In this document: positions 1-64,000 of the stretch, piece after piece
Layout: each line of letters starts with the position of its first letter
How positions within the stretch are numbered: the stretch's first letter is position 1
Virus record (IMG/VR): IMGVR_UViG_3300039310_000050
Coordinates: 1-64,000 of that record
DNA from: a virus
Strand: one strand, 5' to 3'
DNA length: 64,000 nucleotides
Notes under the pieces: model-generated
What the model was told of the DNA's origin: nothing
Seen by the model: the letters and a program-made list of their open reading frames with translations, nothing else
Databases searched by the model: none
Position numbers and translations under genes: made by a program

Positions 1-321
1 TTCTCTTTCTGTTAAAACGGTTTCTTCTTCTCGATTGGATCCAAGAGAATGAGAATAAACAGCATTTTTGGAAGCAACCAAAGCACGCCGAAAGGATTCT
101 GATTGATTAAACATTTCACGATAGGCTTTATGCAATAATTTCTGATATTCTGGTCCATCACGCTTATAAGTTTTGCCGTTCCACCAAAGAATTTGTTGTT
201 TTTGCCAAGCTTTATTTCTTTTTTTACCACGAAATTTAGCTGCCCGTCCTACAAGTTTACAAACTTCTATTTGAATATGGATCTTATCAAATTTTAATGA
301 TTGTAATAAGAAAGTGGCCAA
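1..321 (-). pseudogene. T4 gp30.3-like (NADAR superfamily) protein, apparently 5'-truncated; runs off the window edge
   Basis: Frame not in the ORF track reads LATFLLQSLKFDKIHIQIEVCKLVGRAAKFRGKKRNKAWQKQQILWWNG...ETVLTERE, matching recalled gp30.3-type motifs. An in-frame TGA lies at 322-324, so the usual N-terminus is absent. Confidence 0.6.
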
Positions 322-587
322 TCATTATGAGCTAAATCATAACCTTCCAAAAAGAAATGATTTTCCAGTTCTTCCAAATCTTTAAATTCACCTAAAATAT
401 CTTTTTGTCCCGCTTTAAATCCTTGAAGCCTAGCTTCTTTTATAAATCTATCTCCATCCCCACCTTCCATCCATACATATCCAAAATCTGGATGTAAAGC
501 TTGTGTTAATTCATCTTCAATAAGATCTTTACAAAACCAAAAATCAAATTCATGCCATAAATGTTTTAATTTATTCCACATTTTCAT
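294..587 (-). CDS. hypothetical protein
   Basis: 97-aa ORF downstream of an early promoter. Confidence 0.6.
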   Translation of the reverse strand: MKMWNKLKHLWHEFDFWFCKDLIEDELTQALHPDFGYVWMEGGDGDRFIKEARLQGFKAGQKDILGEFKDLEELENHFFLEGYDLAHNDWPLSYYNH

Positions 588-792
588 CTCTCAAAAATTC
601 CATACTTTGTTTATAAACAGCATAGAATATATCTTTTTTAGGATAGTGGTCATAATCTTTTGGACACCCATAAGCACAACCACCAGTTTCTCCGACTAAA
701 AATCCACATTCTTTACAAATGGGATATTTTATTTCTTTTATAATTATATCTCCTGGAATTGGCCTAGGAGTTTGATTTTTATATTCATCCAC
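571..792 (-). CDS. hypothetical Cys-containing protein
   Basis: 73-aa ORF directly after the promoter at 799-827. Confidence 0.6.
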   Translation of the reverse strand: MDEYKNQTPRPIPGDIIIKEIKYPICKECGFLVGETGGCAYGCPKDYDHYPKKDIFYAVYKQSMEFLRDENVE

Positions 793-798
793 GATTTT

Positions 799-827
799 AT
801 TATATCATAAAAAGAATAGATTGTCAA
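799..827 (-). promoter_or_regulatory. sigma70-type early promoter
   Basis: TTGACA-17 nt-TATAAT with extended TG. Confidence 0.85.
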
Positions 828-834
828 GTTCTAT

Positions 835-2097
835 TTATGGATAAGCTTTAAAAATTGAATCTTTTACCAATTCTAAATGTGTTACATATTTAGCTTTGTT
901 AATTGTATGACGTACCCCTACAACCAAATATCGATCGGTTAAATAATCTTCTAATTGTAATTGATCTTCAACTAAAGCTTCAGGTGAAGGTAAAGTAACA
1001 GAAACCAAATCTCCTACACGCCGAAGGCTATCTCCAGGAATAGTGACATATAAACGGATATTTTGAAGCTGTTGCATTTGAGATAATCTTGGCTGCATCC
1101 AATCTGCCACATGATTTTCTTGTCCTGGTAAACCAATGGGATATAATTTACATTCACCATATACATTAGTATTAAAATCTGATTTTGAAGTCCATAGATA
1201 AGATAATCCACCTTTTACATTATTAGGTTCAATATGTTGAAAATTTGGATAAGAATTAGGATAATCAAAATCATTAATTCCAAATTGTTTTCTTTGTATA
1301 TCATGCCATATAAGGCGGTTGGTATACATCCCATTTGTAATATTTTCCAATGTATCTAAATTATTTGCAAATTTATAGGATTCTAAAGCTATTTGATCTA
1401 AATCAACTGTTCGTGGTTTATATCCTTCAGGAATATCTTTACGGACATTAGCTGTTTGAAAAATATAATTTTGAACTGGAGGATAAGTATCACAAAGACT
1501 TTCGATTGATTCAAAATTAAAACCATCTACAGTTTGATAATAAACATAATTTGATCCAACATATTTTTGACTATTTGCTCGTGATGCCAAAAAATTTAAA
1601 GTTTTAATAGGAGTCCAATATGGAGGAATAATATGGAAAAGATTCTTTGTTGGTTCAATCGAAATAAAAGAAGAAGAAAGAAAATTGGTTTGAATATCAT
1701 TAGCAATATCAGAAATTAACATCCCTTTATAAGATTTACTTATTCTGGTTTGAGCATTGATAAATTCTATATTATCGATACACCGTAAAATATAAAATTG
1801 TCTTCTTTCTTTTTCTAATTCTCTTGCATCAATTTTATAAACTCTTAAATGTAATTGGATAAAATTTGGGTTTCCTGGTGTTTTAAATGAAAATCTAATC
1901 CATTCATGTCCTGTAATAGGTAAATTTTTAATTGTATTTAATGCATCGTTAATTACAAAATCTGCTGTTATGGAAGAATTAAAAAGGTTTTCATAAACAT
2001 TAATTTCAGTAACCAATAATACTAAATCAATATTATCTCCAGTAATACTTTCCAATACAACTTCTTTTAATTCAAAATCTGTAGCATGTCTGTCCAT
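835..2097 (-). CDS. baseplate hub protein (gp27/late control D-like)
   Basis: EINVYENLFNSSITADFVIND...LPITGHE start and IPGDSLRRVGD...YLVVGVRH end; adjacent to gp53. Confidence 0.75.
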   Translation of the reverse strand: MDRHATDFELKEVVLESITGDNIDLVLLVTEINVYENLFNSSITADFVINDALNTIKNLPITGHEWIRFSFKTPGNPNFIQLHLRVYKIDARELEKERRQFYILRCIDNIEFINAQTRISKSYKGMLISDIANDIQTNFLSSSFISIEPTKNLFHIIPPYWTPIKTLNFLASRANSQKYVGSNYVYYQTVDGFNFESIESLCDTYPPVQNYIFQTANVRKDIPEGYKPRTVDLDQIALESYKFANNLDTLENITNGMYTNRLIWHDIQRKQFGINDFDYPNSYPNFQHIEPNNVKGGLSYLWTSKSDFNTNVYGECKLYPIGLPGQENHVADWMQPRLSQMQQLQNIRLYVTIPGDSLRRVGDLVSVTLPSPEALVEDQLQLEDYLTDRYLVVGVRHTINKAKYVTHLELVKDSIFKAYP

Positions 2098-2098
2098 A

Positions 2099-2647
2099 TT
2101 ATTGTGATGGAGGAACCATCAATGCATCCAATTCATTTTCGATTATTGTTATATATTGAGGATCCACTAATTGTATATTTTTCTTTTCTTCATTCAAGGT
2201 AGTTTCATAATCATAAGAATAAACTTTTATACTACCTTGTGCAAATGTGGCATTATATGTGGCTAAATCAATCCAAGCACCTAAATTGTCTTCATAATGA
2301 TCTATCGTTGATTGAGCCACTTGGACCGATCCATATTTTTTATTTAAATATGCAATAAATTGGTCATAAGAAAGTGGCCAATCATTCCAAATATCAAAAA
2401 TATTATTTGCAAACATTACTACCCAATAATACATGGAAGATCCATATAATTTTTCAGCAATAATATCTGGTGTTTCTCCTTCTTTAATATGATAAGGATA
2501 AAAAACGATTATATTTTTTCGAACAATCTCAAGAAATTTGGCTCTATGAATAATATCTGTAATAAAACGGACATTTGTTCCAGTATTATCTATATCATAT
2601 ATGGTAGTTGGAAATTTTGAAAAATAGGATGTTGGCATTAAATACAT
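2099..2647 (-). CDS. gp53: baseplate wedge subunit gp53
   Basis: YFSKFP start; LysM-like YHIKEGETPDIIAEKLYG; YWVVMFAN; DWPLS. Confidence 0.9.
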   Translation of the reverse strand: MYLMPTSYFSKFPTTIYDIDNTGTNVRFITDIIHRAKFLEIVRKNIIVFYPYHIKEGETPDIIAEKLYGSSMYYWVVMFANNIFDIWNDWPLSYDQFIAYLNKKYGSVQVAQSTIDHYEDNLGAWIDLATYNATFAQGSIKVYSYDYETTLNEEKKNIQLVDPQYITIIENELDALMVPPSQ

Positions 2648-3363
2648 ACCTCTAATTTTCTTTTACCTAATTTTGTTTGGCGCATTTTTTCAATTGTTTC
2701 TTTTGGCCATTTTTTACCTTTATTCCAAGATGGTTTTCCTTTTTTGGCAAAAGACATCTTTTGCCGAGTTTCCGGAGACATATTTTGAAGGTGATGTATT
2801 CTTTTTTTACGAGTTTCAGGATTTTTCCAAGTCTTTTTAGATCCTTGACCAATTTTCTTTTTCGTTTCTTCTGTCATTTGTAAATGAGAATTTGACATTT
2901 TTTCAATAGATGCTTGAGAATGTTTTTTCCCTTTCATAGGATGTTTTTCTGGATGTTCTTTAAAATATTTCTTCTGGAATTCTGACATTTTCTTTTTAAT
3001 TTCAGGTCGAGACATAGCCAATTTAGTTGCTTGACTTATTTTCTTTTTTATTTTTTCAGACATAGTATATTTTTGCCTGCCAGATCCACCTAAATTCATA
3101 TTATAACCATTATAATAAGTGTTATACTTGGCAATCATTTCAATTTCTAATTTCTTGGCTTCTTCCAAAGTTAAGATATTATCTATAAGGATTTCGTGGT
3201 CCCAAAATTGATAGGGAATTTGTTTGATTGCTTGACTAAATTTCCATTCTTGTTTTAAAGACGATTTTATATGTGCTTTCCAACGATTTTCAATGGTTTG
3301 GCAAGTATAACCAATATAAGCCAAATCATTAATTATATTAGTGTGTTTGTAAATGATATACAT
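2638..3363 (-). mobile_element. free-standing GIY-YIG homing endonuclease with NUMOD3 repeats
   Basis: IIYKHTN...AYIGYT...RW..H, GYNMNLGG, and repeated HSQASIEKMS/EETKKKI motifs; late promoter at 3369-3376. Confidence 0.9.
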
Positions 3364-3368
3364 AAAAG

Positions 3369-3376
3369 TATTTATA
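3369..3376 (-). promoter_or_regulatory. T4-type late promoter
   Basis: TATAAATA 5 nt before the endonuclease ATG. Confidence 0.7.
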
Positions 3377-3408
3377 CATCATATCATAACTTATTGAAAA
3401 TAAAGAAG

Positions 3409-4389
3409 TTAGTAACCCTCATATATACGATTTTTGGTAATAACTTCAAGTTCTTGGAATGTTAATGAAAGATTTGTTTCAACTGCCATACCATTAATAT
3501 TAGTTCCTGGTCTAAATGCTGACCATGCACCCGATGCCATAGGATCAACTGTCATTGATGTAAGAGCACAGGTAGATATTTTATTTAAGAAATTATTTTG
3601 TTTTCCATTACTCCAAAATTCAATATCAAATTCAGAAGGATAAATTAAAAATTTAGCTGTATTTTTATCCGATCTAACCTCTGGAGCAGAATAAAATTTA
3701 AATGCACTAATAATATTTGCAACTGTAAGAGCTTCTTGTTCAGATCTAGGAGTAAATTTAAATTGGAATTGAAAAGTTCTAAATCCAATTCCTCGGAATA
3801 ACATTTCTAAATGAGGATTAATAGCAGTTTTAGTTATAAAAGTTCCAGCTTCTAAAAGTGGAGCATTTAATCCTATATGTTTAGATATTACATCTTCAAG
3901 ATCCTTTACAGCACCTACACCTATTTGAAGACCAAATTCTTCAATTGCTCTTTGTATGGAAGAATTTCCTCCTGCAAGAGCTTTACCTATAGCACCAAAT
4001 TGTCCAAATTCTTGTTGTCCCCAATCTGTTGCATATGTGGTTTGAAAAGAAGGTATATATAAAGCAATTAATGTCGAAACTCTATTAATATTATTTTTAT
4101 TATATGTAGTTGTATTACTATTTGAATTTACCTGTGGTGTTGCAGGATTTCCATTTGAATCTACAGGTGTACCACCATTTGTTGCATATTGTGAACCACT
4201 AACACCTAAAGTTGATTTTATAGTATTAATATAAAATAAAACCATATGTTGTTCTCCAGGATCGCTTGTTAAATCTATTGGATAAGTAAAACTGGATACA
4301 TTATATCCATTTGATTCTAATTTAGCTAAAGGATTAGATGTATTAGGTGGTAAAACTGACCCCGTTGAAGTTGGAATAGATGGCATCAT
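3409..4389 (-). CDS. gp48: baseplate tail-tube cap gp48
   Basis: INPHLEMLFRGIGFRTFQFQFKFTPRSEQEA and LSLTFQELEVITK. Confidence 0.88.
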   Translation of the reverse strand: MMPSIPTSTGSVLPPNTSNPLAKLESNGYNVSSFTYPIDLTSDPGEQHMVLFYINTIKSTLGVSGSQYATNGGTPVDSNGNPATPQVNSNSNTTTYNKNNINRVSTLIALYIPSFQTTYATDWGQQEFGQFGAIGKALAGGNSSIQRAIEEFGLQIGVGAVKDLEDVISKHIGLNAPLLEAGTFITKTAINPHLEMLFRGIGFRTFQFQFKFTPRSEQEALTVANIISAFKFYSAPEVRSDKNTAKFLIYPSEFDIEFWSNGKQNNFLNKISTCALTSMTVDPMASGAWSAFRPGTNINGMAVETNLSLTFQELEVITKNRIYEGY

Positions 4390-4402
4390 ATTGTCTAAAT
4401 AT

Positions 4403-4410
4403 TATTTATA
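4403..4410 (-). promoter_or_regulatory. T4-type late promoter for gp48
   Basis: TATAAATA between the divergent gp48 and gp4 genes. Confidence 0.7.
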
Positions 4411-4412
4411 CT

Positions 4413-4847
4413 ATGCCTTATAAAGGAAAATTCACACTTATACATCCTGAAAAATATAAAGGAAACCCACATAATATTATTTATCGTTCTATTTGGGAAC
4501 GAAATTGTATGAGAACTTTTGATTCTAGTTCAAATGTTTTAGCTTGGGCTTCAGAAGAATCATTTATTCCTTATGTATCTCCAGTTGATCAAAAAGTTCA
4601 TAAATATTTTCCTGATTTTCTTGTAAAAGTTTTGGATAAAAATAAACAAGAAAAGAAATATATGATTGAAGTTAAACCATATAAATTTACTCAACCACCT
4701 AAAATTCCTAAAAGAAAAACCAAATCATATTATAATGCGGTAGAAAGATATGCTATAAATTTATCTAAATGGGAAGCCGCCAAAAATTGGTGTATTGCTC
4801 ATGATTATATTTTTAAACTCATGACTGAAACGGAATGCATGAGATAA
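4413..4847 (+). CDS. gp4: head completion nuclease gp4
   Basis: YKGKF..IHPEKYKG, IIYRSIWE, WASEE, YFPDF, IEVKP, KWEAA. Confidence 0.92.
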   Translation: MPYKGKFTLIHPEKYKGNPHNIIYRSIWERNCMRTFDSSSNVLAWASEESFIPYVSPVDQKVHKYFPDFLVKVLDKNKQEKKYMIEVKPYKFTQPPKIPKRKTKSYYNAVERYAINLSKWEAAKNWCIAHDYIFKLMTETECMR

Positions 4848-4855
4848 ATATCTAT

Positions 4856-5593
4856 ATGGCATATATTTCTATTTTAGATCGTGTTCGTGAAAAACTTCAG
4901 AAAGAACCATTTTCAAATACTCAAGCTGGTTCTATAAAATGGTATAGAAATCAAATTAGAAAATTAAGTGAAAGTCCTACAGGACATTTTTATCGAGGAG
5001 ATACTTTACGTCCTCATTTATTAGCCGATCCTAATAGAAGTACGGAAAATATTTTACCTGGTTTAATGTATTTGTTTTATTATGATCCAAAATATAAAAA
5101 GGTTCTTCCATATTATGATAGATTTCCTTTAGTTTTCCCCATTGATTATAATCGAGAAGGTTTTATAGGATTAAATTTACATTATCTTGGATATAATACT
5201 CGATTAGAACTTTTCCGACAATTAGAATTAATGTCAAATAGAAATCAAAATGATCCACGGGCCCGTATTCAAATAGCATATAGAATGTTAAAAGGTTTTT
5301 CTAGATTTAAAGCTTTTAAACCTTGTTTGAAAAAATATTTATTTCAACATGTAAGATCACATTATGTAAGGATTAATTCACCTGATTGGGAAACTGCATT
5401 ATTTCTTCCAGTTGAACAATTTGTTAAACGGAGCAAAACATTTGTTTGGGCTGATTCAGAAAGAATTATTTCTGGAGAACAGAAAGGGCCGACAGGATTA
5501 CCTAAAACAACAAATATACCACATACTCCAACAGTGACAACCTCTCCGGTTCAAAAAACAGTTAATACAAATGGATTACCACATAAGATATAA
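4856..5593 (+). CDS. gp2: DNA end protector protein gp2
   Basis: YDPKYKKVLPYYDRFPLVF, GLNLHYL, KPCLKKYL, LPVEQF, VWADS. Confidence 0.92.
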   Translation: MAYISILDRVREKLQKEPFSNTQAGSIKWYRNQIRKLSESPTGHFYRGDTLRPHLLADPNRSTENILPGLMYLFYYDPKYKKVLPYYDRFPLVFPIDYNREGFIGLNLHYLGYNTRLELFRQLELMSNRNQNDPRARIQIAYRMLKGFSRFKAFKPCLKKYLFQHVRSHYVRINSPDWETALFLPVEQFVKRSKTFVWADSERIISGEQKGPTGLPKTTNIPHTPTVTTSPVQKTVNTNGLPHKI

Positions 5594-5596
5594 ATA
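5589..5596 (+). promoter_or_regulatory. T4-type late promoter
   Basis: TATAAATA upstream of the gp54 ATG. Confidence 0.75.
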
Positions 5597-5602
5597 TATT
5601 AT

Positions 5603-6403
5603 ATGCCAATCGCTTCCACAATTTCCCAGGTATCATCTTACGTAACTTCATTACTAAGATCTGGTAGTCCTACATCGGGTATTCAAGAAATAATTTCTCA
5701 AATAATGGATGCTGGTGGAGTTTCAAGAACAAATAGATTTTCAGTTCAAATTGTTCCACCAAGAATAGTTTCTAATGTGGCTTCAAATAGTTTATCACCA
5801 CAAGCACAACAAAATATACAAGGATATGCTCAATTACAAGGGCAAAGTCCGCAATCATTAGGAATTGTACAAGATTATTTTACAATAATGGGATTATCTG
5901 CTTCTAATTCTCCTGATAGATTAGATATAATGTGTTGCCGTGTTGAATTACCTGGAAAACAATTTTCTGCTACAGATGCTAAAACATATGGTGCTATTTT
6001 CCAAATGCCTAATGTAGATGTTTATTCTAATATTACATTATATTTTATTGTTGGAAGAGATATGTTTGAGCGAGATTTTTTTGATGCATGGTCTTATACA
6101 ATTCAAGATCCATCATCTTCTGATTTTAATTATGTGAATGAATATGCCACTACGGTTGATATTCTTCAAATGGATGAATATAATAATAGCAATTATGGGG
6201 TAAGATTATTTCAGGCATGGCCTATCAATATTGGAGAATTGAAATTAGAATATGCCGATATGAATTCTTACCATGTTTTACCTGTCACATTTACATATCG
6301 TAAATGGATAAATTTGAAAGTGAATACAGGAACACCAACTAGTATCCAACCAAGAGGGGCCCCTCCAACACCTTTTAGAAATACTATTTCGGTATCCAAA
6401 TAA
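5603..6403 (+). CDS. gp54: baseplate tail-tube initiator gp54 (gp19-like fold)
   Basis: GVSRTNRF, CCRVELPG, FFDAW, AWPINIG, VTFTYRKW; gp2-gp54-gp26 synteny. Confidence 0.8.
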   Translation: MPIASTISQVSSYVTSLLRSGSPTSGIQEIISQIMDAGGVSRTNRFSVQIVPPRIVSNVASNSLSPQAQQNIQGYAQLQGQSPQSLGIVQDYFTIMGLSASNSPDRLDIMCCRVELPGKQFSATDAKTYGAIFQMPNVDVYSNITLYFIVGRDMFERDFFDAWSYTIQDPSSSDFNYVNEYATTVDILQMDEYNNSNYGVRLFQAWPINIGELKLEYADMNSYHVLPVTFTYRKWINLKVNTGTPTSIQPRGAPPTPFRNTISVSK

Positions 6404-6409
6404 GGAAAT

Positions 6410-7222
6410 ATGAGTCTACCAAAAATTAAATTACCAATACATTCATTAATTCTTCCTTCAACAGGAGAAAAAGTTCTTTTTACTCCTTTTACTGTAAAGG
6501 AAGAAAAATTATTATTACTAGCGGCGGATGATGATGAAGAAGTTCAAATTAGAACTTTACGCCAAATTTTAAATAATTGTATTTTACCAAATGAAGCTGG
6601 TAAAAAAATAAATGTTGAAAAATTACCATTATTTGACCTTGATTATCTTTGGTTAAAAATTCGTCGGTGGTCAGTTGAAGAAATTGTAACTGTACCTTTT
6701 GAATGCCGGCAACCTTTACCAGAAGGGCAAATATTAACCGATTCTGAAGGAAATAAAAGAAATTATTGTGGACAAATAGTAAATGTCCCTATTAATTTAG
6801 ATAAAGTAGAAGTTACAAAAGATCCTACAAATGATCCAAAAATTTCTTTATTAGAAGGAATTACAGTTGTATTATGTTATCCTACAATCGAAACTCTTCA
6901 ACATTTATTAAAAGTAAAAAATGAAAATGATATTGAAGGAAATTTATCTGTTGTGGCTGAATGTATTACTTTAATTTATGATTCTACAGATAATAAAACT
7001 TATGAAAAACAACATTTAGAAAAAACCGAAGTGATTGAATTTTTAGAATCTCTTCCACAATTAGAATTTGTTAAAATTATGAAATTTTTTGAAACTTTAC
7101 CTAAAATTAAAGTAGAAGTTAAATTCCATTGTCCTAGATGTAAACATGAAGCTAATATTGTTATTGAAGGGACTAAAAGTTTTTTAGCCTCGGCCTCAGC
7201 CACGAAACCCTTCCAAACTTAA
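6410..7222 (+). CDS. gp26: baseplate hub assembly protein gp26
   Basis: MSLPKI, LPSTG, PFTVKEEKLLL, LPLFDLDYLWLKIR, FFETLPKI, CPRC, GTKSFL. Confidence 0.9.
   Translation: MSLPKIKLPIHSLILPSTGEKVLFTPFTVKEEKLLLLAADDDEEVQIRTLRQILNNCILPNEAGKKINVEKLPLFDLDYLWLKIRRWSVEEIVTVPFECRQPLPEGQILTDSEGNKRNYCGQIVNVPINLDKVEVTKDPTNDPKISLLEGITVVLCYPTIETLQHLLKVKNENDIEGNLSVVAECITLIYDSTDNKTYEKQHLEKTEVIEFLESLPQLEFVKIMKFFETLPKIKVEVKFHCPRCKHEANIVIEGTKSFLASASATKPFQT
7180..7186 (+). promoter_or_regulatory. candidate -1 ribosomal frameshift slippery heptamer T TTT TTA
   Basis: XXXYYYZ heptamer in correct gp26 phase; the -1 frame is open into gp51. Confidence 0.65.
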
Positions 7223-7242
7223 TATTATGGAATCACGAATTA

Positions 7243-7377
7243 ATGATGCATCAAAAATATTCGTTGACTGAGTTAGAAAATATGATTCCTTGGGAACGTA
7301 AAATATATACAGAATTAGTAATTAAATGGATTAAAGAAGAAAACGAAAGATTGGAGAAAAAATATGGTCCCAGATAA
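7243..7377 (+). CDS. gp51: baseplate hub assembly protein gp51 (short; frame open from 7180)
   Basis: MMHQKYSLTELENMIPWERKIY...IKEEN; not in the ORF track because it is under 60 aa. Confidence 0.85.
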   Translation: MMHQKYSLTELENMIPWERKIYTELVIKWIKEENERLEKKYGPR

Positions 7378-7585
7378 TGAAACTTTAATACCATCTAAAG
7401 ACAATGTTAATTGGATTTATAAGTTTTTTGAAGCATTGAGTTTAAGTGGTGCAATTATTGTAATGTTATTCTCATTAACTGTTTATGGTATTGCTTCTCA
7501 CCAAAAAGAAGTATATCAAAGTTTTGGTACTGCTTTTTGTACCTTTGTAACTGGAAAACAATTAGGAAAAATAGAAGGAAAATAA
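7364..7585 (+). CDS. small membrane protein
   Basis: Hydrophobic stretch LSGAIIVMLFSLTVYGIA. Confidence 0.55.
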   Translation: MVPDNETLIPSKDNVNWIYKFFEALSLSGAIIVMLFSLTVYGIASHQKEVYQSFGTAFCTFVTGKQLGKIEGK

Positions 7586-7600
7586 TTTAAAGGAAAAGTT

Positions 7601-10393
7601 ATGGCATTATCACAAGATCCTACATTAAATACAAGACAAATAGATGCCAGTATATCTGCCATAACTGCCAGAATCCAAAAATCTTTAGGTAACCTTGAAA
7701 AAACTTTGGGTCATTTTGAAGTATCAATGTTAGATCTTCAAAATAATATGAAACTTTCCCAAATATCTGGAAAAGTACCTGGTCAACCAGGAAGAAATGA
7801 ACTAGGTAGTTTTTTTGATAAAAGATTTGAACAAATTGCCAATAGTATTAAAGAATCTTCAATTTTTGAATTAAAAACCAATAAAAAAAGATTAGAAAAC
7901 CTTGAAGGAATGGCCAAAGAAACATTAGGACTTTCTAAACAAGGTCAAAGTGTTTATGAACAATATGGCCTTATGGCCAATAAATTAAATGAAGAAATTA
8001 AATCTCGGTCTAAATTAGGGCATAAAATTGGCGATTTTTTAAAACGTAATGAAATTGATGCTATTAGTATTACCGCAGCATTAACTTCAAGAAATCCTAT
8101 TATTGGTCTTGGTATTAAATATATCCTTGAAAAAAGAAAAGAATCAAAAGAAGCGGCTAAAAAACAAGAACACCAACCACTTATAGATTCATTAGCATAT
8201 CGTGATTTATTAAATCGTCAAAAACAAAGAAATATAAAACCAAAGAAATTTGGTCAAAAACTATCAACTAAAGAAACTAAAAATCGAAAAACAAAAGAAA
8301 CACCACAAACATCTGAAGAATTTGTAAATGAAGAAGTTCCAGAAATATTAACTCCTGAAATATTACCACCTCTTCCAAGATTATTAAAAGCACCATATCA
8401 AGAAGAAGAATCTCCTATTATTGATGCTGAATATATGGATTTAGGTCCTCGACAATTAGAACGTGGAGCTTATCAAATGCCACCTTCTGAACCTAAAAGA
8501 CTAGAAGCACCAAATATGCAGAATTATAGAAATCGTGAAGGAGGAAGATTTGTATCTGGATATGGTATAACTCCTTCGGTTAAAGATTTACAAGGGCAAC
8601 CAATGATCCTTGATAAGATTGAAAAACCTTTAGAGGATATTAAAGTTTCTGCAATTGGTATTAGTAAAGAAATAGCTCTTTATCATCGAGAAAATAAAGA
8701 ACAAACCGATGAACAACTTGATGCTGAAGAAAAGAAAAAAGAAGATGAAGAAAAAAGACAAAAAGAATTAATTGATTCCATTGAATCACTTAAAGGTAAA
8801 AAATCTGATAAGACACAAGCAGCAGGTGGACATGGTATATTTGGTGGGTTATTAGGTGGTTTATTTGGTGGTTTATTATCTAAATTTGGTGGAATAGGAT
8901 CTTTATTAGCTAGTGCTGGACCTATTGCAATGGTTGGTGGTTCTATTTTACTTTTAGCGGTTGATTCTATATTAGGATATTTTAAATCAAGTGAATGGGG
9001 AGTTTCTAAAGTAGCTGGTACTTTAGGTGGAATGTTAGGTGGTTCTATCAAAAATAAAATGTTAAATACCTTTACTCAAATGGGTAAATGGGCTTTAATT
9101 GGAGCTACTATAGGTTCTTTTGTTCCTGTAATAGGAACATTAGCTGGTGGGCTTTTAGGAGCAGCAATTGGTGGAATATTAGGATGGATTGGTGGAGAAA
9201 ATATAGCTAAATTTTTCCAAAGTTCTGGAGAAAAAATAGGCAAATTATTTAAATCAATTACAGCATCATTAGAAATTGCTTTTTATAATTTTGCCGCTTC
9301 TTTATTAGATTGGGTTCCAGGTGCTTGGGCTTCTCATAAAGCAAGTGAATTTAGAAAAAAGGCTAGAGAAAAGGAAAAAGAATCTGAAATTCCCGCAGAA
9401 CCTTTACCACCAGAAAAAATTGAAACTGGTATTGATACAGGAAATATTCATATTGCTGTTCCTGGAGAAAATACTAATCTTGGAGAAAATGCAGGAACTG
9501 AAACAAATAAAAAAGAAACAAATAATATTTCTGTAACAACTGGACCAAAACAACCCCTTGAACTACAACAGTCTCCAATTAATCAACAATTGGTTCCATC
9601 TGAAGGAATCCCAACAATGATATCTCTTGGCATACCTGGAGTTAATGAAAATGTGGTTGATATCCAAGATATGCACCTAGATGATAATGGATATAAAAAA
9701 ATTAAAGGAAGTGAAGCTAGTAATAAATTCCATCCAACACCTTATTGGGATGTAGATGGGTATTCAATTGGTTTTGGCCATAAAATTTTACCTAATGAAC
9801 ATTTTACAAAAATCACCAAATCTGATGCAGAAAATTTATTAGTGCATGATGCCCAAAAAGCAGAAAACTTAGTTAAAAAATATGTGCATACTCCTGTTAC
9901 TCAAAAAATGTTCGATTCTTTGGTTGATTTTGCATATAATGTGCCTTCTGGTATTCCTAATATTGCCGAAAATATGAATGTAGGTGATTTTAGAGGGGCT
10001 GCTAAAAGGATGAAATTATATACAAAAGCCAAAGACCCTCAAGGAAAATTTGTAAATAAGAAAACAGGTGAAAGATATTCTGAATTACCTGGATTAGTTG
10101 CAAGACGTAAGGAAGATGCAGATTTATTAACATCTGATTTAATACCAGATTCAAATAATATTAGACAATTAACACCGCCACCACCTCAATCTGGTGTAGC
10201 TATAATGGCTATGACTAAACAAAATGAAGATCTGAAAGCTACGCAATCTACTTCTGGAACAAATTCTACAGTTATAATTCCTTCTAATACAAATTTAAAT
10301 ACAACTGCGGTTTTATCTCAACAACAAGATCCAAATAATTTAGATAATACTTATAGAGATACAAGAAGATTAAATGCTTTTGGTGGTGGATAA
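7601..10393 (+). CDS. tape measure-like protein (gp29 position) with C-terminal GH24 lysozyme domain
   Basis: Coiled-coil plus Gly-rich hydrophobic segments; IKGSE...YWDVDGYSIGFGH...QKMFDSLVDFAYN...GLVARRKED. Confidence 0.75.
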   Translation: MALSQDPTLNTRQIDASISAITARIQKSLGNLEKTLGHFEVSMLDLQNNMKLSQISGKVPGQPGRNELGSFFDKRFEQIANSIKESSIFELKTNKKRLENLEGMAKETLGLSKQGQSVYEQYGLMANKLNEEIKSRSKLGHKIGDFLKRNEIDAISITAALTSRNPIIGLGIKYILEKRKESKEAAKKQEHQPLIDSLAYRDLLNRQKQRNIKPKKFGQKLSTKETKNRKTKETPQTSEEFVNEEVPEILTPEILPPLPRLLKAPYQEEESPIIDAEYMDLGPRQLERGAYQMPPSEPKRLEAPNMQNYRNREGGRFVSGYGITPSVKDLQGQPMILDKIEKPLEDIKVSAIGISKEIALYHRENKEQTDEQLDAEEKKKEDEEKRQKELIDSIESLKGKKSDKTQAAGGHGIFGGLLGGLFGGLLSKFGGIGSLLASAGPIAMVGGSILLLAVDSILGYFKSSEWGVSKVAGTLGGMLGGSIKNKMLNTFTQMGKWALIGATIGSFVPVIGTLAGGLLGAAIGGILGWIGGENIAKFFQSSGEKIGKLFKSITASLEIAFYNFAASLLDWVPGAWASHKASEFRKKAREKEKESEIPAEPLPPEKIETGIDTGNIHIAVPGENTNLGENAGTETNKKETNNISVTTGPKQPLELQQSPINQQLVPSEGIPTMISLGIPGVNENVVDIQDMHLDDNGYKKIKGSEASNKFHPTPYWDVDGYSIGFGHKILPNEHFTKITKSDAENLLVHDAQKAENLVKKYVHTPVTQKMFDSLVDFAYNVPSGIPNIAENMNVGDFRGAAKRMKLYTKAKDPQGKFVNKKTGERYSELPGLVARRKEDADLLTSDLIPDSNNIRQLTPPPPQSGVAIMAMTKQNEDLKATQSTSGTNSTVIIPSNTNLNTTAVLSQQQDPNNLDNTYRDTRRLNAFGGG

Positions 10394-10411
10394 GGGCAAC
10401 TATAGTGCCCT
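10393..10411. terminator. hairpin between convergent genes, probable terminator
   Basis: AGGGCA-ACTATAG-TGCCCT. Confidence 0.55.
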
Positions 10412-10416
10412 CTAAA

Positions 10417-10668
10417 TTACCGATTATCAACAAATTTACGGAGTTTTTGAGCAATATCAAGAACATCTTCTACAGAATATTTGTGATATTCAACTATCTC
10501 TTTATTTTGTATTCTTGCCGCCCATTCTTTATTTAAATTGTTGGTCAAAATATCATGGGCTAATTGTAATAAATCTAATCTAATTTTAAATGGTGTGTGA
10601 TTTCCATCCCAACCTCGAAGATTGCCCTCTTGGATAGTATTTTGTATGGTTTTTTGTTTATCATCCAT
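10417..10668 (-). CDS. conserved phage hypothetical protein
   Basis: GAGG SD before ATG 10668; PFKIRLDLLQLA...DVLDIAQKLRKFV. Confidence 0.65.
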   Translation of the reverse strand: MDDKQKTIQNTIQEGNLRGWDGNHTPFKIRLDLLQLAHDILTNNLNKEWAARIQNKEIVEYHKYSVEDVLDIAQKLRKFVDNR

Positions 10669-10725
10669 ATGTGTCCTCTTTCTGTGTGTAATTTGAGGGC
10701 ATTTGCTGGACAAATGCCCTCTGCA

Positions 10726-10755
10726 TATTCCGTTTACCTCGAGGTAAACGGAATA
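10726..10755. repeat. perfect 30-bp palindrome
   Basis: TATTCCGTTTACCTC|GAGGTAAACGGAATA. Confidence 0.95.
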
Positions 10756-10784
10756 AGATCTTTTTCTACGCTTGGTAGATAAGA

Positions 10785-11753
10785 CTAATCTAATAATTTC
10801 TCATAATCATTTAAAGAATCTTCATTTTCAACTACTACTTCTGAATCAGTAGTTATTTCTTTCTTTTTCTTGGAAGGTTTTCTTACAGCTTCTTCCCAAG
10901 GGGCTTTAGTTTCTTTTTCTTCTTTAGCATTTTTAGATGGTGATTTTTTGGCTACATCTTCCGCAAGTTTAGTTTCACCAAATAATTCATCAGCTTTCTT
11001 TTGAATCTTTCCTTTAACTCCATTAACTGTATCATTAAATTTCTTTTCTAATTCCTCATAAGATTTAAATTTAGATTCTTCAACAAATGGTTGTAATTTA
11101 TAAAGTTGTTTATAAATCTTTTCCATTTTGGTTTCATCTCCACTACAGGCAAGTGAAGAGGTACGGAATTTACTGTCATCATAATTACGATATCCTGCAA
11201 CCTTTTTGATATCGAGATTAAAATCTGCACCTTCCCAAAAATCAAATACATTAATTGCGGGATCTTCTTCATCCTTGGGTTTTAAAGCACCTTTAATTTT
11301 TTCGAAAATTTTCTGACCATATTGATATAAAAATACTTTATCTTCGTTTTCGGGTGTTTCTTTATCTTTTAATACCAAAATATTAGAAACATACCGCAAT
11401 TGGCGTTTACGCTTTTTTACAATATTTCTATTTTCATCCAATTCGGTCTTCCATAAAACTCCATTCGCTTTACAAACGGGGCATTCACGACCAAGTGTAG
11501 TAGGACACAATTCAATATAATAATTTCCATCTACATCAAAATTATGTTCGTAATATTGGATCCAGGGAAGATCTTCCCCTTCAGGAGCAGGTAGAAAACG
11601 AATTTTAGCAGAACCCGTACCAGCTTTATCTACGGTAGGTTTCCAAAATCGAGAATCTTTAAATTTATTTTTATTTCCTTCTGAAATCTCTTCTACTCTT
11701 TTATTTATTTTAGTTAAATCTGTTCTATTTTTTTTATATGTGGCAAAACTCAT
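10785..11753 (-). CDS. gp32: single-stranded DNA-binding protein gp32
   Basis: DSRFWKPTVDKAGTGSAKIRFLP, CPTTLGRECPVC, FDFWEGADF, YRNYDDSKF, acidic tail. Confidence 0.96.
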   Translation of the reverse strand: MSFATYKKNRTDLTKINKRVEEISEGNKNKFKDSRFWKPTVDKAGTGSAKIRFLPAPEGEDLPWIQYYEHNFDVDGNYYIELCPTTLGRECPVCKANGVLWKTELDENRNIVKKRKRQLRYVSNILVLKDKETPENEDKVFLYQYGQKIFEKIKGALKPKDEEDPAINVFDFWEGADFNLDIKKVAGYRNYDDSKFRTSSLACSGDETKMEKIYKQLYKLQPFVEESKFKSYEELEKKFNDTVNGVKGKIQKKADELFGETKLAEDVAKKSPSKNAKEEKETKAPWEEAVRKPSKKKKEITTDSEVVVENEDSLNDYEKLLD

Positions 11754-11868
11754 ATGCTTATATTATTTTTCCTTTTATTTTCTTGTCCACATGAGTCATA
11801 ATGAAAGTAGTTATATAGGTAATCCGTCCGGGTAACAACTCTTTCCGGCAGCCCCGATTACCTACTAT

Positions 11869-11904
11869 TATTTATATTATAACATAAATTACCGAGAATG
11901 TCAA
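11869..11904 (-). promoter_or_regulatory. overlapping early (TTGACA-17-TATAAT) and late (TATAAATA) promoters for gp32
   Basis: -35 at 11899-11904, -10 at 11876-11881, late box at 11869-11876. Confidence 0.85.
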
Positions 11905-12203
11905 GTGCTAGGTTTGTTCATTGAGGTTAATAGGATAAAGTTTATCCATAACAGTTTCAGTTGTGGTTAATTTATAATCATGAGATTTTAATAAAATTTC
12001 ATTAATTTCTTTTACTAAATCTATATCATTGGTTTCAATTTTCAATTCATATGTTCGCATGTTTTAACTCCGAAATTTCTCGATAAGTGCGGATTAATTC
12101 TTCTTTCAATGTGGCAATTTCTATTTCTAAACAACCTCGTTTAGCAATTTCATCATTAGCTTTTTCTACCGCTTGATTAAATTTTTTACAAATGATGTTA
12201 TAA

Positions 12204-12839
12204 CTATTTTGAAGTTCCGCATATTGCATATTTGTATTCCCGTTTTATTTTTTCACGGAGTAGTTTTTTACATTTCTCCAAATTGATATTTATAAAGGGG
12301 GAATATTTACAAATTTTCATCCAAAAATCTTTCCAAATTATATCTGTTAATCGTTTATTAAAATTAAAACCACATCCTAATATACGATCTAAAATAATAA
12401 ATGTTTCTAAACTAATAATTCTCTGTAATACCATTCTAACAATAATTGGATGATTTCCTTCTTTAATCCGAAATAAATCATTAAATGTATATCCATTTAT
12501 TTCAGCCCATTCCAATAAACCGGTGCATTCTTCTGAAAAATGATATGTAAGACTTTCAATCTTTTTTAACCATTCAATGTAAATTGCTTCCGAAGTTTCA
12601 TCTAATAAATCACCAATCCATAAATTTGGATTATCTACAAAATTGGCTACAAATAAATCAATTAATTTGGCTTTGGAATATTTTTTACAAATACGGTAGA
12701 AAAATGCTTTATCTTCCCGCTTATCAAATGAATTGGGTGTTAATCTGGTTTTACCATTGAATTTATGGAAATCAAAACTTGGACTATTAAAATGTGTTTT
12801 TACGGCAATATATAATTCAAAAGCATCATAGGGAGACAT
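12204..12839 (-). CDS. gp59: helicase loader gp59
   Basis: YIAVKTHF...FDFHKFNGKT, FVANF, WIGDL, ISLETFIILD, KYSPF. Confidence 0.9.
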   Translation of the reverse strand: MSPYDAFELYIAVKTHFNSPSFDFHKFNGKTRLTPNSFDKREDKAFFYRICKKYSKAKLIDLFVANFVDNPNLWIGDLLDETSEAIYIEWLKKIESLTYHFSEECTGLLEWAEINGYTFNDLFRIKEGNHPIIVRMVLQRIISLETFIILDRILGCGFNFNKRLTDIIWKDFWMKICKYSPFININLEKCKKLLREKIKREYKYAICGTSK

Positions 12840-12950
12840 TGAATCTCCTTAAATGAGATTCTCGTATTTTTATTTTATGTTCCTCCGATTTAGTAATCCC
12901 TTTACGAGATTTACTCATCTTCTCTTTATTTGATAAAAATAAAAGCATAA

Positions 12951-13295
12951 TTATACTTTTAATAATCTCCTTTCTATTGCAACCATTTCTAATTTTTCTT
13001 TCATTGTTTTGGTTAACAATTTAGGAACAGATTCATATTCAATTTCATATTTCTCACATAATTTCATTAATGCATCAAAATAATCTAATCGTTCTCTACG
13101 AACTACATCTTCAATTTCTAATGAAAATGCTGTTGGGGTTATTTGATATAATGGATGATCTATAAATAAAATGTCTACCGATTCATCTATTTTCTTTTTC
13201 TTCATACATGGTTTTCTTCTCCAATGTTCATATAATGGATTGGAGCATACATCACATTTTTCTATTCGTTCTTCCCAATCATCTATATAACTCAT
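12951..13295 (-). CDS. gp33: late-promoter transcription coactivator gp33
   Basis: FSLEIEDVV...YFDALMKLCEKYEIEYESVPKLL..MKEKLE; gp33-gp59-gp32 synteny. Confidence 0.8.
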   Translation of the reverse strand: MSYIDDWEERIEKCDVCSNPLYEHWRRKPCMKKKKIDESVDILFIDHPLYQITPTAFSLEIEDVVRRERLDYFDALMKLCEKYEIEYESVPKLLTKTMKEKLEMVAIERRLLKV

Positions 13296-13404
13296 GCTTC
13301 ATAATCTAATTACTAAAACTTGATTCCAATCATATAATTAAAATCATGCATAATAAATTTTACCTTTCAATTATATTATAACACAATTCAAATAGGATAG
13401 CAAG

Positions 13405-13845
13405 TTATTTAAAGAAGATATGATCTTGAATACGGATTGTCCTATGATAGGCCCATTTTGGATTAACATAATATGCATGGAAATATAAAGCACATTTAGT
13501 AGGATCTTTATAATTATTTAAATTCCAATACATATCTTGAGCTATTTGGTAAGATGTTATATATTGTTTCCAACATTTAATTGGACCAGATTTCCAAGTG
13601 AATTGTTTTAAATTACCAATTTTTTGGTTAATTACTTCACAAGGAGTTAAATTATATTTTTGTACTCGATTAAATATTACAAACGCAACCGCTTCTTTTC
13701 CTAATGTCTTTTGATTTCCAGCTTCATAATAGATAGCTTGAGTAATACAAGTTATCTGTTTTTCTATGAGCGGTTGACTACGGAGGGGTAAGAATAAAAA
13801 CACTAATAGGAATATAAGTTTCATGGATATATTTAGGGAATTCAT
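13405..13845 (-). CDS. cell wall hydrolase (SleB/Hydrolase_2 family)
   Basis: AIYYEAGNQ, AVAFVIFNRV, QFTW, DPTKCALYFHA.YV.PKW, IQDHIFF. Confidence 0.85.
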   Translation of the reverse strand: MNSLNISMKLIFLLVFLFLPLRSQPLIEKQITCITQAIYYEAGNQKTLGKEAVAFVIFNRVQKYNLTPCEVINQKIGNLKQFTWKSGPIKCWKQYITSYQIAQDMYWNLNNYKDPTKCALYFHAYYVNPKWAYHRTIRIQDHIFFK

Positions 13846-13920
13846 TTCTTTTTAGTAGACCAATATATGATTTTCATGAAGGACTAGTATGTTTATAAAC
13901 AATATAATTCATTTAATTTT

Positions 13921-14178
13921 ATTCCTGGGATTCTGTTCCAAGGCTCCCAGGATGCCCGCTGCGTAACCGTTTTAGGCGGCCATTGGCAAATAGTCGAATG
14001 TTTCATCGGCTGTTATTGTTTTATTCCGATTTACGAGAGTTTCTGCTCGTGCTGTCCTATATCCTGATATACACCAATCGATACCTTGACGCCCCCATAA
14101 TATAAAACTATGGAGAAGTTGGTGGAGGCGGGGGTAATCGAAACCCCGTCTTGTTTGCAATCCCAATACAAGTCTTTA
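13921..14178 (-). ncRNA. ssrA: circularly permuted (two-piece) tmRNA, tag (A)ADETFDYLPMAA*
   Basis: Acceptor piece ending GGGGT-TTCGATT-ACCCC-CGCCTCC-ACCA (end at 14120) lies upstream of the 5' piece GGGGGCG (start at 14096); G3.U70 pair; tag ORF 14010-13972 ends in AA*. Confidence 0.9.
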
Positions 14179-14310
14179 TACAGCAATATTTTTAGATACT
14201 TGACGTACTATGCTACGCCCTCTCTTAAATCCCAATACCTATTTCATAAAGGCCTTTATAAAATAAGTATTGAAGTATCCTCACTTACTAGACGAAAGTA
14301 TCTAAAACCC

Positions 14311-14502
14311 TTAATCCAAATAGCCAGTGGTTAAAATAACTTCCATGGCTTCATCATATTTTTCTTTTTTCAATAGTTCTTTTGTTATTCTCCGTAATGA
14401 ACGTTTCAATTGACCAACTTTGATATGTCCAAAAACAGAATGTAATCCTCTACGACATTGAGAACAACTGCAACCATTGAGAATACTTTTTCTTTTTGCC
14501 AT
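14311..14502 (-). CDS. small basic Cys-containing protein
   Basis: AGGAG SD; CSCSQC motif. Confidence 0.65.
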   Translation of the reverse strand: MAKRKSILNGCSCSQCRRGLHSVFGHIKVGQLKRSLRRITKELLKKEKYDEAMEVILTTGYLD

Positions 14503-14683
14503 TTGACGCTCCTAACTTAATACGTCATAATGACACCTCCTATTTAAAATGTTTCAGGTACCTGGTCGTTGCTGTCCGAAAACCCACCAGGAATCACCAC
14601 TCCTATGTTGGTGTATTATCACATACACCTTCTCTATCGGCCGATAGATAGTGGCGGCTTAAACTTTTGCCTATACCTAAATT

Positions 14684-14760
14684 TGGTCGGAAATGGTGGA
14701 TTCGAACCACCGACCCTCGGTTCCCAAAACCGATGCTCTACCAGACTGAGCCAATTTCCG
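14684..14760 (-). tRNA. tRNA-Pro(TGG)
   Basis: Cloverleaf; anticodon arm TCGGT-TTTGGGA-ACCGA; encoded CCA. Confidence 0.95.
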
Positions 14761-14919
14761 AATTTAAAATGTAACTGATCCTGTTATCACTGCACCTGCA
14801 AACCAATAAATACAATGTCTCCAATCCTTCACAAATCCATACACGATTGAAGCACTCAACATTTCTATAATCAAAATGGTTGGAAATAAATATTTATAAT
14901 TCATCACTCTTTAATATTA

Positions 14920-15339
14920 TCACACTACAACTTCGGTGTCAAGTATTTTCTTTCGGTGATATTCTTTATGTAATGGAATACCTTGTTCTAATAATTTTTC
15001 TTTCCATTGAAAGAATGTCTTTCCGTGGGTCATTTTCCCTTTAATTACCCATTGCCAAGCATGAATCATTTCATGTGCTAATATAACAATAAAACTTTTA
15101 AAATCTGGAAAACTACTATCTATTTGTAAATTTGCCTCTCTTATATCATCATCATTTTTCCATCCCATTGGATCACATGCGGCTAATTGTCCAGATATTT
15201 TCTGAATTTTTATATGACGAAATTTCGGAATAACACCGTTAAAACAAGATTCATTTAAAATCCCTGCCCAAGTACGAATATCTTTCAATGTTGGATTATA
15301 TTCACCTGGTTCATGTATTTTTTGTAAAATCGGAAGCAA
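14920..15339 (-). CDS. SprT-like zinc metalloprotease
   Basis: LNESCFNG, LAHEMIHAWQ, HGKTF. Confidence 0.8.
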   Translation of the reverse strand: MLPILQKIHEPGEYNPTLKDIRTWAGILNESCFNGVIPKFRHIKIQKISGQLAACDPMGWKNDDDIREANLQIDSSFPDFKSFIVILAHEMIHAWQWVIKGKMTHGKTFFQWKEKLLEQGIPLHKEYHRKKILDTEVVV

Positions 15340-15400
15340 AATAGTATTCTCCTTAAAAGAGGATCAATAACTATTTATCTATATTAGTTTATTGGTATAT

Positions 15401-15868
15401 TTACTTCATCCATTCGGCCCACATATTTATTTTTGGCCACAGAGATAATACCAATTCTTTAGTTAATAATGGAATTTCAAGATTATGTTTAAAAATTTGT
15501 CCTACTAAAACAGCTTCAGAAGGATGAATCGATTCTAAAAGCTGGATAAGTAATTCTGTTTTCTTCTTTAATGGAATCTTTTTCCAATCCAAAAAAATAT
15601 ATAACTTACGCATTTCATTATATAAATTATTTGGACTCATTCCAATTGGCCCTAAATCAGGTTTATATTCTGGAAGTTCCTTGAAAGAAAAAATAGCTTT
15701 AGGATGCCAAATATATTGAAACATCATTCTCATTGCAGGTGATTGATTTTTCCATAAAACTGTTTTTACTTCATCTTCAGTCTTACATTTCCGCACTTCA
15801 ACCAGAATTTCTGGCAATATTTTAGTCATTGTTAGTTGCTCCATAGTTTTCATTGAATTTTCATACAT
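15401..15868 (-). CDS. conserved T4-like hypothetical protein
   Basis: LYNEMRKLYIF...IQLLESIHPSEA, adjacent to rnh. Confidence 0.7.
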   Translation of the reverse strand: MYENSMKTMEQLTMTKILPEILVEVRKCKTEDEVKTVLWKNQSPAMRMMFQYIWHPKAIFSFKELPEYKPDLGPIGMSPNNLYNEMRKLYIFLDWKKIPLKKKTELLIQLLESIHPSEAVLVGQIFKHNLEIPLLTKELVLSLWPKINMWAEWMK

Positions 15869-15927
15869 TTATAAGTATATAATTTATTATCTGGATCATA
15901 ATATTTCAGTTCATTTTTCGGATATGA

Positions 15928-16827
15928 TTAAAATTCCTGAATATGATCCATCAAATTAACTAATTTGTATTTCAGGAAATAATTAAATAAATTTTTTCTA
16001 CTTTCTTTAAATGGTTGCTCCCACACTTCTATAATTTTCTTTTGAATTTCTTTAGGGATAAATTCAAAATCAATTAATTGTTGATTTCTTTTATACCCAT
16101 GAAGCATTTTAATATCACAAAAATTTTCAGGTTTAGATTCTTTTATCCAACGTTCCAAATTATCCTTGCGAATGGATTTTTGTCTTATATGTTTAACTTT
16201 GGAATCATTACTTGAACAAAAATTTGGAATATCATCATCTCCAGCTATCATTATATGTTCTCGAAGATCTTCTATTGGATTTTTACTTACCAAAAATTGT
16301 TTTTGAATTGGTGCATATTGTACTATATTTGGGTATTTTTGTAATTGTGTAAAATCTTTATCACCCGAAAGAATTAAAATTTTTTCAGCCGTATGTTCTC
16401 GTTTGGCAATTACTGCAATAATATCATCGGCTTCTGCACCATCAACTTCTATAACTCTATAAGGAAAATATTGAATTAATTCATCTTTAAGTTTATTCAA
16501 TGTTTCAAAAATTAAATGCCAATTTAAAACAGAAGTTTCTCTTTTTTCTTTTCGTAATCCTTTATAATATGGGAAAACATCTTTACGCCAATATTGTTTA
16601 CTATCACAACAAATAATTATTTTCCCATAAATTTCACCAAATTTCATTTTATATGAACGAATGGTATTTAAAACCATATGGCGAATTAAATCTTCATTTA
16701 TAACCGTTTTCGTTCCAGGAAGACCAGGAATTTCATGTTCTGGTTCTTTTTTATCATCTTTTTGGAGTTGACTGATATTAACAATTAGGTTAGAAATAAC
16801 CACCTGCGAAAAATCAATTAAAATCAT
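15928..16827 (-). CDS. rnh: RNase H (5'-3' exonuclease)
   Basis: MILIDFSQ, YWRKDVFPYYK, EADDIIA, ILSGDKDFTQLQKY, RNQQLIDF. Confidence 0.95.
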   Translation of the reverse strand: MILIDFSQVVISNLIVNISQLQKDDKKEPEHEIPGLPGTKTVINEDLIRHMVLNTIRSYKMKFGEIYGKIIICCDSKQYWRKDVFPYYKGLRKEKRETSVLNWHLIFETLNKLKDELIQYFPYRVIEVDGAEADDIIAVIAKREHTAEKILILSGDKDFTQLQKYPNIVQYAPIQKQFLVSKNPIEDLREHIMIAGDDDIPNFCSSNDSKVKHIRQKSIRKDNLERWIKESKPENFCDIKMLHGYKRNQQLIDFEFIPKEIQKKIIEVWEQPFKESRKNLFNYFLKYKLVNLMDHIQEF

Positions 16828-16845
16828 AAATTTTACTCAATAATT

Positions 16846-16874
16846 ATTGTATCATAAAAAATTTCAAATGTCAA
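16846..16874 (-). promoter_or_regulatory. sigma70-type early promoter
   Basis: TTGACA-17-TACAAT with TG. Confidence 0.8.
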
Positions 16875-17240
16875 GCTTATATAAACACGAGTCTAAACAT
16901 AAAAAGCTAATAAGCGTACAGCACAATAAGCTTATATATCTACAATAGCTCTATTTCGCGTAGGCAGACGCTAGGTTGCATCAGCCGAGTTCAATTGATA
17001 ATATATGCTCAATCAAATGAAATAATCGATTTTTCTTCATTAAAACGAAAATTTACATAACCACGCGTCCATCCATATTTACATTTTCCATTACATACAA
17101 ATGGCTCATGCCAATATTTCATCACTGAAGTTCCATCTATTTGAATTTTACGGAATGTGGTAAGAATACATTCAGGTTCACCACACCATAATCCATTTGG
17201 AATAGGTATAAATAATACTTCTATAATAGCTTTCAGTTGT

Positions 17241-17723
17241 TTAAATAATTTTAGCATTACTAGATCTCCTATACTTATAAATTAAAGTTTTGGAATTTAA
17301 TTCTTCATTAGAAATAATAGATGCAGGATAATATTCATACATTGGATATATTTGGTTTATACTTGTTATAGTTTTACCACTTGCATCTTTTGTAGAAACT
17401 TTTTTTGTAATTTTTAATAAGTCTTCAACCTTTTTCCGCATTTCATAATCAATTGGATAAACAATTACCCTAGGAAATTCTCTATCACAAGCGGCCTGGG
17501 ACATTAAAGAAGCAAGAATTTCAGGAGTATCTCCAGGTTGTGGTTCAATAACTTCTTTATGTTCTCGAACCAAACTTTCATAAACATCATAATTTATTTC
17601 TGGTTCTACTATAGTATTTAATTGACGATCCCAGGTAGGAGCAACTAAAGTAAGGCGGAGTAATTTATATTTTTTAGATTTATGAAATAGATTTTTCAGG
17701 AATTGTATCATTTGCATTATCAC
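17241..17723 (-). CDS. hypothetical protein
   Basis: 160-aa ORF within a run of overlapping small ORFs (17009-18564). Confidence 0.6.
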   Translation of the reverse strand: MIMQMIQFLKNLFHKSKKYKLLRLTLVAPTWDRQLNTIVEPEINYDVYESLVREHKEVIEPQPGDTPEILASLMSQAACDREFPRVIVYPIDYEMRKKVEDLLKITKKVSTKDASGKTITSINQIYPMYEYYPASIISNEELNSKTLIYKYRRSSNAKII

Positions 17724-18560
17724 TAGGTGTTTTATCTTCTACATTTTTATTTATATAAAGCAACCAAAAATTTTTGGCTTCTTTTTGGAGATATTCATGA
17801 TTAACTTTTTCAGGATCGATAACCAAATATAAAAATCTTGTATGTTTATCTATTAATATACCACGACCAGAAATAACTCCATTATCTTTTGCATCTTGTA
17901 TAATCTCTAAAGATTCAGCTTTTAAATTCTTCTTCATCATTATCCTTTGGATCTATATAATCATATCCTGGTCTTAAATCAAAATAATCATCAAAAATAT
18001 CATCATCCCAAAAATTATCCACATAATCATGATTTTCATTTGGGCAAAAACCATCTTCATCTAATCTAGATCCACACATAGAACAATAAATCAAATCATA
18101 TTCATCATCTAAATCCATAATATTACCTCATAAAAAATTTTATTACACCTTCAAACCCAAGAGTATCCATCTCCCAAGAATCATGACATTTTGGGAATTC
18201 ATAACCAAATTCAAAATATAATCGGTATTTATCATCGCATAATTTATGAACTAAAGGTTTATTAAAATTAATTGGTTGATAAACACCCCTTTATAGAATT
18301 TAACATCTCCACTTTTGGTCATTGATGCCTCCAATAACTAAAACTAAAATAATCTCCTAATTCTGAAAGAGCCTGATCTACTGCATGTTCAGCCCATTTA
18401 TGATATTGAACTTTTGTTGCCTTAGGAAATATTTTTTCATAATATTCCATCATATATTGAATCCAAGTACTTCTAGGTTTTTTAAATTGGCATAATTCTG
18501 AATGGCAGGTTCCAATACCTTCATCAAGAGGATATCTTAAACTATCATTATAATAAATTT

Positions 18561-19766
18561 TCATTTTAATGCTCTTAACAATAATACAGTTTCATTAATT
18601 CTACTCTTTATTGGAGATTCAACTGCTCGAATTTTTTCCATTACATGTTTTAAAGCTACTTTACCAGCAGTTAAAATTTGTGGAACAATTTCTTTTGGTT
18701 TCCGAATTTTCTTTTGAATACTAATTTTTTCATCATAATTAATAATTGATTTCCGAGATACACTTAAAGTTTTACCTTCTTGAGAATAATAAACACCAAG
18801 TTTTCTTGTTTTGGTATTAAAAACCCAAAGTTGGGTAGAATCAATAATATGTTCTGGTTCAATTGAATTAAATTTTAATTCCTCATCAGATTTTTGATAA
18901 ACAAATAATTTCAATAATTGTGCCGCAGTTTTAACTTTTTTCCTTCTTGGTTTTCTTTGTTTTTTAATTGATGCCAAGAGTTCCTTATTTGGTTCACCTG
19001 TTAACCAATCACACAATTTTAACCAAGTTTCTAATGGTTGATTACTATATGCTTCTTCCAAATATTCATCTTTTTTACCTGAATTTAATGCAACCAAATT
19101 AGAAACAAAATTTGAAAAATGGTAATTAATTTGAGTTAATTGAGCCTTAGAAGCACCACGTTTTAAAATTGTATCTACCATACAAGGATCAGAAAATTTT
19201 ATCTTTCCTTTTTGCTTTAAATAATAATCGATAATATTTTCCACGATGGAGATATATTCAACAACTTTGGTATCACGGGCCCGTTTACGTTCAGGTTGAT
19301 TTTTTTCCTTTTCATCCAATTTAACTATATCTTGAATGAATTGGTTTAAACGTCCTTGATTATCAAAGGCATCATATTGTAATGGTGCACCTCTTAAAAT
19401 ACAACGAGCAACCATAGCCATTACATGAGGTTTCCCACATACAAATGATTTTTCTGGCATTTTTTCAATAACATAGACAATTTCGGGGAAAAATTTCTCA
19501 GTATATTCAATTAAATATTTTTTCTTTTTTGCTTCCGAAGAATAAACATTATACCAATTACAATGTTTTCCCAATTGGAGTTGGAATTCTAATTGAGATT
19601 CTTTTTCGGACAACAATTTACTAGGCATAATCCATTCAGGTTCTGAACCACCCATAATGGTTTTGGATAGTTTATTAGTTTTCCTAATTTTCTTTTCGGT
19701 AACATCAAGCCCTGCGAAAATTGTTCGTTCTTTTTTATGTCTTCCCATGATTATAGTATGACACAA
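18561..19766 (-). CDS. conserved T4-like hypothetical protein
   Basis: C-terminal SIEPEHII..QLWVFNTKTRKLGVY...KIRKP...RINE..LLL; start probably at the second Met. Confidence 0.75.
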   Translation of the reverse strand: MCHTIIMGRHKKERTIFAGLDVTEKKIRKTNKLSKTIMGGSEPEWIMPSKLLSEKESQLEFQLQLGKHCNWYNVYSSEAKKKKYLIEYTEKFFPEIVYVIEKMPEKSFVCGKPHVMAMVARCILRGAPLQYDAFDNQGRLNQFIQDIVKLDEKEKNQPERKRARDTKVVEYISIVENIIDYYLKQKGKIKFSDPCMVDTILKRGASKAQLTQINYHFSNFVSNLVALNSGKKDEYLEEAYSNQPLETWLKLCDWLTGEPNKELLASIKKQRKPRRKKVKTAAQLLKLFVYQKSDEELKFNSIEPEHIIDSTQLWVFNTKTRKLGVYYSQEGKTLSVSRKSIINYDEKISIQKKIRKPKEIVPQILTAGKVALKHVMEKIRAVESPIKSRINETVLLLRALK

Positions 19767-19783
19767 ATCAAAATAAATGTCAA
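19755..19783 (-). promoter_or_regulatory. sigma70-type early promoter
   Basis: TTGACA-17-CATACT with TG. Confidence 0.65.
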
Positions 19784-19823
19784 GAAGAATTATATAAATA
19801 TTTTTGAGGTAATTTTTAAAACA

Positions 19824-20177
19824 ATGCCGAATTATGAATATAAGTGCAATAAATGCGAAATGATTTTTGAAACCAATTTAAAAATAGCTGATGTTGATTA
19901 TCCTGAAACTCAAACTTGCCCAGAATGTGGTGCTGAAAAAAGTCTCCATTGGTGGTTAAGTTCTGCTCCAGCGATTGGTGATCCCATTAAATTAGGAATC
20001 ACTCGCCCACCAGATGCGTTTCTCCATGGTATTCTTGGAAGAATGCAAAATTCAGTACCAGATGGTGGAGTTGAAAAAGGACCAGATGGTCACATCAAAT
20101 TAGATTCTACTGGAAAACCTAAAAGAAAATATGTAAATTTTAATAATAAACGATATAGTCCTGGTAGATTAATTTAA
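19824..20177 (+). CDS. FmdB-family zinc-ribbon protein
   Basis: MPNYEYKCNKC..FE...CPECG; late promoter TATAAATA at 19793-19800. Confidence 0.8.
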   Translation: MPNYEYKCNKCEMIFETNLKIADVDYPETQTCPECGAEKSLHWWLSSAPAIGDPIKLGITRPPDAFLHGILGRMQNSVPDGGVEKGPDGHIKLDSTGKPKRKYVNFNNKRYSPGRLI

Positions 20178-20408
20178 TCCCCAAATGATTCCAGTACCAT
20201 TACATGCATGGCATTGAGCCCACATTTCTCCGTATATCCCATGTGTCATTTTTCCATTACCATTACAAACTGGACATTTATATGGTATAATTGAGGGATA
20301 ATAATAAGTTGAAGGAAGATAAATATTATTACCATGAATAGGACAACCCATTGTTCCACCACTTCCACTACATCCTGCACAACCAACAATAGGTATTGCA
20401 TTATGCAT
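20169..20408 (-). CDS. DnaJ-type zinc-finger small protein
   Basis: CPVCNGNG and CHACNGTG repeats. Confidence 0.7.
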   Translation of the reverse strand: MHNAIPIVGCAGCSGSGGTMGCPIHGNNIYLPSTYYYPSIIPYKCPVCNGNGKMTHGIYGEMWAQCHACNGTGIIWGLN

Positions 20409-20724
20409 ATAAAATCTCTCTTAAAGAAATACTTTTTAAATTTTCCATATAAAAATTCCGCCATCCTTTAGAACCTAAATCAAAATAATGAACTAAACCA
20501 GAATATTCTATATTTTTTTCTGTTTGATCTAATGGACTAGATATTTCAGATTTTGGAAGAAACTCTGGTGGAATTAAATCTCTTTTTAAAGTTCCTGAAG
20601 CTACTCTTACATCACCATTAAGTTTATAATAAACCAAAAAACATTCACCAAGACGGAGAATATCTAAGATTTCATTTTTATAATTTTGTTTTTCTGTTAA
20701 TGTCATTTTAAAATTCCTCTCCAT
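20401..20724 (-). CDS. SH3/WYL-like fold protein
   Basis: YYKLNGDVRVASGTL...YFDLGSKGWRNF. Confidence 0.7.
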   Translation of the reverse strand: MERNFKMTLTEKQNYKNEILDILRLGECFLVYYKLNGDVRVASGTLKRDLIPPEFLPKSEISSPLDQTEKNIEYSGLVHYFDLGSKGWRNFYMENLKSISLREILYA

Positions 20725-21591
20725 TACCTACATTAAATACTGGAAGCCCCATAGATTTCCATAATCGTATTACTCGTGGTCTAAATAACCAAAACTTCTG
20801 GAAATTCTTGTTTCAGAAATTCTTTCATTTTTCCAAAGTTCTTGGATTCATATATGTGTTATCCAAGATCACATCATTACCATCTTTAAGGCTTTACGCT
20901 TTTGATTTTAACCATTTCTTCTAATTGTTGGCGAACAGCTTCAACAATATATCGACAAAAAAGAATTTCTTTTTCCAATTCCTTTTTTTCTGAAAGAGTA
21001 TCTAAAGTGGTTAAAATGATTTTAAGAACATCTGCACCACCACGATCATACCCTTCATTGACTTTTTCAATAATATCGTTATATGTAATTTTTTTATTAT
21101 TAACTATCATTTTCTATCCTATATTAGGTAATCTAATTGCATCATATAAAGGACACTCAGGAGGAATACCATGAATTGAAACAAAAGCTAAAGTTTCAAT
21201 TCTACACCTATGGTCATATAAATCATTTCCATAATCAAAAAATGGACAAGCACCACAATCCGAAATTTTAATTTCTCTTTTCTTTAATGGGAGTATTTTC
21301 ATGTTACATTTCCTTCCTCAGTATAATTAATACTAATTTTAAGAATTGATGTTGGAGGAAAATAATCTTTTAAAGAACCGTTCGCATTTTCTGTATATAC
21401 TCCATCCCATTTTAAATCATCAATACAATCTTGAAATTTATAATGATTTGGAAATTCTTTTTCAAAACAATTATATCCTTTTGGACTTAACGATTCTATT
21501 ACGTATACCCAAACTTTCATAATCCATTTACCTCTTTATTTCCTTCTTTTGGTGTATTTCCTAATTCATTTCTTCGCTTCTTTTCGAGTCA

Positions 21592-22257
21592 TTAAATACC
21601 AAACTTTTTATAATAATCTTCACGTATATCTTTTAATTGTTGCCACCAATTCCAAGGATATTCAATATATTCTTCCGCAAGACCAATTTCATTTGCCATT
21701 AAAATAACATTTTGTTTTATTTTATATCGAGTCCGTTCATAATATGCGGCTGCATAAAATGCAGTTTGGATAAAATAATCTGTAATCCATTCTCGCTTTT
21801 TAGATCTTTTAGATCCTTTAAAATCTATAATAGATAATTTTCCATCATATTCAGCAATTAAATCAACTCTTCCAGCAGTTCTAAATTTATCCGAATATAA
21901 TACTGTTTCTTGACAATGGATATTATCTATTTTTCGGATATAAGGCATCAAATCTTCAATGAGCATTCGGATCAATAATGGATGTCCTTTAAGACTTTTA
22001 TTTTGTACCAATTCTTCACATGCTAAATGTAAAGCGGTTCCTCTTCCTTTTCCCCAATTTGATTCAGCATCTGCAACTTTATCACCAACTCTTTCTCTCC
22101 ATTGAGTTAAAATTTCTTCTTTTAAAGGAGCCAAAATTGTAGTAATTGATGGATATATCTTTCCCTCTGGTGTTTGATATAATCTTTTACCAGTACCATC
22201 TGGAGAAATTTGTTTAGCATGTTGTGGAACAATAATATTTAAATGGTTAAATTTCAT
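21592..22257 (-). CDS. PD-(D/E)XK exonuclease
   Basis: YPSITTIL, RGTALH, AGRVDLIAEYDG..SIIDFKGS, YFIQ..FY. Confidence 0.88.
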   Translation of the reverse strand: MKFNHLNIIVPQHAKQISPDGTGKRLYQTPEGKIYPSITTILAPLKEEILTQWRERVGDKVADAESNWGKGRGTALHLACEELVQNKSLKGHPLLIRMLIEDLMPYIRKIDNIHCQETVLYSDKFRTAGRVDLIAEYDGKLSIIDFKGSKRSKKREWITDYFIQTAFYAAAYYERTRYKIKQNVILMANEIGLAEEYIEYPWNWWQQLKDIREDYYKKFGI

Positions 22258-22682
22258 TGATTAATTTTATCTTCTGTATCATATTTAAATGGTTGGTGAT
22301 CTTTAGGGAATTTTAATTTATCTATATTTTTTGGAATATACGGACAATTTATAGTTGCCTTATTATAATCATTCAACCGTTGTTGGAGTTTATTTATAGC
22401 CGTATCTAAAGCGTCTTTAATGGAAATATCCATCATTTTACATAACACAATTATAAGAAATAAAATATCACCAAGTTCTTCACAAATATGGTCCAATGTG
22501 GCCACTTTCTCTGGAGAATATTGTCTTCCAAAGAAAGAACGGGAAGTACCATGAAATTCACCAATCTCTTTTACCAAATGAGCCACAATTTTGGACATAT
22601 TAGCTTTAGATTTTTCTTTATTCTCTGGGAACATTTCAAAATCTAGTTTAAGTATTTTCTCTATCTGTTTTTGGAGATTCAT
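22254..22682 (-). CDS. MazG-like nucleotide pyrophosphohydrolase
   Basis: KEIGE...EELGDILF...KLQQR. Confidence 0.75.
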   Translation of the reverse strand: MNLQKQIEKILKLDFEMFPENKEKSKANMSKIVAHLVKEIGEFHGTSRSFFGRQYSPEKVATLDHICEELGDILFLIIVLCKMMDISIKDALDTAINKLQQRLNDYNKATINCPYIPKNIDKLKFPKDHQPFKYDTEDKINQ

Positions 22683-23021
22683 AATCTATAACTTTTAACT
22701 CTTTCTGAATAAATTTCTTTTTCCATTAATGTCTTCTCCAAACTTCATAAGTTGATACTACTTCAGGACCAGTAAATTCATGACGTACAATCGCATAACC
22801 AGAAGAATCTTGTGAATTATAATACCAAATTTCATCATTTGGACGAATAGAACTATAAAAAGTCCAAATTTTATCTCTAATATTTTGAGGAATTCCTCGA
22901 ACAAGACTTTCCGAATCTACTCTTTTATATAAAGAAATATTTTGAGGACATTTTATATCTACCGGACTTAATTGTCTCCGTTGCGGCCCCTTCTTTTTAA
23001 CCGAAATTAATGGATTTTCCA

Positions 23022-23729
23022 TCATTCTTCTGTCCCTCTTCCGATATATTCAGTTATTTGAACTTGTATAAATTGTGTTTCTTTAATTCCTGTTTTTGTA
23101 TTAGGTTCTTGTTTTTTGGGTGTGGCTCTCATTTCAAAACAATCCCAAAGTTCCATATCACTCTTTTCATTTTTAAAAAATAATCCCATATTACCCAATC
23201 GATCCGATACTCGATATAAGAAAAATGTTTCTTTTTCTCCGGTTGTATTACTGATTTTAGTCATTTCAACAATATCAACCACTTTAACTATAAAAATATC
23301 CCGAATACCAATTGTTCCTATATAAGAACTTTGGGAATATTTTTGGGCTATATTCATTAATTTGTTAGCTCTTCCTAAAGTATGTTCATACATATTAGGA
23401 AGAGCTACAATAAACCCTATCATCTTTTCAGAGACAGTTCTTATTTGCATCAATTCATAAACTTTTTTCAAAAAATCATCATTTGGATCTTTAGGAACTA
23501 CCGAAAAATAGGCCTGCATTTCTTCAGCTTTTTCTGAAAATTTAGCCATTTCAACCGTTTTATCTAAACCATTTTTTAAATATTGAATTACAAAATGAGA
23601 AGTGGGTGTTTCTCCATTATTTTTACTAGATTTTTGAGAAATATATTCACCTCTATCCTCCATAACTTTCAAAGTAGCTTCAAGGACTTCTAAAATTTCA
23701 AAAAAGGTTTTCGTATAACTCATACACAT
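23022..23729 (-). CDS. hypothetical protein (possible OB-fold C-terminus)
   Basis: 235-aa ORF; SYIGTIG.R...ATPKK...ETQ. Confidence 0.6.
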   Translation of the reverse strand: MCMSYTKTFFEILEVLEATLKVMEDRGEYISQKSSKNNGETPTSHFVIQYLKNGLDKTVEMAKFSEKAEEMQAYFSVVPKDPNDDFLKKVYELMQIRTVSEKMIGFIVALPNMYEHTLGRANKLMNIAQKYSQSSYIGTIGIRDIFIVKVVDIVEMTKISNTTGEKETFFLYRVSDRLGNMGLFFKNEKSDMELWDCFEMRATPKKQEPNTKTGIKETQFIQVQITEYIGRGTEE

Positions 23730-24433
23730 TCAATATGGACTGTGCCATCATCTTCCAAAATAGCTATATGTACCAAATATTGTCCATTTTCATTCTTAAA
23801 ATCAATACAAAAATTCTGAGAATCATCAATATGTTTTTGCCAAATTCCTGGATTATGAGTATGCCCCACAATTTGATTTACACCAGGCGTAGGAACAAAT
23901 TCTCTAAAATCATGCCAAGTGCAACCACCCCAACGATGAAGACCACCACGATATTCTCCCGCCTGGAGAATATCATCTACTTTGGCTCCATATAAGTTTT
24001 CCAAAGCCGCATTACAAAGATTTGTCAAATTTCCTTTTGTTATCGGAGCAAAACAAGGATGAAATCCAGCATGACTTAAAAGCCATTCTTTTTTATTGAG
24101 AGTTTCCCATTGAAAAAGTTTTATTTTCTTCCAATTAACTTTTATATACATTCTTTTCCAACCACGATGCCCAGAACATGATAATTCATAAATACCCGGA
24201 AAAGCATAAGGCATATCATGATTCCCAAAAAGACAAATATGGTCTGGATTTTCAACAAAATCTGAATGCATTTTGGATGTTTCAACTACAGAATCAACAT
24301 TATATTCACCTTTTACATAACTATCATACCAATCTCCTAAAGAGATTTTTTTGGAAATATAGTTGTATTTGGTTAAAATTTTTTGTAATTGTTCTGTTTC
24401 TTCATGAATATCTGGAATTATAAGTATCGACAT
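23720..24433 (-). CDS. calcineurin-like metallophosphoesterase
   Basis: DIH, LGDWYD, GNHD, SHAG, GHTH motifs. Confidence 0.9.
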   Translation of the reverse strand: MSILIIPDIHEETEQLQKILTKYNYISKKISLGDWYDSYVKGEYNVDSVVETSKMHSDFVENPDHICLFGNHDMPYAFPGIYELSCSGHRGWKRMYIKVNWKKIKLFQWETLNKKEWLLSHAGFHPCFAPITKGNLTNLCNAALENLYGAKVDDILQAGEYRGGLHRWGGCTWHDFREFVPTPGVNQIVGHTHNPGIWQKHIDDSQNFCIDFKNENGQYLVHIAILEDDGTVHIECV

Positions 24434-24439
24434 ACTTAA

Positions 24440-24468
24440 AGTATATCACAAAGATATTAAAATGTCAA
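24440..24468 (-). promoter_or_regulatory. sigma70-type early promoter
   Basis: TTGACA-17-TATACT with TG. Confidence 0.8.
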
Positions 24469-24558
24469 GCGGCCATTAACAATATCTTTATGGAAATATT
24501 TGCCAAGAATGTTACCATTATGAGCATACTTACAATTCCTGATGTGCACCAAATAAAA

Positions 24559-25497
24559 TTATTTTAATAAAACTTTAAAGCATCTAAATCCTTTATGATA
24601 ATCTTGTTTTCCTTGAGAAACACGGATCATATTACTAGATTGTAAATCATTATCTCTACAAAATTGGTTAAGATTTTTAATTTGTTTTTCTTCACCATTA
24701 GGATAAATTATTTTCCAATCTTCAGCCTGAACAACTTTTTGGATCTTACTTTGTTTTTCTTTATATTCTGGTGTATTTCTAATTTTTATAAATGTTTCTA
24801 TTCGTTTTTCTTTAGCAACAGGATCTTTCCAATGATCCGAATTTTTCTTACCAATATTTTTTTTAGTTTCTTCTGTATGAATTACACCAACATGACCCTT
24901 CAGGGCTTTACTCATTTTCTTACAATATTCCGGATCTTTATAAAGTTTATGTATTGCCAAACTATGTTTCTTTTTAGTTTCTTTGGATTGAGATTTTTGG
25001 TGCTGTTTTTCTTTGTGTGCTGGATTCTTCCACAATTTAATAGCGGCTTCAGACATTTTTTGTCTAGTTTCTTCTGATTTAAAATTCGGTTGAACAAACC
25101 AGCGAGAAAGTATATTTTTATTATAAAATTTCCTAGTTCCATCTGGAAGCAAGGCCGTTAATACATCCAATTTTATTTGAATTTCTACTTCACCAAAAGT
25201 CAAATCTCTTTTCATTGGACACATTCGGATAATTTCCCGAGTAAAATTTTCTTGCCCAAATTTTTCAATATCGGCTTTTACATCTTCAGAACTTGACCAA
25301 TATTCTTTCCAATCCGATTCAGATACTATATGTTTTCTATTTTTCTTCCCAGGAACCTTTTTAGAACGATTAGACCAAAACTGTTTTTTGCCAATATATT
25401 GACGCCCATTTAAATTACATTTGATATTATAAACAAAACCAAATATTCCTTCTGGAGGAATTGTTATCGGTTCGCCATTATAGATCCAAGGAATCAC
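24559..25497 (-). CDS. GIY-YIG endonuclease with NUMOD3-type tail
   Basis: GFVY...YIGKKQFW, ESDWKEYWSSS, SEETRQKMS, HTEETKKNI; late promoter at 25504-25511. Confidence 0.85.
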   Translation of the reverse strand: MIPWIYNGEPITIPPEGIFGFVYNIKCNLNGRQYIGKKQFWSNRSKKVPGKKNRKHIVSESDWKEYWSSSEDVKADIEKFGQENFTREIIRMCPMKRDLTFGEVEIQIKLDVLTALLPDGTRKFYNKNILSRWFVQPNFKSEETRQKMSEAAIKLWKNPAHKEKQHQKSQSKETKKKHSLAIHKLYKDPEYCKKMSKALKGHVGVIHTEETKKNIGKKNSDHWKDPVAKEKRIETFIKIRNTPEYKEKQSKIQKVVQAEDWKIIYPNGEEKQIKNLNQFCRDNDLQSSNMIRVSQGKQDYHKGFRCFKVLLK

Positions 25498-26090
25498 ATA
25501 AAATATTTATAAGTCCATATTAAATTACTTATCTGGTGGATAAGAATCAATATTCTTTCTCCAAATGCCAAGTGCCCTCTTTAGCGATTTCTTCCAATTT
25601 ATTCAATTTAATTCGGCTTTTATGAATCCAATGTTTATATTCATTTTTCTGAGATCCAGAAGGCGCGTGTTTCAAGTTACGGTTAAATTCATTAATTTTA
25701 TCCCGTGTATCTTGAATTAATTTCCGAATATCTTTATTCGTTAATTTCTTTAAAGTTTTCTTCATACCAAAATATAACCTCATCCAGATCGGCCTCTGTT
25801 GGTGGAGCCGGATCCACCGGCTCCACATAATTATTTTTTAGAAGATCCCACAAACTCATCATACTCCGCATTTTCATCTTCATCCATAACATCAGCAATA
25901 CTATCAAGTGCATTTGCAATATTATCTAAAGTTAATACTACCGAATCCAAAACACCTGTTACATAAGCTGAATTTTCTTCATCCAATCCATCAATAGGTA
26001 CTTTATTATTAAAATCAGACAAATCAGTTGAAATATCATCCAACTTTTCAATATATTTTCGAATCTTCATTTTTATATACTCCCGCAATT

Positions 26091-26119
26091 ATAATAGCAT
26101 AAAAATGTTAAATTGTCAA
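26091..26119 (-). promoter_or_regulatory. sigma70-type early promoter
   Basis: TTGACA-17-TATTAT with TG. Confidence 0.65.
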
Positions 26120-26121
26120 AT

Positions 26122-26781
26122 CTATAATTCGCATGAATTTCCTACGCAGGCAAAGTCTTTAGAATGAACAGTTTGATCATCTAATTCATATTTGGTTATT
26201 TGTGACCAATCAATATTTTTAGGCATTTTATCTAATGCTTCATTATATTGTTGTTCCGTTATTTCTTCATAGGGCGCTTGACGATATGATCCATTATCAA
26301 ATGGTAAAAATGCTACTCCACTTAATTCATCAAAATTTTTATAGACATAGGCGCCAACTTCTAACCATTCCGATTCACGAACATATACCGTTATAGATGT
26401 TTTATGTTCGCACCAATTTTTTTGATAAATCATAGCCAAACGCAATTGGTCTAAAGCACTTAAATCATTCCGTAAAATAGCAGTATCAGGAGATTTCATA
26501 GGGAATGAAAATACATCCGTTTGATCGGGATGTGTTACATCATCTTCAACTGGCACTCCAGCATTTCTCATTAATTTAGAAACTGGATCTTTTTTATCTG
26601 CGCGCGCGCGTCTAATATAAAATTGAGAATATCTTGGATGAATACCACTTGCTGAATCTACTAATTGTGAAACCGTATTATGTGATATAATTCCATTAGA
26701 TAATTGATAACAGTGAGAATTTTCAACTTCAATATCTACTGTAAAATCTTTTTCCACTTTATGTATTGAAACTATTTTCAT
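26122..26781 (-). CDS. nrdJ: split-intein C-fragment (35 aa) fused to the class II ribonucleotide reductase C-terminal part
   Basis: MKIVSI...TVDIEVENSHCY..NGIISHN|TVSQLVDSASGIHPRYS...WCEHKTSITV...YRQAPYE...CVGNSCEL. Confidence 0.93.
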   Translation of the reverse strand: MKIVSIHKVEKDFTVDIEVENSHCYQLSNGIISHNTVSQLVDSASGIHPRYSQFYIRRARADKKDPVSKLMRNAGVPVEDDVTHPDQTDVFSFPMKSPDTAILRNDLSALDQLRLAMIYQKNWCEHKTSITVYVRESEWLEVGAYVYKNFDELSGVAFLPFDNGSYRQAPYEEITEQQYNEALDKMPKNIDWSQITKYELDDQTVHSKDFACVGNSCEL

Positions 26782-27413
26782 TTTCTACCTTTTCTAAATT
26801 GAGGATTTAATTTTAAAAATTTATCAAATGATAATGATTCTTGTTCTTTTTTAGTGTATTTAAAATTATTAATTCCATTACTATACCATTTAAATCCTTT
26901 ATTTTTTGGACCACCAATTTTTCCAAATTTACTTTGATTTTTAGAATCTTTAAATACTGGTGAAGACTTTCCTCCCATTGAACATATTTCTAAATGTTTT
27001 TCTTTATCAAAATGATAATATTTATGAAATCCTAAACCCAATTCAGATTGAATTTTACCACCAACTTTACCACCCATTGATGCCCATAATTTTCTTTTAT
27101 TTTTATTTGTGGTACATATTCCAATTTTTAATTTTTTAACTTTGGCACCACCTATTTTACCACCTTCACCAGATGATATTTTATGTGCTTCAGTAAAATT
27201 ATAACCTATCATATAAAAAGAACATAAATCTTTAAAATTTCCATATCGTATATAACGAAATAGGTGTTCCAATTTATGTTCTTCTTTAGTAAATGCTACC
27301 AAATTTTCAATATCATTGGTGCCACCATCAAACGATGGTTTAATATGATGAACTTCCATTTTATTCGGAAGAATTATATTATAATAATTTTCATATATTT
27401 TTCTTGCGGTCAT
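26778..27413 (-). mobile_element. HNH homing endonuclease between the two nrdJ halves
   Basis: EVHHIKP..DGGTNDIENL...EH..EH; GGKIGG repeats; ATGA overlaps at both ends. Confidence 0.9.
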
Positions 27414-29137
27414 AATTCTATCAATTCATCATCCACAGTTAATTCATCTACTCTTTTCCAACCAGTTTTAGTTAATAATTTATGGTTTGGAGTAAATTTA
27501 TATTTTTTACCATCTATACATTCAATTTCATATAAATCATCAATACCATTAATATATAATTTAGTTATTTCTTGTTCATTATTATTATCATCAAATACAT
27601 TTATTTTTACTTTTGGTATAATCCATTTTTCTTGACAAGTTTTTATATATGATAATGAATAACCATTTTTCATAAAAATTTCTAATAAAGATAATTCACC
27701 ATATTTAGTTTTAATAATTGTATCTAATGTAGTACATCCAGAAGGTTTAACACACGTGACCGCTACTGATTGATTAATACCTAAAAATTCAGCCCATATT
27801 TTATTAGTATCAACAGCCACTTGTCGAAATTCCTGTAATACTTCACTTAACTTATAATCTTTATTTTGTCCAGAAAGAATAGCATTATCTAAAATACCAG
27901 TAAGAGAAACACCAAGTAATCTTTCTTCTTCTGTATTCTCTTTCCATTTATCTGACAAATAACGGAACTTTGTAAGTGTAGATTGTAAAGTTCCTAATAT
28001 TGTGGCATATTTTATTTTTTGTTTAATGGATTCTACCGTGTCATTAGATCGGATAACAACCTCCGATAAATTACAAAACTGTTTATTACGGAGAATAATT
28101 TCACCACACGGATTCGTGCTAAATAAAATAGGTGTTTTATCATCATTTAAAACTTTTCTTCTTCCATTTTTACCAGCATGTTTTGTTAAAGCCGCTCTAT
28201 TTAAAATACCGCGCTCACCAGAATTACTTTTGAATAATGAGGACCATTCCTCCATAAACACTCCCATTGGAGGTTTTTCTGTATAAATTGCGCTATTATT
28301 TGCCAAGCGTCTATGTGGATTTGTTTTCCACCAATCACCTGATTTACAATCGCGCATACGCATATCTTCTAAATCTGATAATGAAATTAATGCAGATCTA
28401 CGAACACCGCCACTCACAACAATTTCGGCAATTTTACATACAATATCGTGACATTCAAGAGTAGTTAATTTTCTACCAGCAGCATTCTTAAATGTGGCCA
28501 CAGTAAATCGGAAAAGTTCTTCTAATGGCCCAGGTCCACTTGCTCTACCTCCAAATATTTTGAGGCGCGCGCCCATAGGTCGTAAAAGACTTGTATCCCA
28601 TTTAGGAACTTTACCCGTCCATAATAAAGCAAGCAATTCACGATAAGCAGTTGCCCATCCAATTTTAGAATCATCAACCACAATAGTTGTATTTGTCGGA
28701 TACATTTTAGGTGCTATTGTGGGCAGTTGACTTACATATTGTTTTTCTACTGAAAGCCCACAACCGGTTCCGCACATTAAAATGAACATCATTTCATCAA
28801 ATGTATGTGGATGATCTATACCTATAAAAGCACAATTATATCCTGCGCTGTTATCTTTTTCTAATGCTTCACCTGCGGTCATTAGGGCCCGCATGGACGG
28901 CATCACTTCAAGGTTCAATACGGCCTTATGGGCCTCTTGGAATTGGATTTCAAAAGGGCTTTGTTCATTTTCTCGGCTGCTATCTACAAATTTATCTTCT
29001 AATCTCTTTCCAAAAAAATCAAAATATCGTTCTACTGTTTCTAACCAATTTTCTCTCCTTTGTAAATCATCGCGCCAACGGGCATATCTTGAAAGATGAA
29101 TATATTCCTGGTAATCTGTAGGTAGATAATTCTGCAT
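27410..29137 (-). CDS. nrdJ: class II (B12-dependent) ribonucleotide reductase N-terminal part fused to split-intein N-fragment (108 aa)
   Basis: SRYARW, MPSMRALMTAG, YNCAF, GGVRRSALISL, TNPCGEI, FCNLSEV, CVKPSG|CTTLDT...FTPNHKLLT..GW. Confidence 0.93.
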   Translation of the reverse strand: MQNYLPTDYQEYIHLSRYARWRDDLQRRENWLETVERYFDFFGKRLEDKFVDSSRENEQSPFEIQFQEAHKAVLNLEVMPSMRALMTAGEALEKDNSAGYNCAFIGIDHPHTFDEMMFILMCGTGCGLSVEKQYVSQLPTIAPKMYPTNTTIVVDDSKIGWATAYRELLALLWTGKVPKWDTSLLRPMGARLKIFGGRASGPGPLEELFRFTVATFKNAAGRKLTTLECHDIVCKIAEIVVSGGVRRSALISLSDLEDMRMRDCKSGDWWKTNPHRRLANNSAIYTEKPPMGVFMEEWSSLFKSNSGERGILNRAALTKHAGKNGRRKVLNDDKTPILFSTNPCGEIILRNKQFCNLSEVVIRSNDTVESIKQKIKYATILGTLQSTLTKFRYLSDKWKENTEEERLLGVSLTGILDNAILSGQNKDYKLSEVLQEFRQVAVDTNKIWAEFLGINQSVAVTCVKPSGCTTLDTIIKTKYGELSLLEIFMKNGYSLSYIKTCQEKWIIPKVKINVFDDNNNEQEITKLYINGIDDLYEIECIDGKKYKFTPNHKLLTKTGWKRVDELTVDDELIEL

Positions 29138-29270
29138 TATTCCTTCTATTCTAAATTTCTAATTTTTCTTGTTATTAAAAAATCTATTGCTTCTGTCCAA
29201 CTCCAAAAAATATGAAGACTCCCAGATATTAGGAGATTCCATCGATTTTCTCTTTTGAAAATTTTGGGTT

Positions 29271-30281
29271 TCAACATCGTTTCCAATCTGCTAATGTAAT
29301 ATTCGCATTTAATCCCTGATAGGTATTATTTTCTATAATTTGTTCTGGATTCCTACCAGCTAATACCATATTGTTAATATCTTTTTCTTGAATTGTATCT
29401 GGCCAGATACAAATTTTTCTGCCTTCATTAATAACTTTTTCCATTTGTTTAACTATTTCCTTTGATCTCTTTTCATTATCAAAAATAAAAACACTATCTT
29501 TAAATTCCAATTCTTTGGATGCCAAATTAGATCCTGCGGTTGCTATTGCATTTGAAAGGAACATAGAATCAAAAGGTCCTTCAACAACGTAAACACATTT
29601 ATCTAAATTCACCCTATCTAATCCATAAATTTTTGGAGCTTCTTTATCAACTTTAATAGTTATATATCGCATTCCAGTTTTATTAAATGAGCGACCTTGG
29701 AAAGCAATAAGTTTATTTTCTTTATTATAAAATGGAATAACAAGTCTTGGATCTTGTTCTTTTAATCCATATTCATTTTCTGGTTCTATTTTGTTTACTA
29801 ATTGCTTAAAATTTGGAATAAAGAATATGCTTCGCCAAAAAAATTCTGGTATTTTCCTTTTAATGAGATATTCTTTAGCAAAATGATTGGAAGGTAACTT
29901 ATCAATACAATCGTAACTATCCAGAATAGAATCAGATTCGTCATGTGGTATTTGATGAAATTCTGTAGTGGTTTTAAATTCTGAAAAATCTTCATGGTCT
30001 TTTTTTACATCCTTATACTTTTCAAATGTATATTGTTCATACAAATTTTGGTCAATTTCTTTTAAGAAGTGACCTAATGTCCAATTTTTATGACAATTAT
30101 GGCAACAAAAAAATATATCATTATTTTTTACATAAAAGTAACCACGGGCTTTAATTTTACTTTTAGCTGAATCACCACAAATAGGACAACGAAAATTATA
30201 GGTTTTTTGATTTTTACGTTTGAATCGTTCTAATTGAGGAGAAATAAATGCAACGTATTTATGGTCAATATAAAGAGACAT
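29271..30281 (-). CDS. gp61: DNA primase gp61
   Basis: NFRCPICGDS, CHNC, RLVIPF, FQGR, VVEGPFDSMFL, DNE, KDINNM. Confidence 0.95.
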   Translation of the reverse strand: MSLYIDHKYVAFISPQLERFKRKNQKTYNFRCPICGDSAKSKIKARGYFYVKNNDIFFCCHNCHKNWTLGHFLKEIDQNLYEQYTFEKYKDVKKDHEDFSEFKTTTEFHQIPHDESDSILDSYDCIDKLPSNHFAKEYLIKRKIPEFFWRSIFFIPNFKQLVNKIEPENEYGLKEQDPRLVIPFYNKENKLIAFQGRSFNKTGMRYITIKVDKEAPKIYGLDRVNLDKCVYVVEGPFDSMFLSNAIATAGSNLASKELEFKDSVFIFDNEKRSKEIVKQMEKVINEGRKICIWPDTIQEKDINNMVLAGRNPEQIIENNTYQGLNANITLADWKRC

Positions 30282-30293
30282 TTAGAATTCGCG

Positions 30294-30432
30294 GGGCAGT
30301 TCAAAAATTAAGAAATCAACCGCATAAAAGCCATACGAACAACACGGTCCAAAGAATGCTTAACTTGACGACCAAGTCTGATTTCACCAGAAATCTACGC
30401 AGGCAGCGTAGCTCTTGTTTTTTAAACTGCCC
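30294..30432 (-). ncRNA. candidate structured RNA / 5' leader of primase
   Basis: 14-bp closing stem enclosing at least three hairpins, between the promoter and the ATG. Confidence 0.5.
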
Positions 30433-30442
30433 TTATTCTTCT

Positions 30443-30471
30443 ATTATATCAAATGTTGTATGGAATGTCAA
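30443..30471 (-). promoter_or_regulatory. sigma70-type early promoter
   Basis: TTGACA-17-TATAAT with TG. Confidence 0.85.
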
Positions 30472-30680
30472 GTATTATTTTAAAATTTTATTACATCCAG
30501 GGCAAGTCATTTCACCTTCCTTTAAACGCATAGGAAGCATACATTCTTCACAAACACCTAAAGATTTATAAACATTCCATGGTTTTACTTGGCGTCTTGT
30601 TCCACCTAACATTGGATCATACATAGCCATTCCAGCCCCAGTTGAAAGTCCTATATCTTCTTTGAGTTGTTTAAATTTTT

Positions 30681-31232
30681 TCATACATCATCCGAAATAT
30701 CATCTGTTGATACTAACAATTTTTGATTTTTATATTCTACTTCAAAAATTGGTTTATTAAATAAAACCATTTGTGGTTTTTGATCTATTGGTACAGTTAT
30801 AAAATTTCCTTTTTTAACTATCTTACCTTTATTATCCAACATATCATTTATTAATCGATATATTCCTTTATATAAAATTGTTTTAGATATTAATAAATCT
30901 TCCTCAAAAGCTTCATTAATATTCATATTACCAAATTCTTCTATAAACATTGAATCCATCGTATCTTCAGATTCTTTGAATAAAGCATAAATTGTTAAAT
31001 ATTTGGCTAATTTTGTTTTCCCACCAGGAAGAGATTCTATAAAACGTCGTAAATTAAAACAAAATTTTTGAAATGTTCCGTATGCAACTTTTTCAGTAGC
31101 GGTTTTTAATTGATGAGTTTTCTTTAATACTTTTCCACGAGCATCAATTATACCAAGCTTATACGCTGGCATTTCTGTCCAGGGTTTAACAAGTAAATTA
31201 ATCATTTGGAGCATCAAATAATATTCTAACAT
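30681..31232 (-). CDS. conserved T4-like hypothetical protein
   Basis: KPWTEMPAYKLGIIDARGKVLKK...FNLRR. Confidence 0.75.
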   Translation of the reverse strand: MLEYYLMLQMINLLVKPWTEMPAYKLGIIDARGKVLKKTHQLKTATEKVAYGTFQKFCFNLRRFIESLPGGKTKLAKYLTIYALFKESEDTMDSMFIEEFGNMNINEAFEEDLLISKTILYKGIYRLINDMLDNKGKIVKKGNFITVPIDQKPQMVLFNKPIFEVEYKNQKLLVSTDDISDDV

Positions 31233-31642
31233 AATTTCCCCAAAGTTTTTAATCTTTCTAAGATATCATCATGAATAATAATTTTTTTGGATACAATATC
31301 TTTCCCATTAATTCCATGAACTATTGCAGGTTGATAATTTAAGAAAATTAAAAAAGTTTTTAGTATAGGATAAAGAGCAGGTTCTAATTTAAAAAATAAA
31401 ATTCTTGTGGCCACTTGAATGGGAAACAAATTATAAAAAACAATCAAATGATTTAATGCCAATCTAAGCCTTGCATCATCAATTTCCCCAATTTCGTTAT
31501 ATTTTCGAAACAGGCGTTTCAAATATTTGATTTTTAATAAATCATAATAAAATTCTGATATGCCACGCCAACAAAAATGGATATATGAAGACATGGCATA
31601 TTCAAGAAAGTTATTATTAGTTAAATTCTCTTTATCAATCAT
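31226..31642 (-). CDS. conserved T4-like hypothetical protein
   Basis: KYLKRLF, LALNHLIVFYNLF, LKTFLIFLNY. Confidence 0.75.
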   Translation of the reverse strand: MIDKENLTNNNFLEYAMSSYIHFCWRGISEFYYDLLKIKYLKRLFRKYNEIGEIDDARLRLALNHLIVFYNLFPIQVATRILFFKLEPALYPILKTFLIFLNYQPAIVHGINGKDIVSKKIIIHDDILERLKTLGKLC

Positions 31643-31660
31643 TCATAATTATTTAGTACA

Positions 31661-32179
31661 TTAAGCAATTGTTCCTTTAGGAAGATCGGGGGCCGGAACA
31701 ATTTCAACATTTATATACCATAATGTTTTACTTTTTAAATATTGGACTTTAAGTACCAACCCATGAGGAAATTTATTTAAATACCCATTATCAATTACAT
31801 CTCCACCGGGAGCAGGCGCATGTGTATGAACTCCTGGACTTGTTGTTTGATCATTAGTGGTTCTAAATGCAGGAGTAGCAGCATTTAAATTATTATGAGG
31901 AACTAATACTTTTTCAAATGACCCAACTTCTTTTAAAAACCAAACATCGTCAAATGTTAATCCTAATGCCAATTTCAAACGTTCTCTTACCCGATCTAAT
32001 TGATAATATGGATTAATTGATGGTGCTTCAGCAATGCCAACCAATACACTATTAATATGCCGTAATAAAGCTTCTTGTTCAGAAGTATTCAATCCCGTCA
32101 CCACATTGCCAGGTGACGGGATTGAAGGATTTGTATTATCTTCTTTTAAAAAAGATTGGAATTTTTTATTTAAATTCAT
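31661..32179 (-). CDS. hypothetical, possible virion-internal protein
   Basis: N-terminal KKFQSFLKE resembles the T4 capsid-targeting sequence. Confidence 0.6.
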   Translation of the reverse strand: MNLNKKFQSFLKEDNTNPSIPSPGNVVTGLNTSEQEALLRHINSVLVGIAEAPSINPYYQLDRVRERLKLALGLTFDDVWFLKEVGSFEKVLVPHNNLNAATPAFRTTNDQTTSPGVHTHAPAPGGDVIDNGYLNKFPHGLVLKVQYLKSKTLWYINVEIVPAPDLPKGTIA

Positions 32180-32188
32180 ATTTCACCC

Positions 32189-33721
32189 TTAATTTACGTA
32201 ATCATTAGTAGTTGCAGGAGGAGTAAATATTAATGAAGTTGGAGCATTTCCAGCATCATCAAGAATTGATGCTCCACCATGTAACAATACTGGTGAAACA
32301 ACATCAACTCCACCAGCCGTTGCTTTATCACTACCAGTAATTGTATAATTGAATGTTAATATGGTTGTATTACTGATACCAGATGTTCCAGCACTTGCAA
32401 ATCTAGTTTGTATGGTTTCAGCACCGGTTCCACTTGAAGAATGGAATTGTAATTCAATACCTGTGGTTCCTGCACTACCAAGTATTAATGTAACTGGTTT
32501 ATTAAATGTGGCAATAACTGAAGCCGCAGCCATACCGGCTGTTCCAGATGTTCCACCATTTGTAAAATGGATACCATCTTCAAGTGTTATTGCAAATGTT
32601 GGTACAGAACCATCAATAATTTGAGAAGCGATACCTGCCGGTTGTGTAAATGTTAATGAAGGTGCTAAACTACTAGCATCCAATAATGTTCCACCATTTA
32701 AATTAATTGGAGATACTAATGAAACTGTTCCTGGAGATCCATGGTCACCAGATACAACAGTATAATTAAATACTAATGCATCGGTTGTAGAACCAGAAGC
32801 ATAACCAGCAGTCCGAGCAGAACCATTAACATTAATTACAATATTAGGAGTGCCTGTTACTGTAATTGGACGATCAAATGTGGCTGTAAGAACAACTTGA
32901 GCACCTAAATCATATGCAGAGGCCCCAAATGCCACTGAACAATTACCTGGAACTGTTGATGAAATTGTGATATCAGATAATTGTGTATTTGTTGCATTTA
33001 ATATACCACTAGCACTTGTTGTAATATCCTGAATACCAGCAGTTCCACTAGTTGAAAATGTTCCTGCCGTTTCAACTACAATAAGTGTACCTGAAGTTGA
33101 AGAAGATGGTGTATAACCTACAACATATCCTTGTGCAGAACCAATACCACATGACATAGCATTATTTACAGCAAAATGTCCTTGAACACCCGATAATGAT
33201 AATAAAAGTGTTCTTGGAATTCCAGTTATTGTAACTGGAGTTGTTGTCCCAAGCTTATAAATATGACCACTTAAATGTATTTGACTATCTACACTAATAT
33301 TTCCTGGTGTAGCTGCATCGGAAGATTGTAATTGATATACAAATAATAATGTAGCAGTATTAAGTCCAAAACTCGTTTGAACATATACAGCATTTCTTAC
33401 AACACCATTAATTGTTACTTCAAGATATGGTGAACCAACATCCGGAACTACTGTTACTTGTGCATCAAATCTTACTGCAAAAGTTAAATAATCTCCTGTA
33501 TGAAAACTTGTTCGTAAATCTGGTAATACATCACCAGAAGCCGCAATAAATGCTCTATAAAGAACACAGGATTCTATAACAGGTGATGCTATTGGTGAAG
33601 GTTTATTTGATGATCCAAATGTTTCTAATATTTCATTTGTTACGGGATGTACCCAACCATCAATCCCTGGAACTGCATGTGGCGCAAATTTTGGTGCGCT
33701 AGTTTTTGTCCAAAGTGACAT
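32189..33721 (-). CDS. virion surface protein with three Ig-like repeats
   Basis: Gly/Ser/Thr-rich; repeated (A/R)TFD.PVTV...R.A.Y..G..T..L.F.Y.V...D units. Confidence 0.7.
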   Translation of the reverse strand: MSLWTKTSAPKFAPHAVPGIDGWVHPVTNEILETFGSSNKPSPIASPVIESCVLYRAFIAASGDVLPDLRTSFHTGDYLTFAVRFDAQVTVVPDVGSPYLEVTINGVVRNAVYVQTSFGLNTATLLFVYQLQSSDAATPGNISVDSQIHLSGHIYKLGTTTPVTITGIPRTLLLSLSGVQGHFAVNNAMSCGIGSAQGYVVGYTPSSSTSGTLIVVETAGTFSTSGTAGIQDITTSASGILNATNTQLSDITISSTVPGNCSVAFGASAYDLGAQVVLTATFDRPITVTGTPNIVINVNGSARTAGYASGSTTDALVFNYTVVSGDHGSPGTVSLVSPINLNGGTLLDASSLAPSLTFTQPAGIASQIIDGSVPTFAITLEDGIHFTNGGTSGTAGMAAASVIATFNKPVTLILGSAGTTGIELQFHSSSGTGAETIQTRFASAGTSGISNTTILTFNYTITGSDKATAGGVDVVSPVLLHGGASILDDAGNAPTSLIFTPPATTNDYVN

Positions 33722-33732
33722 TCTAATTCTCC

Positions 33733-34350
33733 TTAAATTTTTGTAATTTTATCCGGCTCAGCTATTTTTTCAGGTTCAACAACCGGATTAAAGGTGATTT
33801 TTTCTCTTTTTTTACCACCTTTTTCTTCTTTTTCTTTTTCTCTATCATTAGGATCAAATTCATTAAAATCTTTTAAAGTCTTTTTTTCTTCTTCCAATTC
33901 TTCCTCTAAAGCTTCATTATGCATTTTCCAAGCCTTACTATAGAGAACTTCTTTTCCTTTTTCGGCTCCATATTCCTTTTCAAATCTTCCTTTATTAGAC
34001 TTAATCCAATGTTCTATTTTAGGATCGGGGGGAGAAACTTCATTCATGATAGATTCTTGGATTTTTTTCTCTTTTTCTAATTCCTCATTATGCATTGTCC
34101 AGGCTTTAGCATAAAGGACTTCTTTTCCCTTTTCAGCCCCATATTCTTTTTCAAATCTTCCTTTATTAGCTTTAATCCATTTTTCAATTTTTGGATTAGG
34201 AGGTGAAACTTCATTTAAAGGATTTTTTCCTTCTAAAATATTTTGAACTTTTTTAACTAATGATTCTGATAATGAAAAATCATCATAATTACCAGTAATA
34301 TCTGTTACATACATAACATCTTCCCCTTTAAAGTATTTATGATTCCACAA
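33733..34350 (-). CDS. hypothetical protein with internal tandem duplication
   Basis: NEVSPP.PKIE.WIK.NKGRFEKEYGAEKGKEVLY.KAW.MHNE occurs twice. Confidence 0.75.
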   Translation of the reverse strand: MWNHKYFKGEDVMYVTDITGNYDDFSLSESLVKKVQNILEGKNPLNEVSPPNPKIEKWIKANKGRFEKEYGAEKGKEVLYAKAWTMHNEELEKEKKIQESIMNEVSPPDPKIEHWIKSNKGRFEKEYGAEKGKEVLYSKAWKMHNEALEEELEEEKKTLKDFNEFDPNDREKEKEEKGGKKREKITFNPVVEPEKIAEPDKITKI

Positions 34351-34793
34351 TGTTCATCAATTGTTTTATAAGTGATTTTATCAAATAATTTAATTTCCTT
34401 TAATAAATCTTCCATTTCTAATCCTAAAATCCAAGAATCAATTGAAGCATTTTCATCACGATTTAAAATAGCTAACCAAGTATGATTTCCATCCAATACA
34501 TATAAATCAGATGAAACTAATAGAGGTTTTTCACGGGCTTCAATAGGCATAGAAACCATCCATTCTTTTACTTTATCATGGTTGATTTCATTTTGAGCGG
34601 CAAGAAGTTGATTTGCAGGAATTTTTACTCTTTGAATAGAAATATTACGAAGATCTAATAAACGCAAAAATTCTGGATAATTTTCTTTCTTGATTTGGGG
34701 CATTTGAAATCGTGGAATATTTAAATGCCCACGCGGAATAATAAGGTCTTTAGATTCAAGGATTATTTCCCGAATCCTTGATAAAGTTTTCAT
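34305..34793 (-). CDS. ParB/Srx-like domain protein
   Basis: MPQI, QNEINHDKV, PLLVSSDLYVLDGNH. Confidence 0.75.
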   Translation of the reverse strand: MKTLSRIREIILESKDLIIPRGHLNIPRFQMPQIKKENYPEFLRLLDLRNISIQRVKIPANQLLAAQNEINHDKVKEWMVSMPIEAREKPLLVSSDLYVLDGNHTWLAILNRDENASIDSWILGLEMEDLLKEIKLFDKITYKTIDEHCGIINTLKGKMLCM

Positions 34794-35855
34794 TTAATGT
34801 CTTACACATTCCTTAATTAATTGGACAGTTTCATGAAGACCTAATTTATCTAAAGGATATGCAGGTGGAGGGTTATTATTATTTTCTTCATGATATCCAC
34901 TTCGCATATGTTGTTTGGCTTTTTTACGAGCTACAGCATCACGTAATGACATATCTGAAGAACCTGGTTTATAAATTCCATTACCAGTCGTATGAGATCC
35001 ATTAAGGCCTAAATGTCCAGCGGTTCTTTCAGCATCTTTTTGGTTTGTAAATTCATAAGGAAGAAGCTTTTTAGTTTCTCTTTCTTTTTCTTCCGCTTTC
35101 TTTTTATCGGCAGCTTTTTTCTTCTTTTCATATTGTAACCGATTATCATTTTGTTTTTGACCAGAAGCTTTTTGTTCTTGAGATTTTTGGTCTTTTGTTT
35201 CTGATGATTGTTGTCGGTTATAATCAGATGGTTGGTTTGCTTCTTCAATCCTTTTTTCTTTATCAGTTTCACCTTCACGATCAGGCGCACCAGGAAGGAT
35301 TGCTTGTTCCCAATGTGTTTTCCAAGGATTCCCACCACCATCTTCTTTGAGGTGTTTAAAGTATTCAACCTGCGCCTCTCTCTTTTTGGCTCCAGCTTTA
35401 GAATGATAAGTACCAAGATTTTTTCCAGATTTTTTGGATTTTAATTCAAATGAAGAACCTTTTTTAACAATATGTTCATCAAGAGAATCTTTTACATCTT
35501 TACTTCCATCATTGTATGGACAACACACTGGGCATTGAACCAGATGGTATCCATCTTCAGAAGGAGTATCTACTTCAGCTTGTACCCAAAGTGAATGCAG
35601 TGGTTCAACCATACAAGCTTTAGATACGGGGCACCAACCTGTTCCTTCGCAATAATCACAACCATTATGAGTTCCGAAAACCACTTCCCGATCTTCAGAT
35701 AAATTAAATTCATCTTGAAAATATTTGTGCTGTTTTTCTTTTTCCTTCATTTCGCAATAATGGGAAAATGAATAAGATGGAGCGGTATGAATGTTCTCCA
35801 TTACATGTTCATTTGCCAATCTATCCCCGAAATTTGTATCTCGTGCCAATTTCAT
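34794..35855 (-). CDS. multi-module hypothetical protein
   Basis: CDYCEGTG...CPVC zinc motif; EHIVKKG...KNLGTY..KAGAKKREAQVEYFKH module. Confidence 0.7.
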   Translation of the reverse strand: MKLARDTNFGDRLANEHVMENIHTAPSYSFSHYCEMKEKEKQHKYFQDEFNLSEDREVVFGTHNGCDYCEGTGWCPVSKACMVEPLHSLWVQAEVDTPSEDGYHLVQCPVCCPYNDGSKDVKDSLDEHIVKKGSSFELKSKKSGKNLGTYHSKAGAKKREAQVEYFKHLKEDGGGNPWKTHWEQAILPGAPDREGETDKEKRIEEANQPSDYNRQQSSETKDQKSQEQKASGQKQNDNRLQYEKKKKAADKKKAEEKERETKKLLPYEFTNQKDAERTAGHLGLNGSHTTGNGIYKPGSSDMSLRDAVARKKAKQHMRSGYHEENNNNPPPAYPLDKLGLHETVQLIKECVRH

Positions 35856-35987
35856 GAGAGTTCTCCTACTTCTATGATTACACTACTATTTATCAATTCT
35901 CAATATTCAATAAATAGTAATAGGACCAAGTAGTGTCATTAGCACCACATGGTCCCTAAACAAAGCAATAGAAAGGTTCTATCGCAT

Positions 35988-36617
35988 ATGTCTAAAAATA
36001 TTTATCTCATTTACAAACATACAAGTCCTTCAGGAAAATCTTATATCGGATATACGTATAAAACAATTGAAGAAAGATGGAAAATACATCTAAATGATTC
36101 AAAGCGGGGATTAAGAAAATTTCATAAAGCAATCCTAAAATACCCCAATGAAAATCAATGGCTTCATAAAGTCCTAATTAATAATATTCTGACCCTACAA
36201 GAAGCCAAGAAATTAGAAATTGAAATGATTGCGAAGTATGATACTTATCATAACGGATATAATATGACTCCTGGTGGAGATGGTTCGGGACATATATCCG
36301 AAAAAACAAAACAAAAAATGTCAGAAATACATAAAGGTAAAATTCCCTGGAATAAAGGAAAGAAAGGATTACAAATGGCTTGGAATAAAGGAATAAAATG
36401 TTCTAAAGAAACAAGAAAAAAAATTTCAAAATCTTTAATTGGAAATAAAAGAAATGTTGGACGAAAACATTCTCAAGAAAGTAGAAAGAATATGTCTTTG
36501 GCCGCTATGGGGAATAAAAGTCATTTAGGATTTAAACATTCAAAAGAAACCAAACAAAAAATGTCTCAATCACATTATATTTACTTATCCAGGAGACCAG
36601 AAACGGTATCCAAGTAA
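35988..36617 (+). mobile_element. GIY-YIG homing endonuclease with NUMOD3 repeats, opposite to the local gene flow
   Basis: LIYKHTSPSGKSYIGYT, GYNMTPGG, PWNKG, HSKETKQKMS. Confidence 0.9.
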
Positions 36618-37138
36618 AGTGACCTATTTTGTTCCAAATTGGTCCCCAATACAATGGAATTGAAAGTCTCAAAGTCACCGGCTTTAGCGGCCTCTCGTGC
36701 TTGAGTGGCATTCATATCATTCACAGGACCACGAGGTAATCCAAATTGACGGAAAATTAATTCTTGAACACCGGGAATCCTTTTCTTTGGATCTTTATGA
36801 TTGATATATTGTTTCCATGTTTCATATTTCTTCAATTGATCTGAACCACAATAAAAAATTACTCTTTCATAACCAGCATCTCCTAATTGGCAAACTGCAA
36901 GAAATGGATTATTTACAGGATTTACTCCTCTCGAAATTGTAAGACCACATTTCCACAAATAATCTTGACGAGCTTGAAAAGAAAGAGGATTATTTTTATG
37001 ATCTTGCTTAGGAGAAATGAAAATACTAACAGGACAATTCCATATTTTATCAGCTTCAGTTTGCATTGCCCAAAATAATTCACCATGAGCACGTGTAGGT
37101 GGTTGGAATCTTCCATAAGTGACTACAATAGTTTTCAT
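36581..37138 (-). CDS. cytidyltransferase-like (HIGH-class) nucleotidyltransferase
   Basis: VVTYGRFQPPTRAH, NPLSF, GSD, MNATQAREAA..GDF. Confidence 0.85.
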   Translation of the reverse strand: MKTIVVTYGRFQPPTRAHGELFWAMQTEADKIWNCPVSIFISPKQDHKNNPLSFQARQDYLWKCGLTISRGVNPVNNPFLAVCQLGDAGYERVIFYCGSDQLKKYETWKQYINHKDPKKRIPGVQELIFRQFGLPRGPVNDMNATQAREAAKAGDFETFNSIVLGTNLEQNRSLYLDTVSGLLDK

Positions 37139-37292
37139 GATTAATTCTCGTATGTAGTCCACTTTTCATTTAATTTAAATTCCCGCTCATCAATTACCTT
37201 TTTCAACCAAATAGCCAATTGATATTCATTATCTGTCAACGGGCGCCTTAATATTTCAATACTACGTAACATACTTCGGAGCTTTTCAATTT

Positions 37293-38396
37293 TCATTTTC
37301 TTTTCCATTCCATATCATAATTAAAATTTGCTTTGGAAAACGTATAACGATCTACCAATTTAATTGTATATCCCAATGACTTTACTACATACCCTTCATG
37401 GCCACATGGTGTTCCATCAGGTAAATAAATATTAACAGATATATTTAATTTATCTAATTCTCGAACCAATATTACTTTCAACCTCATTAAATCCAAATAA
37501 TAATTGAAAATATCACCACAATATACTAGTAATCCGGCCATATATTTGGTCATTTTTTCAAAAACAACATTTTTTCCTTTTTCTGTTTTTAAAGTTTCTT
37601 GATGTTTTGTATAATCCCTAATTACAAAAGACAGAAATTCATTACTATATGGAAGTTTATCATTTCGGATACAATCATTAATATACAATTGGAATAAATC
37701 ATTAGATCCTAAAGTAGCTAATGCAGTTTTAGAAATATCAATTGCTCTATGACGTAATGAAGAAATTGCAGTTTCAATTTTTCCCCAATCTCCGGGAGCT
37801 ATCATTTCTTCTTCTGGAAGTTCTGGTTCAAAACAATAAATTTGTTCTTGAAATGCATTTTCTGGAGCATTTGCTCCAAAATTAGCTTCCATATCTTTTA
37901 TTTTATTTCCAGTATATGTGGTATGAAATACACAACCAATTTGACAAGACCGTATATATTTCGAAATTATGAAATGATGAGGAATTTTATAATTTAAAGT
38001 ATTTGGTTGAAATGAAATTTCACCACCTGTGCGGTACTTTGTCCAAAGAACATCTCCTTGAATAATTTGTGGAATATCACAATACCATAATCTATCATAA
38101 AGTTCCATTAAAGTAATTTGAAGTCCTTTTGATTCATGGTTTTCTAAAATATCAGCATGACAATAATTTATTTTCCCTGAAAATACACTTTTTGTTCCTA
38201 CAAAAAATCTTTGATTTTCAGGATTTTTCCCACAAATAAAAGCCGGAGCACCATCCCATTTAACTGATATTCTGGTATTAGAAGTGTTTATACCACATAA
38301 AAAGTGATATACTTGTTCCAAAATATTCAATGGAATAAATGGATCAGCTTTTGTAAAACATAAATCTTCTACATGCTGCAAATGAATATTCTTCAT
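37293..38396 (-). CDS. conserved T4-like protein with a ligase-type KxDG motif
   Basis: KNIHLQHVED, SVKWDGAPA, FVGTKSVF, QGD, HEGYV, KLVDRYTFSKANF. Confidence 0.8.
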   Translation of the reverse strand: MKNIHLQHVEDLCFTKADPFIPLNILEQVYHFLCGINTSNTRISVKWDGAPAFICGKNPENQRFFVGTKSVFSGKINYCHADILENHESKGLQITLMELYDRLWYCDIPQIIQGDVLWTKYRTGGEISFQPNTLNYKIPHHFIISKYIRSCQIGCVFHTTYTGNKIKDMEANFGANAPENAFQEQIYCFEPELPEEEMIAPGDWGKIETAISSLRHRAIDISKTALATLGSNDLFQLYINDCIRNDKLPYSNEFLSFVIRDYTKHQETLKTEKGKNVVFEKMTKYMAGLLVYCGDIFNYYLDLMRLKVILVRELDKLNISVNIYLPDGTPCGHEGYVVKSLGYTIKLVDRYTFSKANFNYDMEWKRK

Positions 38397-38427
38397 ACTT
38401 ACATATTATCAGATTTTTTCATTAATG

Positions 38428-40506
38428 TCAAGTGGCTTTACGAATATTTTCTAATGTATAATTTGGAGAAACATATTGTTTTGCAGTTTGTGCTTCTTGA
38501 TTTTCTAAAAGAATATGGCGTTTAGCTATAGTTTTCTTTGTTACAGCCAATACACCTAATCCTTTTAATAGGTATTTTGGATTTTTATTTTCAAAATTTC
38601 TAATTTGAAAAAATGGATAATCTTCAAAAGGAACATCATTTAAATTTTGAATAATGGTTTTACATTCTAAAATTAATGTATTAAACCTATAATCCCAATC
38701 AAAATATCTTGTTTCCCAAGTTTGTTTAATAACCGCACCATGTTTATAAATATCATCACCAAAAATTACATCTTGAGCTTCTTGGGAAGAAGTTTGAATA
38801 TCTATTTCTGGATCCAAATTATATATACCATTCTTATTTTTTAATTTCACCAATTTTGGATAAGTATCTAATACATATTCAAATACATGTTGAGTAATTT
38901 CTCCCCAATATGTTTCTGGTGATTCCCATCCAGGCGCATCAGCTTGTTTGATTGAAATTGGAACTATACCTCGATACGTAACCAAATTCATATTACTTTT
39001 TAAACGTTCTTTAGTTTTTTTGGTACTTACATCAATAATATCAGTAATATTTTTAACAAAAAAATCTGTTCGTCCATTAACTTGGAATTCAATATTAATA
39101 TTTTTATATACTTCCAAATATTCATGAATTGCATTATAAAAATCTAATTCATTTTTTCTTCCTGCAGACATTGTAGGTAATTTAATTGTATCTTTAATTC
39201 TTGCAAAAATTTTAAAATCTCCTACTTCAATATACCGATATTCTGGTAAGTAAGGACCTTCATGTTCTAATTCTTTCATTTTAGGATTATAAATTCTTAA
39301 AGCATCAAAAATAGGTTTAACAAAATTAATAATTTCTTTTTTATTTTTAACCATAATATAAAATGCTTTAGGAATACCTATAAGAGGTTCATTTAAAACA
39401 TCTTTATATCCTAATTTAGTTATAATTTGTTTTATGGTAGCTGAAGATAATTTGGCAGTAGGTGAAACTGGGAGTCTAAGAGAAATAAGATGAGTTTTTT
39501 TATTAAATTCAAATTGGCTACCCAATACTTCTGTTTTTGGATCTAATATATAATTATATAAATCTAATATCCATTTTTCAAATGATTTATGAAAAATTTT
39601 CCCACAAAAAACTTCAGCCACAAATTCTGTAGAATTTACCGCAGCATATTCACTAACTTTATCTTCTATATCTCGTTTCAATTTAAGAGAAAATGAAGTC
39701 TCTTTTGAAAATGTTTTACTTTGTGTTTTTTCATGATAAATATGTCCTAATTCATGCCATATTAAAGCTTCTTTATCATTATCAATTACATAAGAATGGG
39801 TAATTGTAGGATTTAAAAATAATCCTGTATTAATTCCCATAAAATGATCAATATGATCATAATAAGCATATAATTCCATTGAATTATCAACTTTAATTTC
39901 AGGAGGTAATTTCAAATTTTTTTGTTTAGCTTTTTTAAAAACACCTAAAATTATATCCAGAATTTTAATAGAACAATCATTTTTTAAAAATTCTCCATTT
40001 CTTGGATGATCTGAAAAAGATATAACAACACCTAATTTTTTAAATTCAGCAATTAATCTATCAGGAGAATTATCTGGTAAATGATCTAAATCTAAAAGTT
40101 TCCCAGAAACATTTGTTTTACCAAATAAAATCATTGCAGCTATTCTATGATTTCCATCAATAATATATTTTTGATTATGATATTGGATTACATAAACGGC
40201 ATCTTCTCCACTTGTTGATGTTCGTAATTGTCCTTTTTGAATGATTCTTACCAATCGTTCAAAATTACTATAGGATAATACATCTTGTAAAGATAATAAG
40301 TTACTAAAATTGATTTGGGTAGGTTTCGCAAATTCGAATCCAATATCTTCGAATTCTTTAGTAGGAGTAGGAAAATTTCTTTGGAGGATTTCTGTTATAT
40401 CTTCAAGGATGGAACCAGCATTACTGGGTTGTTTAATAAAATTTTCAAACAACCCATTATAACTTTTAGTTTTTATTTCTGCGAGTTTAGTATCAATATC
40501 TAGCAT
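38428..40506 (-). CDS. multidomain protein: ParB-like domain, zincin metallopeptidase and nuclease-like C-terminus
   Basis: IIDGNHR; IWHELGH...VSEYA...EFVAE; PISIKQ. Confidence 0.65.
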   Translation of the reverse strand: MLDIDTKLAEIKTKSYNGLFENFIKQPSNAGSILEDITEILQRNFPTPTKEFEDIGFEFAKPTQINFSNLLSLQDVLSYSNFERLVRIIQKGQLRTSTSGEDAVYVIQYHNQKYIIDGNHRIAAMILFGKTNVSGKLLDLDHLPDNSPDRLIAEFKKLGVVISFSDHPRNGEFLKNDCSIKILDIILGVFKKAKQKNLKLPPEIKVDNSMELYAYYDHIDHFMGINTGLFLNPTITHSYVIDNDKEALIWHELGHIYHEKTQSKTFSKETSFSLKLKRDIEDKVSEYAAVNSTEFVAEVFCGKIFHKSFEKWILDLYNYILDPKTEVLGSQFEFNKKTHLISLRLPVSPTAKLSSATIKQIITKLGYKDVLNEPLIGIPKAFYIMVKNKKEIINFVKPIFDALRIYNPKMKELEHEGPYLPEYRYIEVGDFKIFARIKDTIKLPTMSAGRKNELDFYNAIHEYLEVYKNINIEFQVNGRTDFFVKNITDIIDVSTKKTKERLKSNMNLVTYRGIVPISIKQADAPGWESPETYWGEITQHVFEYVLDTYPKLVKLKNKNGIYNLDPEIDIQTSSQEAQDVIFGDDIYKHGAVIKQTWETRYFDWDYRFNTLILECKTIIQNLNDVPFEDYPFFQIRNFENKNPKYLLKGLGVLAVTKKTIAKRHILLENQEAQTAKQYVSPNYTLENIRKAT

Positions 40507-40516
40507 TCTTTAATAT

Positions 40517-41971
40517 TTAGACTTTAAAATCGGAGAATGTTTTCTTTCCACGCAACCCAAATTTCCTGGTTTGTAGATTTTTATAACCAGGTTCATATGG
40601 TTGGCTTCCATGTCTCTTGGATACATCACGCTTCATTTGTTGTTCATCTTGTTCAGGGGGATCATCTTCTCTTGTTTGGCCACGTTGTTCTACATCATAC
40701 CAACGGAATTTCTTACGATCTAATCCAATAAAAAATCTTTTGTTTTCACTTGCATCTTTATATCTATTCTTGTGCTGAATAATCTTCATTTGTCCTAATT
40801 CACGCAATTTATCGGTACAAATTAAAAACCATGCAAGATCAACAGTTGCTAATAAACCAACTTTACTACCAGCTACTTGAGTAATTGTAGGATCTGTAGA
40901 TTCAATTCCAGCGGCATCAAGTTGCGTTGCGCTCCAAATAGGAACATTATATTCTTGGGCTAATGCCCTTACTTCTTCAGCAATTGCCAAAATTGTAATG
41001 TGTGTTTTATCGCTTGCTTTAATACGGCAAGATGCCATCAAGTTCATTGAATCAATGATAATAACATCTGGAATAAATTGTTTTTTTAATTTCAATTCTC
41101 CTAATAATGCTCGAATATTATTTACATGGATTGAACCTGCTGGATATTCTTTAGTTTCTAATTTACCTGGAGTACTTTCACGTGCCTTTTGTATCTTCTT
41201 TAAGAAAATTTCCTTCGGAAGATCTTCAATAGTATCAATTGAAGTATCCAATAAATTACAATCAATTCTCAAATTGATATTTACTTCTGAAACTTCTAAA
41301 GTAATATAAAGAACATTCTTTCCCGCGCACATATAGGATTTTGCAAGATGACAAAGACCTAATGTTTTACCAACATAAATTCCACCAACCAAAAGATTGA
41401 GAGTTTTGGAAGGTACTCCACCTTTTGTTACCTTATTACAATATGAAACATCAAAAGGTAATTTATATTCATCCGCATGTAATGTATCATATCGGAATTC
41501 TGCATCATTAAAATAATCATGACCAATGGAAGGATCAAATGAAACTGCTAAAGCGTTTTCAAAAATATGTGGAATCGCACCTGAATCTAGTTTTTTATCT
41601 TTCCCTTCCAAAATCGCAACAGATCTATAAGCAGCGCAAACAAGTGCCTTATCTTTACAGAATTTCTCGGTCTCATCTATTAACCAATCTAATTCAAATT
41701 TTTCACTATCATCTTCCAATTCTGTTAAAGTTTCCAATACTTCTTTATATGTTTCTTCAACTACATTTTCCTTTTCAATCGATACAGCAATAACTGAAAT
41801 TGTTGGAAGTTTATTGTATTCGGCAATATAATTTACGGTATGAGTAAAAATTAATTTCTCGTGAGTCTGTTTAAAATATTCCTCTTTTAAATAAGGAATA
41901 ATTTTACGAGTATATTCCTCATTATGAAATAGTTGGCGGAGGATAATTGTTTCTATTCTAGTGTCTGACAT
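40517..41971 (-). CDS. gp41: replicative helicase gp41
   Basis: ETEKFCKDKA, SFDPSIGHDY, TKGGVP.KTLN, GKNVLYITLE, KEYP, AEEVRALA, KNRY. Confidence 0.93.
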   Translation of the reverse strand: MSDTRIETIILRQLFHNEEYTRKIIPYLKEEYFKQTHEKLIFTHTVNYIAEYNKLPTISVIAVSIEKENVVEETYKEVLETLTELEDDSEKFELDWLIDETEKFCKDKALVCAAYRSVAILEGKDKKLDSGAIPHIFENALAVSFDPSIGHDYFNDAEFRYDTLHADEYKLPFDVSYCNKVTKGGVPSKTLNLLVGGIYVGKTLGLCHLAKSYMCAGKNVLYITLEVSEVNINLRIDCNLLDTSIDTIEDLPKEIFLKKIQKARESTPGKLETKEYPAGSIHVNNIRALLGELKLKKQFIPDVIIIDSMNLMASCRIKASDKTHITILAIAEEVRALAQEYNVPIWSATQLDAAGIESTDPTITQVAGSKVGLLATVDLAWFLICTDKLRELGQMKIIQHKNRYKDASENKRFFIGLDRKKFRWYDVEQRGQTREDDPPEQDEQQMKRDVSKRHGSQPYEPGYKNLQTRKFGLRGKKTFSDFKV

Positions 41972-42280
41972 TGTTCTCCTGAGGAGTTAATTTCCAACCT
42001 TCTTCTTGTTCGCAAACCAATTCAAGTGCTATAGCTGCTACTATCCGAGAAAGTGCTTTCGATTTTTCACATTCTCTAGGATTATGCCCTGCATAATGTA
42101 GAATTCTATAATCATAACAAAACTGTGGTTGTCCTGGTCTATAATCCATTTCTTTTACAGGTATAATTTTAATTTTCTCTGCGACCTGGATTTTAAGTCC
42201 TTTATAAGGCCCCATATTTAATGTTACGAGATAAGGATTTGATTCATTATTGGTATAATATCCTTCTGGTAATATTCTTT

Positions 42281-42868
42281 TCATTTACTACACCTCGCAA
42301 GTCTTGCACGCCAATTAATACGGCATTTCTCCATATCGTGGCGGTTTTCTTGGATTATTTTATCTTTTTGGTGTTCTGATATTGATGGAGCCAACGGGCC
42401 GAATAATTTATAGGACTTCTCAATAGGAAACTTTTTGAGATATAAACCATCGTCAGCATCTACAATATATTTTTTAGCAGCATCTTTATTTACCAGAATA
42501 CCACACTGTTCCTCAAGTACCATAATAAATTGGGAATAGTCTTCAGGCAAAACATTGTAATGATTATTCCCACGGAACTTCATTAACTGGATTCCCTTAA
42601 TACATTCTCTCCAACCAGTCTTACCATATAAAGCATGAGAACTGTATTTCACTTCAACATATAAATCAAATTTAGGAACATAAAGATCTCGTCCTTGTTC
42701 ATCTTTAAACTGGATCTTTCCGTTACTAAAATCAGCAATACTATGTTCTAATTCATCTGCTTTCAGGAAATGACCTTTATTGGTATTATAGATCAATGGA
42801 TCTAATGTATAATTGTTATTCACATACATCTGCCAATTTACACCCTTCTCAATATAATTTTCCACCAT
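42281..42868 (-). CDS. PD-(D/E)XK nuclease-like protein
   Basis: GRD...YVEVK motif. Confidence 0.5.
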   Translation of the reverse strand: MVENYIEKGVNWQMYVNNNYTLDPLIYNTNKGHFLKADELEHSIADFSNGKIQFKDEQGRDLYVPKFDLYVEVKYSSHALYGKTGWRECIKGIQLMKFRGNNHYNVLPEDYSQFIMVLEEQCGILVNKDAAKKYIVDADDGLYLKKFPIEKSYKLFGPLAPSISEHQKDKIIQENRHDMEKCRINWRARLARCSK

Positions 42869-42915
42869 GTCATATCATAGGTCACATTAGACATTATATA
42901 GGCACCTTTCACAAT

Positions 42916-43224
42916 TTATTCAGCATTTAAATGAAAATCAATTACAATCATAGCAATTCTATTTCCTTTACCTGAAACATCTTTTTCAAGTAAAGCATGA
43001 ACCGGATAAAATCCATCACCATATCCTGTAGAAACACAAACTCCTAATCCTTCATGGCCCGCTTCATAGTTGAAACTTTTCATATATGGGCCTTTTTCAT
43101 TACTAACATCCAATTCTGGTAATCCATCACCAATATAACATGGATCACCTATCCAACACATTCCTGAATCTACACCAATATGGCCCACTAACTTCCAATT
43201 TTCTTTTACTGGTTTCTTTTTCAT
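42916..43224 (-). CDS. hypothetical protein (VDSG...GYGDG.YPV family)
   Basis: IGVDSGMCWIGDPCY and STGYGDGFYPV. Confidence 0.7.
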   Translation of the reverse strand: MKKKPVKENWKLVGHIGVDSGMCWIGDPCYIGDGLPELDVSNEKGPYMKSFNYEAGHEGLGVCVSTGYGDGFYPVHALLEKDVSGKGNRIAMIVIDFHLNAE

Positions 43225-43551
43225 ATTTACTCCGTTGTATGTAATTCGTTTTGAATTTGTTTCACCATAAATCCTAATTTATCTTTATCCAAACCCAATT
43301 CTTTTATAGAAACACCTCCCATTAAAGATTTTACAAAATTTTGTTGTGGAGAAGTTAATTTCTTCATCATATCTTCTCTGCGCATATTTTGTTCCACTTG
43401 TTCAAATGGCTCATAATAGAAATCTACACCAGCACCATTAAATGGTTTTAGTTTAGATACTCCGCATTCATGGAAGGCTTTCTCAAGTTTAAACTTCTTC
43501 AATTCTTTTCTCATAACACCATTATAACACAAAGGGCGCGTGGATAGCAAC

Positions 43552-44298
43552 CTACTTGAAGAATTTGTCTATATCTATAGGTTTATCCTTAATGGCTTGT
43601 TTTATGCGTTTATCGGCACCAATATAAATTTTCTTATCCTTCTCTATACCTGTAAATTTTCTATTGGTATTCACACACGCGACGCCAGTAGTACCAGATC
43701 CCATACAACAATCTAATACCATATCACCAGGATTTGAATATGTGTTAATTAAATATTCCATTAAGGCCACGGGTTTTTGAGTTGGGTGTAATCCACGATC
43801 TTGTGAAAATTCTAAAACTGATATGGGATATCTGGTTCCTTCATTATCAATAGGAGTTTCTTTAGTTTGTTTTATTGATCCCGCTTCCCCACCAGAACGC
43901 TTACTATTCCATTTATATGGTTTTCCTTCTCTCATTTGAGGATTATATGTCGGTTGTTTATCATAAAATACCACAACATCTTCGTGGCACTTCATTGGCA
44001 TATATTTGGCTTGATATGGACTTGTACCATTAGGTTTTTGCCAAACTAAACAATATTTAAACCATTTCAAATTACTATTGATAAGCGTAGTTGTAAAAGG
44101 TTGTTGTGCTGTAAAAACATATGCCGCATTTGACTTGGCTACTAATTTCAATTCTTTCCACAATTTATCCAAAGGTAAAATAGAATCCCAAGGACATGCA
44201 GTTGTACCATATGGAAGATCAATCAAAACCAAATCCACAGAATGTTTTTCTATTTTGGTAAAACTTTTAAAACAATCTTCGTTATATAATGTGCCCAT
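43552..44298 (-). CDS. N6/N4 DNA methyltransferase (beta class)
   Basis: DLPYG motif IV, HPTQKP, VLDCCMGSGTT motif I. Confidence 0.93.
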   Translation of the reverse strand: MGTLYNEDCFKSFTKIEKHSVDLVLIDLPYGTTACPWDSILPLDKLWKELKLVAKSNAAYVFTAQQPFTTTLINSNLKWFKYCLVWQKPNGTSPYQAKYMPMKCHEDVVVFYDKQPTYNPQMREGKPYKWNSKRSGGEAGSIKQTKETPIDNEGTRYPISVLEFSQDRGLHPTQKPVALMEYLINTYSNPGDMVLDCCMGSGTTGVACVNTNRKFTGIEKDKKIYIGADKRIKQAIKDKPIDIDKFFK

Positions 44299-44818
44299 AC
44301 AAATATTTATGCAAATCTTTTTTAATAACCTCATTGTTCAACTCTCCATAACAAAATTCAATTCCCTTTTTATGTGTCACTGTCGCTCGAAAATAAGGTA
44401 CTAATAAACCTCCAAATTTTGGAATAAATTCATTAACAAGTTTTTTAGATTTCTTTATATATTCCAACCAAATAATATAATCATCAATTTTACTAATATG
44501 TTCTCCCAAAAAAGCAACAGAAAAATCTGGAGTTATATAAGTATATAATGCGTCATCTTCTTTTTTTACAAAATGACCGTTATACATTGGTTTTACATGG
44601 ATCCCATGTTTTTTATTTGATTTTTCTTCTATCCGAAAACAGCATTTTCCTTCTTTAAAAATATTTTCAACAGGATCAAAATCTGGAAAATTTTGACTAC
44701 CTTTTGGTTGTTCTATAAAGTCAGCATCACATTTTATTAAATATTTCTTTGTTGCTACTCCAGGATGTTTATCATATTTTAAATCAAATAATCCATTAAC
44801 AAAATCATCTATAGTCAT
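44282..44818 (-). CDS. putative type II restriction-like endonuclease
   Basis: QPKGSQNFPDF...IEEKS...PMYN; overlaps the MTase start. Confidence 0.55.
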   Translation of the reverse strand: MTIDDFVNGLFDLKYDKHPGVATKKYLIKCDADFIEQPKGSQNFPDFDPVENIFKEGKCCFRIEEKSNKKHGIHVKPMYNGHFVKKEDDALYTYITPDFSVAFLGEHISKIDDYIIWLEYIKKSKKLVNEFIPKFGGLLVPYFRATVTHKKGIEFCYGELNNEVIKKDLHKYLYGHII

Positions 44819-44893
44819 AAAATATTTTTCGTCACATCAATCCATTATATACTTAAACCACCTTTCATTTCAATTCAAAAAGTCAAACAATTC

Positions 44894-46138
44894 TTAATCT
44901 TCCTCAACCTCACTCGCTACTTCCTCCGGCATTTCAACCGTCATACCATAATTGAATTCTTTACCGGCAAATACATCAAGCGCCTTCAGCACTTCATCGG
45001 TAAAATATACCTCTGGGTTTGCTTCGATCTGTTTTTCAGTTGCTACCTTATCACCAATTCTAATTTTACCACCCTTCTTTGCTTTCTCTTTACCTTCTTT
45101 CAGTTTCGCAAATCCTTCTGTTGCTGTTTTCTCTTTCTTCTCTTTTACTCTCTTGAATAGTTCATACTTCAATCCAAGTTCCAGTAATCCATAATACTTA
45201 TCTAATCCGCCCGCATAATCCAGAGATACATCAATCAATGTATTCTCTTTCGTCAAGCGGCCCTTTTCTAACTTACAGTGTAAAATAACTCCAACTACTT
45301 CAGTTCCTTCTTTATCTTTACTCTTACTCAAGAATACTGAAAGCGAATTGGCATATTGTGGCCCACTGCCACCCGATTGGACTGTGTGAGAAAATAGATC
45401 TTGAGTCTTATATACATGATTCGTAATAAAGAATGGAATATTTAATAAACCCATTTTCAATGTAATAGTTCTGAATGCTGATTTAATCAACCGGGTTCTG
45501 GTCATATCTTGTTTCTCACTACCCGATTCAGCATCTTCCATTTCTTTCTGTGTAGAAAGATTTCCCAAAGAGTCGCATACAAACATCAATTCTTGCCGCT
45601 CTGAAGGTTTTGTTTCTTTCACTACGCGCAACATCTTAAGTGATTGAGTCCGGAATTCTTGAACCGTTTCGATAGGAATCACATATACACGAGATACATC
45701 AATTCCTCTTGACACCATCATATCTTTTGTAATCGCACCTTCAGTTTCAAAGAACATGATCCCCGATCCCGGGTGCGTATCCAAGAAATGTTTAACCAAT
45801 GCTAAAATGAAATAGGTCTTACCTGTAGCAGATGGTCCTGCGAAAACAACAATCTTGTTGTTAGGTGCTCCACCAAATAATGAACCACTCCATTGAGCGT
45901 TCAATAGATATACACCCGTATCAATCCAACCCGTTACATCGCCTGATATAATTCCATTTGAAGCCGCTTGAGCAAGGTCATTTCCTGTTGCTTTGGCTAT
46001 CTTTTCAAAAAAGGCGATATTGGCCGTTTGCTTTACTTTCTTTTCCCGTACCTTCTTTTCTCTTACAGGTTTAGGTGCTCTTGGTTTCTTTACCCGTTGA
46101 ATTTTGTTTGCTGCTTTAATTTTCTTTGGACGCGCCAT
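44894..46138 (-). CDS. uvsX: RecA-like recombinase UvsX
   Basis: WIDTG, GPSATGKT, FETEGA, DSLGNL, KQDMTR, TNHVY, SGGSG. Confidence 0.93.
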   Translation of the reverse strand: MARPKKIKAANKIQRVKKPRAPKPVREKKVREKKVKQTANIAFFEKIAKATGNDLAQAASNGIISGDVTGWIDTGVYLLNAQWSGSLFGGAPNNKIVVFAGPSATGKTYFILALVKHFLDTHPGSGIMFFETEGAITKDMMVSRGIDVSRVYVIPIETVQEFRTQSLKMLRVVKETKPSERQELMFVCDSLGNLSTQKEMEDAESGSEKQDMTRTRLIKSAFRTITLKMGLLNIPFFITNHVYKTQDLFSHTVQSGGSGPQYANSLSVFLSKSKDKEGTEVVGVILHCKLEKGRLTKENTLIDVSLDYAGGLDKYYGLLELGLKYELFKRVKEKKEKTATEGFAKLKEGKEKAKKGGKIRIGDKVATEKQIEANPEVYFTDEVLKALDVFAGKEFNYGMTVEMPEEVASEVEED

Positions 46139-46817
46139 TCATTCTCTCCATTTGTAAGAAATCTTCATCAGTGGCTATTGATAGTTTCACACCATTTAAT
46201 TCTAAAAACCGTTTAATATACATCGCTTTGGCAGTTACAGGAGGCCAACAAAAAAATCTTGGAATCATAGGTTTATCTAATCCCTCTTGTGACAATCTTT
46301 CCGTTACCCAATCTGGAATAGGTTTAAATAGATAATATCCTTCAGCCATCAAGGCCATATCATCTGCCCATTTAACATCTTGTACCATTGGATATGGTAA
46401 CCCAAATTTCTCATTGATTACTCGTTCTAATTTAGCTTCGACTTCACGATAACCTTCAAGTGCTTTACTATATTTAACAGGTCGGGCAATATCACTTAAA
46501 TATGCTTCTGAAGCATCATGGAGCAATCCAGCTAAAGCATTTTCTGGTTGAACTAATTCGCTTACTATTACACAATGTTGTGCCACGGAATAAAATTGAT
46601 TCACATGACCAGTATATCGGCAGTTATTTCCCAATGCATGGGCAATATCTTGAATATCAATTTCATTAGGATCTGGATTAATTGGGAAAATTTTATGTCC
46701 TCTATAAGTACCTATCCAAGATCCTTTTTCATAATTACCTTGGCGATTACTTGCTTTACTATCCGACACTTCACGATCATAAATTTCTTGACCAGTTAAT
46801 TCTTTAATTTGTTCCAT
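46116..46817 (-). CDS. HD-domain nucleotide phosphohydrolase
   Basis: DIAHALG...RYTGH...YSVAQH, LLHDASEAY.SDI..PVK, VKWAD. Confidence 0.88.
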   Translation of the reverse strand: MEQIKELTGQEIYDREVSDSKASNRQGNYEKGSWIGTYRGHKIFPINPDPNEIDIQDIAHALGNNCRYTGHVNQFYSVAQHCVIVSELVQPENALAGLLHDASEAYLSDIARPVKYSKALEGYREVEAKLERVINEKFGLPYPMVQDVKWADDMALMAEGYYLFKPIPDWVTERLSQEGLDKPMIPRFFCWPPVTAKAMYIKRFLELNGVKLSIATDEDFLQMERMNGASKEN

Positions 46818-47348
46818 TTACTTCCTACGATTCTTATTTTGTTCACTTCTTGTAGACCATTTAACATTTCCTGGTTTATAATTACCATCATTATCTATAC
46901 GATCAATTGAATATTCAGGTCCAGGTCTTTTACCAACATCTTTAATAAAATTTTCAAAAGATTTTCTCCATCTACTACAAACAGAAATACCTCTTCCACC
47001 ATAATTTTTATAACCTTTGGCATTTGGTTCATAGCATCTTTTCAACATATTAATATATGAACCATATGTTATATTATTTCTTTGTGTTGGTATTTCTCTA
47101 TGGTTATATCTTGAAAAATATCCATGTTTTAAATGTGCTTTTCTATAATTTTCAATATTTTTACATCCACAAGAAATAGTTTTTCTCTTTCTTCTAAACA
47201 AAACCAGTGGTAAAATTATTTCTTTCTGACAACCATTACAAAAACATTTCCACCAAGAACAAACTTTATCATTATATGGTTTATAATAACAAAATTCTTT
47301 AACAATTAAATATCCAAATTTTCTGCAGGAATATTCAACATACGCCAT
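46818..47348 (-). mobile_element. HNH homing endonuclease
   Basis: SCGC, YGGRGISVC.RW, SIDRIDNDGNY.PGNVKW. Confidence 0.9.
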
Positions 47349-47811
47349 TTTTTAATTTTTCCTTCAATAACTCATGCAAATATCCTTGTGCATTAAATAT
47401 AATAGCACATAATGCAGTTTCTTTATTTACTGGTTTACCAGTTTTTTTATCAATTGTAGGATATCCTCTATGTAATTTCCATAAATCCCAAACATGTCGT
47501 AACAAAGATTTAATATATGAATTAAAAGTTATACCTAACTGCCAATTATCTCCAGGTCTTTTGGATCCATCCGCTTGTACACTACAACTTAACATATATT
47601 CTCCAAATGCTTCTAATACAATTGGAGATAAACAAGCTTCATAATCAATCTTTGATATATCTAAATCTCTGGTTGCTCCAGTTTCAAATTCTCTAACCAA
47701 TGAAAGTCCTCTAGTCATAGTACCCATTACTGTATGAGATTTATTATCACCTTCTAATGTTTTATATTTCGGATATTCATTATTTTCTTCTATCATTTCT
47801 TCTGTATTCAT
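47335..47811 (-). CDS. dATP/dGTP diphosphohydrolase-domain (DUF5664-like) protein
   Basis: FETGATRD, NWQLGI, SLLRH, AIIFN. Confidence 0.7.
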   Translation of the reverse strand: MNTEEMIEENNEYPKYKTLEGDNKSHTVMGTMTRGLSLVREFETGATRDLDISKIDYEACLSPIVLEAFGEYMLSCSVQADGSKRPGDNWQLGITFNSYIKSLLRHVWDLWKLHRGYPTIDKKTGKPVNKETALCAIIFNAQGYLHELLKEKLKNGVC

Positions 47812-50471
47812 ACGAAAAATTTATCCATATCTTCTATTTTTTCTGTACTCCACCCAATTGGGTCTAAAATTTTCTCAATTGGATTTATAAAAGTCTTTTC
47901 ATACATTTTTTCATAATCAACATACTTATGCAATCCAAATTCTGGTGGTAATTTACCATTAAAAGCAATTACTTGATCATCAATTGGATTAGGTTGTTTC
48001 AAATATACATACTTGATTCTTTCAGATGATGTAATTGGAGGATATTTTTTCTGCAACTTTTTATCCTCTAAACATTTATTATAAATTAAAACGGCTTTAA
48101 CTCCAATATCTGTTCCTTTTTTATAAGTGTCTGCTTCATCTTCCCATTTTTTTAAATTATTCACTCCTCGAGGGCGGGCAATATCTTCAACTGGTAATTT
48201 CATAAACTTTTGTCGAAATGTTTCTATGAAATCTGCCATTTCAAATTGTGTTCCTGTCATCATAATTTGGACAGCTTTTCTCATTGCATCTCGGCAATAT
48301 TGTGGGGTACTTGATTTAACAAGATCAAATCCCATAATTTTCAATTTAGAAACTCGTTTAGTATTTTTACTTTTACAATCATTACAAGGTGGTGCTTTTT
48401 CAGAAGGACCAGAAAACTCATTATGGCAAGCATTACATTCAAAATAATTATCACCTTCTGAATTCCATACTTGTAAAGCGTAGTGCTTCTTGGATGCCCA
48501 AATGCCGCGGTCTGCTAATACTTCCCGTTTCATACTTAAGATCGGCTTTTCAAGTTTCATCCCATTGATAAGGTCATTTGTAATTTGAGAAAACAATTGA
48601 TCAATCAATGGTTCTAATTTAGTCTTACAAACTTTATCCAAGAAACTAATCAATGTCTCAATATCTGGTTTCTTTCCTTTAAACACATGCTGAATCAATT
48701 TATCCAAACTTACATAAACTGAATCTGTATCTGAATAAATCACAAAATCTAAATTTTCAGTCTTATATAGGTCATTAAAATACCGATTCAATTCACGCGC
48801 AATATATTGGATGATGAATTGCCCAGTCATTGTGACCGCTTCAGCATTGTCCAAATCATACCAACGAAAATAAGGATTTCCATAAGCACCGTAAAGTGAA
48901 TTGAGCAAAATTTTAGTTGCTTTTTGTTTTACATCTAATTTGGAAACCAAATTCTCTAATTCTATTTTTCTCTTTGGATCGGTACATCTTTCTAATTCTT
49001 TTTTAGCTGCTTTCAGATCCGCTTGATATTTCTTCCGTTTAGTAAAAATAGTTTCAACCATGCGACTATAGAAACTTTGTTTCTCCTTACTATAGAAAAC
49101 TCCATTAGAAGCACTAGTACAATTATTACTTGTCGCTCTACCAAAAGCCTCTTCCCATTTATCATTTTCCGCCAACACATCATCAGAATTTAAATTCATT
49201 TTCAGGTCGGTTAATTTAACTTCAGGACCAATATTCAGTACGCGAATAATATTAGGATACAGTGAAGCTACGTCAAACGATACTACACTTTCATAAACTC
49301 CCGGATTAGGTGGTTTAACATATGCACCTACATATTGATCCTTTTTCTCTTGATATTCTTTTTGTGGGATTACAATCTTCTCTTGATGAAGCCAATTAAA
49401 GATCAATACATCCCATGTTCTTACTTGCGCGAGAACATCCATAAAATTCACTTTAGCCAAATAAGCTACATCAACAGTTAACGCAATCAGATTTACTTTC
49501 TTTTCCAATTGTTCAATCAAATTCACATCTTGGATATTATATTCAGTAAACCATTGAAAATCTTTTTCATAAAATTCTTTCATAGTTTCATATTTTTCTC
49601 GCCAATCAACTTTTCCTTCACCTTTCAATTCTGTTTTGGCAATATAATCCAATTTATAATTTTCTCTTGGATCTTTGATATTTTTAACATAGATCTGATA
49701 ATAATCGATTTGAGATATCCCATAAATCTCATAACATTGCCATTCTCTATGATTGAAATCTACTGAAACCGCTTGGACAATTCCCCATGTTGATAATTTC
49801 TTTGCGGTCTTTTCATCAAACAAATTCATTAAACGATTATACAAATATGGGATATCAAAGAATCTTGAATTCCATCCTGTGATAATATCAGGGTCTAATT
49901 TATTCCAGAATTCAAGGAACCCCAAAAGCATTTCTTTTTCACTTTCAAATTCATAATGCTTAATGTTCTTTGATTTTGGAACAAAATGATTCTTCTTATT
50001 ATATTTCTTTCCATCTACGAATGTGAAAACATGGAAGATATCAACATTGAATTCTTTAACAGTCAGAACATTGATTCGTTCACGCGCTATCTTCGCATCA
50101 TCCTGTGTAAATCCTTGTTCGTTCTCATGCTCTAAATCGAGAGAAACAATACAAAGAGCATTCAATGAATATTCAAGGTCATGTTCTGGATATTCTTCAG
50201 CAATAAAACTATATTGAAATTGTGAATTCCCATAGATGGGATACTGATCATTTTCGGCATGATCTTTGATAAATTCCCGCGCTTCTTTGATTTCATTGAA
50301 ATGTATGGGTTCAACCGGATCTCCGACTAATGTATGCCATTCTGAATTAGATTTTCCTGGGACATATAAGGTCGGGTGATATTTTATCCGGTACCGTTTT
50401 CTTTTCCCGTTATCAAATTCCTTTAATAGTACATTTGAACCATAACAACATACATTGGTGTAAAATTTCAT
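47808..50471 (-). CDS. gp43: family B DNA polymerase gp43
   Basis: GWNSRFFDIPY, SFDVASLYP, KILLNSLYGAYGN, YSDTDS, KKHY, KSSTP. Confidence 0.97.
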   Translation of the reverse strand: MKFYTNVCCYGSNVLLKEFDNGKRKRYRIKYHPTLYVPGKSNSEWHTLVGDPVEPIHFNEIKEAREFIKDHAENDQYPIYGNSQFQYSFIAEEYPEHDLEYSLNALCIVSLDLEHENEQGFTQDDAKIARERINVLTVKEFNVDIFHVFTFVDGKKYNKKNHFVPKSKNIKHYEFESEKEMLLGFLEFWNKLDPDIITGWNSRFFDIPYLYNRLMNLFDEKTAKKLSTWGIVQAVSVDFNHREWQCYEIYGISQIDYYQIYVKNIKDPRENYKLDYIAKTELKGEGKVDWREKYETMKEFYEKDFQWFTEYNIQDVNLIEQLEKKVNLIALTVDVAYLAKVNFMDVLAQVRTWDVLIFNWLHQEKIVIPQKEYQEKKDQYVGAYVKPPNPGVYESVVSFDVASLYPNIIRVLNIGPEVKLTDLKMNLNSDDVLAENDKWEEAFGRATSNNCTSASNGVFYSKEKQSFYSRMVETIFTKRKKYQADLKAAKKELERCTDPKRKIELENLVSKLDVKQKATKILLNSLYGAYGNPYFRWYDLDNAEAVTMTGQFIIQYIARELNRYFNDLYKTENLDFVIYSDTDSVYVSLDKLIQHVFKGKKPDIETLISFLDKVCKTKLEPLIDQLFSQITNDLINGMKLEKPILSMKREVLADRGIWASKKHYALQVWNSEGDNYFECNACHNEFSGPSEKAPPCNDCKSKNTKRVSKLKIMGFDLVKSSTPQYCRDAMRKAVQIMMTGTQFEMADFIETFRQKFMKLPVEDIARPRGVNNLKKWEDEADTYKKGTDIGVKAVLIYNKCLEDKKLQKKYPPITSSERIKYVYLKQPNPIDDQVIAFNGKLPPEFGLHKYVDYEKMYEKTFINPIEKILDPIGWSTEKIEDMDKFFV

Positions 50472-50503
50472 AATGAATTCCTAAAACATTTATATCCTTT
50501 ATG

Positions 50504-51097
50504 TTATTTGTGTTTTCCTTCCGAAACTTTATACATACAATCATAATTGAGTTTATGAATCTTACAAAATTTATATAAATTATTAACAATTCGCATTTTA
50601 AAATCCGGATAAACTATTTTCCAATTTTTGGAATGTAATTCAGAATTTTGTTTTAGAAATCTTTTGGAACGCTTAAGTCCTAATTGATTATTTGGCTTAC
50701 CAATTTTAGATTCCGATAAATGTATCTTATGTTCTTCTGATTTCTTTTTTCCAGAAAGAGATTTTGATATTTTTATATTTGTCTTTTTGGAATTTTTTCC
50801 ATGACCACCTCCACCAACAGTATAATTATAACCGTGTTTATAGGTATCAAAATAAAATATACAAAGTATTTCCAAATTTAAGGCTTCTTTTAAAGTAGGA
50901 ATATTATCAATTAAAATTTGGTGAATCCATTGATTTTCTTTTGTATATTTTCTTATAGCGTAATCTATTTTCAATTTATGGTTTTCATTTTTAGAGTGTT
51001 TAATTTCTTCTTTCCAACGGACCATCATTGGTTTATAAGTATATCCAATATATGCTTTCTTGGAAATTTTACAAGTATGTTTATAAATTAGATACAT
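50504..51097 (-). mobile_element. GIY-YIG homing endonuclease
   Basis: LIYKHT...AYIGYT, GYNYTVGG, KSEEHK; early promoter at 51112-51141. Confidence 0.88.
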
Positions 51098-51154
51098 AGC
51101 TCTATTTACATATTATATCATAATTTGCTATTGTTTGTCAATATAAATATTAAC

Positions 51155-51601
51155 ATGAACGTATCACAAAATGGATTAAACCGAATCGAACATTCTGAAG
51201 GATTTGTCGATCATGCTTATCCCGATGCAGGTGGATTATCTATTGGATATGGCACAAATCTTAATACACCAGAATTACTTGCCAAATATAATGTACCCGG
51301 AGTGACCATCACTCAAGCGGAAGCTGTGGAACTAATGATGGTTAAAATTGCGGCTATTGAGGCCGCATTCGCTGCGAGTATTATTGTTCCACTCACACAG
51401 AACCAATATGATGCTTTAGCCAGTTTTACTTATAATATGGGTATAGCATCTTTTGAAACATCTACTTTATTGAAACTTCTAAATCAGAAAAATTACCAAG
51501 GTGCTGCGGATCAATTATTGCGTTGGGTATATTCTCAAGGTAAAGTGAGTACTGGACTAACTTACCGCAGACAAGAGGAAAGAACTTTGTTTCTTACTTA
51601 A
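51155..51601 (+). CDS. GH24 lysozyme (endolysin)
   Basis: IEHSEG..AYPD..G.SIGYG, LTQNQYDALASFTYNMG, GLTYRRQEE. Confidence 0.92.
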   Translation: MNVSQNGLNRIEHSEGFVDHAYPDAGGLSIGYGTNLNTPELLAKYNVPGVTITQAEAVELMMVKIAAIEAAFAASIIVPLTQNQYDALASFTYNMGIASFETSTLLKLLNQKNYQGAADQLLRWVYSQGKVSTGLTYRRQEERTLFLT

Positions 51602-51733
51602 CCTGTTCTAAAACTTTAGCAACAATTTCCTTATCAATCTCTTCCATAATAGATTCTGGAGAAATTCCAAAGAAATGCATTATACCTTCAGGAACTTCTT
51701 GAAAATTAGAATTAACATATACAAGATGGATCA

Positions 51734-52258
51734 TTAAAATATTCCAGTTGAATTAAATCCACCTGTTCTTTGAGTTTTCTTACCAGGTGGTTGGTAAAGT
51801 TCTTCCAAAACACTATGGATTTTACGTTCTAATTTCGCTTGTGCTATACGTTCTCCATTTTGAATGGTAATAGAATTTTCTGTAGTATTCATTACACAAA
51901 TAAAAAGTTCATTTACATAATCCCAATCAATGATCCCAGTTGAATTACAAAGGATTAATCCCGTTTTAAAAGCAGTCCCACCACGCAGATTTACATCAAC
52001 TCTATATCCTTCAGGTATATCAAGAATTAAACCAGTAGGAATTTTATAACGCCAGTTTGGCCATAAAATCAATTCAGGATTTATAAGTGGTACATATTGA
52101 AATGCAACTTCATTATTATCTCTATAACATTCAATTGAAGATCCATCTAAAAATACCCGCAAATCAAAAGCGGCCGCCCCATCAGTGGCATATGTAGGTA
52201 TTTGAACTTCTTTGGATAATCTATAAAATTTCAAAATATTATTTACATTTTCTAGCAT
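51734..52258 (-). CDS. dut: trimeric dUTPase
   Basis: AAAFDL, IPTGL, GIIDWDY, GERIAQ, RTGGFNSTG. Confidence 0.93.
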   Translation of the reverse strand: MLENVNNILKFYRLSKEVQIPTYATDGAAAFDLRVFLDGSSIECYRDNNEVAFQYVPLINPELILWPNWRYKIPTGLILDIPEGYRVDVNLRGGTAFKTGLILCNSTGIIDWDYVNELFICVMNTTENSITIQNGERIAQAKLERKIHSVLEELYQPPGKKTQRTGGFNSTGIF

Positions 52259-52610
52259 TCACCTTTTTTTCAACTTCCTTTTTATCTTTTTTAACTTTAG
52301 CTTTTTTACGGGAAGCTTCCATTCTAGCATCACAATCTGCAATAGCTTCTTGAACTGCTAATTTAGCAGAATATAGACTAATATATGATCCAAATTCTTC
52401 ATCATTTACTTCTACTTCCCAAATAAAATTTTCATCTCCATCTTCATCATCATAACTAGTGAAGACTATAGCCAATACTTTGTTATTTTCATCAACAAGC
52501 GAATGGCATTGTTTATTAACTCGGATCCACTGAGTAGTTTCTAACATAGGAAATCCTTTTTTATTTCGGATTCCATAATCTAATTCTGTCATTCAATTAT
52601 CCTCAAAATA

Positions 52611-53396
52611 TTATGGTCGGGATGAAAGAAATGATGCTCCTGTTAAAGCAATACTTGTTACTGGATTTAAATTTCGATAAATTACTGCCGCATTTAACCC
52701 ATAACCGATAAGCCGGTCATACCATTTAGGATTAGTCAATCTTCTAAAATTCCCTGTAATCGCATCTACATTATTTGTAATACTTCCAGCATCTTTCATC
52801 AAACTTGGAAAACCTGCATTAAAAGTTTTTGTCATATCACTAATATCACGCCCTGTATAACGGAAATTAGCTAATACATCTGTTGTCATGTTTTGCCAAC
52901 ATAAACCATTTGTAGTACAATCTGTTTGTTGATTAAATCTTTCCCCAACTTGTGCCGGAAGAGCAGCATATACTGTTGTCACTTGATCTATATTTTTATT
53001 TAATTCCGTTTCCTGTTCATTCAAATTTGCATTAAAAGTACCTAATTGCGTATTAACATTTGCTGATAAAATATCTACCGTTTCCGTAAATTTATCCACA
53101 CGGGCGAATACATCGGTTTTAAAACTCTGTTTAGGTCCTAATAAAGCGTCCTGGATATTCCCAACTCTCTTATCCGTTTTATCAAATAATTGCGTAGTCA
53201 ATTCCTGAAAACTATCAGCACGTTTATTTACCAATGCAATTGTATCTGTTCTTAATACATTCATTTGTATTGTAGCATTATTTTGTAAGGAAGTCAACTG
53301 AGAATTGATAATAAATGGGAGAGTAAAAAATGCACCTGCTATGGCACAATACATTAGAATTTTAGAATATATTAAAAGCCTTTTTTCTACTAACAT
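52611..53396 (-). CDS. membrane-anchored coiled-coil protein
   Basis: N-terminal TM helix followed by a long amphipathic region. Confidence 0.6.
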   Translation of the reverse strand: MLVEKRLLIYSKILMYCAIAGAFFTLPFIINSQLTSLQNNATIQMNVLRTDTIALVNKRADSFQELTTQLFDKTDKRVGNIQDALLGPKQSFKTDVFARVDKFTETVDILSANVNTQLGTFNANLNEQETELNKNIDQVTTVYAALPAQVGERFNQQTDCTTNGLCWQNMTTDVLANFRYTGRDISDMTKTFNAGFPSLMKDAGSITNNVDAITGNFRRLTNPKWYDRLIGYGLNAAVIYRNLNPVTSIALTGASFLSSRP

Positions 53397-53713
53397 GAAA
53401 AATTTCCTCCAAATAGGAGAGATAATTCATTATCATTAGTGCAATGAATTGCCGCACCCACCAATCTTCCATTTTTAAAAGCATAGATATCTGGCAAATT
53501 CCTAACAGAGAATTTTTCAACCAATTCTCTTTCAGTATCATAATCAACTGAATAAACTTTAACAATATGTAAATTGGATTCATTCACCGTTTCTAAATAA
53601 TTACGTGTTTGAATTCCTATAGTATCCCAAGTAGCTGTAAAATATACAATAACTGGGCATAAAGCTTCAATAACTTTAGATTGGAAATCTTTAAATGTAA
53701 GATTTTCTATCAT
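53390..53713 (-). CDS. thioredoxin-fold protein lacking CxxC
   Basis: PVIVYFTATW, VDYD..ELVEKFSVRNLP...FKNG. Confidence 0.75.
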   Translation of the reverse strand: MIENLTFKDFQSKVIEALCPVIVYFTATWDTIGIQTRNYLETVNESNLHIVKVYSVDYDTERELVEKFSVRNLPDIYAFKNGRLVGAAIHCTNDNELSLLFGGNFSC

Positions 53714-54177
53714 TATAACCTCGATATTTCATTAACAATATCTGTTAAGAAATGTTGATAATCGGCATGTGGTTTAATACCGTATCTTTGGCAAGTTACA
53801 TCAATATTATCAAATCGAAAATATGATGGAGGACAATATACTATCACTTCTTTATGACTACCTAAACACTGTCCTAATTCTAAAAGTGAAATTGGACTTT
53901 GTTTAGATGGATCAAAATAGAAAACTACAATAGTCGCTAATTTAATTGCCTCTTGTTCCCAAGTAATTTGTTTACGTAATTGAGATCCGCCAAGATTAGG
54001 ATTCCAATTCTTCCGGCGAGGATTAAGAACCACAATATAATCGAAACGATCTAATTCTTTGGCTAATTTATCTTGCCAATCGATAGCAGTCCCATTAGCA
54101 ATAGATCCAGCCAGAAAAATACTAAATCTATTATTAGCTATTCCAAATTCGTGTGGTGCTTCTATTACTGTGGCCAT
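53713..54177 (-). CDS. nucleoside 2-deoxyribosyltransferase-like protein
   Basis: IFLAGSI, WQ, NPRR, QITWE, SPISLLELG. Confidence 0.85.
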   Translation of the reverse strand: MATVIEAPHEFGIANNRFSIFLAGSIANGTAIDWQDKLAKELDRFDYIVVLNPRRKNWNPNLGGSQLRKQITWEQEAIKLATIVVFYFDPSKQSPISLLELGQCLGSHKEVIVYCPPSYFRFDNIDVTCQRYGIKPHADYQHFLTDIVNEISRL

Positions 54178-54188
54178 TTTATTCCTTT

Positions 54189-54264
54189 TGGCAGGGGTGG
54201 GGAGACTCGAACTCCCGTCTTACAGTTTTGGAGACTGCCATCCTTCCCATTAAACGACACCCCT
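54189..54264 (-). tRNA. tRNA-Trp(CCA)
   Basis: GCAGT-CTCCAAA-ACTGT; CCA end. Confidence 0.93.
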
Positions 54265-54563
54265 ATTAGTGGCGTTATACAATTATTTATCGCTTTCTAA
54301 TTCTAATAAAATATCATTAGGGATATTATCTTTAGACAAAATCATAAATGGTGCCACAAAAAGAGTTACTGTTTTTACTTTCCAAGTTTTTGCTCTTCCA
54401 ATTCTATAATCCCATTTATCTTCTATACGAGCCCGAATAGAAATATTACCATTTTCTGTAATGTTGACAACTCTTCCAACTCTTAAATGTGTTCCTTTAT
54501 ATTTACTAGAAGTGGGAGCAGCGATATAATCTCCAATTTTAATTTCACGTTCAAAAATATCTT

Positions 54564-55436
54564 TCATACTTTTATAATTTTTCCTTTTGAGAAAATAGCA
54601 GCTAAATCCGATAAATTACCAGCATTCTTAACCAAAATACTGGCCATAGAAAACATAACCATCATTGTTATTACCTTTAGTGCCTTTTCATATCCGGATT
54701 GTGGATTAACACAATCGGATATAATATGCATATCAATCGGTGCATGAGGTGGTACTCTATAAAATTCATCCATAATTATTATTTGCGGAAATTGTTTCTG
54801 CATTTTTTCAGCAATTATCTGTTCTTCTGGTTGAAACCAAATTTTATATGTTGGATGTTCTATTAATAAATTCTCTAAAATACCAAAATAATCTTCAATT
54901 GAAACCAATTTCAAACCAGGATTAATTCGTAAATCATTAAATTTATTTGTTCCTCTGTGAGAAACCGCTATTGTTTCTTCTGGAATTAAATTATACCTTT
55001 TAAAAAGTATATTTGCATACTGTTGTACACTTGGACTCCATTTTACAAGTCGTGGTACAATTTCCCTTAATAATTCCATTTCAGATACATTATAAACATC
55101 AATACGACCTAATGTTAAAAGATCATTCAACTTTCGCATATATTCACCCATACCAATAGGGTATGGATATACTTGCGGCCAAATATCATGTGGATTATCT
55201 AAGACTTCATCTAATTCTACTAACGGTTGTTCAAAAAACCAATCCCAAACATTTGGTCCTAATAATATAGGAGCATTTGAATCTTTATATAAACCAATTG
55301 TAGATCCTCGGCGCCAATCAACGGCCGCTTTAATTCCACACAATTCAGCATTTCGGAGCATCAATACATAATTCAATATATGAAATGCTAATGGTGATTC
55401 ATCATCGCTATCACATTGGATTAATGCATAACTCAT
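54564..55436 (-). CDS. NodZ-like (GT23-type) glycosyltransferase
   Basis: NVWDWFFEQP and IAVSHRGTNK (cf. H.RGTDK). Confidence 0.55.
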   Translation of the reverse strand: MSYALIQCDSDDESPLAFHILNYVLMLRNAELCGIKAAVDWRRGSTIGLYKDSNAPILLGPNVWDWFFEQPLVELDEVLDNPHDIWPQVYPYPIGMGEYMRKLNDLLTLGRIDVYNVSEMELLREIVPRLVKWSPSVQQYANILFKRYNLIPEETIAVSHRGTNKFNDLRINPGLKLVSIEDYFGILENLLIEHPTYKIWFQPEEQIIAEKMQKQFPQIIIMDEFYRVPPHAPIDMHIISDCVNPQSGYEKALKVITMMVMFSMASILVKNAGNLSDLAAIFSKGKIIKV

Positions 55437-55863
55437 GGTTTAAATTCCGTATCTTTAATAGAACAATTTGAGATTCTTTCTACTGGAAGAAGTCTTTCAA
55501 TAAAATCACAAGCTTCCTCATAAGTATCAGTAGAAACCAATTTCTTTTTAGATTCATAAATAATAAAACGTTTAGTTTTATTCATTTTTAAGATTTTCCA
55601 AATAAGATCTTTGTTCTAAAAGTTCTTTTCTTTCATCTGCCAAAACCACTAATATAGAACAATCTATACCATATTTTTTCAAATTATCAAGTATATCTTT
55701 CCAATTACTACAGCTTATTGATTCTAATTTATCAGAAATATCTTTCAACATATAAGCAATATCATTAAATTTTCTTGTATTATCTTCTATTTTTCTTGCT
55801 ACTTCTTTTTCTTTTTTAAAATATTCTTTTACTTCCATAAAATTTCCCCTCCCTTCAAAAATT

Positions 55864-55940
55864 TGGTAGCCCGAGAGGGATTCGAACCCACAAAAAATAG
55901 CTCCTAAGGCTACCGCGTCTGCCAATTTCGCCACCGGGCC
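55864..55940 (-). tRNA. tRNA-Leu(TAG), short variable loop
   Basis: GTAGC-CTTAGGA-GCTAT; CCA end. Confidence 0.8.
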
Positions 55941-56814
55941 AATTTTACTTTTCTATAATACTTCCAAAACTGGTTTAGAAATTATTTTAACTTCTTTTAC
56001 CAATTTATAAATACCAAAAATCACTTCTCCATCACCACTATTATTGCGTAATTGTTCATTTAGAAATTCAGTATCTTGTAAATCTTTTTCATTTGAAGAT
56101 ACTATATTTTCATCAATATCACTATATATTAACGTATTTTCCGTTTTATTTCCCTTTCTTTGGTGTAGTAACCAAAACTGCTGAAGGATTAGCAGATAAT
56201 TTATAAGTTCTAACCAATTCATAAACTCCAACTAAAATTTCTTGTCCTTCATTAAAATTACTAAGGACATCTTCAACATACTCCTTTTGTTTTACATCAG
56301 ATTCCTTAGTATCCAGATCAAAAGAATCCTTTCCTTCAACAACAACAATCGTTTTTAGTAAATTATGTGACATTTTTTTTCTCTCTTTTCTATAAATATA
56401 AACTTGGTAATTTAACTGCTTCTTCTACTAATCCAACCCAATAATCATCCAAATTATCAATATTAAAATCTTTTTCACCAAAACCATTATCCCTCAAAAA
56501 ATTTCTAATATACATCCCATAACCAAAATGATATTCTGTCCACCATTCTTGTGGGTCATTATCAATCGCTTGACGAATTTTATCTATTGATTCCCGTTTT
56601 AAATGAACTTTTAAAAATTGAACACATTCATTACGTAAATCCGGTCTTAATAAAGCCACTTTATCCGCATGATATTTTTGCCAATTTTCTGGTAAATTCA
56701 AATCGACTTCACCAGTTATTTTCTCCTCGGTTTGTTTCCATATTCTAAACATATATTACCTTTTAAATGATTGGTTCCACATGTGGATGTAATTCTTCAA
56801 AATAACATAATCTA

Positions 56815-56843
56815 AATATATCACAAATAATTCTGGTTGTCAA
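56815..56843 (-). promoter_or_regulatory. sigma70-type early promoter
   Basis: TTGACA-17-TATATT with TG. Confidence 0.7.
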
Positions 56844-56853
56844 GTAAGAAATT

Positions 56854-56928
56854 TGGCTCTGGCCCTTGGATTCGAACCAAGATCCTAAATGTTAACAGCA
56901 TTTCGCTTTACCATTAAGCTAGACCAGA
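56854..56928 (-). tRNA. tRNA-Asn(GTT)
   Basis: AAATG-CTGTTAA-CATTT; CCA end. Confidence 0.93.
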
Positions 56929-57183
56929 AGATCCTTTAGCTACCCGGGAATGTAATTACTTTCAGAATCTAAAACCAATTCATATTTGAGCAAGTAAAAT
57001 TTATAATTTTCAATATAACATTGGTGGTCTTTTTAAATATAAATAATAGCTTGTGTAACATAATCAGGACGTTTGTATAATTTAGCTTTACTTATTTTTT
57101 ATCCACGTATCACGACCACAATAAAATGGCTTAATCCATCCATCATTACGCCGCAAAATATACACATTCATAATATTATCCTT

Positions 57184-57258
57184 TGGAGCGAGGTGCGAGG
57201 ATCGAACTCGCATAAACTAGCTTGGAAGGCTAGCGCACAACCATTATACCAACCTCGC
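57184..57258 (-). tRNA. tRNA-Gly(TCC)
   Basis: CTAGC-CTTCCAA-GCTAG; CCA end. Confidence 0.93.
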
Positions 57259-57563
57259 CACGCTCATCCGAGGCGCCCATTCGCGATTCGCGAATCGCGA
57301 ATCCCGAATCTATAATGGTCTCATGGTCTTGAAGCCACAGGATTCCTCGCTTATCGAATACGCAATTGATATTGTAACTTTTCTGCCAAAATCATAATAT
57401 CTTCGGCATTTTCGGTACAAACAAATCTTAACCCACTATCCTTACGTATTTCTACATTTTTTAGTATTTCATATATTTCTCCTATTGTTAGATAATCTCT
57501 CAATAGAAAAAATAAAAATAATTTAATTCGTTCTTGATCCATACTATTCCTCAATTCAAAATT

Positions 57564-57637
57564 TGGCACCCGGTCAGGGACTCGAACCCCAATTAATGGC
57601 TCCAAAGGCCACTGTCCTACCATTAGACGAACCAGGT
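57564..57637 (-). tRNA. tRNA-Gln(TTG)
   Basis: GTGGC-CTTTGGA-GCCAT; CCA end. Confidence 0.92.
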
Positions 57638-58517
57638 ATTAACCCATAGAACTTGGTGAAGTACCCATAGTATTTACATTAGCATTATAAGGTTCTTCTA
57701 TTTTTGACCGACGAAATTCCTTATTTTTTTCTTCTCGTTCTGTTTTATCTCTATCTTCAGTTATTGGTGTATCTTTCAAAAAATTTTCAAGAGACATATC
57801 ATCCATACGGCCTACTTGGATAACTACACCATCAAGGACAAAATGCCATTCATTTGCTGGAAGATCAAGTAATATTTCTTGCCCTTCATCAAATCGGTAA
57901 GACCAATGTTCATCAGCCCCTTTAACAGGACCTACATAACCATGCATATTTAATAAAATGGTTTGCGTTGCTTGTTTAAAAATTTCTTTATAAGATTTCA
58001 TATTTAATATTTATCAAAATTTCAAAAAACTTTCATGGATTAATATACCTTTTGGTGGTCTTGTTTCACACCTTCCATACCGAGAACTACAATTATATGG
58101 TATATATTTCTCAGTATTAAAAATTGCTTTCTTTCCATTTAAAGGACCACCAATACAAGGAAATTTAGTAGATCCACTTACTCTTTTATAAGAATAACTA
58201 TATTCCCATTTTGATTTGGTTTTTAATTTATAAAATACATCACTAATAAAAACATCTTCCGATCGATTTTCAGTTTCATTATGTATTGTTAACACATCCT
58301 GATCCCATTTTATATCATATTTTTCATAAGAATCATAATCTTTTAAGAAAGCGGGTTGTTTGAATGTTCGTTTTATAACATCAGGGAATTTCGTTTTTCC
58401 TATCCACATACTACTACTCCATGTTTAAATAATACACTCGGTTCTATCGTTCCATCATTATACATTGCAACCTTTTCTTCACTCATAATTTCCACCAATA
58501 ATATACATGAAATAACA

Positions 58518-59702
58518 TTACATATCCTTCTTATCCCGAAATCCAAGTGCCCTTGGAAACCTTGGAATACCATCTGCTGTTAAATTTTGAAATGCTACTT
58601 TCACCAACTTACCAATATATTTCTTTCCATCTCGGTAATATTCTTCACGTTTTGCCGCCGATGCTTTAGGTGTAGCTTTAAATCTCTTATGATCTTTTGT
58701 TTCACAAATCCAAATGGCTGAATTAGCCATTTTACCAACACCATGTTCGAAATCAACTACCTTATATTCTGCATCTTGGAAAGATTTTACTTTTTGAATA
58801 TCGCTTGATCGGTGGCCAAATAAATATTCACCATCCCAATTACGGACAATACATCCTTCATATCCTTGTTCCACAAATGTTTTTTCAAAATCAAAAATTT
58901 CATCATATTCATATGTAGGTTGTAAACATGCACTACAAACTCCTGCATAATATTTTGGTAATTTAACTACTTGATTTACAATATAAGTTGGTACTAAAAC
59001 CAAATATGCACTTTCATATTTTGGACTAGTAGGGTTTAATTTATGAAAAAATGCTTCAAGATTTTTCAAGCGATTCTTCCAAATATCACGTTTCCCCAAT
59101 TCATTAATTGGCATATCAAATACATGATATTCTAATTGTTCTGTTTCACCTTCATGATATTTCTTTGCCCATGAAGTAAGAGATTCAAAATCAACTCCAT
59201 GAACATATAATTCACCATCCAGAACCATTTCTTGTGGCATTACTTTTTCAAGTTCTTCAATAATATGTTTAGGAGCCGTCCATTCTTTACCACCGCGAGT
59301 CCCTAATACTACACGGCCATCTTCCCAATATGCCATTGCACGAACACCATCCAATTTTGGTTGGAGGTCACATGGATAAACGATTCCGCGGCCTTTCTTT
59401 TTATGAAAATCGTGTGCCAACATAGGTAAAAAGATTTCTTCTTTAGCACCTTCTTTAGTTTCAGAATATTTTCGTTCCCGTTTAAAAGTCCACATTGCTT
59501 GAGCTTCCAAAATTGCTTGTTCTTCCGCAGTTGTGGCATTTGCTTTACCAAAATTTTTTGGAGTAGCTTTTTTGGGTGAAAGTTGTAATTTACCACCAAT
59601 TTGTCCATGGCGGGTAATAATAGTATCACCTTCTGTCCAAATATCCCATTGAACTAAAGCTCCCGTTTTACTTTTATGATATAATGTTGGAAATGTTTTC
59701 AT
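58518..59702 (-). CDS. ATP-dependent DNA ligase
   Basis: PMLAH, QPKLDGVRA, LDGELY, VFD, GYEGCIVR, KVK, GIPRFP. Confidence 0.93.
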   Translation of the reverse strand: MKTFPTLYHKSKTGALVQWDIWTEGDTIITRHGQIGGKLQLSPKKATPKNFGKANATTAEEQAILEAQAMWTFKRERKYSETKEGAKEEIFLPMLAHDFHKKKGRGIVYPCDLQPKLDGVRAMAYWEDGRVVLGTRGGKEWTAPKHIIEELEKVMPQEMVLDGELYVHGVDFESLTSWAKKYHEGETEQLEYHVFDMPINELGKRDIWKNRLKNLEAFFHKLNPTSPKYESAYLVLVPTYIVNQVVKLPKYYAGVCSACLQPTYEYDEIFDFEKTFVEQGYEGCIVRNWDGEYLFGHRSSDIQKVKSFQDAEYKVVDFEHGVGKMANSAIWICETKDHKRFKATPKASAAKREEYYRDGKKYIGKLVKVAFQNLTADGIPRFPRALGFRDKKDM

Positions 59703-59906
59703 TTTAAAATCCTTGTGAACGGTCATATGCAGCTTCCGCTTGAGCGGCCTTTTTTTCCGACCAATTAACCTCAGCATCAAGGAAAACATTATACTGTTCA
59801 TTTTCAGGCAAATCGTAAAAATCTACACCAAAACGTTCTTCAGCAAGACGTTCTGCTTCCATTTGAATTTCATATTTATAGTCTGACATATTCAACCTCA
59901 ATTACA

Positions 59907-59935
59907 ATTATAGCGTATGTAAGGCCGCTTGTCAA
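59907..59935 (-). promoter_or_regulatory. sigma70-type early promoter
   Basis: TTGACA-17-TATAAT. Confidence 0.8.
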
Positions 59936-59947
59936 GTGATTTTTAAA

Positions 59948-60051
59948 GACGCCTAGTGGATTCTTTGCTCACGCGAAAGAACCCTGTAAGGAGGCGAGAT
60001 GATCTTGCTCAAGGACCATCTTCTTGTGGTATGCTAGGCGTACCCATACCA
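59948..60051 (-). ncRNA. candidate pseudoknotted small RNA 3' of tRNA-Thr
   Basis: Two crossing 7-8 bp helices plus two hairpins sharing a TGAGCAA motif. Confidence 0.55.
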
Positions 60052-60054
60052 AAC

Positions 60055-60131
60055 TGGAGCCGCGGGGGAGAATCGAACTCCCTCTCTGTTGATTACAGGT
60101 CAACCGCTTTCCCGGATTAAGCTACCGTGGC
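60055..60131 (-). tRNA. tRNA-Thr(TGT), C33 variant
   Basis: GTTGA-CCTGTAA-TCAAC; GCC/GGC acceptor; CCA end. Confidence 0.85.
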
Positions 60132-60203
60132 TAATAACTTTTTCCTTTTATTTTAAAAATAAATCTCCTTCCCTTACCTTTTGTATTTAAAGATCCGAAA
60201 TTA

Positions 60204-60279
60204 TGGCGGGACCGAACGGATTCGAACCGTCAACATCTTGCTCGACAGGCAAGAACTCTAACCATTGAGCTACGGTCCC
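60204..60279 (-). tRNA. tRNA-Asp(GTC)
   Basis: CTTGC-CTGTCGA-GCAAG; G73; CCA end. Confidence 0.94.
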
Positions 60280-60503
60280 TAAACTTTCTTTTTCGGATAA
60301 TCATTCACATAAAATCCAGGGCCCACAAATTTCAATGCGGAAGTAGAAACTTTCCGTTCCAAGTGGCCGCGGCATCTACTTTCTGTCAATTCATAATTTT
60401 CTGCTAAATCACCGTGGGTCAAAACTCTGGCTTCTTCATCCATCTTTTGGAAGATTTCAAAAGTCTTTCCGCATTCACTACACACGTAATCGTAATATGG
60501 CAT
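60279..60503 (-). CDS. FmdB-family zinc-ribbon protein
   Basis: MPYYDYVCSECGKTFE...FVGPGFYVNDY. Confidence 0.8.
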   Translation of the reverse strand: MPYYDYVCSECGKTFEIFQKMDEEARVLTHGDLAENYELTESRCRGHLERKVSTSALKFVGPGFYVNDYPKKKV

Positions 60504-60510
60504 AAAAATC

Positions 60511-61293
60511 CTAATGGTCTTTTTCACCCTGTGTAGCCGCAGGTAATGGAGCATCTGGATCCGATTGATACCATTTATATTTTCCATCTTTTAATAATTT
60601 TCGAAATTTAATTAAACGCGATACTGGCATAGCAATCATACTTGTTTGTGCTACAGTACCAACTATAAAAGCACAAATAGCATGTTGATTCAAACAAATA
60701 ACCGATGAACCACTTGATCCACCATTTATACCAAATTCTTGTAATAATATAGTTCCAGTCCATTGAATGGCATCATCAACAATAGGACGATCAACACTTG
60801 TACTAGAAACAGACCCTAAAAACACTTGTTTACCAATTCCTAATGGACCACCAACATTAATTACTTCATCTAATAAATTAGGATCTTCACCTAATGGAAT
60901 AATAGGAAAACTAAAAGTTTTATCAACTGTTAATAAGAAAAAATCATCACCTTTAGTCCTATATCCGCAACCTTTAGGAATTGCTTTTAAATAAACTTTA
61001 TCCCCAGGAATATCTGGAGATATAAAGAAAAATGTTTTTTCTGGTGTAACTGTCTTTTTTTCCGAATCATCTATACAACCACAATGAGCGGCTGTAACAA
61101 ATGTATATGTAGTTTTATCTTCATCAATAGCTGTAGCGGTGCATTTCATTTCCATTGTACCTTGTGCTGTTTGAGCATATAATAATGTTGTAGCTGGCCA
61201 TAATACTTTATTCACATATAATTTATCGGCATTCGATAACTGTCCGAATATTAATGTTGAAAACATCAACGAAAGAACTATTAATTTCGTCAT
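60511..61293 (-). CDS. secreted trypsin-like serine protease
   Basis: Signal peptide; TAAHC; DF; GGSSGS. Confidence 0.8.
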   Translation of the reverse strand: MTKLIVLSLMFSTLIFGQLSNADKLYVNKVLWPATTLLYAQTAQGTMEMKCTATAIDEDKTTYTFVTAAHCGCIDDSEKKTVTPEKTFFFISPDIPGDKVYLKAIPKGCGYRTKGDDFFLLTVDKTFSFPIIPLGEDPNLLDEVINVGGPLGIGKQVFLGSVSSTSVDRPIVDDAIQWTGTILLQEFGINGGSSGSSVICLNQHAICAFIVGTVAQTSMIAMPVSRLIKFRKLLKDGKYKWYQSDPDAPLPAATQGEKDH

Positions 61294-61655
61294 CCAATTT
61301 CCTTAATTTAAATTTTAATCTCCTTTTCTTGGATCTTCTTTACTAGCATTTTTAATTTCTATTTCTGTTAATTTTACAGTTAATTCATTTTCATCCATTG
61401 CTTCAAAAAGAGCCATTTCAATAGCAATACCACCCTCTTCTTTTATAGTGGCTGCCCGTTTATTAATTCCGTGTGATACTAATAAATGATCTTTTTCCTT
61501 ATCAGATAATTGATTCATTTGTTTTACAAATTTAAGTGTATTTAATAATGTATGTTGCATACTTATAACCATTCTCTTCCATAATCTTGTTCTTGATCAT
61601 ATCTTATTAATCTTTCAACAAAATCTTTTATTTTCATGATATTTCCTTTAATCTT

Positions 61656-61731
61656 TGGAGGGACGTCAGAGAGTTGAACTCTATCTAATGGTTCCACAGA
61701 CCATCGTGCTTACCGGCAACACTTCCGTCCC
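61656..61731 (-). tRNA. tRNA-His(GTG)
   Basis: ATGGT-CTGTGGA-ACCAT; CCA end. Confidence 0.85.
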
Positions 61732-61823
61732 TGGTGTAAGGTAATGGATTTGAACCACTGAGGCCTCCGAAGAGACAAAGGAGCTACAGCCCTTCGCATT
61801 CAACCGAACTCTGCCAACCTTAC
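61732..61823 (-). tRNA. tRNA-Tyr(GTA)
   Basis: AAGGG-CTGTAGC-TCCTT; long variable arm; CCA end. Confidence 0.9.
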
Positions 61824-61827
61824 AAAA

Positions 61828-62208
61828 TTATTCTGCTTTATCTACTTTATTTAAACTTTCCACTTCTGTTCTTGGACGGCAAGCCTCACAAGTTAAAGAA
61901 TTTAATTCTTTAAGTAATTCCGAATTACGATCATAAAGAAAATTAATATCCTCAATCAAATTGTCTACTGCTAAATCAGTTTCCTTAACTCTATCCATTA
62001 AATCCTTTTCAACTTCTTCTAAGGATTCAACTTGTTCAAATAACTCATCATTTTCTTCTTCTAAGTTTTCAACCATTTCATTAGCTTCGTCCAAAGAATA
62101 TTCTAAGTCACGATAGGCTTCATCTAAATCAAAATTTTCTCTTAACAACTCTTTATTATTTTCTTTTAATTCTTTTACTAATTCTTTTAATTGTTTAACC
62201 GTTTTCAT
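61828..62208 (-). CDS. acidic coiled-coil protein
   Basis: Heptad-rich Glu/Leu sequence. Confidence 0.65.
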   Translation of the reverse strand: MKTVKQLKELVKELKENNKELLRENFDLDEAYRDLEYSLDEANEMVENLEEENDELFEQVESLEEVEKDLMDRVKETDLAVDNLIEDINFLYDRNSELLKELNSLTCEACRPRTEVESLNKVDKAE

Positions 62209-62228
62209 AATTATCCTCATTTCTAATT

Positions 62229-62306
62229 TGGACCACCAGGAGGGACTTGAACCCTCTAAGACCAGTTTTGCAGACCTAGCGCCTCGACCACCTCGGCATC
62301 TAGTGA
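62229..62306 (-). tRNA. tRNA-Cys(GCA), imperfect stems
   Basis: CTGCAAA loop; U73; CCA end; bulged anticodon stem. Confidence 0.75.
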
Positions 62307-62309
62307 ATT

Positions 62310-62384
62310 TGGTGGACCCGCCGAGACTCGAACTCGGAACTCAACCTTGCAAAGGTCATATTTTCCCATTAAAACTACAAGCCC
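62310..62384 (-). tRNA. tRNA-Ala(TGC)
   Basis: TGACC-TTTGCAA-GGTTG; G3.U70; CCA end. Confidence 0.93.
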
Positions 62385-62493
62385 AATTTTCTTTCTTCAT
62401 ACCACTGTTTTCTGTGGCAATTAGCACAAAGAACATCACTCTAAACCATCGTTTTCTATCTTCTGGATTTTTAAATGCCATTTCTTTTAAAAT

Positions 62494-62569
62494 TGGTAGT
62501 GGATTAGGGAATCGAACCCTACTAAACTTGCTTGTAGAGCAAGTGCCTCAACCAGCCGGCCCATCCACT
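62494..62569 (-). tRNA. tRNA-Val(TAC), C33 variant
   Basis: CTTGC-TCTACAA-GCAAG; A73; CCA end. Confidence 0.8.
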
Positions 62570-62928
62570 AAACTACATCCGGATCAACTGGCGCCACTAC
62601 CACGCGGGCCGCGCTATCCAAATAACCATATGCTGTAGCCGTCCATTCACGGCTTGGAACAACCCGCAAAGTATGAGTACCCTTTTCAGTACCTTCTCTA
62701 ATTGTTGCCTTATGTTGTTTGGGGATTCTATCCCAACACTTTGAGCAAAACAAATTCTTACCAGATGCCATATTCTTACACTTCGGATAATCAAAACATC
62801 TATGAACACTACCAACCTTTTTCTTGGTTTTAGTAGCACGCCGGATAGCATCCTGGCATTCACTACATTTTTGATCGTTTCTTCCGATACTTGAGCAACC
62901 TGAACACATAAATTTTCAACCTCAATTC

Positions 62929-62957
62929 ATTGTAACACAATTTATTTAGAATGTCAA
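62929..62957 (-). promoter_or_regulatory. sigma70-type early promoter
   Basis: TTGACA-17-TACAAT with TG. Confidence 0.75.
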
Positions 62958-62980
62958 GGGGAATTTTAATTCCCCTATAT

Positions 62981-63163
62981 TTAAATCAACAAAATCAATT
63001 TGGGTAATAACCACGCGAATAACCAAATTAATAACCCAATAACCAAAATAAAATTAATAACTACTCGAATTCTTTGGTCCATCGTCAAAGTACCCAATAA
63101 ATACCACGCAAGACCAACAAAGGCAAGAACTATACAAGACACAAAAATTAAATGAAGAAGCAT
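62981..63163 (-). CDS. small two-TM membrane protein
   Basis: Two hydrophobic helices; AAGGAG SD; late promoter at 63212-63219. Confidence 0.7.
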   Translation of the reverse strand: MLLHLIFVSCIVLAFVGLAWYLLGTLTMDQRIRVVINFILVIGLLIWLFAWLLPKLILLI

Positions 63164-63222
63164 AAGATATCTTACTCCTTTCTGGAGATACAGACACTTA
63201 TCTCATGTTAGTATTTATATTT

Positions 63223-63297
63223 TGGTAGCGGGTGGGGGTATCGATCCCCACTCTATGGCTTATGAGACCATCGTGACACCTGTTCACTTCACCCGCA
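63223..63297 (-). tRNA. tRNA-Met(CAT), initiator-like 1:72 mismatch
   Basis: ATGGT-CTCATAA-GCCAT; U1:U72; CCA end. Confidence 0.8.
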
Positions 63298-63306
63298 TCA
63301 ACCGTT

Positions 63307-63744
63307 TTAAATAATAACTATAAATCTATCATCCAAAAATTTTAAATGTGGTTTTACATCTTCCCACTTTAAACCACCATTTCCACAACCGACTTTAGGT
63401 AAATAAATTTCATTAATTCTCATTTCATTTACTAAATTTAAAAGTTCTTCTCCACTTTTAATAATTAATGATAAAATTGATTTTTCCCACCATTTATCTT
63501 TAGTTGGAAATGTAAATATATTAAATTCTTTCCAGTAATGGGTTCTATTACCATAATTTTGAATAAATTGGCCTAACATTTTTGATAAATTGGGGAAAGT
63601 ATTTTTAGCTTTAAGAGCAACCCCTTTCCCCATTACAGCATTATCATTTTTATTTAACCAATTATTTACAGTAATTATAATCGGATACCCAAGTTTATGT
63701 ACCGTCCATAAATTATAAACTAAACTTTCTTTTATTTCAACCAT
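63307..63744 (-). CDS. macrodomain (ADP-ribosylhydrolase-like) protein
   Basis: VMGKGVAL, FPTK..W, LPKVGCGNGGLKW. Confidence 0.85.
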   Translation of the reverse strand: MVEIKESLVYNLWTVHKLGYPIIITVNNWLNKNDNAVMGKGVALKAKNTFPNLSKMLGQFIQNYGNRTHYWKEFNIFTFPTKDKWWEKSILSLIIKSGEELLNLVNEMRINEIYLPKVGCGNGGLKWEDVKPHLKFLDDRFIVII

Positions 63745-64000
63745 TTTTATTTATCAAGTTAGCAACCGCTTGTTCATCTAATGGTTCAATCAAAAAACTT
63801 TTACCACGAGAATAATAACCAGACATTACTTCACGGGCTGATTCTGTTATAATAGTGTGGGTTGATACTGCTTCCTCAAGTGCCCTAGTTAAAGAAAGAA
63901 CACGTCCCGTTTCTTTTTTATAATTATCAACTGGATGCGTAAATGCTTTTCCAAAAAATTCTACTTCTGGAAGTGTAGGATGTTCTTCCATATATCCAAC

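Follow-up and report, generated by a model that had tools for sequence, protein, structure and literature searches.

A conserved in-phase T_TTT_TTA heptamer predicted to join a gp26 homologue to a gp51-type extension by -1 frameshifting in a T4-like phage from peat

The -1 frameshift that yields gpG and gpGT of phage lambda is one of the described systems closest to the present locus (Levin 1993; Xu, Hendrix & Duda 2004, as reviewed in PMC5009743). The same review of 2016 reported that a -1 frameshift is conserved in the tail assembly chaperone genes of long-tailed phages "except T4". T4 gp26 (208 aa) and gp51 (249 aa) count among the chaperones of hub assembly, and T4 particles contain no gp51 (PMC3004832). 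Leiman et al. (2010, PMC3004832) described gp51 as essential for hub assembly, with its function unexplained. Searches of the openly accessible literature returned no account of frameshifting between gp26 and gp51.

The locus analysed here lies in a window of 64,000 nucleotides, i.e. the whole stretch of viral DNA under study. The source phage is uncultured, T4-like and comes from peat. The features of the locus were as follows.

5603-6403, plus strand: tube-fold protein, gp54/gp19-like (phrog_3629 "tail tube protein", E=2.5e-40; phrog_45, E=8.3e-35).
6410-7222, plus strand: gp26 homologue, the short product read in the 0 frame (270 aa), assigned by PF12322 and phrog_150 to the baseplate-hub assembly chaperones.
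7174-7176, plus strand: TAA closing the -1 frame one codon 5' of the heptamer, with no -1-frame start from there to ATG 7243.
7180-7186, plus strand: candidate slippery heptamer T_TTT_TTA, from the codon phase of gp26 and TTTTTTN at the same codon in relatives.
7186-7377, plus strand: predicted -1 extension of 63 codons and a stop, from its translation, its phrog_634 and phrog_150 matches and its coding periodicity.
7187-7222, plus strand: 0-frame tail of the short product, ASASATKPFQT and TAA, unconserved and modelled as disordered.
7243-7377, plus strand: 44-codon ORF, "gp51, baseplate hub assembly catalyst" in gene calls and GenBank, interpreted here as the last two thirds of the extension.
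7364-7585, plus strand: ORF of 73 aa with a hydrophobic core, its start overlapping the end of the extension and GGAG lying 7 nt 5' of its ATG.
7601-10393, plus strand: tape-measure-like protein of 930 aa, its middle part hydrophobic and rich in Gly, followed by a lysozyme domain at the C-terminus (PF00959, E=1.1e-17).

From the comparison of sequences it is proposed, with a probability of about 85%, that the gp26 gene yields proteins of 270 and 322 residues through a -1 slip on the conserved TTTTTTA, giving a pair like gp26 and gp51 of T4. Most ribosomes translating the gp26 homologue would stop at 7220-7222 and release the 270-residue protein. We infer that a minority would slip back by one base on U_UUU_UUA, while tRNA-Phe occupies the P site and tRNA-Leu the A site, at a rate which would fix the ratio of the short to the long form. 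The slipped ribosomes would continue in the -1 frame for another 63 codons, up to 7377. In the resulting 322-residue protein, gp26 residues 1-259 would be followed by the extension across the predicted junction ..EGTKSFL|SLGLSHE.., or ..KSFF|SLG.. when the P-site tRNA alone slips. The short form would be the counterpart of T4 gp26 and the long form that of T4 gp51, the latter comprising a gp26-type body and, as a C-terminal extension, about 50-60 residues in helical form. What genome records list as a 44-codon "gp51" ORF would then be only the tail end of this extension. One gene giving a short and a C-terminally extended product by -1 slippage near its 3' end, as predicted in the window, is the arrangement of lambda G/GT.

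The relation of the predicted products to the T4 proteins was analysed. The gp26 homologue matched PF12322 (T4_baseplate) with E=5.9e-51, residues 11-259 aligning to profile positions 4-218 of 219, and phrog_150 with E=4.8e-54 over profile positions 5-235 of 282. Both families are common to T4 gp26, T4 gp51 and the gp26 of the window, and the identity of the window proteins to their T4 counterparts is low. The two T4 proteins are both full-length PF12322 members, i.e. paralogues; on phrog_150, T4 gp51 covers positions 13-280 and T4 gp26 positions 14-235. The C-terminal extension that distinguishes gp51 from gp26 was matched by the -1 extension of the window. The -1 peptide (P0001) matched phrog_150 at positions 231-280 (E=3.5e-5) and phrog_634 (E=5.3e-20), and its residues 18-47 were aligned by BLASTP with residues 216-244 of T4 gp51 (E=2e-4). 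The 44-codon ORF matched phrog_634 with E=6.4e-15, over positions 76-115 of 121 only. An NCBIfam search of gp26 and the extension gave no match. The AF2 model of the extension alone showed three helices (pLDDT 70.5).

The last residues of T4 gp26 are ..GLKEFFELL, with the FF at which the window would shift frame, and the gp51-type C-terminal extension of the window is reached via the -1 frame only. The predicted fusion of 322 residues and T4 gp51 are colinear over the full length of the latter, which supports the original prediction that the tiny ORF annotated as gp51 belongs to the extension. The corresponding run of T4 is interrupted (GAG TTC TTT), its genes 26 and 51 being distinct paralogues with divergent transcription, whereas the window has one gene with the putative slippery site. 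The long form was found uninterrupted in 1375 phage records.

gp26 is a three-domain protein and has Zn-ribbon cysteines. Its AF2 model reached pLDDT 88.5 and pTM 0.81, values below pLDDT 50 being found for residues 262-267 in the 0-frame tail. Among 48,161 PDB representatives, the best structural matches of model residues 1-99 were 3FGX (Z 7.7), HK97 gp13 (2OB9, Z 7.4) and YqbN (3KLU, Z 6.2), followed by the next unrelated match at Z 4.1; Z scores of this size lie at the level which the tool often gives to unrelated best hits. The three alignments included 83-88 residues of chains of 96-119 residues, with a sequence identity of 7-10%. These three entries are the solved tail assembly chaperones (PMC9603447). 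The first 95 or so residues of gp26 are predicted, with moderate confidence, to have the tail-assembly-chaperone fold, and this predicted fold lends support to the lambda G/GT analogy drawn at the outset. HK97 gp13, B. subtilis YqbN and G. stearothermophilus Rbstp2171 (3FGX) are single-domain proteins, and gp26 adds about 170 residues to such a domain. The search of Pfam with gp26 returned PF12322 only and no Phage_TAC family, the sequence search of the PDB found nothing, and Foldseek against the PDB gave nothing at E<=1e-3.

The neighbouring genes gave a mixed result for the position assigned by the original prediction, between the tail-tube and the tape-measure genes. On the 5' side lies a tube-fold gene of the gp54/gp19 type, at most a candidate for the major tube protein; its homologue bears the name "baseplate tail tube initiator" in the record of Pelagibacter phage Mosig and that of "tail tube monomer gp19.2" in the record of phiM12. 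On the 3' side the 73-residue ORF, which had no family match in Pfam, PHROGs or NCBIfam, lies in between, and the tape-measure call for 7601-10393 is weak. The matches of the 930-residue protein to tape-measure families were phrog_794 (E=2.8e-5) and phrog_991 (E=2.5e-4), and its similarity to T4 gp29 was insignificant (E=0.5). The corresponding downstream gene of phiM12 is annotated as similar to tape measures, and the gene of the T4 tape measure, gp29, lies three genes beyond gene 51.

It is possible, though rather unlikely, that the frameshift is real and the pair acts only on the assembly of the baseplate hub (gp27/gp5-type proteins), the likeness to lambda G/GT being one of convergent expression logic. 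This explanation is favoured by T4 genetics, which assigns a role in the assembly of the hub to gp26 and gp51 (PMC3004832), by a three-domain gp26 with Zn-ribbon cysteines that is about twice the size of the lambda-type chaperones and falls outside the Phage_TAC families, and by the weak tape-measure likeness of the downstream protein. It is opposed by the N-terminal domain, for which the solved tail assembly chaperones, three in number, rank first among the structural matches, by the gene order of tube-fold gene, pair and tape-measure-like gene, which may correspond to that of lambda G/GT, and by the tape-measure annotation in phiM12. The T4 tape measure gp29 is itself a hub component, and therefore "hub assembly" and "tape-measure handling" overlap.

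In the preferred reading of a frameshifted chaperone pair, the gp26 body may bind to the hub or tape-measure assembly through its chaperone-fold domain, and the extension may recruit a second partner. Neither form would stay in the virion, by analogy with lambda G/GT, a likeness shared by the T4 counterpart gp51, which is absent from virions. To regard gp51 as the long form of a chaperone pair, with a body starting with the chaperone fold, would provide a concrete testable model for T4.

The reading frames at the gp26/gp51 junction were analysed. The heptamer T_TTT_TTA was present at 7180-7186 in the X_XXY_YYZ phase of gp26, which is set by the start at 6410, and the gp26 codons at 7178-7186 were AGT TTT TTA. 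From 7180 to 7374 the -1 frame runs through 65 codons without interruption, its stop being at 7375-7377, and the 0 frame past the heptamer has 11 residues before the TAA at 7220-7222. The result is in accordance with the original prediction, which had named this heptamer and its phase, an open -1 frame and a short 0-frame tail. A single in-phase XXXYYYZ is insignificant by itself in AT-rich gp26 ORFs, since about 3.1 are found per ORF and four in the gp26 of the window. The long -1 frame of 65 codons follows only the heptamer at 7180. The other three (6568, 6916 and 6940) were rejected as shift sites, as their -1 frames are closed within 2-6 codons (2, 2 and 6). The second T6 run at 7085-7090 (K-F-F-E) was also rejected, its phase being non-slippery. 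Contigs of four other metagenome studies span 6937-7500 (one to 7352 only) with no insertion or deletion, and in these contigs the region 7130-7350 is unchanged. An assembly error is therefore excluded as the source of the frame break, because the contigs are independent and have no indel at the site. Among the listed sequencing runs that contain the locus, none is recorded as RNA.

The conservation of the site was analysed in 164 related junctions from two samples, 85 obtained via the extension peptide and 79 via gp26 similarity alone. TTTTTTN was found at the same codon and in the same phase in 85/85 and 79/79 junctions, and the heptamer at 7180 is the only one conserved in position and sequence across 164/164. 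The heptamers of the first sample were TTTTTTC (49), TTTTTTT (20) and TTTTTTA (16), all in phase with a gp26 ORF of 232-259 codons. Both Phe codons of the run are always TTT and never TTC in the relatives. The codon before the run is AGT, GAT, AAT or TCT, i.e. the residue varies (S/D/N) and the third base is T in 82/82. This pattern indicates that the synonymous sites at the run are frozen, and it argues that the conserved heptamer and phase are not due to chance. The check proposed with the original prediction was thus carried out, and all the relatives examined have kept both the heptamer and the -1-frame sequence that precedes the gp51 Met.

In most relatives the 0-frame stop lies three codons past the first slippery codon. 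The clade of the window has a 0-frame tail of 13 codons, the rarer TTTTTTA and no downstream hairpin. The closest relative (L091) has the tail ASDSAMNLLEI against ASASATKPFQT in the window, while the -1 frame is conserved. The arrangement was also observed in phiM12, Acidovorax ACP17 and Aeromonas AS-sw. The junction of Ackermannviridae is GAG ATT TTC and thus non-canonical.

The same run could also act through RNA polymerase, where an extra U at the T6 run would put the extension in frame and yield the same 322-residue protein by standard translation. The site is a homopolymer of six T, with 7-8 T in about 25/164 relatives, and the conservation of phase could be mere inheritance, FF being encoded in both frames. 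The database proteins P0012 and P0139 read through ..FF|RISMAH.. in frame, like a +1 T variant. Bacterial transcriptional slippage, however, usually needs runs of about 8-9 or more, and the run is exactly six in most loci and not lengthened. The constant X_XXY_YYZ phase, with Z being G in 1/164 junctions, fits the rules of tRNA re-pairing instead. The DNA contigs of four runs had no length variation, though contigs hide rare variants. Slippage of the polymerase is considered very improbable. P0012 and P0139, being in frame across the junction, could be natural fusions or homopolymer errors.

The coding character of the extension was analysed in the relatives. For -1 codons 5-21, the 17 codons from the usual 0-frame stop to the gp51 Met, the entropies at codon positions 1, 2 and 3 were 0.90, 0.69 and 1.46 bits. 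The -1-frame residues H8 (78/83), L11 (82/83), N18 (83/83) and F19 (82/83) were kept. These values indicate that the -1 frame 5' of the gp51 Met is under coding selection. The Met itself is kept in 75/83 relatives and replaced in 8/83. No -1-frame start precedes codon 9 in 70/84 loci, so none is able to yield the conserved first eight residues there. A canonical start lies upstream of FF in 1/84 loci and at -1 codons 2-8 in 13/84, as in P-SSM2, where an ATG comes right after the gp26 stop. The -1 frame of the window has no start codon between the TAA at 7174-7176 and ATG 7243, which is codon 22. As had been claimed, this ATG has no strong Shine-Dalgarno sequence: AGGA or GGAG is missing 5-10 nt upstream, unlike the neighbouring starts at 6410, 7364 and 7601.

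The least probable explanation is that no fusion is made, the T run being plain Phe-Phe codons and the small ORF being translated alone, from ATG 7243 or from a non-canonical start closer to the end of gp26, as a "gp51" of 44-65 residues; genome records do annotate a separate gp51 and the 13 loci above do have a canonical start, but in the window the 21 codons before ATG 7243 are under coding selection with no start among them, the Met has been lost in some relatives and here has no Shine-Dalgarno sequence, amino-acid constraint alone is insufficient for Phe codons that are never TTC and a preceding third base that is always T, and in T4 gp51 the homologous region forms the C-terminal part of a protein of 249 residues and is not a free peptide. 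A separate small product may be made alongside the fusion.

The proposed frameshift also bears on the annotation of related phages. Hundreds of public T4-like genomes list a "gp51" of 40-60 codons or leave the stretch unannotated (S-CAM1, S-WAM1, ACP17, AS-sw), and if the frameshift is real, the true product would be a fusion of about 300-320 residues. In a wider reading, for which the odds are judged about even, gp26 and gp51 of the whole T4-like radiation would be divergent homologues of the lambda/HK97 chaperones, the -1 frameshift being ancestral and the two-gene state of T4 a late duplication that replaced it. With equally balanced chances, as a part of this reading, the frameshift would have been kept in cyanophages, pelagiphages, phiM12-like and ACP17-like phages, some Aeromonas phages and the present peat phage. 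If so, T4 would be no exception to a universal tail-chaperone frameshift and the "catalytic" gp51 would be a GT-type adaptor. This would remove the stated "except T4" exception (PMC5009743) to the conserved frameshift, and it would reveal two ways of encoding one short/long pair, slippage in a single gene and a set of duplicated genes. Differences from lambda are the heptamer (G_GGA_AAG against U_UUU_UUA/C), the extra domains and about twofold size of gp26 with its Zn-ribbon cysteines, its place outside the Phage_TAC families by sequence, and the documented T4 role in hub assembly.

The RNA around the site was folded for stimulatory elements. In the window, no significant downstream structure was obtained with 50-141 nt folded around or after the site (MFE -6.2 kcal/mol, z -0.4 to -0.9), and the median z across 80 junctions was -1.05. 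A hairpin of 8 bp, 5 nt past the heptamer, is genuine in one subclade; it forms in 10/145 junctions, with 3/8 pairs in the window, and was rejected as a feature of the family. A GAR-GGN run at -15 to -9 was found in 62/82 loci. It encodes a conserved Glu-Gly whose Gly third base varies freely, and its role as an upstream purine-rich, SD-like stimulator was unsupported. Because the window has no significant downstream RNA structure, the heptamer would have to cause the slip unaided, perhaps with low efficiency. Lambda G/GT likewise is not known to need a strong downstream structure. The U_UUU_UUA heptamer is the established -1 shift site of HIV-1 gag-pol and is identical to that of the window. 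HIV-1 gag-pol differs in using eukaryotic ribosomes and a downstream stem-loop. With the window, the gp26/gp51 arrangement is extended to a lineage of peat and wetland with the rarer UUUUUUA and no detectable stimulatory structure. A slip on U_UUU_UUA requires tRNA-Leu(UAA) to re-pair on UUU.

The comparative analysis indicated, at the level of sequence, that the gp26 homologue very probably (about 0.85) carries a conserved -1 programmed frameshift yielding two products, a short one like gp26 and a long one like gp51. The source phage is AT-rich and T4-like and occurs in peat, wetland and soil metagenomes. The genes around the site are as follows.

3409-4389, - strand, gp48-like tail-tube-cap gene
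4380-4847, + strand, gp4-like head-closure gene
4835-5593, + strand, gp2-like DNA end protector
5603-6403, + strand, tube-fold gene of gp54/gp19 type (phrog_3629, E=2.5e-40)
6410-7222, + strand, gp26 homologue (PF12322, E=5.9e-51)
7243-7377, + strand, 44-codon ORF (phrog_634 'baseplate hub assembly catalyst', E=6.4e-15)
7364-7585, + strand, 73-codon ORF with a hydrophobic core, GGAG upstream of its start
7601-10393, + strand, 930-codon protein with a lysozyme domain at the C-terminus (PF00959, E=1.1e-17) and weak tape-measure PHROG matches

Counted from the start at 6410, the gp26 codons at 7178-7186 read AGT TTT TTA, therefore the heptamer T_TTT_TTA (7180-7186) lies in the X_XXY_YYZ phase. 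In the -1 frame a TAA at 7174-7176 is followed by 65 open codons up to the stop at 7375-7377, while the 0 frame stops 11 residues past the heptamer. The ATG at 7243, from which 'gp51' is annotated, belongs to the -1 frame and is not preceded at 5-10 nt by AGGA or GGAG, whereas such a motif is present at the starts 6410, 7364 and 7601. The correct phase, the open -1 frame beside a short 0 frame and the want of a strong Shine-Dalgarno signal at 7243 were all claimed in the original prediction and were confirmed. An assembly error can be excluded as the source of this frame arrangement: four other metagenome studies yielded contigs that span the site, and none has an indel there. The peat run X14 also contains, as record 2, a 151-nt contig of a related phage; it aligns over the heptamer (window 7130-7193, 6 differences) and is divergent beyond that. 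This run thus harbours a second lineage that shares the junction.

One in-phase heptamer by itself carries little weight because the DNA is so AT-rich; the gp26 ORFs of relatives hold about 3.1 each and that of the window four. The heptamer at 7180 opens 65 codons of the -1 frame and the other three only 2, 2 and 6. The conservation of the site was analysed in two samples, both from IMG/VR. The first comprised 80 loci retrieved with the -1 peptide, four GenBank phages and the window; all 85 have the heptamer (TTTTTTC 49, TTTTTTT 20, TTTTTTA 16), in each case in the reading phase of a gp26 ORF 232-259 codons long. The 0-frame stop lies 3 codons further in 68 of them, and a stop closes the -1 frame at 0-19 codons before the site. 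The second consisted of 79 evaluable loci retrieved with the gp26 protein alone, so it has no bias towards the extension (the residues read in the -1 frame after the heptamer), and every one showed an in-phase TTTTTTN within the final 20 codons, N being C in 69, T in 5, A in 4 and G in 1. Synonymous positions show no variation: TTT encodes both Phe residues throughout, and the preceding codon is AGT, GAT, AAT or TCT, encoding S, D or N with T as the third base in 82/82.

Independent initiation, as the annotated Met would imply, was weighed against the coding signal upstream of that Met. Codons 5-21 of the -1 frame, which lie past the usual 0-frame stop and before the Met, gave entropies of 0.90, 0.69 and 1.46 bits at positions 1, 2 and 3 over 83 distinct junctions, and the annotated ORF shows this pattern too (0.51, 0.23, 1.19). 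Residues H8, L11, N18 and F19 are almost invariant across these junctions; the Met is less constant, being conserved in 75 of them. A canonical start upstream of the FF was present in 1/84 loci; none was found before codon 9 of the -1 frame in 70/84, and in the window none before codon 22. The closest relatives (gp26 52-58% identical) keep the -1 peptide and have different 0-frame tails. Given the coding signal and the missing starts, independent initiation fails to account for the conservation seen in the N-terminal third of the extension. The conserved heptamer and this coding -1 frame support the gp26-gp51 frameshift as it was first proposed; conservation ahead of the Met was one of the checks suggested with it.

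T4 encodes gp26 and gp51 in two distinct genes with divergent transcription, and both products are full-length PF12322 members (gp26 E=8.8e-64; gp51 E=3.9e-52). On the phrog_150 profile T4 gp26 covers positions 14-235 and T4 gp51 13-280, thus gp51 corresponds to a gp26-type body plus a C-terminal extension. The window gp26 covers 5-235 and the -1 peptide 231-280 (E=3.5e-5); the latter also matches phrog_634 (E=5.3e-20), and by BLASTP its residues 18-47 align to T4 gp51 residues 216-244 (E=2e-4). This colinearity makes the predicted 322-residue trans-frame product the structural equivalent of gp51 and the 270-residue product that of gp26, in accordance with the proposal that the tiny annotated gp51 is really an extension of gp26. 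The C-terminus of T4 gp26, ..GLKEFFELL, holds the equivalent FF, encoded in GAG TTC TTT, so the T run is broken there; T4 has two divergent genes where the window has one with an intact TTTTTTA.

The extension peptide search returned 479 phage records, 467 with at least 80% of the peptide covered, from cyanophages, pelagiphages, phiM12-like, Methylophilales, Caulobacter and Pseudomonas phages. In a set of representative proteins, 467 matched the extension, and the best 150 were all short mis-called ORFs of 43-208 residues. Two of these, the metagenomic gene calls P0012 (99 aa) and P0139 (192 aa), join the C-terminal part of gp26 to the extension through ..FF|R.. without a change of frame; they represent natural in-frame fusions or else errors in homopolymer length. 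The GenBank records of S-CAM1 and S-WAM1 have an open gp51-homologous -1 extension after T_TTT_TTC without an annotated gene. Further junctions, all read directly, are given below.

phiM12, AAT TTT TTT
Acidovorax phage ACP17, 2250-2420, GAT TTT TTC, extension open, gp51-homologous, unannotated in GenBank
Aeromonas phage AS-sw (Straboviridae), 2590-2770, AGT TTT TTC, extension open, gp51-homologous, unannotated in GenBank

In Klebsiella phage 0507-KN2-1 (Ackermannviridae; ~2630-2800) the gp26 homologue ends GAG ATT TTC ATT TAA, and the -1 frame encodes a gp51-like extension (..YSIFEISELMPWHLDML..) that is unannotated; this site is non-canonical, with no XXXYYYZ. Records with an uninterrupted long gp51 number 1375, most of them from phages that infect enterobacteria, Acinetobacter or Aeromonas.

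The search for RNA structure 3' of the site in the window gave nothing significant. An 8-bp hairpin 5 nt downstream of the heptamer is confined to one subclade (10/145 junctions) and is missing in the window and in most relatives, and an upstream GAR-GGN run tried as a stimulator was accounted for by a conserved Glu-Gly. Therefore, the heptamer alone appears to carry the slippage signal in the window. The same holds for lambda G/GT, and U_UUU_UUA is identical to the HIV-1 gag-pol heptamer. The window and the related loci L091 and L093, each with TTTTTTA, have 0-frame tails that are long (13, 13 and 10 codons respectively). ARAGORN detected 13 tRNA genes in the window, all on the - strand, 12 clustered at 54-63 kb (54189-63296) and the other at 14684-14760; neither tRNA-Phe nor tRNA-Leu(UAA) is among them. 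The subclade hairpin is of the type GGGCUCUC-ACAU-GAGAGCCU (nt +6 to +25 after the heptamer; L005, L008, L011, L013, L017, L037 and other loci), and some of its changes seem compensatory and synonymous (Leu CUC/CUU/CUA paired with GAG/GAA/GAU).

The AF2 model of gp26 (66-sequence alignment) was confident, with pLDDT 88.5 and pTM 0.81, and the 0-frame tail is disordered in it. Foldseek against the PDB gave nothing significant, the HK97 chaperone standing at rank 7. Exhaustive structural alignment to 48,161 PDB representatives ranked highest 3FGX (Z 7.7), 2OB9 (HK97 gp13, Z 7.4) and 3KLU (YqbN, Z 6.2), values close to the usual background ceiling of the method. All three lie on model residues 1-99, cover nearly the whole target chain, and form one family 2-3.5 units over the next unrelated match to the domain (Z 4.1); they are phage tail assembly chaperones (PMC9603447). 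BFVD revealed that the whole-protein fold is widespread among large myoviruses. The extension modelled alone gave three helices at moderate confidence. From the predicted fold, gene order and analogy, it is plausible, with an even chance or slightly better, that the short and long forms act as a G/GT-type chaperone pair. As for the suggested placement between tube and tape-measure genes, the upstream neighbour has a tube fold of gp54/gp19 type and the tape-measure matches of the downstream protein are weak. Leiman et al. 2010 (PMC3004832) count T4 gp26 and gp51 among the hub assembly chaperones and describe gp51 as an essential protein whose function is unknown and which the particle lacks. 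Atkins et al. 2016 (PMC5009743) present G-T frameshifting as a conserved trait of long-tailed phages, 'except T4', and no report of a gp26/gp51 frameshift was found in the openly accessible full-text literature.

The 930-residue protein has a charged N-terminal part, a Gly-rich hydrophobic middle, which gives the weak tape-measure matches, and the C-terminal phage-lysozyme domain; no significant similarity to T4 gp29 was found. One possibility is that this protein combines two functions, tape measure and tail lysozyme, which T4 assigns to different proteins. The 73-codon ORF directly 5' of it starts 14 nt before the extension ends and had no match in Pfam, PHROGs or NCBIfam; in Pelagibacter phage Mosig and phiM12 the same position is taken by small ORFs that are unannotated or listed as hypothetical. 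A GIY-YIG-type homing-endonuclease-like ORF (2638-3363, - strand; motifs IYKHTN..YIGYT) adjoins the gp48-like gene.

Follow-up and report, generated by a model that had tools for sequence, protein, structure and literature searches.

A fractured nrdJ gene in a T4-like phage, with a predicted naturally split intein at the KPSG/T site and a free-standing HNH gene between its halves

Introduction

Split inteins from fractured phage genes, such as gp41-1, NrdJ-1 and IMPDH-1, are among the fastest and are widely used for protein ligation. The locus described here, from a T4-like phage of peat and wetland metagenomes, raises the question of how a reductase whose gene lies in two pieces could be made whole: its nrdJ, coding for a B12-dependent ribonucleotide reductase (RNR) of the RTPR type, is present as two genes with a mobile cassette between them. 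The window analysed is a stretch of 64,000 nucleotides, positions 1 to 64,000 of the IMG/VR virus record IMGVR_UViG_3300039310_000050. We consider it very probable, from the features set out below, that a trans-splicing split intein rejoins NrdJ and that the HNH protein encoded between the halves is the homing endonuclease of the mobile cassette.

Results

Layout of the nrdJ locus

The locus consists of three ORFs on the minus strand (Table 1). The cassette covers 1,060 bases (26677-27736) and is made up of the IntN coding part, the HNH gene and the IntC coding part. Consecutive genes share an ATGA overlap, at 27413-27410 between the N-half and the HNH gene (...GAA TTA TGA / ATG ACC, the IntN stop codon TGA being 27410-27412) and at 26781-26778 between the HNH gene and the C-half (...AGA AAA TGA / ATG AAA), and from one gene to the next the reading frame moves by one base. 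In the N-half the junction reads VKPSG/CTTLDT, with Cys1 as residue 468 (codon 27736-27734), and in the C-half the junction ...GIISHN/TVSQLVD is reached after 35 aa, with the Thr+1 codon at 26676-26674. A scan for promoters and terminators returned sites no more numerous than in shuffled sequence.

Table 1. Features of the fractured nrdJ locus, in window coordinates.
Feature	Position	Strand	Remarks
ORF, N-half: NrdJ residues 1-467 plus 108-aa IntN	27410-29137	minus	575 aa
ORF, predicted HNH endonuclease	26778-27413	minus	211 aa plus stop
ORF, C-half: 35-aa IntC plus NrdJ residues 468-651	26122-26781	minus	219 aa
nrdJ N-extein, residues 1-467, ending ...VKPSG	27737-29137	minus	TIGR02505, E 1.1e-62
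IntN, 108 aa	27413-27736	minus	block A CTTLDT, block B FTPNH, acidic tail ...WKRVDELTVDDELIEL
HNH C-terminal module, aa 81-210, GGK-type repeats	26784-27173	minus	partial homologue matches
IntC, 35 aa	26677-26781	minus	block F TVDIEVENSH, block G ...GIISHN; TIGR01443
nrdJ C-extein, 184 aa plus stop, TVSQLVD to CVGNSC	26122-26676	minus	TIGR02505 positions 518-722

Contigs from four DNA runs, two of them carrying no flag as a possible source, match the stretch with 0-2 base differences and span IntC, the HNH gene, IntN and the N-extein in unbroken arrangement. As contigs of independent runs bridge these parts, the locus is not an assembly artefact. Among these contigs, in which rare variants are lost, none lacks the HNH gene or the intein. 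The runs listed as containing the stretch include no RNA run.

The host enzyme and the insertion site

By homology, the host gene is a monomeric class II adenosylcobalamin ribonucleotide reductase of the RTPR type. The NCBIfam RTPR profile TIGR02505 was matched by the N-half from position 175 up to position 519 (query residue 469) and by the C-half from position 518 (query residue 36) to 722 (E 4.8e-25); with positions 519 and 518 coming together at the break, one extein continues exactly where the other stops. Taken separately, the halves score 212 and 88 bits, each below the 340-bit cut-off, and together they cover 175-722. The N-extein aligned with the Lactobacillus leichmannii RTPR structure (PDB 1L1L) at E 7e-28, with the equivalents of Cys119, Cys408, Glu410 and Cys419 in register (YNCAF at 100, NPCGE at 342, CNLSE at 355), and the C-extein aligned with 1L1L residues 549-736, CEGGAC lying opposite the C-terminal redox pair CVGNSC. 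The catalytic residues of NrdJ, namely the thiyl Cys, the redox Cys pair and the C-terminal Cys pair, are thus all intact. Intein-less phage nrdJ genes are 53-58% identical to the N-extein, and no other RNR was found in the 101.6-kb virus record, which is about 56% complete.

The cassette is inserted between the Gly467 codon and that of the next Thr, inside the KPSGTVSQL loop. The sequence-only reading had called this loop, which splicing would restore, a conserved RNR motif, and its conservation was borne out: KPSGT[VI]SQL is unbroken in 102 of 102 intein-less homologues, 100 of which have KPSGTVSQL exactly, and 1L1L reads VKPSGTV, unbroken, across the break site.

The split intein

The intein features support the assignment to a naturally split class 1 intein in a fractured nrdJ. 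The full set of class 1 splicing residues is there: Cys1, the TxxH motif, the block F Asp and His, the final His-Asn, and Thr+1. We compared the N-half with at least 20 further metagenomic protein clusters, giving 21 clusters with that of the window; their sequences are 47-59% identical, neither Cys1 nor the Thr and His of block B vary among them, and all 21 end at the same point after WKRVDEL..D. The HN/T junction is kept in six related loci (L002, L008, L012, L019, L020 and L024). TIGR01443, the profile of intein C-termini, scored 19.7 on IntC against a cut-off of 15.6, and the matches of IntN to TIGR01445 and to Pfam Intein_splicing fall under the curated cut-offs. The sequence-only reading had placed a 108-aa IntN with a TPNH motif behind CVKPSG/CTTLDT, and a 35-aa IntC ending in SHN/TVSQLVD; the ORFs and the sequence agree with the former to the base, and the sequence together with the profile score upholds the latter.

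The last 20 residues of IntN carry a net charge of -3, and this tail is acidic in 21 of the 21 clusters (-1 to -4). The head of IntC is strongly basic in four relatives (+4 to +5) and weakly so (+1) in the window and in L024. The same polarity, an acidic IntN with a basic IntC, is found in NrdJ-1 and IMPDH-1 (PMC2677866).

The sequence-only reading had also emphasised Thr as the +1 nucleophile at KPSG/T. The residue is indeed there, and it is shared by the 16 contiguous inteins at this site with both junctions readable, but it does not distinguish the intein: Thr+1 is the invariant extein residue of KPSGT and is therefore imposed by the extein. Reported figures give 12% of inteins with both Cys1 and Thr+1, and Neq Pol, a natural split intein, pairs Ser1 with Thr+1 (PMC11766414).

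The fold was computed on a natural single chain, that of the contiguous mini-intein allele at locus L012, which stands in for the two chains of the window and is 48% identical to the window IntN and 61% to the window IntC. A HINT domain was predicted (pLDDT 88, pTM 0.84), with confidence dropping at a five-residue link that corresponds to the split position in the window. The best PDB matches of this model were all inteins: Ssp DnaB, Npu DnaE (TM 0.84, rmsd 2.3 Å), NrdJ-1 and gp41-1.

Two other assignments were discarded. A class 3 mechanism was rejected: the intein has Cys1, and the relatives read THSY where block F of the window reads SHCY, so that this Cys is not conserved. The best PDB match of IntN itself, the repeat region of a clostridial toxin, was rejected as chance because it adds up many short stretches, each insignificant by itself, in which the ...GKKY.F.PN....TGW..D hairpin matches the repeats.

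The HNH gene

The free-standing protein encoded between the halves is a predicted homing endonuclease. Pfam PF01844 (HNH) matched residues 18-40 (EVHHI...NDIENL) with 23.3 bits against a cut-off of 21.4, which together with the sequence corroborated the earlier description of a free-standing HNH gene overlapping both neighbours through ATGA. The protein also matches PHROG families of HNH and homing endonucleases; outside the HNH motif, a search of the PDB gave no solved structure that was informative. Its relatives number 303 representatives at E<=1e-3, 20 of them at E<=1e-30, and many match only the C-terminal module (aa 81-210), which is presumed to bind DNA. This module is common to the HNH and GIY-YIG enzymes of the KPSG/T cassettes, the GIY-YIG protein being that of L008 and L020. 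A full-length homologue of the HNH protein (36% identity) occupies the same position between the halves in L024.

Other allelic states at the same site

Related loci were sought by a motif scan of IMG/VR; protein scans with IntN of viral and of metagenome contigs gave three loci each, one informative. In other phages the KPSG/T site holds LAGLIDADG inteins, mini-inteins, or split inteins with varied genes between the halves, which, depending on the phage, flank an HNH gene, a GIY-YIG gene or another ORF. The contiguous inteins (metagenomic proteins P0173-P0196) have Cys1 and Thr+1 and share the insertion point of the window, but are single polypeptides. They comprise mini-inteins of 134-154 aa, among them close relatives of the window split intein, and long inteins of 359-401 aa, which have nested LAGLIDADG domains in place of a separate HNH gene.

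At the DNA level L008 and L019 share about 80% identity, and what sets them apart is a GIY-YIG gene: in L019 the split intein halves are separated by a 69-nt spacer that aligns with the 3′ end of the GIY-YIG gene of L008. By this alignment, L019 is a split intein from which the nuclease gene has been deleted. L024, from a phage of 60% GC, carries the cassette (IntN 45%, HNH protein 36% and IntC 66% identical to the window) at KPAG/TTSKL in a distant RNR, its exteins sharing only about 23-31% identity with those of the window. The presence of such a cassette in a distant RNR argues for its mobility. In L002 the intervening ORF of 356 aa matched PHROG 22677 (unknown function) and, weakly, an 'endonuclease' PHROG; it had no Pfam and no meaningful PDB match, and membership of a Vsr-like family was not supported.

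Discussion

These results are consistent with the following scheme. The three ORFs would probably be co-transcribed and translationally coupled via the ATGA overlaps, and the acidic tail of IntN would associate with IntC into one HINT domain. Cys1 would then form a thioester, attack by Thr+1 would give a branched oxyester, and cyclisation of Asn35 of IntC followed by an O-to-N shift would release a NrdJ of 651 aa (about 75 kDa) in which KPSG and T are linked by a native peptide bond. The HNH protein would have no role in splicing; it would cut cassette-less alleles and thereby spread or retain the cassette. In this scheme we infer co-transcription, trans-splicing, the splicing rate, the HNH target and the dependence of the phage on the spliced enzyme.

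Other fates of the broken gene can be imagined. The two NrdJ pieces might work as a non-covalent complex, as in Aeh1 NrdA, the intein halves serving merely as association domains with no splicing. An active split RNR of this kind, with an HNH gene and without splicing, is documented for Aeh1 (PMC2677866), and trans-splicing itself begins with the halves associating; Aeh1, however, has no intein. Here residues that serve splicing only (Cys1, TxxH, the terminal HN) are kept across relatives about 50% identical, and pure docking domains are unlikely because docking would not need them. The break moreover falls in a loop under strict conservation (100 of 102 homologues read KPSGTVSQL), and we regard the non-covalent complex as improbable. 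Slightly less probable still is a dead or decaying nrdJ, in which a nuclease gene entered a mini-intein, destroyed it and left non-functional pieces. Degeneration is expected under the homing-cycle model and L019 shows that deletion of the nuclease gene occurs, but the three ORFs of the window are intact and tightly coupled, the catalytic residues of the exteins are preserved, the split architecture is maintained in at least 21 diverged clusters, the locus is near-identical across runs dated 2014-2020, and the incomplete record holds no second RNR.

The HNH region could also be removed or bypassed before or during translation, through a group I intron or two programmed frameshifts, to give a contiguous intein. 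HNH genes of T4-like phages do often lie in group I introns, as I-TevIII does in nrdB (PMC3653736), but no Rfam intron match was obtained at E<=1 in 25500-29500, and the HNH ORF takes up the whole interval and runs into both neighbours, with no non-coding flank to house an intron core. For read-through the frame would have to change by one base twice in succession, and there are no slippery heptamers at the sites; L019, moreover, is split with a mere 69-nt spacer. We find such a bypass barely credible, and trans-splicing of the two halves is the reading we retain.

A bolder proposal, which we hold to be doubtful, is that the KPSG/T family is an undescribed, efficient Cys1/Thr+1 split intein orthogonal to gp41-1, NrdJ-1, IMPDH-1 and DnaE, and that KPSG/T is in addition a single locus where all phases in the life of inteins and their homing endonucleases are found together in nature (LAGLIDADG inteins, mini-inteins, split inteins with HNH, GIY-YIG or other nucleases reusing one DNA-binding module, and nuclease loss). 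If all these phases do occur at one locus, the gene-breaking model would become directly testable.

More securely, the allelic states postulated in the gene-breaking model of 2009 are all seen at this one site. HNH and GIY-YIG domains on the same C-terminal module, in the same position, represent a clean natural swap of nuclease domains. With 25% identity at most to the known tools, the family reasonably suggests itself as a source of an orthogonal pair, here with Thr where ligation takes place. What is known of inteins in general is unchanged, the locus being a well-supported new example rather than a new principle.

[quoted passage not shown] The membership of this known class proposed by the sequence-only reading therefore stands. 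The order on one strand is the same (N-extein with IntN, free-standing endonuclease gene, IntC with C-extein), the hosts are likewise phage-type nucleotide-metabolism genes, and the inteins are split at the usual endonuclease-insertion loop into an IntN of about 105 aa and an IntC of about 35 aa. An allele lacking the endonuclease gene is known on both sides, gp41-7 in their set (PMC2677866) and L019 here. The differences lie in the endonucleases, which in their set are GIY-YIG or Vsr-like, HNH being merely predicted, whereas the window has HNH; in the spacers, 27-51 nt there and 4-nt overlaps here; and in the +1 residue, Ser in NrdJ-1 and Thr in the window. Among published split inteins, NrdJ-1 and NrdJ-2 have a different site, which adjoins the thiyl-radical Cys, whereas in the window NPCGE (342-346) is unbroken and the intein lies about 120 residues further on, at 467/468.

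In Aeromonas phage Aeh1, nrdA is also in pieces, with an HNH gene between them, and works without splicing (PMC2677866). The Aeh1 nrdA/mobE arrangement resembles the window in that the catalytic subunit of a T4-like RNR is split by a free-standing HNH gene; the chains of Aeh1, however, have no intein and stay separate, whereas the HNH gene of the window is flanked by complete intein halves.

NrdJ-1 (PDB 8UBS), gp41-1 (6QAZ) and Npu DnaE (4KL5) share the class 1 chemistry and the HINT fold predicted here. The L012 model superposes on NrdJ-1, gp41-1 and Npu DnaE with TM 0.73-0.84 at just 17-25% identity, and by sequence NrdJ-1 matched IntN with E 0.004 in block B only. This low identity in the structural alignments, together with a NrdJ-1 match limited to block B, marks a separate intein family, and orthogonality to NrdJ-1, gp41-1 and Npu DnaE is plausible. 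A search of the published literature returned no paper on an intein at KPSG/T or in RTPR-type reductases. By these comparisons the intein family at KPSG/T is new and widespread, and its type of layout is already known from the fractured genes of 2009.

Organization of the divided nrdJ gene

The divided gene comprises three ORFs lying head to tail, both joins among them being ATGA stop/start overlaps, and the reading frame moves by one base from each ORF to the next. The 108 residues closing the first ORF (IntN) and the 35 opening the third (IntC) match intein N- and C-terminal models; the score was above the cut-off for TIGR01443 and below it for TIGR01445 and Pfam Intein_splicing, and the middle ORF passes the cut-off of Pfam HNH. 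The match of the N-half to TIGR02505 (adenosylcobalamin ribonucleoside-triphosphate reductase) ends at profile position 519, residue 469, and that of the C-half begins at position 518, residue 36 of the third ORF; therefore the reductase parts abut exactly. A sequence-only reading had proposed a split intein in nrdJ, with the junctions KPSG/CTTLDT and SHN/TVSQLVD (the slash marking the junction) and the block B motif TPNH. All its ORF positions and motifs were recovered, and the sequence evidence supports the proposal.

Features of the divided nrdJ locus and other occupants of the KPSG/T site
Feature	Position or locus	Strand	Size or content
nrdJ N-half + IntN ORF	27410-29137	minus	575 aa
HNH ORF, middle	26778-27413	minus	211 aa
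IntC + nrdJ C-half ORF	26122-26781	minus	219 aa
HNH protein, C-terminal half	26784-27173	minus	repeated GGK-type motifs (GGKIGG, GGKVGG, GGKSS, IGGPKNKG)
Second free-standing homing endonuclease gene	24559-25497	minus	SegE-like GIY-YIG
Contiguous mini-inteins	KPSG/T site, other phages		134-154 aa
Full inteins	KPSG/T site, other phages		359-401 aa; most with LAGLIDADG Pfam domain
Split intein, spacer only	L019:5082-5150		69-nt spacer
Split intein around an ORF	L002		356-aa ORF
Split inteins around SegE-like GIY-YIG genes	L008, L020		
Split inteins around HNH genes	window, L024		
RNR N-half with contiguous LAGLIDADG intein	L024:1501-4605	minus	Pfam Intein_splicing + LAGLIDADG_3

The window comes from a 101.6-kb IMG/VR virus record, ~56% complete and with T4-like gene content. 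The 3-kb stretch 26122-29137 is contained nearly unchanged in 20 DNA runs (2014-2025), and contigs from four of these, differing from it by 0-2 bases, span IntC, HNH, IntN and extein, with no join skipping any part of the stretch. The three-ORF arrangement is real DNA. Across these peat, wetland and soil metagenomes (runs X1-X20) the phage shows almost no sequence change in this stretch.

Alignment with the L. leichmannii reductase (RTPR, PDB 1L1L) shows that nrdJ retains equivalents of Cys119, Cys408, Glu410, Cys419 and the C-terminal Cys pair. The break separates the Gly from the Thr of VKPSGTV, at about Gly551/Thr552 of the 1L1L chain. Cultured-phage homologues (53-58% identity) are uninterrupted at this point, and 102 of 120 longer database proteins carry KPSGT[VI]SQL without interruption. 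No second RNR large or small subunit was found in the ~56%-complete record. Except for the break, the host nrdJ is intact.

Completeness and fold of the intein

An IntN-only search of 5.8 billion proteins returned 20 further clusters at 47-59% identity, all terminating a few residues past WKRVDEL..D; the first intein residue, Cys1, and the block B Thr and His are invariant across the IntN clusters. The whole arrangement was recovered at further loci by a motif scan of IMG/VR, IntC ending in SHN/T in every one. The IntN tails are acidic (-1 to -4) and the IntC heads basic, four relatives having a charge of +4 to +5 and the window and the related locus L024 one of +1. By these sequence comparisons, the intein is complete and under constraint.

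At another related locus, L012, a contiguous version links IntN-like and IntC-like parts by five residues. Its predicted fold (23-row alignment; pLDDT 88, pTM 0.84), with a dip in confidence at the five-residue link, has only inteins as best PDB matches (Ssp DnaB, Npu DnaE, NrdJ-1 and gp41-1; 17-25% identity), with a TM of 0.84 to Npu DnaE. This model suggests that in the window IntN and IntC together make up a single HINT domain, divided at the loop that nested endonucleases usually occupy.

Cassette mobility and other occupants of the site

The C-terminal 130-residue module of the HNH protein is 50% identical to that of the GIY-YIG proteins of this site; one presumed DNA-binding module carries two different catalytic domains at one genomic position. 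The repeat-bearing C-terminal half also recurs in many database proteins, preceded by different nuclease domains. The second homing endonuclease gene, ~620 bases downstream of nrdJ-C, matches PF19835 (E 1.3e-36); it also matches NUMOD3 weakly, at a score under the Pfam cut-off.

In the L024 phage (60% GC), the RNR exteins share only ~23-31% identity with those of the window, and the insertion lies at the homologous point KPAG/TTSKL. The L024 cassette, at 45% (IntN), 36% (HNH) and 66% (IntC) identity, is far more similar than the host gene, which is what a mobile unit would be expected to show. The LAGLIDADG intein in the L024 N-half lies upstream in the same gene, which therefore holds two inteins of different kinds. 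The metagenomic proteins P0010, P0011 and P0021 are N-halves of 828-867 aa in which KPSG stands ~270 residues later than usual, probably owing to another insertion ahead of the split intein. A LAGLIDADG domain is present in P0011, and a NUMOD3 domain in P0010.

The DNA of L008 and L019 is ~80% identical, the difference being the GIY-YIG gene. In L019, the spacer separating IntN from IntC aligns with the 3' end (the last codons) of the L008 GIY-YIG gene; it is thus a scar left by deletion of the nuclease gene, and the split intein was retained.

Proposed mechanism

In the favoured and highly probable reading, class 1 protein trans-splicing of the classical kind joins the two halves, and the HNH enzyme serves the cassette as its homing endonuclease. 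Were the NrdJ pieces instead to assemble non-covalently without splicing, as in Aeh1 NrdA, the conservation of residues needed only for splicing would be left unexplained, and a decaying nrdJ is at odds with the intact ORFs and catalytic residues. Removal of the HNH region at the RNA level, or its bypass by frameshifting, would be a further alternative; however, no intron model matched and non-coding DNA is absent around the HNH gene. We consider these alternatives minor at most.

Comparison with known systems

According to a review, 12% of inteins combine Cys1 with Thr+1, the first C-extein residue, and Ser1/Thr+1 is found in the naturally split Neq Pol intein (PMC11766414); Thr+1 is not unusual, and Thr is here the fixed extein residue. 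Among cultured S16-like phages (Salmonella phage S16 group), a segment of the uvsW region spanning 'uvsW_1 / hypothetical protein' (hits H32-H39) is 37% identical over the full IntN length and may represent a further fractured gene, here in phage isolates. The split intein is possibly useful, and the site brings together, in nature, the full series of states of inteins and homing endonucleases; in our literature search, no paper was found that described an intein at KPSG/T or in RTPR-type reductases.

Dassa et al. 2009 (PMC2677866) described this layout as a 'fractured gene'. Identity with the NrdJ-1/2 allele published there was rejected, since that insertion adjoins the thiyl-radical cysteine, whereas this region is uninterrupted in the window. 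The endonucleases of those fractured genes, and of the AceL NrdHF case (PMC7891396), are GIY-YIG or Vsr-like, HNH being merely anticipated by Dassa et al., while that of the window is HNH. The window cassette is a new example of the known fractured-gene type.
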